16,218 bases of DNA, taken from NCBI GenBank assembly GCA_039679545.1, contig JBDKUT010000136.1, positions 1 to 16,218 on the forward strand. Direction: 5' to 3'. Every line of letters begins with the position of its first letter. Within the stretch, counting starts at the first letter, position 1. This DNA is from Thermotogota bacterium. Its GTDB lineage: Bacteria; Bipolaricaulota; Bipolaricaulia; UBA7950; UBA9294. The notes beneath the pieces are model-generated. The model did not search any database and was not told the origin of the DNA. It saw only the letters and a program-made list of their open reading frames with translations. This document shows positions 1 through 16,218 of the stretch, piece by piece. Both the position numbers and the translations under genes were made by a program.

Positions 1-342
1 GACGTCTTCTGCCGTTAGCTCTCCGTAGCCGCGCTGGAACTTGATTCCCTCGTAGATCGTGAACAGGATCTCTGTTCCGCGCTGGCAGATCTCGTAGCTC
101 TTCGCGAGCCGCCCGCGGATCGCGATCGGCAGCTCCGACGAGGTCCAATCCATCTCGACGAGTCCTTCCATCACCTGATAGAGGACGACCGTGTCGCTGA
201 CGGACTGCGAGTTGGCGTAGTCGAGGTTGACGATTTCGTTCGCTAACCGCACCCGCAGCACGCTCTCGGCAGCCTGTCCGACCAAGCCGCTTGTGGCGAC
301 GAGAAGGACGAGGATGCTCAGTACTAGGCCTGCGCGCTTCAT
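1..342 (-). CDS. ABC transporter substrate-binding protein, Dpp/Opp (family 5); N-terminal 114 aa, runs off the window edge
   Basis: Not in the ORF track; translated by hand from ATG at 342: MKRAGLVLSILVLLVATSGLVGQAAESVLRVRLANEIVNLDYANSQSVSDTVVLYQVMEGLVEMDWT...RLAKSYEI...GIKFQRGYGELTAEDV. Signal peptide, family-5 LTAEDV motif, SD AAGGAGG at 357-351. Confidence 0.93.
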   Translation of the reverse strand, partial: MKRAGLVLSILVLLVATSGLVGQAAESVLRVRLANEIVNLDYANSQSVSDTVVLYQVMEGLVEMDWTSSELPIAIRGRLAKSYEICQRGTEILFTIYEGIKFQRGYGELTAEDV

Positions 343-496
343 CTGCACTGCCTCCTTGCTGGGTAGGTCCAGCCGCCCGGTTCTCCTTCGTTCTGTTCCC
401 TCTGGTCGTTGGTTCGGCGACCCGCCGCTGCCCCCCATAAGAGGCGCCGTGCACTTGGCCGGCTTGGGCGGCGCAAGAAAGCGGGGCCGTGGCCAG

Positions 497-544
497 CTGG
501 TATACCAGTATACCGATACTACAACAGCGTCAACTGGACGTCAA
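497..544 (-). promoter_or_regulatory. sigma70-like promoter P1 with tandem GntR/FadR-type operator
   Basis: Minus strand TTGACG(544-539)-N17-TAGTAT(521-516), followed directly by CGGTATACTGGTATACCAG (515-497), which contains the perfect palindrome CTGGTATACCAG (497-508). Confidence 0.75.
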
Positions 545-788
545 TCCTGAGGCGGAGGTCGAGATAGCCAGGGTTCTTAGGATGTGCCTCATTTTGCGCG
601 TCGCTGGCGTCTCGGCTACCCTACCGGCCATCTGACATGGTACGTCGTAAGACACAAGCGCATCGCATGAGGCTGCGCTCGTCCGCATCGCGGACAGCTC
701 GAATGCACTTGGACGGTCGTCGAGGCCGTGGTGCGGTTGCGGAATGAAAAGAGGAACTTGGGTCGTGAGATCTGGGGAAGGGAGACGC

Positions 789-1877
789 ATGTCTGACCGT
801 ATGGTTCGAGCGTTCTGTGACATGGTGAGAATCGACAGCGAGTCCGGCAATGAGGCCCGGTTCATCGACTACATGCGGGGCGAGATCACACGCAGACTCG
901 GAGCACGGTGTACCGTGGACGATCACGGAAACCTGGTTGCCCGGGTGCCCGCCAAGGGGAACGGCAGCGCCCGGCCGATCCTGCTCGGCGCCCACGCCGA
1001 CACCGTGAAGCCGGGCGTCGGCATCGAGCCGGTGGTCGAAGACGGGATGATTCGTTCTCGAGGCGACACGGTCCTCGGCGCCGACAACAAGGCGGCGATC
1101 GCCGAGATCCTCGAAGCCGTGGAGACTGCGGACATACGCCCGCCCCTCGAAATCGTCCTGACGCGGGGGGAAGAGGTTGGCCTCGTGGGAGCGCGGAACC
1201 TCGACATGTCACTCATCTCGGCCAGGACCGGGTTCGTCGTCGACTCGGGTCGCCTTGACACGGTGACGATCGGGGGACCGACGCACGTGGCATTCGATGT
1301 GACGATCGTGGGCCGCGCCGCCCACGCCGGCCTCCGCCCGGAGGCCGGAATCTCGGCGATCCGCGTCGCGGCGCAGGCGATCGTCCGGATGCCCGAGGGG
1401 CGGATTGACGAGGAGACGACCGCCAACCTGGGAATCATCCACGGGGGTGCGATCCGAAACGGCGTCCCGGCGGAGGTCCGAATCCAGGGAGAGTGCCGCA
1501 GCCTGGACCATGAGAAGTGCCTACGACAGGCGGACGCGATGAAGCGGGCGTTCGAGGACGCGGCGCGCGAGGCGGGGGCGACGGTCGAGGTAGTGGTATC
1601 TGTGGAGTACGAGGCGTCTCGTCTGGCGGAAGATGCGCCTACCGTGAAGATGGCCAAGGCGGCCATCGCAGCGGTCGGGTTCGAACCGCGTACGGAGATC
1701 TCGCGGGGCGGGTCGGACGCGCTTGTTCTGAACATGCGGGGAGTCGAGACCGTGCTGCTTGGTTACGGGGGCAAGTCGGCACACACGACGGACGAGCACA
1801 TCGCGATCACGGACATGGTGAAGGCCACAGAGCTCTTGCGGACGTTGCTGGTGCAGACCGCGGTTGATGGTGAATAG
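789..1877 (+). CDS. M20 family metallopeptidase, peptidase T-like (M20B)
   Basis: Motifs AHADTVKPG, LGADNKA, RGEEVG, VVDSG, GRAAHAG.PE.GISAI, GGSD and AHTTDE give the H, D, EE, D, H dinuclear metal ligands. Start moved from 744 to ATG 789, which follows the purine-rich GGGAAGGGAG. Confidence 0.92.
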   Translation: MSDRMVRAFCDMVRIDSESGNEARFIDYMRGEITRRLGARCTVDDHGNLVARVPAKGNGSARPILLGAHADTVKPGVGIEPVVEDGMIRSRGDTVLGADNKAAIAEILEAVETADIRPPLEIVLTRGEEVGLVGARNLDMSLISARTGFVVDSGRLDTVTIGGPTHVAFDVTIVGRAAHAGLRPEAGISAIRVAAQAIVRMPEGRIDEETTANLGIIHGGAIRNGVPAEVRIQGECRSLDHEKCLRQADAMKRAFEDAAREAGATVEVVVSVEYEASRLAEDAPTVKMAKAAIAAVGFEPRTEISRGGSDALVLNMRGVETVLLGYGGKSAHTTDEHIAITDMVKATELLRTLLVQTAVDGE

Positions 1878-2031
1878 AACAGCGATTTGCTCGTCCGGGT
1901 GATCCATCGGCGACGGCTGTGTGAGCCGCTGCCGAAGCGCAACGGGCTCGGAATGAGAGACGACCATCCGCCTGGCGAAGGATGCCGTGTGCTCGACAAG
2001 TCTCTGCAGAACGCATGGGAGTGCGCAGGTC

Positions 2032-2079
2032 GCGGTTCCTGGTCAGGCACGTGAAGGCATGGCTGGGACCGGGAACCGC
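2032..2079 (+). terminator. Hairpin between convergent genes (possible terminator or stabiliser)
   Basis: GCGGTTCCTGGTC (2032-2044) pairs with GACCGGGAACCGC (2067-2079), 13 bp with one G-U; no U-tract. Confidence 0.45.
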
Positions 2080-2130
2080 ACGCGCTGAGGGCCCAGACTT
2101 GACGCCAGACGCCTCTCGATGCACGGAGCC

Positions 2131-2862
2131 CTAGTTGGTGTTGGATCCGAGCTTCAGCCACATGTAGTCCATGTAGGAGTTGCGGATGCGCTCGATCCGC
2201 TCTCGTGGCCACGTCGGATCCCAGCCCAGGCCGAGATCTCTGTCCACCAGGATCACATGGGTGGTAATGTACTCCCCGGGCCGCTCGATGATGGCGGTGA
2301 CTCCGCAGAGCCGCTCCGCCGAGCGACAGTCGCAGCAATGCCCGACCTCCGCACAAGGTGTACGCTTCCGCTTGGCCCTGGCGAGGTCGGGGATGAGGAC
2401 GTTTCGAAGCCTGTCGATCGCTTCATCGACATTGCGCACAACCTTGTTCCGACCGACGACGATGACGGCGTTCTTGGGTCCGAACATCATCCCCGTCACT
2501 CGATTCGCGTGACGGTCGATGCTGACGAGGGCTCCCCCTTCCGTCACCGCATTGGAGCTGGTGACAAAGAACTCGCAGTTCAGCGCGGCACGCGCGATGA
2601 CGCTCCGCCTCTCCATCGAGATATCGCGAGTCATCGTGAGCTCAGAGATCTTCCGGGAGAAGAGATCAATGGCGACGCGTCCATCCTGCTCAAGAGCCTC
2701 TGGGATTCCGAGCTGCCGAATCGTTACGGAGTCTCCGATACCGACCAGGGTACCTCTCGGGATCAGGCTTCGGACCTGTTCGTAGGCGGCGTCTTCGTCA
2801 TCCGCGCAGACTGCATGGAAACCATTCGACGCCAACGTTTCGCATACACGAGAGAGTTCCAT
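2131..2862 (-). CDS. LUD-domain (lactate utilisation LutB/LutC-like) protein with C-terminal Cys cluster
   Basis: Motifs L..NGF.A, VGIGDSVT..QLG, TSSNAVTE.G.LVSID..ANRV..MMFGPK..IVVGRNKVV and TPCAEVGHCCDCRSAERLC. Start moved to ATG 2862, 8 nt after SD AGGAGGT (2877-2871). Confidence 0.85.
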   Translation of the reverse strand: MELSRVCETLASNGFHAVCADDEDAAYEQVRSLIPRGTLVGIGDSVTIRQLGIPEALEQDGRVAIDLFSRKISELTMTRDISMERRSVIARAALNCEFFVTSSNAVTEGGALVSIDRHANRVTGMMFGPKNAVIVVGRNKVVRNVDEAIDRLRNVLIPDLARAKRKRTPCAEVGHCCDCRSAERLCGVTAIIERPGEYITTHVILVDRDLGLGWDPTWPRERIERIRNSYMDYMWLKLGSNTN

Positions 2863-2996
2863 CTCCAACCACCTCCTGCGTTGCTTGGCACAAGCTCCTA
2901 CGCCGCTCTCGGGCCTCGCGAGCGCCGACAAGAGCAAGACCGGCACACCCACCGAAGCCGGAGAGCGGACATTCGGTTAACACACAGTTGCCGTGC

Positions 2997-4394
2997 CTAA
3001 TGTGCGTACCACTGCCGGACCATTTTCCCAACCGCTGAGCACGACGAGAGATCGGGAAGATCCGCGAGGATGCGCTTCACAACGCTCGGCTCGAGGACGC
3101 CCTGCATCAGTAGGGTGGACTTTTCGTGCAGAGCAGCATCGCTCAGCGGGCGGCGGTAGTCGCCCGTGGGGATCTCTACGGTCGCGGAGAGACGTTTCCC
3201 GTTCTTGAGTTCAACGGTCACCGTAGCCGGGGACTCCTTCGGGGGAGTCGGTGTGGGTCGTTCGCAGACGCGTGCCCCCTCCGCTACGCGGCGCACGGAA
3301 GGATCTTCGAGCTTCGCCGCCGGAACGTTATGAAGCGGGACGCCGTGCAGCATGAGGGAGGACAGGTACGCAAGACTGAACGGCACTCCCACGGGAGTCA
3401 TGCGGGCGACGTTGGAGAGGACGTCCACGGCGTGCGAGCACACTTCGATCGTCAGCCGCGAAACGGAGGCTGGATCGATAGGATCGTGCTTGAGGATCTG
3501 TTCCAGCGCCTCCAGAGTGCTCTGCGCGTGCCAGCACGCTGGGTACGCCTTGATGCTGTCGCTCAGGATGGCGTACTCCTTCCCCAGGCCCGCCGTCAGC
3601 CGCTCCGGGTGGGATCGGTCGGACCCTGCCATGGCCCAGAATCCGTTGGGCCCTTCGAAAACTAGGGGGTTTCCGATATAGCCATCTCGTGCGAACAGCG
3701 CGGCGAGCACGGCTCCCATCGAAGCCCATCCGTACCCGTTCTTCGCCCAGGAGACGGGGCCGGGGTCGCCTCGGAGTTCTCCCCACTTCCGTCCGGACGG
3801 TACGGGCATCAACACAGCGGCGAGAGCGATCGCATGCGTCGTCTTGGTCTCGTCAAGGCGCAACAGGTTGGCGGCCGCTGCGGCGGCACCGAGGGATTGC
3901 CAGGTGGCCAGCGGCAGGACGTCATTCCCGCGCTCGGGAGACGGGGCGATGGCTCCACCCACGCGCACGGCACACTCAAACCCGGCGGCCACGGCGGCGA
4001 TGAGCTCTTCTCCGGAGCTGCCGAGCTGTTCCGCCACAGCAAGTGCGGCGGGCACGATGCCCGAGCAGGGATGGCCGCCGAAGTCGGCTCCCGAGAACAT
4101 GTCGTCGTAGTCCAGGGCGTTCGCCATGTAGCCGTTGATGCAGACGGCGTGAAGCATCGGGACCCGTTTCCCCGTGGAGAGCACCGTGGCCTGCTCCTCT
4201 CCTCCGAGGGCTGACAGAACCCCACGCACGATCCGGGCAGGCTCCGACCGCGATCCTCCGATCATCGTGCCGACGCTGCTCATGATCTGCCTAGCAGCGG
4301 CTCTTCGGACGTCGGCCGGCAGGGCCGCGAAGGATTCACGACACACGTACTTCGCCAGTGTTGCAGCGCCGCTTTCCACGTTCGTTGTTGCCAC
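2997..4394 (-). CDS. MmgE/PrpD family protein
   Basis: Motifs NG..ANALDYDD, GHP...IVPAALAVAE, SGEELIAAVAAGFE, G...VFEGPNGF, IKAYPAC and P.GD.RRPLS..L..K. Start probably GTG 4394 after SD GAGGAGG (4406-4400); the ORF is open to 4445. Confidence 0.92.
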   Translation of the reverse strand: MATTNVESGAATLAKYVCRESFAALPADVRRAAARQIMSSVGTMIGGSRSEPARIVRGVLSALGGEEQATVLSTGKRVPMLHAVCINGYMANALDYDDMFSGADFGGHPCSGIVPAALAVAEQLGSSGEELIAAVAAGFECAVRVGGAIAPSPERGNDVLPLATWQSLGAAAAAANLLRLDETKTTHAIALAAVLMPVPSGRKWGELRGDPGPVSWAKNGYGWASMGAVLAALFARDGYIGNPLVFEGPNGFWAMAGSDRSHPERLTAGLGKEYAILSDSIKAYPACWHAQSTLEALEQILKHDPIDPASVSRLTIEVCSHAVDVLSNVARMTPVGVPFSLAYLSSLMLHGVPLHNVPAAKLEDPSVRRVAEGARVCERPTPTPPKESPATVTVELKNGKRLSATVEIPTGDYRRPLSDAALHEKSTLLMQGVLEPSVVKRILADLPDLSSCSAVGKMVRQWYAH

Positions 4395-4601
4395 CAGAAC
4401 CTCCTCGTCGTCAGGACGCGACAGTATCTCCAGCCTCTTTCCCATCCGGTATGACCAGCTGCTGACCGGACTCGATGGCAGCCGGGACGGCGCGAGCAGG
4501 TGAGTCCAACCTCAATTCAGGCTTCGCGACGTAACTGCTCTGCCTGCTCGGTTTTCCCAGCCCACACTTCGTCTCGTGAACAGAGACGGCGACCACCAGG
4601 G

Positions 4602-5441
4602 CTATTGCACCATCCTTCCACGAAGATGCGGATCGAGCACATCCCGCAGGCCGTCTCCAAGAAGGTTGAATCCGATCGCTGCCAGGGTGATGGTGAGGCC
4701 GGGGAACACCACGAGCCACGGCGCCGCGCGGAAGTAGTGCCGGCCGTCGGCAACGATGCGGCCCCACGTCGGCGAGTCGGGCGGGGCTCCTAGTCCGAGA
4801 AAGCTCAGGCTCGACTCAAGCAGGATCACGTAGGGAAGGTACGTACTGCATAGGACGATGATGGGGGCGACGAGGTTCGGAAGGACATGGCGGAGCAGGA
4901 TGCGCAACCTCGAGGCACCCACGGAACGCGCGGCAGTGATGTATTCAATGCTGCGGAACGGAAGCGCCGAACCTCGCATCACGCGTGCGAAGCGCGGGAC
5001 CAAGGTCAAACCAATTGCAACGATGAGCGGCCCCCGCCCGGCTGAGCCGAAGAAACCGACAACGAGCAGCGCGACCATCATGGCCGGGAAGGACATCAGG
5101 ACGTCGACGATGCGGCTGAGCGTCATGTCGAGGCCCCCGCCGCTGTAACCAGCGAGAATCCCGCACGGGATTCCCACCCCCGCCGAGACCAGAAGCGTCG
5201 CCGCAGCCAAGACAAGCGTCCCCCAGCCGGAGTTCAGCACGAGGCTGAGGACATCCCGCCCATAGGAATCAGTACCGAAGGGGTGATGGCTAGATGGTGC
5301 AGCGAGCTGCTCCGGCGAGAAGGCGCGTGGGTTGTAGGACGATAGGCAGGACGGGAAGGTACACGCAAAGATAACGGCGAGAACGAGCACGCCGCCCACC
5401 AGGGTCATCCTGCTTCTCAGCAAACGCTTCATCGAGATCAC
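4602..5441 (-). CDS. Peptide/nickel ABC transporter permease (DppC/OppC-like)
   Basis: PSSHHPFGTDSYGRDVLS, EAA loop EYITAARSVGASRLRILLRHVLPN, LSFLGLG.PP..PTWG, FNLLGDGLRDVLDP. Confidence 0.95.
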   Translation of the reverse strand: MISMKRLLRSRMTLVGGVLVLAVIFACTFPSCLSSYNPRAFSPEQLAAPSSHHPFGTDSYGRDVLSLVLNSGWGTLVLAAATLLVSAGVGIPCGILAGYSGGGLDMTLSRIVDVLMSFPAMMVALLVVGFFGSAGRGPLIVAIGLTLVPRFARVMRGSALPFRSIEYITAARSVGASRLRILLRHVLPNLVAPIIVLCSTYLPYVILLESSLSFLGLGAPPDSPTWGRIVADGRHYFRAAPWLVVFPGLTITLAAIGFNLLGDGLRDVLDPHLRGRMVQ

Positions 5442-5477
5442 CCACCCTGCAAGGAGCCGAGGAACAACGTGCCACCG

Positions 5478-6428
5478 TCAGTCATACCGCACCCGTGGAT
5501 CGAGGATGCCGTAGAGGACATCAACGATCAGGTTGATCAGGACGACCATCGCAGAGATGACAAGGATGCACCCCTGCGTGAGGGGGTAGTCCCTGGCGGA
5601 GATGGCTGTGAAGTAGAGGCGACCGAGCCCCGGACGACTGAACACCACCTCAGCGATCACGACTCCCCCGAGCATGATGATGATCTCCACGCCGACGAGG
5701 CCGAGTACTCCGGTCATCGAGTTGCGCAGAGCGTGTCTGTACTGGACGAGCCTCTCGGAGAGACCTTTGCTGCGCGCAGTGCGAATGTAGTCCGCGGCCA
5801 GCACGTCGAGCATCTCGCAACGCACCATGCGCGAGACCATTCCAGTCGTCCGCAGGCCGTTGACAAGCCACGGCAGAACGAGGTGCGGGAGATAGGTGGC
5901 GTACAAGCCAGGTGTCTCGGCACCGATGATCGGGAAAACCCTTGCCTTCACCCCCAACCACCAGAGAAGAACGTACGCGAGAACGAAGGAAGGCATCGAA
6001 ATGAAGACGAACGACATTGACATCACGGACAGGTCGAGGGCTGAGTTCTGGCGGACGGCGGCGAACACCCCGAACGCGATGCCCAGGGCCACGCCGATCA
6101 AAATGCTGCCGATCATGAGGCGGACGGTATAAGGGTAGACATCGGAGACCATCTTGCTGATCGGCATGCCTGAGCGGAGAGACGTCCCGAGGTCACCGTG
6201 GAACAACTCACGCATGTAGATCTCGAACTGCTCCCAGAGCGGCTTGTCGAGACCCCACTTCGCCGTGACCTGAGCCTTCAGCTCTGGAGTTGCATAGTCA
6301 CCGAGCCAGATGTCTACGGGGTCCCCGGGGACGGCGCGCAGGAAGAAGAACGCTCCCACTGCCACCAAGAGCACCGTCGCTACGCCGATGACGCACCTGC
6401 GAAGGATGAACTTGAGCACGGACCTCAC
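5478..6428 (-). CDS. Peptide/nickel ABC transporter permease (DppB/OppB-like)
   Basis: VPGDPV, GLDKPLWEQF, GDLGTS, DYIRTARSKGLSE, HALRNS, EVVFSRPGLG, RDYP, VDVLYGILDPRVR. The start may be GTG 6428 or 6419. Confidence 0.95.
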   Translation of the reverse strand: MRSVLKFILRRCVIGVATVLLVAVGAFFFLRAVPGDPVDIWLGDYATPELKAQVTAKWGLDKPLWEQFEIYMRELFHGDLGTSLRSGMPISKMVSDVYPYTVRLMIGSILIGVALGIAFGVFAAVRQNSALDLSVMSMSFVFISMPSFVLAYVLLWWLGVKARVFPIIGAETPGLYATYLPHLVLPWLVNGLRTTGMVSRMVRCEMLDVLAADYIRTARSKGLSERLVQYRHALRNSMTGVLGLVGVEIIIMLGGVVIAEVVFSRPGLGRLYFTAISARDYPLTQGCILVISAMVVLINLIVDVLYGILDPRVRYD

Positions 6429-6526
6429 CTGACGACATCGCTCGCAGAGAGGAGATCGGTCGGGCTTCTTGTGCCCCCGGTTCCTTTTCTGCGTCTCGAT
6501 CCCTGAACCGCTTGCGAGCGCCCCAT

Positions 6527-6562
6527 GCCGAGGAGGGCGAGTATAGGCCCGCCCTCCTCGGC
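6527..6562 (-). terminator. Strong intercistronic hairpin after the SBP gene
   Basis: Perfect 13-bp stem GCCGAGGAGGGCG (6527-6539) / CGCCCTCCTCGGC (6550-6562) with a 10-nt loop and no U-tract, about 25 nt after the SBP stop. Confidence 0.7.
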
Positions 6563-6587
6563 GCCTCGGTACGCGATGCCACCGACG

Positions 6588-8135
6588 CTACGGTTGCGCG
6601 GGATGCGCCCCGGCGAGGTCGAAGACTCCCGAGAACGGGATGACCGTAACGCCGGCAACCTTGTTGGAGACTGCCACCCACGCGATCTGCTCGGCCGGGT
6701 AGATGCCGATAGCCTGGTCGCTGACTGCCTTCTGGACTTCGCGCCAGAGCTCCTTCGCCTTCTGTTCGTCCGGTTCAGCGGACGCTCTGGCGATGAGATC
6801 GTCCATTTCCGGATTCGAATAGCCGAAGTAGTTCTGCGGCGAGCCTGTGATGTAGGACTGCGCGTACAGGTAAGGAGCGAACCGCGTCATCGACCAAATG
6901 CAGACGTCCTGCTGTCGCGCCACGACCGTCTTCTGGTAGACGCCGTACTCGATGACGCTGAAGTTCACCTTCACGCCGATCTGAGACCAGCACTGCGCCA
7001 CCTCGAGGGCTACATCCTCGTACATGTACACTTTTGGGTAGATGAAGCTGATCTCGAGGCCGTTGGGGTACCCCGCCTCGGCAAGAAGCTGCTTGGCCTT
7101 TGCCGGATCGTAGCTGTAGTTCCAGAATTCGTCCGTGGAGGCGAAGCAGACTTCGTTGAACGGGCTCGGGTACATCTTCTGCATGGCCCCCAGTCGCTTG
7201 GCGATCGTCGGGAGATCCAACGCGTAGGCCAAGGCCTGCCTGACCTTCAGGTTGTTCATCGGGGCTTTGGTGTGGTTGAAGAAGAGGATGTGCTGCCAGG
7301 ATCCTCCGAGCGAGGACGAAAGGGCCACCCCCGGGATGTCCTCAGCGCGCGTGATGCTTCCCTTCTCGACCAGACCCACGACATCCAGCTCACCCGTTTC
7401 GAGGGCATCGAGAGCCAGCGTGTCTTCCGGAATGATCAGGCACTCGATTTCGTCGTATGCGGGAGCTCCGAAGCCCCACTCCGGCGCGCCCCAGTAACCG
7501 TCGAACTTCTTGAGAATCACCGCGACGCCGGTCTTCCACTCCACGAACTGGTAAGGTCCCGTTCCGATCGGGTGGCGCTGGTACTCACTGCCGAGCTGTT
7601 CCACCGCACGGCGCGACACGATCATGCCGCTGCCCTGCCAGGCGAGCAGGGGTAGGAACGATAGAGCGCTCGGTGTCTTCAGAGTAACGACGACTGTGTA
7701 GGGTCCGGTTGCCTGAACATCCGCGACGTTCAGGAAGTTCGATGCCTCCATCGAACCCACCGATTTGTCCATGTGCCGCTTCAACGAATACACGACATCG
7801 TCCGCGGTAAGCTCGCCATACCCACCGTGGAACTGGATCCCTTCGTGGATCTGGAACGTGATGCTCTTCCCATCCTTGGAGATCTCGTAGCTCTTGGCGA
7901 GACGAGGCTTGACCGGGTACGGAGGCGCTTGCGTCCAGTCAAGCTGGACAAGGCCTTCCATAACCTGTTGAACGACGAGACGATCGGCCGCCGTATGCAA
8001 CTGCGCGGAGTCCAGGTTCACGACGTCGGCCGCCAAGCGAACCCGCAAGACTCCGCTTGCGGAGACCGAGAGTGTTACGGCCAACACGACAACCAGCGTA
8101 ACAGCCAGCAAGCCCAACGCCCTACGCAACCTCAT
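6588..8135 (-). CDS. ABC transporter substrate-binding protein, Dpp/Opp (family 5)
   Basis: Signal peptide without a lipobox; LAKSYEIS.DG, FHGGYGELTADDV.YS, PIGTGPY, KVRQALAYALD, YDPAKAKQLLAEAGYPNG; SD GGAGGT upstream. Confidence 0.95.
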   Translation of the reverse strand: MRLRRALGLLAVTLVVVLAVTLSVSASGVLRVRLAADVVNLDSAQLHTAADRLVVQQVMEGLVQLDWTQAPPYPVKPRLAKSYEISKDGKSITFQIHEGIQFHGGYGELTADDVVYSLKRHMDKSVGSMEASNFLNVADVQATGPYTVVVTLKTPSALSFLPLLAWQGSGMIVSRRAVEQLGSEYQRHPIGTGPYQFVEWKTGVAVILKKFDGYWGAPEWGFGAPAYDEIECLIIPEDTLALDALETGELDVVGLVEKGSITRAEDIPGVALSSSLGGSWQHILFFNHTKAPMNNLKVRQALAYALDLPTIAKRLGAMQKMYPSPFNEVCFASTDEFWNYSYDPAKAKQLLAEAGYPNGLEISFIYPKVYMYEDVALEVAQCWSQIGVKVNFSVIEYGVYQKTVVARQQDVCIWSMTRFAPYLYAQSYITGSPQNYFGYSNPEMDDLIARASAEPDEQKAKELWREVQKAVSDQAIGIYPAEQIAWVAVSNKVAGVTVIPFSGVFDLAGAHPAQP

Positions 8136-8702
8136 GTGCCACCTCCACTATGCCGCCACGGAACCACATATGGTGTTATCCCAAGGGGATGTCCTCCGCC
8201 TTGTCAAGCACTCGCTGTTACCTCCCACCTCCTCCCGCACCCTGAGCCATAGATCGAGCAGCCGGGCCGCCGCAATGCCGCCCGCACCAGCAGCTCCACG
8301 CCCGCTTTGTGGCTCAGCAGGCACCGCGTCCGGTCTGGCTGCGACAGGCACGCGGGGGAATACCCGCGTCCTGCAGATCCTCATGCGCCCTATGCGGTGC
8401 TTCCCGGGGCAAGTCGGCCGGCGTGCCGCGTGATCGCAGACCCGGCATCTCGACGGTGACTGGAAGTTCGGACAAAGCAAGTCGACTGGGAGGGCGAGAA
8501 AGATGGTCTGCCGAGGGTGAGGGTGCGTAAACGTAAAGGGTGCGCAACCTGGCGCATGCTGCTGAGAGGAAGATGAGACAAGTAGCTGCGCGTCTGCCGG
8601 GTACGCTGACTTGAGGCAGCCCTGGCCAGTTGCCCGCTGCTTGGAATGCCACAATGGCCATGTCGGTTCAGATTCAGCTGCCGAGTTGACCGCCTCCAGC
8701 GA

Positions 8703-8753
8703 TTGGTATACCGGCATACCAGCACTATACCACGGCCTTGCTACAACTGTCAA
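8703..8753 (-). promoter_or_regulatory. sigma70-like promoter P2 (extended -10) with tandem GntR/FadR-type operator
   Basis: Minus strand TTGACA(8753-8748)-N18-TATAGT(8729-8724), with TG at the extended -10 position, followed by GCTGGTATGCCGGTATACCAA. Confidence 0.75.
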
Positions 8754-9013
8754 TCAGAGGCAAGTGTCACGGCGCTGTCAGAGTTATACATATGTCAGGG
8801 CGCCAACACGGGTAACCCGGAATGCGCATCGGGGGCTGGCGACCGGGCGTGATCCGTCGAAGAAGAGGGCATCTTTAGGGCCGTGAACACGCCGGAGCAG
8901 CAAGCTGGCGAGAATCAGGCAAGTGGCGAAGTGAGCAGTGAAAGAGTGAAAGCAGGGGTAGTACGAAAAGCGGCGCAGGGCTCTGTCGAGAATGAGCCCG
9001 CCCGGGTCATGAC

Positions 9014-9760
9014 CTAGCCTACGCCGGCGAAGTGCTCCGCCATCAGCGCCTGGGCGAGTTGGGCGTCTCGGGCCCTGATGGCATCGAGGATCTCACGGTG
9101 CTCGTTGATCGAGTCTACGATGCGGGTTGACGTCTCACGCAGGCGGCGGTGCATGATCATCTCCCAAATCGGCTGGGTCATGACGTAGCAGAGCATCCAC
9201 CGGGCGAGCCTCTCGAAGATGCTGTTCCCCGAGGCAACGGCGATCGACAGGTGGAACTTCCGATGCGCGTCGAGAAAGCGGTCCATGTCTCCCGTTGCGT
9301 GGGCGTCGACCATACCTTGGAATGCTGTCTCGATGCTCTTAAGCGACGTGGGTGTGAGTTCCGCGATGGCGGCGGCGAGGATTGCGCCCTCCAGGACTTT
9401 TCGCAGCTCGCTGATCTCAAACGGGCTTTCGCTCTCCGCAAGAAGCGAGAAAGCCGATGCCTCGGAGGAATTTGCCGCCTGCCCGACGGAAAACGCTCCA
9501 ACTCCCGGCTCGATCCGGATCTTCCCAACCATCTGGAGGGCGATCAGGGCCTCGCGGACCGGGGATCGGGTGATCTTAAGTTGGGCCGCGACTTCACGCT
9601 CCGACGGAAGCTTCTTGCCGGGCGGGTAGTCTCGCAGCAGTTCCTCGAGGTACTGGAGCGCGAGCTCGCTCTTCTTGGGCTGCGGGAACATCCCGTACTG
9701 CCAGGTGTCCCACGAATCTGGCGGTCTTCGTGGGGCACTCCCGGTCTCGGCGTTTGACAT
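9014..9760 (-). CDS. FadR/GntR family transcriptional regulator (wHTH + FCD)
   Basis: PGKKLPSEREVAAQLKITRSPVREAL..L...G; FCD motifs FH.SIAVASGN, EHREILDAI, MAEH. Confidence 0.95.
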   Translation of the reverse strand: MSNAETGSAPRRPPDSWDTWQYGMFPQPKKSELALQYLEELLRDYPPGKKLPSEREVAAQLKITRSPVREALIALQMVGKIRIEPGVGAFSVGQAANSSEASAFSLLAESESPFEISELRKVLEGAILAAAIAELTPTSLKSIETAFQGMVDAHATGDMDRFLDAHRKFHLSIAVASGNSIFERLARWMLCYVMTQPIWEMIMHRRLRETSTRIVDSINEHREILDAIRARDAQLAQALMAEHFAGVG

Positions 9761-9795
9761 AGGCGCATTATGCCTGTAGCCTCCGGCACAGGCAA
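9761..9795 (-). promoter_or_regulatory. sigma70-like promoter predicting a leaderless regulator mRNA
   Basis: Minus strand TTGCCT(9795-9790)-N17-CATAAT(9772-9767)-GCGCCT-ATG(9760); no SD at a usable spacing. Confidence 0.65.
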
Positions 9796-9896
9796 ACGTA
9801 CTTGAGCTTTGGCCTCTAGGCGCGGCCGGTTGCGCGGAGCGCTGTTCTGTGCTCGCGGGTGACGGCCGTCATCCGATGCCGGCGAGGGGAGTTTGG

Positions 9897-11075
9897 ATGC
9901 GTGGGAATTGGAACGCTGAGGGGCGTGCAGCGCTTCTGATGTGTGCCGTCCTTCTTGTCGGGGTGCCGTGGTCTCTCGAGGCGTCGGAGGTCGTATGGTC
10001 GTTCGCGACGGGTGACGCGATCGTCTCGTCGCCCGCGGTCGGCGCCGACGGCGTTATCTTCGTCGGCTCGCGTGACGGATTCCTGTACGCCCTGGAATCC
10101 GATGGCACACTGCGCTGGCGGTTCGCGACACACGGGCGGGTCGATTCGTCCCCGGCGATCGGATCGGACGGGTCAATCTTCGTGGGCTCGGAGGACGGAC
10201 AGCTTTACGCCCTCCGTGCGGACGGACAGCTTCGCTGGACCGCCTCGTTAGGCGGTCCTGTCGAGTGCTCTCCAGCGATCGGCACGGACGGCACGATCTA
10301 CGTCGGCTACACGGATCGCGGGCTCGGGGAAAGCGCTTTGTGCGCATTCTCTCCGGCGGGAGAGCTTCTCTGGTCTCACTTCACCGATGGGCCGGTGTTC
10401 TCCTCTCCGGCGATCGGCACGGATGGGACCGTTTACTTCGGTGCGTTCGACTACTCCCTCCACGCGGTCGACCCGAGCGGACAACTGAAGTGGGCCTACA
10501 AGACCGGAACGTGGGTCCGGTCCTCTCCAGCGATCGCGTCTGATGGGACCGTGGTCTTCGGCTCCGACGACCATGGCGTGTATGCCGTCGATCGGGACGG
10601 GAATCTCAAGTGGCACGTCGTGACCGGCGGGCCCGTCATCGCCTCGCCCGTGATCGGGCAGGACGGCACAGTGTTCGTTGGATCAGATGATGGGCTCTTC
10701 TATGCCATTAGCGAGGCGGGGAAGATCGTATGGGCCTTCCGTGCGCAAGGGTGGATCGAGTCCGCTGCGCTTGTGGGCGCCGACGGCTCGGTCTGGTTCG
10801 GCTGCCACGGCGGCGGCTTCTATGAGCTCACGGCGGACGGGGTGCTGGTCTCCTTGCTCGTCGGTGGCAGCGCCGTCGTGTCGGCTCCGGTCTTCCACGC
10901 GAGCACCGGGAGCGTCATCTTCGGAGCGAGCAACGGTGTTCTCTATGCTCTTCGAGTTCACGCCGGTGAACCTGCCGCCTCCAGTTGGCCGATGTTTCGG
11001 GGGTGCCCTGCCCACACGGGCGTCGCCTGGATCTCCGCGGGCCCATCGGCGGGCGGAGGGGATAGGGCCCGATAG
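9897..11075 (+). CDS. Secreted PQQ-binding-like (BamB-type) 8-bladed beta-propeller repeat protein
   Basis: Signal peptide, then eight ~40-aa repeats W.F.T.G...SSPAIG.DG.(I/V)(F/Y)VGS.DG.LYA(L/V)..DG..(R/K), with C-terminal WPMFRG.PAHTG. Start ATG 9897 follows GAGGGGAG. Confidence 0.9.
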   Translation: MRGNWNAEGRAALLMCAVLLVGVPWSLEASEVVWSFATGDAIVSSPAVGADGVIFVGSRDGFLYALESDGTLRWRFATHGRVDSSPAIGSDGSIFVGSEDGQLYALRADGQLRWTASLGGPVECSPAIGTDGTIYVGYTDRGLGESALCAFSPAGELLWSHFTDGPVFSSPAIGTDGTVYFGAFDYSLHAVDPSGQLKWAYKTGTWVRSSPAIASDGTVVFGSDDHGVYAVDRDGNLKWHVVTGGPVIASPVIGQDGTVFVGSDDGLFYAISEAGKIVWAFRAQGWIESAALVGADGSVWFGCHGGGFYELTADGVLVSLLVGGSAVVSAPVFHASTGSVIFGASNGVLYALRVHAGEPAASSWPMFRGCPAHTGVAWISAGPSAGGGDRAR

Positions 11076-11108
11076 CGCGCCTATGACGGCTGTTTTACAG
11101 GCTGGGGG

Positions 11109-11156
11109 TTGACAGGCAACCTGGTGACCGGCATACTGGTATACCGGTATGACCAA
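11109..11156 (+). promoter_or_regulatory. sigma70-like promoter P3 with tandem GntR/FadR-type operator overlapping the -10, TSS and ATG
   Basis: TTGACA(11109-11114)-N17-CATACT(11132-11137), embedded in CCGGCATACTGGTATACCGGTATGACCAA. Confidence 0.8.
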
Positions 11157-11952
11157 CCAGGGTTCTCAGGTCTCTAGCGGCACGACTCCCGTCCCGCCTT
11201 TCTTGCGGCCGGCAGCACCAATCGGAGAAAGCAAGAAGAGCGTCACGGCCTTCAAGTACATCGTTCAGCTCCTCGAATCCACTGTCCCGAAGGCGAAGCT
11301 CCCATCCGAGAGGGACATTGCCGATGCGCTCGGGATGACGCGGTCTCCCGTTCACGAAGCGCTCGTCGCCTTGCGGATGGCAGGGAGGATCCGGATCGTC
11401 CCGGGCGTCGGAGCGTACCCGGTGGCGGCAGAGGAGAAAAAGGTGGAGGAGGGGTCGGGGCTCCTCTTTCTCGCTGAGTCGGAGAGCCCGCACGAGGTCT
11501 TTCAGCTTCGCGTTGTGGTTGAGGAGGTGATCCTGCGGACGTTGGTCCCGGAGCTGACTCCAGGCAAGGCGGCGCAGATCGACCTCGCGTTTCGGCGCCT
11601 GGCCGACGCGATGAACCGCGGCGGCATCGAGGCCTACCTGGAGGCGAATCGCGTGTTCCACATGTCACTCGCTGTAGCGACGGGGAACACGCTTCTCGCG
11701 AAGCTCGAGTACTGGATGCTCTACCAGGTCATGACCGAGCGCCTCTGGCGCGAGGTCCTGGATAGTCGTTTGCGAGAGATGGGGGACGACGTGGCCCGGG
11801 TCGTGCAGTCGCTGATCGAGGAGCACCAGCAGATTTTGCTGGCCATTCGTTCGCAGGACACGGAAAGAGCTGTCCGTCTGATGCTTCAGCACGTCGGACG
11901 GATTGAAGCGGACGTCGAAGCACCAGAAACCAAGAGGATCGGAGAGGAGTGA
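11149..11952 (+). CDS. FadR/GntR family transcriptional regulator (wHTH + FCD), paralog of 9014-9760
   Basis: KLPSERDIADALGMTRSPVHEALVALRMAGRIRIVPGVGAY; LAESESP; NRVFHMSLAVATGN, EEHQQILLAI, MLQH. Confidence 0.95.
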   Translation: MTNQGSQVSSGTTPVPPFLRPAAPIGESKKSVTAFKYIVQLLESTVPKAKLPSERDIADALGMTRSPVHEALVALRMAGRIRIVPGVGAYPVAAEEKKVEEGSGLLFLAESESPHEVFQLRVVVEEVILRTLVPELTPGKAAQIDLAFRRLADAMNRGGIEAYLEANRVFHMSLAVATGNTLLAKLEYWMLYQVMTERLWREVLDSRLREMGDDVARVVQSLIEEHQQILLAIRSQDTERAVRLMLQHVGRIEADVEAPETKRIGEE

Positions 11953-13148
11953 GAAACGTGTCACTGAAAGTCGAGTACTGCGGCGTCAAGATGCGGAACC
12001 CGATTATCGCGGCGTCAGCGACGCCGACGATCGGGCCGATGAACCTGCGTCGGCTGGACAAGGCGGGAGCCGGCAGCGCGGTGATCAAGTCCGTGGTGTT
12101 CCCGGTGTCGAAGCCGGGAGAGCCCATCCAACGGTACGGGAAGAACCCACGGCCGCGGTTCGCGGTCATCAACAAGGCCGGGACGGTCTACGACCCGACC
12201 CTGACTGCGAAGGACAGCTACTTCACGCTGTTCCGGTACGGCGAGCGGTATCCCACGCCGGACGAGTACGCGGAAGGCATCCGGCAGCTCAAGAAAGAGA
12301 TCGAGATGCCGATCATTGCCAGCATCTGCGCCGCTCCCTACAAGTACGACGACTGGAAGAAGCTCTGCGAGATCATGCAGGACGCGGGCTCCGATGCTGT
12401 TGAGCTCAACATGCACTGCCTGCCGAAGATTAAGGGGAACATGACGGACCCGGGCATCGTCTCGGCCGTCAAGAGCGTCGCGAAGATCCCTGTCATTGTG
12501 AAGCTGATGTCAGACTCGGAGGACCCCGCCGAGGTCGGTCCGAAGGTCGTCGCGGCAGGTGCTGACGCGATTACGGCCATTGGTACGTTCGGTCGCCCGG
12601 TCCTCGAGATCGACGCCGAGAAGGAGGAGTTCTTCCTCCAGCCGACGTTCGGAGGCATGGGCGGCACGTGGAATCGGCCGGTGGGATTGGCGTGGATCGC
12701 CCGTCTTGCGCGCGTCGTCAACGTCCCGCTCTCCGGCGTGTCCGGCGTGTCGGACTGGCGGGATGTCGTGAAGTACATCCTCGTCGGCGCGACGACGGTT
12801 CAGGTGTGCGGCGCTCTCTACGCCAAGGGGTATGGCCTCATTGGTGAGATGACCAAGGGCATCGAGGGGTACATGGAGCGCCATGGGTACGGGAGCCTCG
12901 AGGACTTCCGCGGAAAGCTCCTGAAGGACATCAAGTCTGAGGCCCAACTTCCGCAGGATCCGCCGGTCAAGGCCGCGATCGACAAGGCGAAGTGCGTCGG
13001 GTGCGGGAAATGCGTCGACTCCTGCTTCTTCACGGCGATTTCCATGAAGAGCAAGAAGGCGGTCGTCGATCAGAACGCCTGCGACGGATGTGGCATCTGC
13101 ACGTGGGTCTGCCCGGTCCAGGCTCCCAAGATGGCCCGGGTCGGGTAA
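11949..13148 (+). CDS. Dihydroorotate/dihydropyrimidine dehydrogenase (PreA-like) FMN barrel with C-terminal 2x[4Fe-4S] domain
   Basis: NPIIAAS, VIKS, PIIASI, ELNMHC, IPVIVKL, GADAITAIGT, GGMGG, SGVSGV, GATTVQVC; CVGCGKCVDSC and CDGCGICTWVCP. The start is GTG 11949 (overlapping the upstream stop) or 11958. Confidence 0.88.
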   Translation: MRNVSLKVEYCGVKMRNPIIAASATPTIGPMNLRRLDKAGAGSAVIKSVVFPVSKPGEPIQRYGKNPRPRFAVINKAGTVYDPTLTAKDSYFTLFRYGERYPTPDEYAEGIRQLKKEIEMPIIASICAAPYKYDDWKKLCEIMQDAGSDAVELNMHCLPKIKGNMTDPGIVSAVKSVAKIPVIVKLMSDSEDPAEVGPKVVAAGADAITAIGTFGRPVLEIDAEKEEFFLQPTFGGMGGTWNRPVGLAWIARLARVVNVPLSGVSGVSDWRDVVKYILVGATTVQVCGALYAKGYGLIGEMTKGIEGYMERHGYGSLEDFRGKLLKDIKSEAQLPQDPPVKAAIDKAKCVGCGKCVDSCFFTAISMKSKKAVVDQNACDGCGICTWVCPVQAPKMARVG

Positions 13149-13161
13149 CGGGAGAGCAAGC

Positions 13162-14049
13162 ATGGAGACGCGAATCGCCGTCGCTCAGTCAGCACTCGGA
13201 AGCGACAAGAAACGCAACCTGAAGGGAGCCGTGGGGCTCATCGAGCGAGCGGCGGCCGGCGGTGCGAGGGTCGTGTGCTTCCCCGACTACTTCTTGACGG
13301 GGGTCCCGACCTCGGACGATGTCGGCAAGCTGCCGCGGATCGCGGAGCTCGTCCCGGACGGCCCGAGCGTCCGAGCACTTGCCGCGGCGGCCGCGGAGCA
13401 TGAGATCTACGTCATCGCCGGAACCCTCGTGGAGTCCGGCGATGACGGGAAGCTCTACTCAACGTGCGCCTTCCTCGGCCCGGACGGCTCTCTGGTGGGG
13501 AAGATCCGCAAGTCTCACCCAGAGAACGCGCCCGCGAAACACGAGTTGGGATGCGGAATCGTTCCGGCCGACCCGGAGTACCGGGTGTTCGACACGGAGT
13601 TCGGCAAGGTCGGAATCATGCTGGACATGGAAGGGATCGCGGTGGAGGTTCCGCGCATCCTGGAGGTGAAAGGGGCCGAGATCATCTTTTGGCCCCTGAA
13701 CTTCAGCGCCCGCTTCCCGGGCGTCGGGGTCGAAGTGGCGTGCTACTCAGGGTTTACACACGCCTACGTGGCCGCGGCCTGCGGCGTCGGCTGGGCGAAG
13801 GGCGTTCCGGTGCACCCGGAGGCGTTCTACGGCGAGCCGCGAGCCGACCTTTTCTACCCCGGCGGCAGCGCGATCGCGTTCTGCGGAGAGATCATCGCTC
13901 GGGCCCCGAGCTTCTCGGAGGGGGTTGCGTACGCGATGGTGGATCCGGCGAGGGTTCAGGCTGTACGGGCCTCGCGGCGCAAGCACATACCGCTGGAGCG
14001 ACGTCCGGAGACGTACGTCGATCTCGTGAAATCGATGGCAAGACCGTAA
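13162..14049 (+). CDS. Carbon-nitrogen hydrolase (nitrilase superfamily) fold protein with non-canonical active site
   Basis: RIAVAQ, RAAAGGARVVCFPD, HEIYVIAGT, G.LYST.AFLGPDG.LVGKIRKSH, VFDTEFGKVG, GAEIIFWP, GGSAI, ERRPETY. ATG 13162 follows GGAGAG. Confidence 0.9.
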   Translation: METRIAVAQSALGSDKKRNLKGAVGLIERAAAGGARVVCFPDYFLTGVPTSDDVGKLPRIAELVPDGPSVRALAAAAAEHEIYVIAGTLVESGDDGKLYSTCAFLGPDGSLVGKIRKSHPENAPAKHELGCGIVPADPEYRVFDTEFGKVGIMLDMEGIAVEVPRILEVKGAEIIFWPLNFSARFPGVGVEVACYSGFTHAYVAAACGVGWAKGVPVHPEAFYGEPRADLFYPGGSAIAFCGEIIARAPSFSEGVAYAMVDPARVQAVRASRRKHIPLERRPETYVDLVKSMARP

Positions 14050-14065
14050 AGGGGCGATTCCTGAG

Positions 14066-14467
14066 ATGAAGAGAGTGGAGATCACATTCGAGCGGGGGGG
14101 CAAGTTCGTCATTGAACTCCTGGAGAAGGAGGCTCCCAAGACGTGCGCGGCGCTCCTGAAGGCGCTGCCCTTGGTGGGCCTGGAGGTTCGCCACGCGAAG
14201 TCCTCGGGGGACGAGGTGTACGTCCAGGCGATGTCGATGGACGTCTCGGAGGAGAACAACGTTGTCCCCGCGCAGGGAGGTGTCGCCTTCAACGTGATGC
14301 CGAACTGGCGGGCGATCTGCATCTACTACGGCCCGAAGATCACAAACAAGTTCAACTTCAACCTGTTTGGGCACGTGACGAAGGACCTAAAGACACTAGA
14401 AGAGGTCGGCAATCGGGTGTGGTTGCGCGGCACGGAGAAGGCCGACATCAGACTAGTTAAGGACTAG
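14066..14467 (+). CDS. DUF3830-like / cyclophilin-like fold small protein
   Basis: F..ELLEKEAPKTC.A....LP, RHAK.SG.EVY, EN, I.IYYG, NLFG, L.EVG.RVW..G resemble DUF3830 proteins as recalled; sits tightly in the operon. Confidence 0.7.
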   Translation: MKRVEITFERGGKFVIELLEKEAPKTCAALLKALPLVGLEVRHAKSSGDEVYVQAMSMDVSEENNVVPAQGGVAFNVMPNWRAICIYYGPKITNKFNFNLFGHVTKDLKTLEEVGNRVWLRGTEKADIRLVKD

Positions 14468-14575
14468 GCGGGACGGGAGGTGGTGCGGTCTCGGAAAGCC
14501 GACGACGCTCCAATGCCGCGGCAGGGCGGAATCCTGAAAAGGCAAACGCGTAGGAATGGGAAGGGAGGAAAGCTC

Positions 14576-16156
14576 ATGAAGCGAAGTGCAAGGATGGCCC
14601 TAGTACTCCTCTTGGGCGTGACGATGGCGCTCGCGTTCGTCGCAACGGCGTACGCGACCGATCTTGTGTACGCGCGGCCGTCGCTCGGAACGAAATTCCT
14701 CGATCCACACCAAGGTGGGAACTCGGGGCGGTACCAGAACCTGAACCTCGTCTATGACACGCTCGTCTTCTCCGACGACGGCGGCACGTTGTACCCGCTT
14801 CTTGCGGAGTGGTGGGAGGCCTCAGAGGACTACACGCAGTGGACGTTCCACCTGAGGTCCGGAATCGTCTTCCACGACGGAACGCCGCTCAACGCGGCCG
14901 CGGTGAAGTTCAGCTTTGACCGCATCGTCGGGATCGGCAACCATACCGTGGCGCAGTGGCGGTACATGGGAAAGGACTCGACGATCGAGGTCGTCGACGA
15001 CCTGACGGTGCGATTCAAGCTGTCGAAGCCGTATCCGCTTTTCCTGACGGAGCTCGTGTACGCCTGCTACGGCATCATCTCGCCGACGGCCGTCCAGCAG
15101 CATGCGACGGCGGCCGACCCGTGGGCAACTGAGTACTTCAGCAGCAACGAGTGCGGATCGGGCCCGTTCCAGTTCGTTGAGTACGTCCCAGGCGAGCGCC
15201 TGATCCTCGGGCGGAACCCCAACTACTGGGGTGGCGTCGAGGGCGTGAAGTGCGCGGCGAAGGTCGATCGCCTCGTGATGCGCATCGTCCCGGACGCGAC
15301 GACGCGCGCGATCATGCTTCAGAGCGGCGAGGTTGACATGGCGGAGCAGCTCCCCGTGGACCTGCTCGGGCAGCTCGCGACGGCGCCGGGCATCAAGGTC
15401 GAGTACTACCCTCTCCACGCCTTCGCTGAGATTCAGTTCAACGGCGGTAAGGCACCGTTCAACAACGAGAAGGTGCGGCAGGCGATCAGCCACGCGATCG
15501 ACGTTGACTCGATCATCAACGGGGTCGAGAAGGGGCACGTCCTTCCGATGTACGGGGTTGCGACGCAGGGGATGATCGGCTACGACCCGACGCGCCAGCG
15601 ACCAACCTACGATGTGGCGCTCGCGAAGCAGCTGATGGCCGAGGCCGGGTATCCGAACGGCTTCGAGACGACGCTGATCTGGGCGCCTGAGCGGCGTGCC
15701 GAGTTCGACCTGGAGGCCGTGCTGATTCAGGAGTACCTGGCGCAGATCGGCATCAAGCTGACGCTGCAGTCGCTCGCGTGGTCGGCGGAGCTCGAGAAGC
15801 AGCTGAACGCCGACTTCGACATGTCCCTGATGACGATGACCTCGGGCACGGGCGACCCGTCGTCGATCTTCGATAAGTACCTCGCGCCCCCGCATCCGGC
15901 CGCTGTCGGCCAGTACAGCTTCCGTTGGGTCGACGCGCCACCGTTTGTTGCGGAACTGGTGGAATACGGTACGACGATCTGGGATCCGGCCACGCGCCAG
16001 CACCTCTACGCCTTCCTCGATGCCGTCGGGACGGCGGCGACGGTGAACGTTCCGCTATACCAGATCCCAGTCGCGTTCGCGATGCGCAGCAATGTGCACG
16101 GATTCGTCTACGACACATTGAGGCGCGCCTGCTTCTACTTCGTGAGCAAGGACTGA
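14576..16156 (+). CDS. ABC transporter substrate-binding protein, Dpp/Opp (family 5)
   Basis: Signal peptide ending AYA; LDP, VYDTLV, PLLAE.WE.SED..WTFHLR.GI.FHDGTPLNAAAVKFSFDR, GSGPF, KVRQAISHAID, YD..LAKQLMAEAGYPNGF. Start ATG 14576 follows GGGAGG. Confidence 0.95.
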   Translation: MKRSARMALVLLLGVTMALAFVATAYATDLVYARPSLGTKFLDPHQGGNSGRYQNLNLVYDTLVFSDDGGTLYPLLAEWWEASEDYTQWTFHLRSGIVFHDGTPLNAAAVKFSFDRIVGIGNHTVAQWRYMGKDSTIEVVDDLTVRFKLSKPYPLFLTELVYACYGIISPTAVQQHATAADPWATEYFSSNECGSGPFQFVEYVPGERLILGRNPNYWGGVEGVKCAAKVDRLVMRIVPDATTRAIMLQSGEVDMAEQLPVDLLGQLATAPGIKVEYYPLHAFAEIQFNGGKAPFNNEKVRQAISHAIDVDSIINGVEKGHVLPMYGVATQGMIGYDPTRQRPTYDVALAKQLMAEAGYPNGFETTLIWAPERRAEFDLEAVLIQEYLAQIGIKLTLQSLAWSAELEKQLNADFDMSLMTMTSGTGDPSSIFDKYLAPPHPAAVGQYSFRWVDAPPFVAELVEYGTTIWDPATRQHLYAFLDAVGTAATVNVPLYQIPVAFAMRSNVHGFVYDTLRRACFYFVSKD

Positions 16157-16218
16157 GGAAGCGCAGCAGACACCAGAGGGGAGTCGGGGCGCGTCCCCCC
16201 AGGAAGAGGCCCGGCGCA

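Follow-up and report, generated by a model that had tools for sequence, protein, structure and literature searches.

The window, that is, the whole 16,218-nt stretch of DNA analysed here, is one entire contig (C136). Between positions 11109 and 16156 it carries tightly spaced genes for a GntR/FCD regulator, a PreA-like flavoenzyme, a nitrilase-fold protein and a DUF3830 protein, followed by an SBP_bac_5 gene, with a single promoter and a conserved operator ahead of them (Table 1). This arrangement, a five-gene cluster behind one operator-bearing promoter in the preliminary description, was upheld by gene calls, Pfam matches, a promoter scan and conservation of the operator in 5/5 loci.

Table 1. 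Features of the cluster, with positions in the window
Feature	Position	Strand	Match
Sigma-70-type promoter: -35 TTGACA (11109-11114), 17-nt spacer, -10 CATACT (11132-11137)	11109..11137	+	
Operator: three 8-nt repeats CCGGCATA CTGGTATA CCGGTATG	11126..11151	.	
GntR-family regulator with FCD ligand domain, 267 aa	11149..11952	+	Pfam FCD 1e-20, GntR 3.9e-9
PreA/PydAc-like oxidoreductase, 399 aa: FMN (DHO_dh) barrel and C-terminal 2x[4Fe-4S] ferredoxin domain	11949..13148	+	
Nitrilase-fold protein, 295 aa: D42-K117-E128-D155 for E-K-E-C	13162..14049	+	Pfam CN_hydrolase 6.4e-35
DUF3830/cyclophilin-like beta-barrel protein, 133 aa	14066..14467	+	PF12903 55 bits
SBP, family-5 (Dpp/Opp/opine-type) ABC, signal peptide, 526 aa	14576..16156	+	SBP_bac_5 9.2e-96

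Gene boundaries and regulatory region

The GntR and PreA-like genes overlap by 4 nt (GTGA), and gaps of 13 and 16 nt precede the nitrilase-fold and DUF3830 genes, as described before. An alternative start of the PreA-like gene at GTG 11958 is possible, however; its spacing from GGAGAGGAG is better than that of the start at 11949, and it would leave a 5-nt gap in place of the overlap. The start of the nitrilase-fold gene was placed at ATG 13162, a longer open reading frame from 13090 being without support. For the SBP, whose frame is open from GTG 14480, the most likely start is ATG 14576, preceded at 7 nt by a Shine-Dalgarno sequence (GGGAGG) and followed by a signal peptide; this would put it 108 nt from the DUF3830 gene, instead of approximately 12 nt.

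The promoter scored 10/12 matches and was the sole promoter-like site within positions 10900-16218. In an alignment of five loci (the window, L006, L007, L010 and L014), GGGTTGACA and the -10 show no variation (5/5), and the promoter/operator element is kept in all of them. The operator, which can alternatively be read as a palindrome, CATACTGG-N4-CCGGTATG, with 12-nt arms (92% complementary), shares sequence with the -10, the GntR ATG and the likely transcription start, and its motif has 10 matches in the window, where 0.06 would be expected. The GntR mRNA is likely to be leaderless. No NCBIfam equivalog was reached at cut-off by the regulator; its orthologs lie upstream of the PreA-like gene in L006, L007, L010 and L014. 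We infer that the GntR protein binds the operator, and it would act as a repressor of its own leaderless operon until a carboxylate ligand binds.

The operon appears to extend past the window onto further contigs. By synteny only, at 87-90% nucleotide level with L006, C136 would continue into C25, which carries two permeases and the orthologous 2-hydroxyacid dehydrogenase, and then into C82, which carries a second 2-Hacid_dh, a POR/VOR-type OFOR, a SucCD-like ligase and AFOR.

Active sites of the encoded proteins

The PreA-like protein matched the Pfam families DHO_dh (1.1e-26) and Fer4, as well as pig DPD (E 9e-26). Its eight Cys residues are invariant, and its active-site signature is K-T-N-H-C-G-T. 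Comparison with the DPD ligand residues, as given in PMC10970046 and in pig-DPD numbering, revealed that N736 is replaced by Gly and S670 by His, while N668, T737 and, in the window protein, C671 are retained. The N609 equivalent is probably Thr (Thr/Ser), an assignment taken from one gapped pairwise alignment that MAFFT does not reproduce. One of the three uracil-binding Asn residues is thus retained, and the earlier label of an Asn-less PreA, apt for N736 and probably for N609, was overstated because N668 and T737 are kept. The N736 column is Gly in 49/50 members of the family and in 0/69 more distant homologs, the S670 column is His in 47/50 members, and neither residue was found in true PreA homologs. 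Roughly one in three family members has Ala at the equivalent of Cys671, which is catalytic in DPD, so that even the redox step may differ from that of DPD.

These data bear on ordinary reductive pyrimidine catabolism, in which a PydAc-type ferredoxin-dependent DPD and a nitrilase-type beta-ureidopropionase would be joined by a dihydropyrimidinase-like gene elsewhere that opens the ring. Although PreA is the best NCBIfam match of the reductase, the score of 205 bits is far under the cut-off of 335, and the changes at N736 and S670 are family-wide. Three hydantoinase/DHPase-like genes do lie elsewhere in the genome, yet no Amidohydro_1/dihydropyrimidinase gene was found in the window cluster or in any related locus scanned, as had been noticed for the cluster. 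Aminotransferase and Fe-ADH genes close to some clusters would suit the pathway, but the D-2-hydroxyacid dehydrogenase and DUF3830 fit nowhere in it, and the hydrolase is without its Cys nucleophile in every ortholog. A PreT/FAD partner was absent from the window cluster and the loci scanned, for which the FAD-less, ferredoxin-dependent DPD PydAc of Clostridium chromiireducens offers a precedent (PMC7332683). Taken together, we consider this pathway very unlikely here.

The AF2 model of the nitrilase-fold protein (pLDDT 92.8) was matched by Foldseek to N-carbamoylputrescine amidohydrolase (TM 0.85), and no NCBIfam equivalog was reached. The previously noted D-K-D nitrilase was recovered as the tetrad D42-K117-E128-D155, against E-K-E-C in canonical relatives. 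Cys is missing from 25 of 89 homologs (23 D-K-E-D and 2 E-K-E-D), all 25 being the closest relatives, and is retained in the other 64; among the locus orthologs the nucleophile position is Asp in 20/20. Across the family, at 45-100% identity, 46/295 positions are invariant and include K117, E128, D155 and a PENAPAK.E motif, which argues for a working site.

A nitrilase-fold protein without its nucleophile could nevertheless be non-catalytic. It would then be a ligand-binding subunit of the PreA-like and/or DUF3830 protein, or assist them structurally or by regulation, and the actual chemistry would be left to these two and the 2-hydroxyacid dehydrogenase. The loss of the nucleophile in all members, the PreA-like protein without its usual PreT partner and a paralogous PreA-like and DUF3830 pair without a nitrilase-fold gene in L006 and L007 all point that way, but the replacement is always Asp rather than a mixture of residues, and the number of fixed positions, together with the invariant K117, E128 and surrounding family-specific motif, is a pattern usual for an active site under constraint. 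Such a pseudoenzyme therefore seems unlikely. The changes in both remodelled sites are fixed across their families, and the earlier term 'co-adapted module' is a fair one.

The DUF3830 protein scored 55 bits against PF12903 (cut-off 26), and Foldseek matched its AF2 model (pLDDT 97.4) to 3kop, the KslB barrel (TM 0.79-0.84) and McbB. In the alignment, the KslB catalytic Glu274 and the carboxylate-binding Lys264 and Arg256 are not conserved in DUF3830, and hence the homology tells little of the chemistry. Elsewhere in the phylum, a second DUF3830 paralog was found in an operon of HTH-cupin, HyuA, HyuB, DUF3830, M24 and SBP5 (18/20 loci examined), its place beside HyuA/HyuB being a second tie of the family to enzymes of cyclic-amide metabolism.

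Gene neighbourhood and proposed pathway

Co-occurrence was analysed by tblastn in 22 loci with a nitrilase-fold relative (8 genome and 14 metagenome loci). The PreA-like, nitrilase-fold and DUF3830 genes were found together in Bipolaricaulota, Aerophobetes, Bacillota and one Thermotogae-labelled MAG, and a D-2-hydroxyacid dehydrogenase, not part of the preliminary description, was identified as a fourth conserved member across phyla. PreA-like was present in 17 loci, DUF3830 in 13, the dehydrogenase in 12 and all four genes in 9, counts that overstate independence owing to near-duplicate loci (L020/L021, L009/L023 and L013/L024); most misses were contigs of 1.1-4.5 kb ending beside the nitrilase-fold gene, and 7/8 loci with long flanks carried all four. 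The four genes stay linked although their order takes at least six forms and the loci differ in transporter (three types) and regulator (two types). The module is rare (4/184 genomes of the phylum, and 1/399 sampled Clostridia, which is the query genome itself), and it is present in the cultured isolate Zhenpiania hominis BX12. Literature searches found neither a description of the module nor a characterised pathway that it matches. The two outcomes named beforehand as refuting the preliminary reading, a lack of co-occurrence in other genomes and a match to a characterised pathway, were thus looked for and not observed.

That unrelated genes merely sit adjacent behind a regulator, without a shared function, is extremely improbable: support for the operon is genomic only, but the same families remain neighbours in four or more phylum-level lineages, in six gene orders and with changing transporters and regulators, at distances here from a 4-nt overlap to 16 nt, and this conservation already largely refutes the idea.

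The SBP fell below all NCBIfam equivalog cut-offs; its best PDB match was 5u4o, then HbpA, DppA and AgaA, with AccA also among the matches. Transporter type differs among loci (ABC, TctABC or SSF, the SSF carriers being PutP-like), and the SBP, listed earlier as a member of the module, is no conserved part of it.

With roughly even confidence, we propose that the conserved operon encodes an undescribed anaerobic pathway that converts an imported N-containing carboxylic acid, other than uracil, thymine or orotate, to a 2-oxo/2-hydroxy acid. The heterocycle or modified nucleobase suggested earlier is at most a candidate substrate. The pathway would be ferredoxin-linked; its substrate and the nitrilase-fold/DUF3830 chemistry, like all the steps, are deduced from family membership and neighbourhood. 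The SBP and permeases, or a TctABC or SSF symporter in other genomes, would import the substrate. The PreA-like protein would then move electrons between ferredoxin and a C=C/C-C bond beside a carbonyl, as PydAc does with uracil, in a pocket that no longer contacts the NH groups of the pyrimidine ring. The Asp-type nitrilase-fold protein, with a carboxylate/Lys/Glu site rather than that of a thiol amidase, and the DUF3830 barrel would act on the intermediate at a C-N bond, converting or opening it via an enamine or imine. The homologous barrel of KslB is a binding site for an amino acid together with a 2-oxoacid; the ligands of KslB are L-Trp and 2-oxoglutarate or succinic semialdehyde (PMC12012969). 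The C-N step would yield a 2-oxo acid, which the D-2-hydroxyacid dehydrogenase would interconvert with its 2-hydroxy acid. Product harvest would involve 2-oxoacid:ferredoxin oxidoreductase, ADP-forming CoA ligase and AFOR in neighbouring modules here, and Fe-ADH with CoA-transferase in Bacillota.

Catabolism of an opine-like secondary amine or an N-acyl/dehydro amino acid would be a more specific version of this proposal, with the flavoenzyme oxidising and DUF3830 and the nitrilase fold resolving the imine/enamide to an amino acid or ammonia and a 2-oxo acid. The cucumopine synthase/KslB relatives of DUF3830 form an iminium adduct of an amino acid and 2-oxoglutarate, AgaA and AccA are opine binders among the SBP5 transporters, the PutP-like carriers are imino-acid carriers, and the 2-hydroxyacid dehydrogenase, aminotransferases and OFOR are nearby; the KslB catalytic residues are, however, not conserved. 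In addition, the dehydrogenation known for DHOD/DPD-fold enzymes is at C-C rather than C-N bonds, and we regard this version as unlikely. The substrate may also be a nitrogen-free unsaturated dicarboxylate; fumarate is reduced by DHOD-family sites. The module is a good enzyme-discovery lead.

Comparison with known systems

Like Pyd clusters, the module places its reductase, its uptake system and a protein of C-N hydrolase fold under the control of one regulator, and some versions lie near aminotransferase and Fe-ADH genes, which also occur in extended Pyd clusters. It differs in the absence of a dihydropyrimidinase, in the remodelling of both enzyme sites and in DUF3830 and the D-2-hydroxyacid dehydrogenase as extra conserved members.

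The closest characterised enzyme to the PreA-like protein is the ferredoxin-dependent PydAc rather than PreA/PreT. Both join an FMN (DHO_dh) barrel and [4Fe-4S] ferredoxin modules in one protein and belong to a catabolic cluster of a strict anaerobe that lacks an FAD/NAD(P)H (PreT) part, and the equivalents of the FMN Lys, N668 and T737 are retained, as in PreA/DPD domains IV-V more broadly. Unlike PydAc, the PreA-like protein has a single, C-terminal ferredoxin domain instead of two, carries the family's Gly, His, probable Thr/Ser and partly Ala at N736, S670, N609 and Cys671, stays below the PreA equivalog cut-off and has no dihydropyrimidinase nearby.

The nitrilase-fold protein shares its fold (TM 0.77-0.86), tetrad Lys and second Glu with N-carbamoylputrescine amidohydrolase (5h8k), Nit2 omega-amidase (2w1v) and beta-ureidopropionase (2vhi). 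Unlike nitrilase-superfamily amidases, its family has Asp for Cys in all members and for the first Glu in non-Bacillota members, its own PENAPAK.E motif and an insertion bearing an invariant His218.

Characterised relatives of DUF3830 are limited to the barrels of two Pictet-Spenglerases, KslB and McbB. The window protein has the same beta-barrel as KslB and 3kop, the DUF3830 founder structure (TM 0.82), and shares the motifs SGxE..Y, YGP and VGxxVW with the KslB/McbB/cucumopine synthase group. The Cucumopine_C helical bundle is present in some DUF3830 proteins (P0221), whereas the window protein is a stand-alone barrel without it, and the family has an invariant set of its own: E50, E63-N64, Y88, R117 and E124.

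Organisation of the operon and its regulatory region

The operon lies on one (C136, 16,218 bp, which makes up the whole window) of the 163 contigs of a 2.35-Mb genome with a completeness of 93.6%, the closest relatives of which carry the labels Candidatus Bipolaricaulis or Bipolaricaulota. The region 11109-16156 contains five genes, all co-directional. The tight coupling claimed in the preliminary description was confirmed, with a GTGA overlap between the first two genes followed by gaps of 13 nt and 16 nt. The SBP gene does come next after the DUF3830 gene, as described there, but its start is most likely the ATG at 14576, which has GGGAGG ahead of it and a signal peptide after it and would leave a gap of 108 nt. 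The GTG at 11958 may be an alternative start of the reductase gene.

Locations of the features described (positions refer to the window unless a contig of the window's genome, G000, or a fetched locus, L, is named)
Feature	Location	Strand
Sigma-70-like promoter	11109-11137	
Operator element	11126-11151	
GntR regulator with FCD domain	11149-11952	
DHO_dh barrel with C-terminal 2x[4Fe-4S] domain	11949-13148	
CN_hydrolase-fold protein	13162-14049	
DUF3830 protein	14066-14467	
SBP_bac_5 protein	end 16156	
Operator-like site, first	495-518	
Operator-like site, second	8701-8724	
Operator-like site, third	G000:C152:41452-41471	
Second uptake/catabolic unit	744-8135	
Second GntR gene	9014-9760	-
PQQ-like beta-propeller protein	9849-11075	+
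HyuA/HyuB-DUF3830 operon	G000:C62 (L004:6281-14512)	
Operon with paralogous PreA-like gene	L006:245-7705, L007:1698-7369 (minus strand)	
Fused nitrilase-fold/reductase ORF	L013:3401-4942	
Reductase gene with in-frame stop	L009:3401-4558	
Small ORF after the SSF gene	L011:9263-9808, L012:7848-8354, L026:5307-5738	
Hydantoinase/DHPase-like gene cluster	G000:C32 (L005:3-9529)	

The regulator has the architecture of the FadR/FCD subfamily, with an N-terminal winged HTH (Pfam GntR, 36.5 bits) and a C-terminal FCD domain (74.8 bits). Within 10900-16218 the sole sigma-70-like promoter is TTGACA-17-CATACT. It is overlapped by a CCGGCATA-CTGGTATA-CCGGTATG element, readable either as a palindrome or as 8-nt repeats, with the GntR start codon at its end, so that the regulator mRNA is probably leaderless. 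Conservation across all five aligned loci covers GGGTTGACA, the -10 hexamer and the operator but not the sequence upstream of them. The operator motif has 10 matches in the window against 0.06 expected. Further copies of the 8-nt-repeat type (…TGGTATACC…) are found upstream of the PepT-like M20 gene region and between the second GntR gene and an SBP5-permease-MmgE/PrpD operon. On contig C152 of the same genome the motif lies 89 nt upstream of a second DUF3830 gene, fused to and inside its promoter (TTGACT-16-TATACT). A common regulon is possible for the two GntR regulators, which are paralogs with 45% identity.

Encoded in the upstream half of the contig are a PepT-like M20 peptidase, a LUD-domain protein and an MmgE/PrpD-family protein together with two Dpp-type permeases and a second SBP5, which form another uptake/catabolic unit of peptide or organic-acid type under the second GntR. 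A PQQ-like beta-propeller protein with a signal peptide is encoded between both GntR genes, and the same layout was seen in locus L014.

When compared with the NCBIfam models of named SBP5 transporters (DppA, NikA, GsiB, OppA), the SBP of the operon scored best against NikA (171 bits, cut-off 393) and was likewise below the cut-offs of the rest. Locus L006, which has approximately 90% nucleotide identity, is collinear with C136 from 11105 to 16213, then with contig C25 (1-3185) and then with contig C82 (1-4429), and this synteny suggests that C136 joins C25 and C82. These two contigs encode two Dpp-type permeases, a D-isomer 2-hydroxyacid dehydrogenase, a second 2-hydroxyacid dehydrogenase, a pyruvate/2-ketoisovalerate-type 2-oxoacid:ferredoxin oxidoreductase, an ADP-forming succinyl-CoA-ligase-like pair and an aldehyde:ferredoxin oxidoreductase (AFOR).

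Active sites of the encoded proteins

The reductase combines a DHO_dh FMN barrel with a C-terminal 2x[4Fe-4S] domain (Pfam DHO_dh and Fer4 families), and its eight Cys are invariant. It scored 205.4 bits against the PreA equivalog NF006183, below the cut-off of 335, and its best structural relative by sequence was domains IV-V of pig dihydropyrimidine dehydrogenase (DPD; E 9e-26). Pig DPD holds 5-fluorouracil via N609, N668, S670, N736 and T737, with the acid C671 mutated in the 1H7X complex (PMC10970046). The pyrimidine-binding set is incomplete in the window protein, in which N668, C671 and T737 are kept and Gly and His take the places of N736 and S670. N609 aligns with Thr in one gapped alignment, on which this assignment rests since the MAFFT column for N609, where true PreA shows Gly, is unreliable. 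Comparison of 119 homologs revealed Gly in the N736 column in 49 of the 50 closest (44-100% identity) and in none of the 69 more distant ones, which include proteins named PreA; His occupied the S670 column in 47 of the 50, and the Cys671 column held Cys in about 27 and Ala in about 17. The enzyme had been called a remodelled, Asn-less PreA; the remodelling stands at N736, S670 and, in that one alignment, N609, but with N668 kept the protein is not Asn-less. With no Asn left at the N736 position, orotate or dihydroorotate is an unlikely substrate; DHODs also use an Asn equivalent to N736. No Pyr_redox-type gene that could encode a PreT-type FAD/NAD(P)H partner was found in the window, C25, C82 or the related loci scanned.

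The CN_hydrolase-fold protein belongs to the nitrilase superfamily by fold and homology (PF00795, 121 bits against a cut-off of 23.2). Its AF2 model (pLDDT 92.8; Foldseek E 2e-25, TM 0.85) superposes on N-carbamoylputrescine amidohydrolase, Nit2, archaeal amidases and beta-ureidopropionase (Foldseek, TM <= 0.86). None of the NCBIfam equivalogs for beta-ureidopropionase or N-carbamoyl amidase was reached (best hits archaeal nitrilase, 76.7 bits against 500, and AguB, 76.4 against 410), and an ESM Atlas search returned generic CN_hydrolase clusters only. The tetrad read from the alignment is D42-K117-E128-D155, not the Glu-Lys-(Glu)-Cys with a Cys nucleophile. Among 89 homologs of 230-340 aa (out of 101 matches), the closest 23 have D-K-E-D and the next two E-K-E-D, and the remaining 64 all have Cys. 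The Asp noted earlier at the nucleophile position thus occurs in 25/25 closest homologs and also in 20/20 locus orthologs; the Bacillota orthologs keep the first Glu. Invariance extends to 46 columns of the family, including K117, E128, D155 and a PENAPAK.E motif, and to His218, which sits in a family-specific insertion. This pattern points to a constrained site and not to decay; activity is not derivable from it. That the protein is a non-catalytic subunit is considered unlikely. Judged by title or abstract, none of the papers listed in a literature search was relevant to an aspartate-for-cysteine or pseudoenzyme variant in the nitrilase superfamily.

The DUF3830 protein scored 55 bits against PF12903 (cut-off 26) and has the cyclophilin-like barrel. 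Its model (pLDDT 97.4) matches 3kop, the founder of the family (TM 0.82), and also the beta-barrel of the Pictet-Spenglerases KslB (TM 0.79-0.84) and McbB, a likeness with which weak sequence matches agree. E50, E63, N64, Y88, R117 and E124 are invariant among its orthologs. The family is small, with 938 representatives (E <= 0.001) among 1.84 billion proteins, and some members carry the Cucumopine_C bundle. A literature search on DUF3830 found no publication.

Conservation and distribution of the module

The Cys-less nitrilase-fold family, aligned and used as the query, yielded eight loci from species-representative genomes and 14 from metagenomes, the independent cases being fewer than 22 on account of near-duplicates (L020/L021, L009/L023, L013/L024). 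By tblastn, which also anchored some ORFs of high-GC loci, the PreA-like gene was found in 17/22, DUF3830 in 13/22, the 2-hydroxyacid dehydrogenase ortholog in 12/22 and all four genes in 9/22; the misses were mostly contigs of 1.1-4.5 kb ending beside the nitrilase-fold gene. Seven of the eight loci with long flanks have all four genes. In the exception, L013, the genes for the nitrilase fold and the reductase are joined and the other two are missing. The fused 513-aa ORF consists of nitrilase-fold residues 1-210 and reductase residues 130-398 and is a deletion or an assembly artefact, both genes being intact in L024. At a position that is Trp in the near-identical L023, the reductase gene of L009 carries an in-frame stop.

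The loci are labelled Bipolaricaulota, Aerophobetes, Bacillota (among them the isolate Zhenpiania hominis BX12) and, for one MAG, Thermotogae, and show at least six gene orders. The genes therefore do co-occur elsewhere, which was the outcome of the neighbourhood check proposed in the preliminary description. The transporter differs by locus (SBP5-ABC, TctCBA or a PutP/PanF-like SSF symporter), as does the regulator (GntR/FCD or a sigma-54 activator). Frequent extras are Fe-ADH and an acetyl-CoA hydrolase/transferase-family protein in Bacillota, and an aminotransferase and AFOR in Aerophobetes and Bipolaricaulota. In the Bacillota versions the SSF gene is always followed by a small ORF (143-181 aa) without a Pfam match, possibly a transporter accessory subunit. 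The module is rare, occurring in 4/184 genomes of the phylum (own genome counted) and in 1/399 sampled Clostridia, the query genome itself. The data sets listed as containing this DNA were wastewater, sediment and landfill metagenomes, with no RNA data set among them.

Three DUF3830 genes are present in the window's genome. The third belongs to an operon encoding an HTH-cupin regulator, HyuA and HyuB (hydantoinase/oxoprolinase A/B), DUF3830, a creatinase/prolidase-like M24 protein and an SBP5, and this second context recurs in 18 of 20 DUF3830 loci from other genomes of the phylum (L037-L053, L055). The two close relatives L006 and L007 carry a further operon, divergent from the GntR gene, with an aminotransferase, a paralogous PreA-like protein (45% identical, ELDLSA replacing ELNMHC), a DUF3830 paralog, a flavodoxin, AFOR and SBP5; a nitrilase-fold gene is missing from it, and in the genome of the window this operon was not found. 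DUF3830 thus repeatedly adjoins cyclic-amide enzyme families (DPD-like, hydantoinase/oxoprolinase A/B) and SBP5 importers.

Proposed pathway and comparison with known systems

Beyond the gene layout, its conservation and the changes fixed in the active sites, which are established, we propose a general scheme in which the repressor would be released by a carboxylate ligand and the substrate imported. The reductase would carry out a ferredoxin-linked two-electron step at a C=C/C-C bond adjoining a carbonyl, in a pocket predicted to keep the contacts to two oxygens (N668, T737) and to have lost the ring-NH contact of N736 and probably that of N609. The Asp-type nitrilase fold and DUF3830 would act on a C-N bond or an enamine/imine, and the 2-oxo acid released would pass to the D-2-hydroxyacid dehydrogenase and the neighbouring 2-oxoacid- or aldehyde-handling enzymes. 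As a whole, this scheme is given about an even chance of being correct. A more specific version, with an opine or dehydro-amino acid as the substrate, is rather doubtful. 2-Oxoglutarate as the product is weakened by the downstream OFOR, which scores as pyruvate/2-ketoisovalerate type and not as KOR. Pantothenate catabolism had been prompted by the PanF-like SSF, the D-2-hydroxyacid dehydrogenase, VOR, dihydroxyacid dehydratase and SHMT; it was dropped as it gives the reductase no role and no PanB-like gene was seen in the loci.

We tentatively suggest, as a possibility that falls short of even, that the Cys-to-Asp clade is a new catalytic type acting, with a stand-alone DUF3830 and a ferredoxin-linked DPD-like reductase, in an anaerobic pathway, unrecognised so far, that handles a common N-containing acid. 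If true, this would provide the first physiological function for DUF3830, a family without a physiological role so far and here tied to two conserved catabolic operons, and a non-thiol mechanism in a superfamily defined by its catalytic cysteine (Glu-Lys-Cys triad), in which the constrained Asp clade would represent a novel mechanism or else a clearly delimited pseudoenzyme; among ferredoxin-based anaerobes, the DPD/DHOD-fold reductases would extend to a substrate class new to them. The question is directly testable, since the compact module has two built-in ligand sensors (SBP and FCD domain) and occurs both in a cultured isolate from the human gut (BX12) and in uncultured lineages of wastewater and sediment.

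No description of the module was found in the literature searched, nor any relevant description of a cluster of carbon-nitrogen hydrolase, DHOD and 2-hydroxyacid dehydrogenase; the main text of the uric-acid paper PMC12507026 makes no mention of nitrilase, cyclophilin or DUF. The module falls outside PreA, the thiol amidases of the nitrilase superfamily and the Pyd cluster. Its outline is like that of a Pyd-type cluster, but the latter needs a dihydropyrimidinase (Amidohydro_1), and none was found in the cluster or any related locus scanned, in agreement with the absence reported in the preliminary description. Ordinary pyrimidine catabolism is considered very unlikely.

Three hydantoinase/DHPase-like genes are present elsewhere in the genome. 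On contig C32, two AFOR genes come after such a gene (393 bits to TIGR02033), and behind them lie an unknown gene, a third DHO_dh+Fer4 protein (28% identical to that of the window), a GntR-like match and a carbamate-kinase-like gene; this cluster may provide the true ureide or pyrimidine route of the organism.

KslB condenses L-Trp with 2-oxoglutarate or succinic semialdehyde, with Glu274 as the catalytic and Lys264 and Arg256 as the carboxylate-binding key residues (PMC12012969). None of the three is kept in the window DUF3830, where the HMMER alignment places N, A and A, respectively, in columns that vary in the family. KslB, McbB and cucumopine synthase consist of the barrel and a helical bundle (Cucumopine_C), whereas the window protein, at 133 aa, is barrel only.

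The characterised precedent for a reductase without a PreT-like partner is PydAc, the ferredoxin-dependent DPD of Clostridium chromiireducens, which reduces uracil with reduced ferredoxin (PMC7332683). The absence of FAD/NADPH domains is common to PydAc and the window reductase, whereas PydAc has two ferredoxin domains and the window reductase one.
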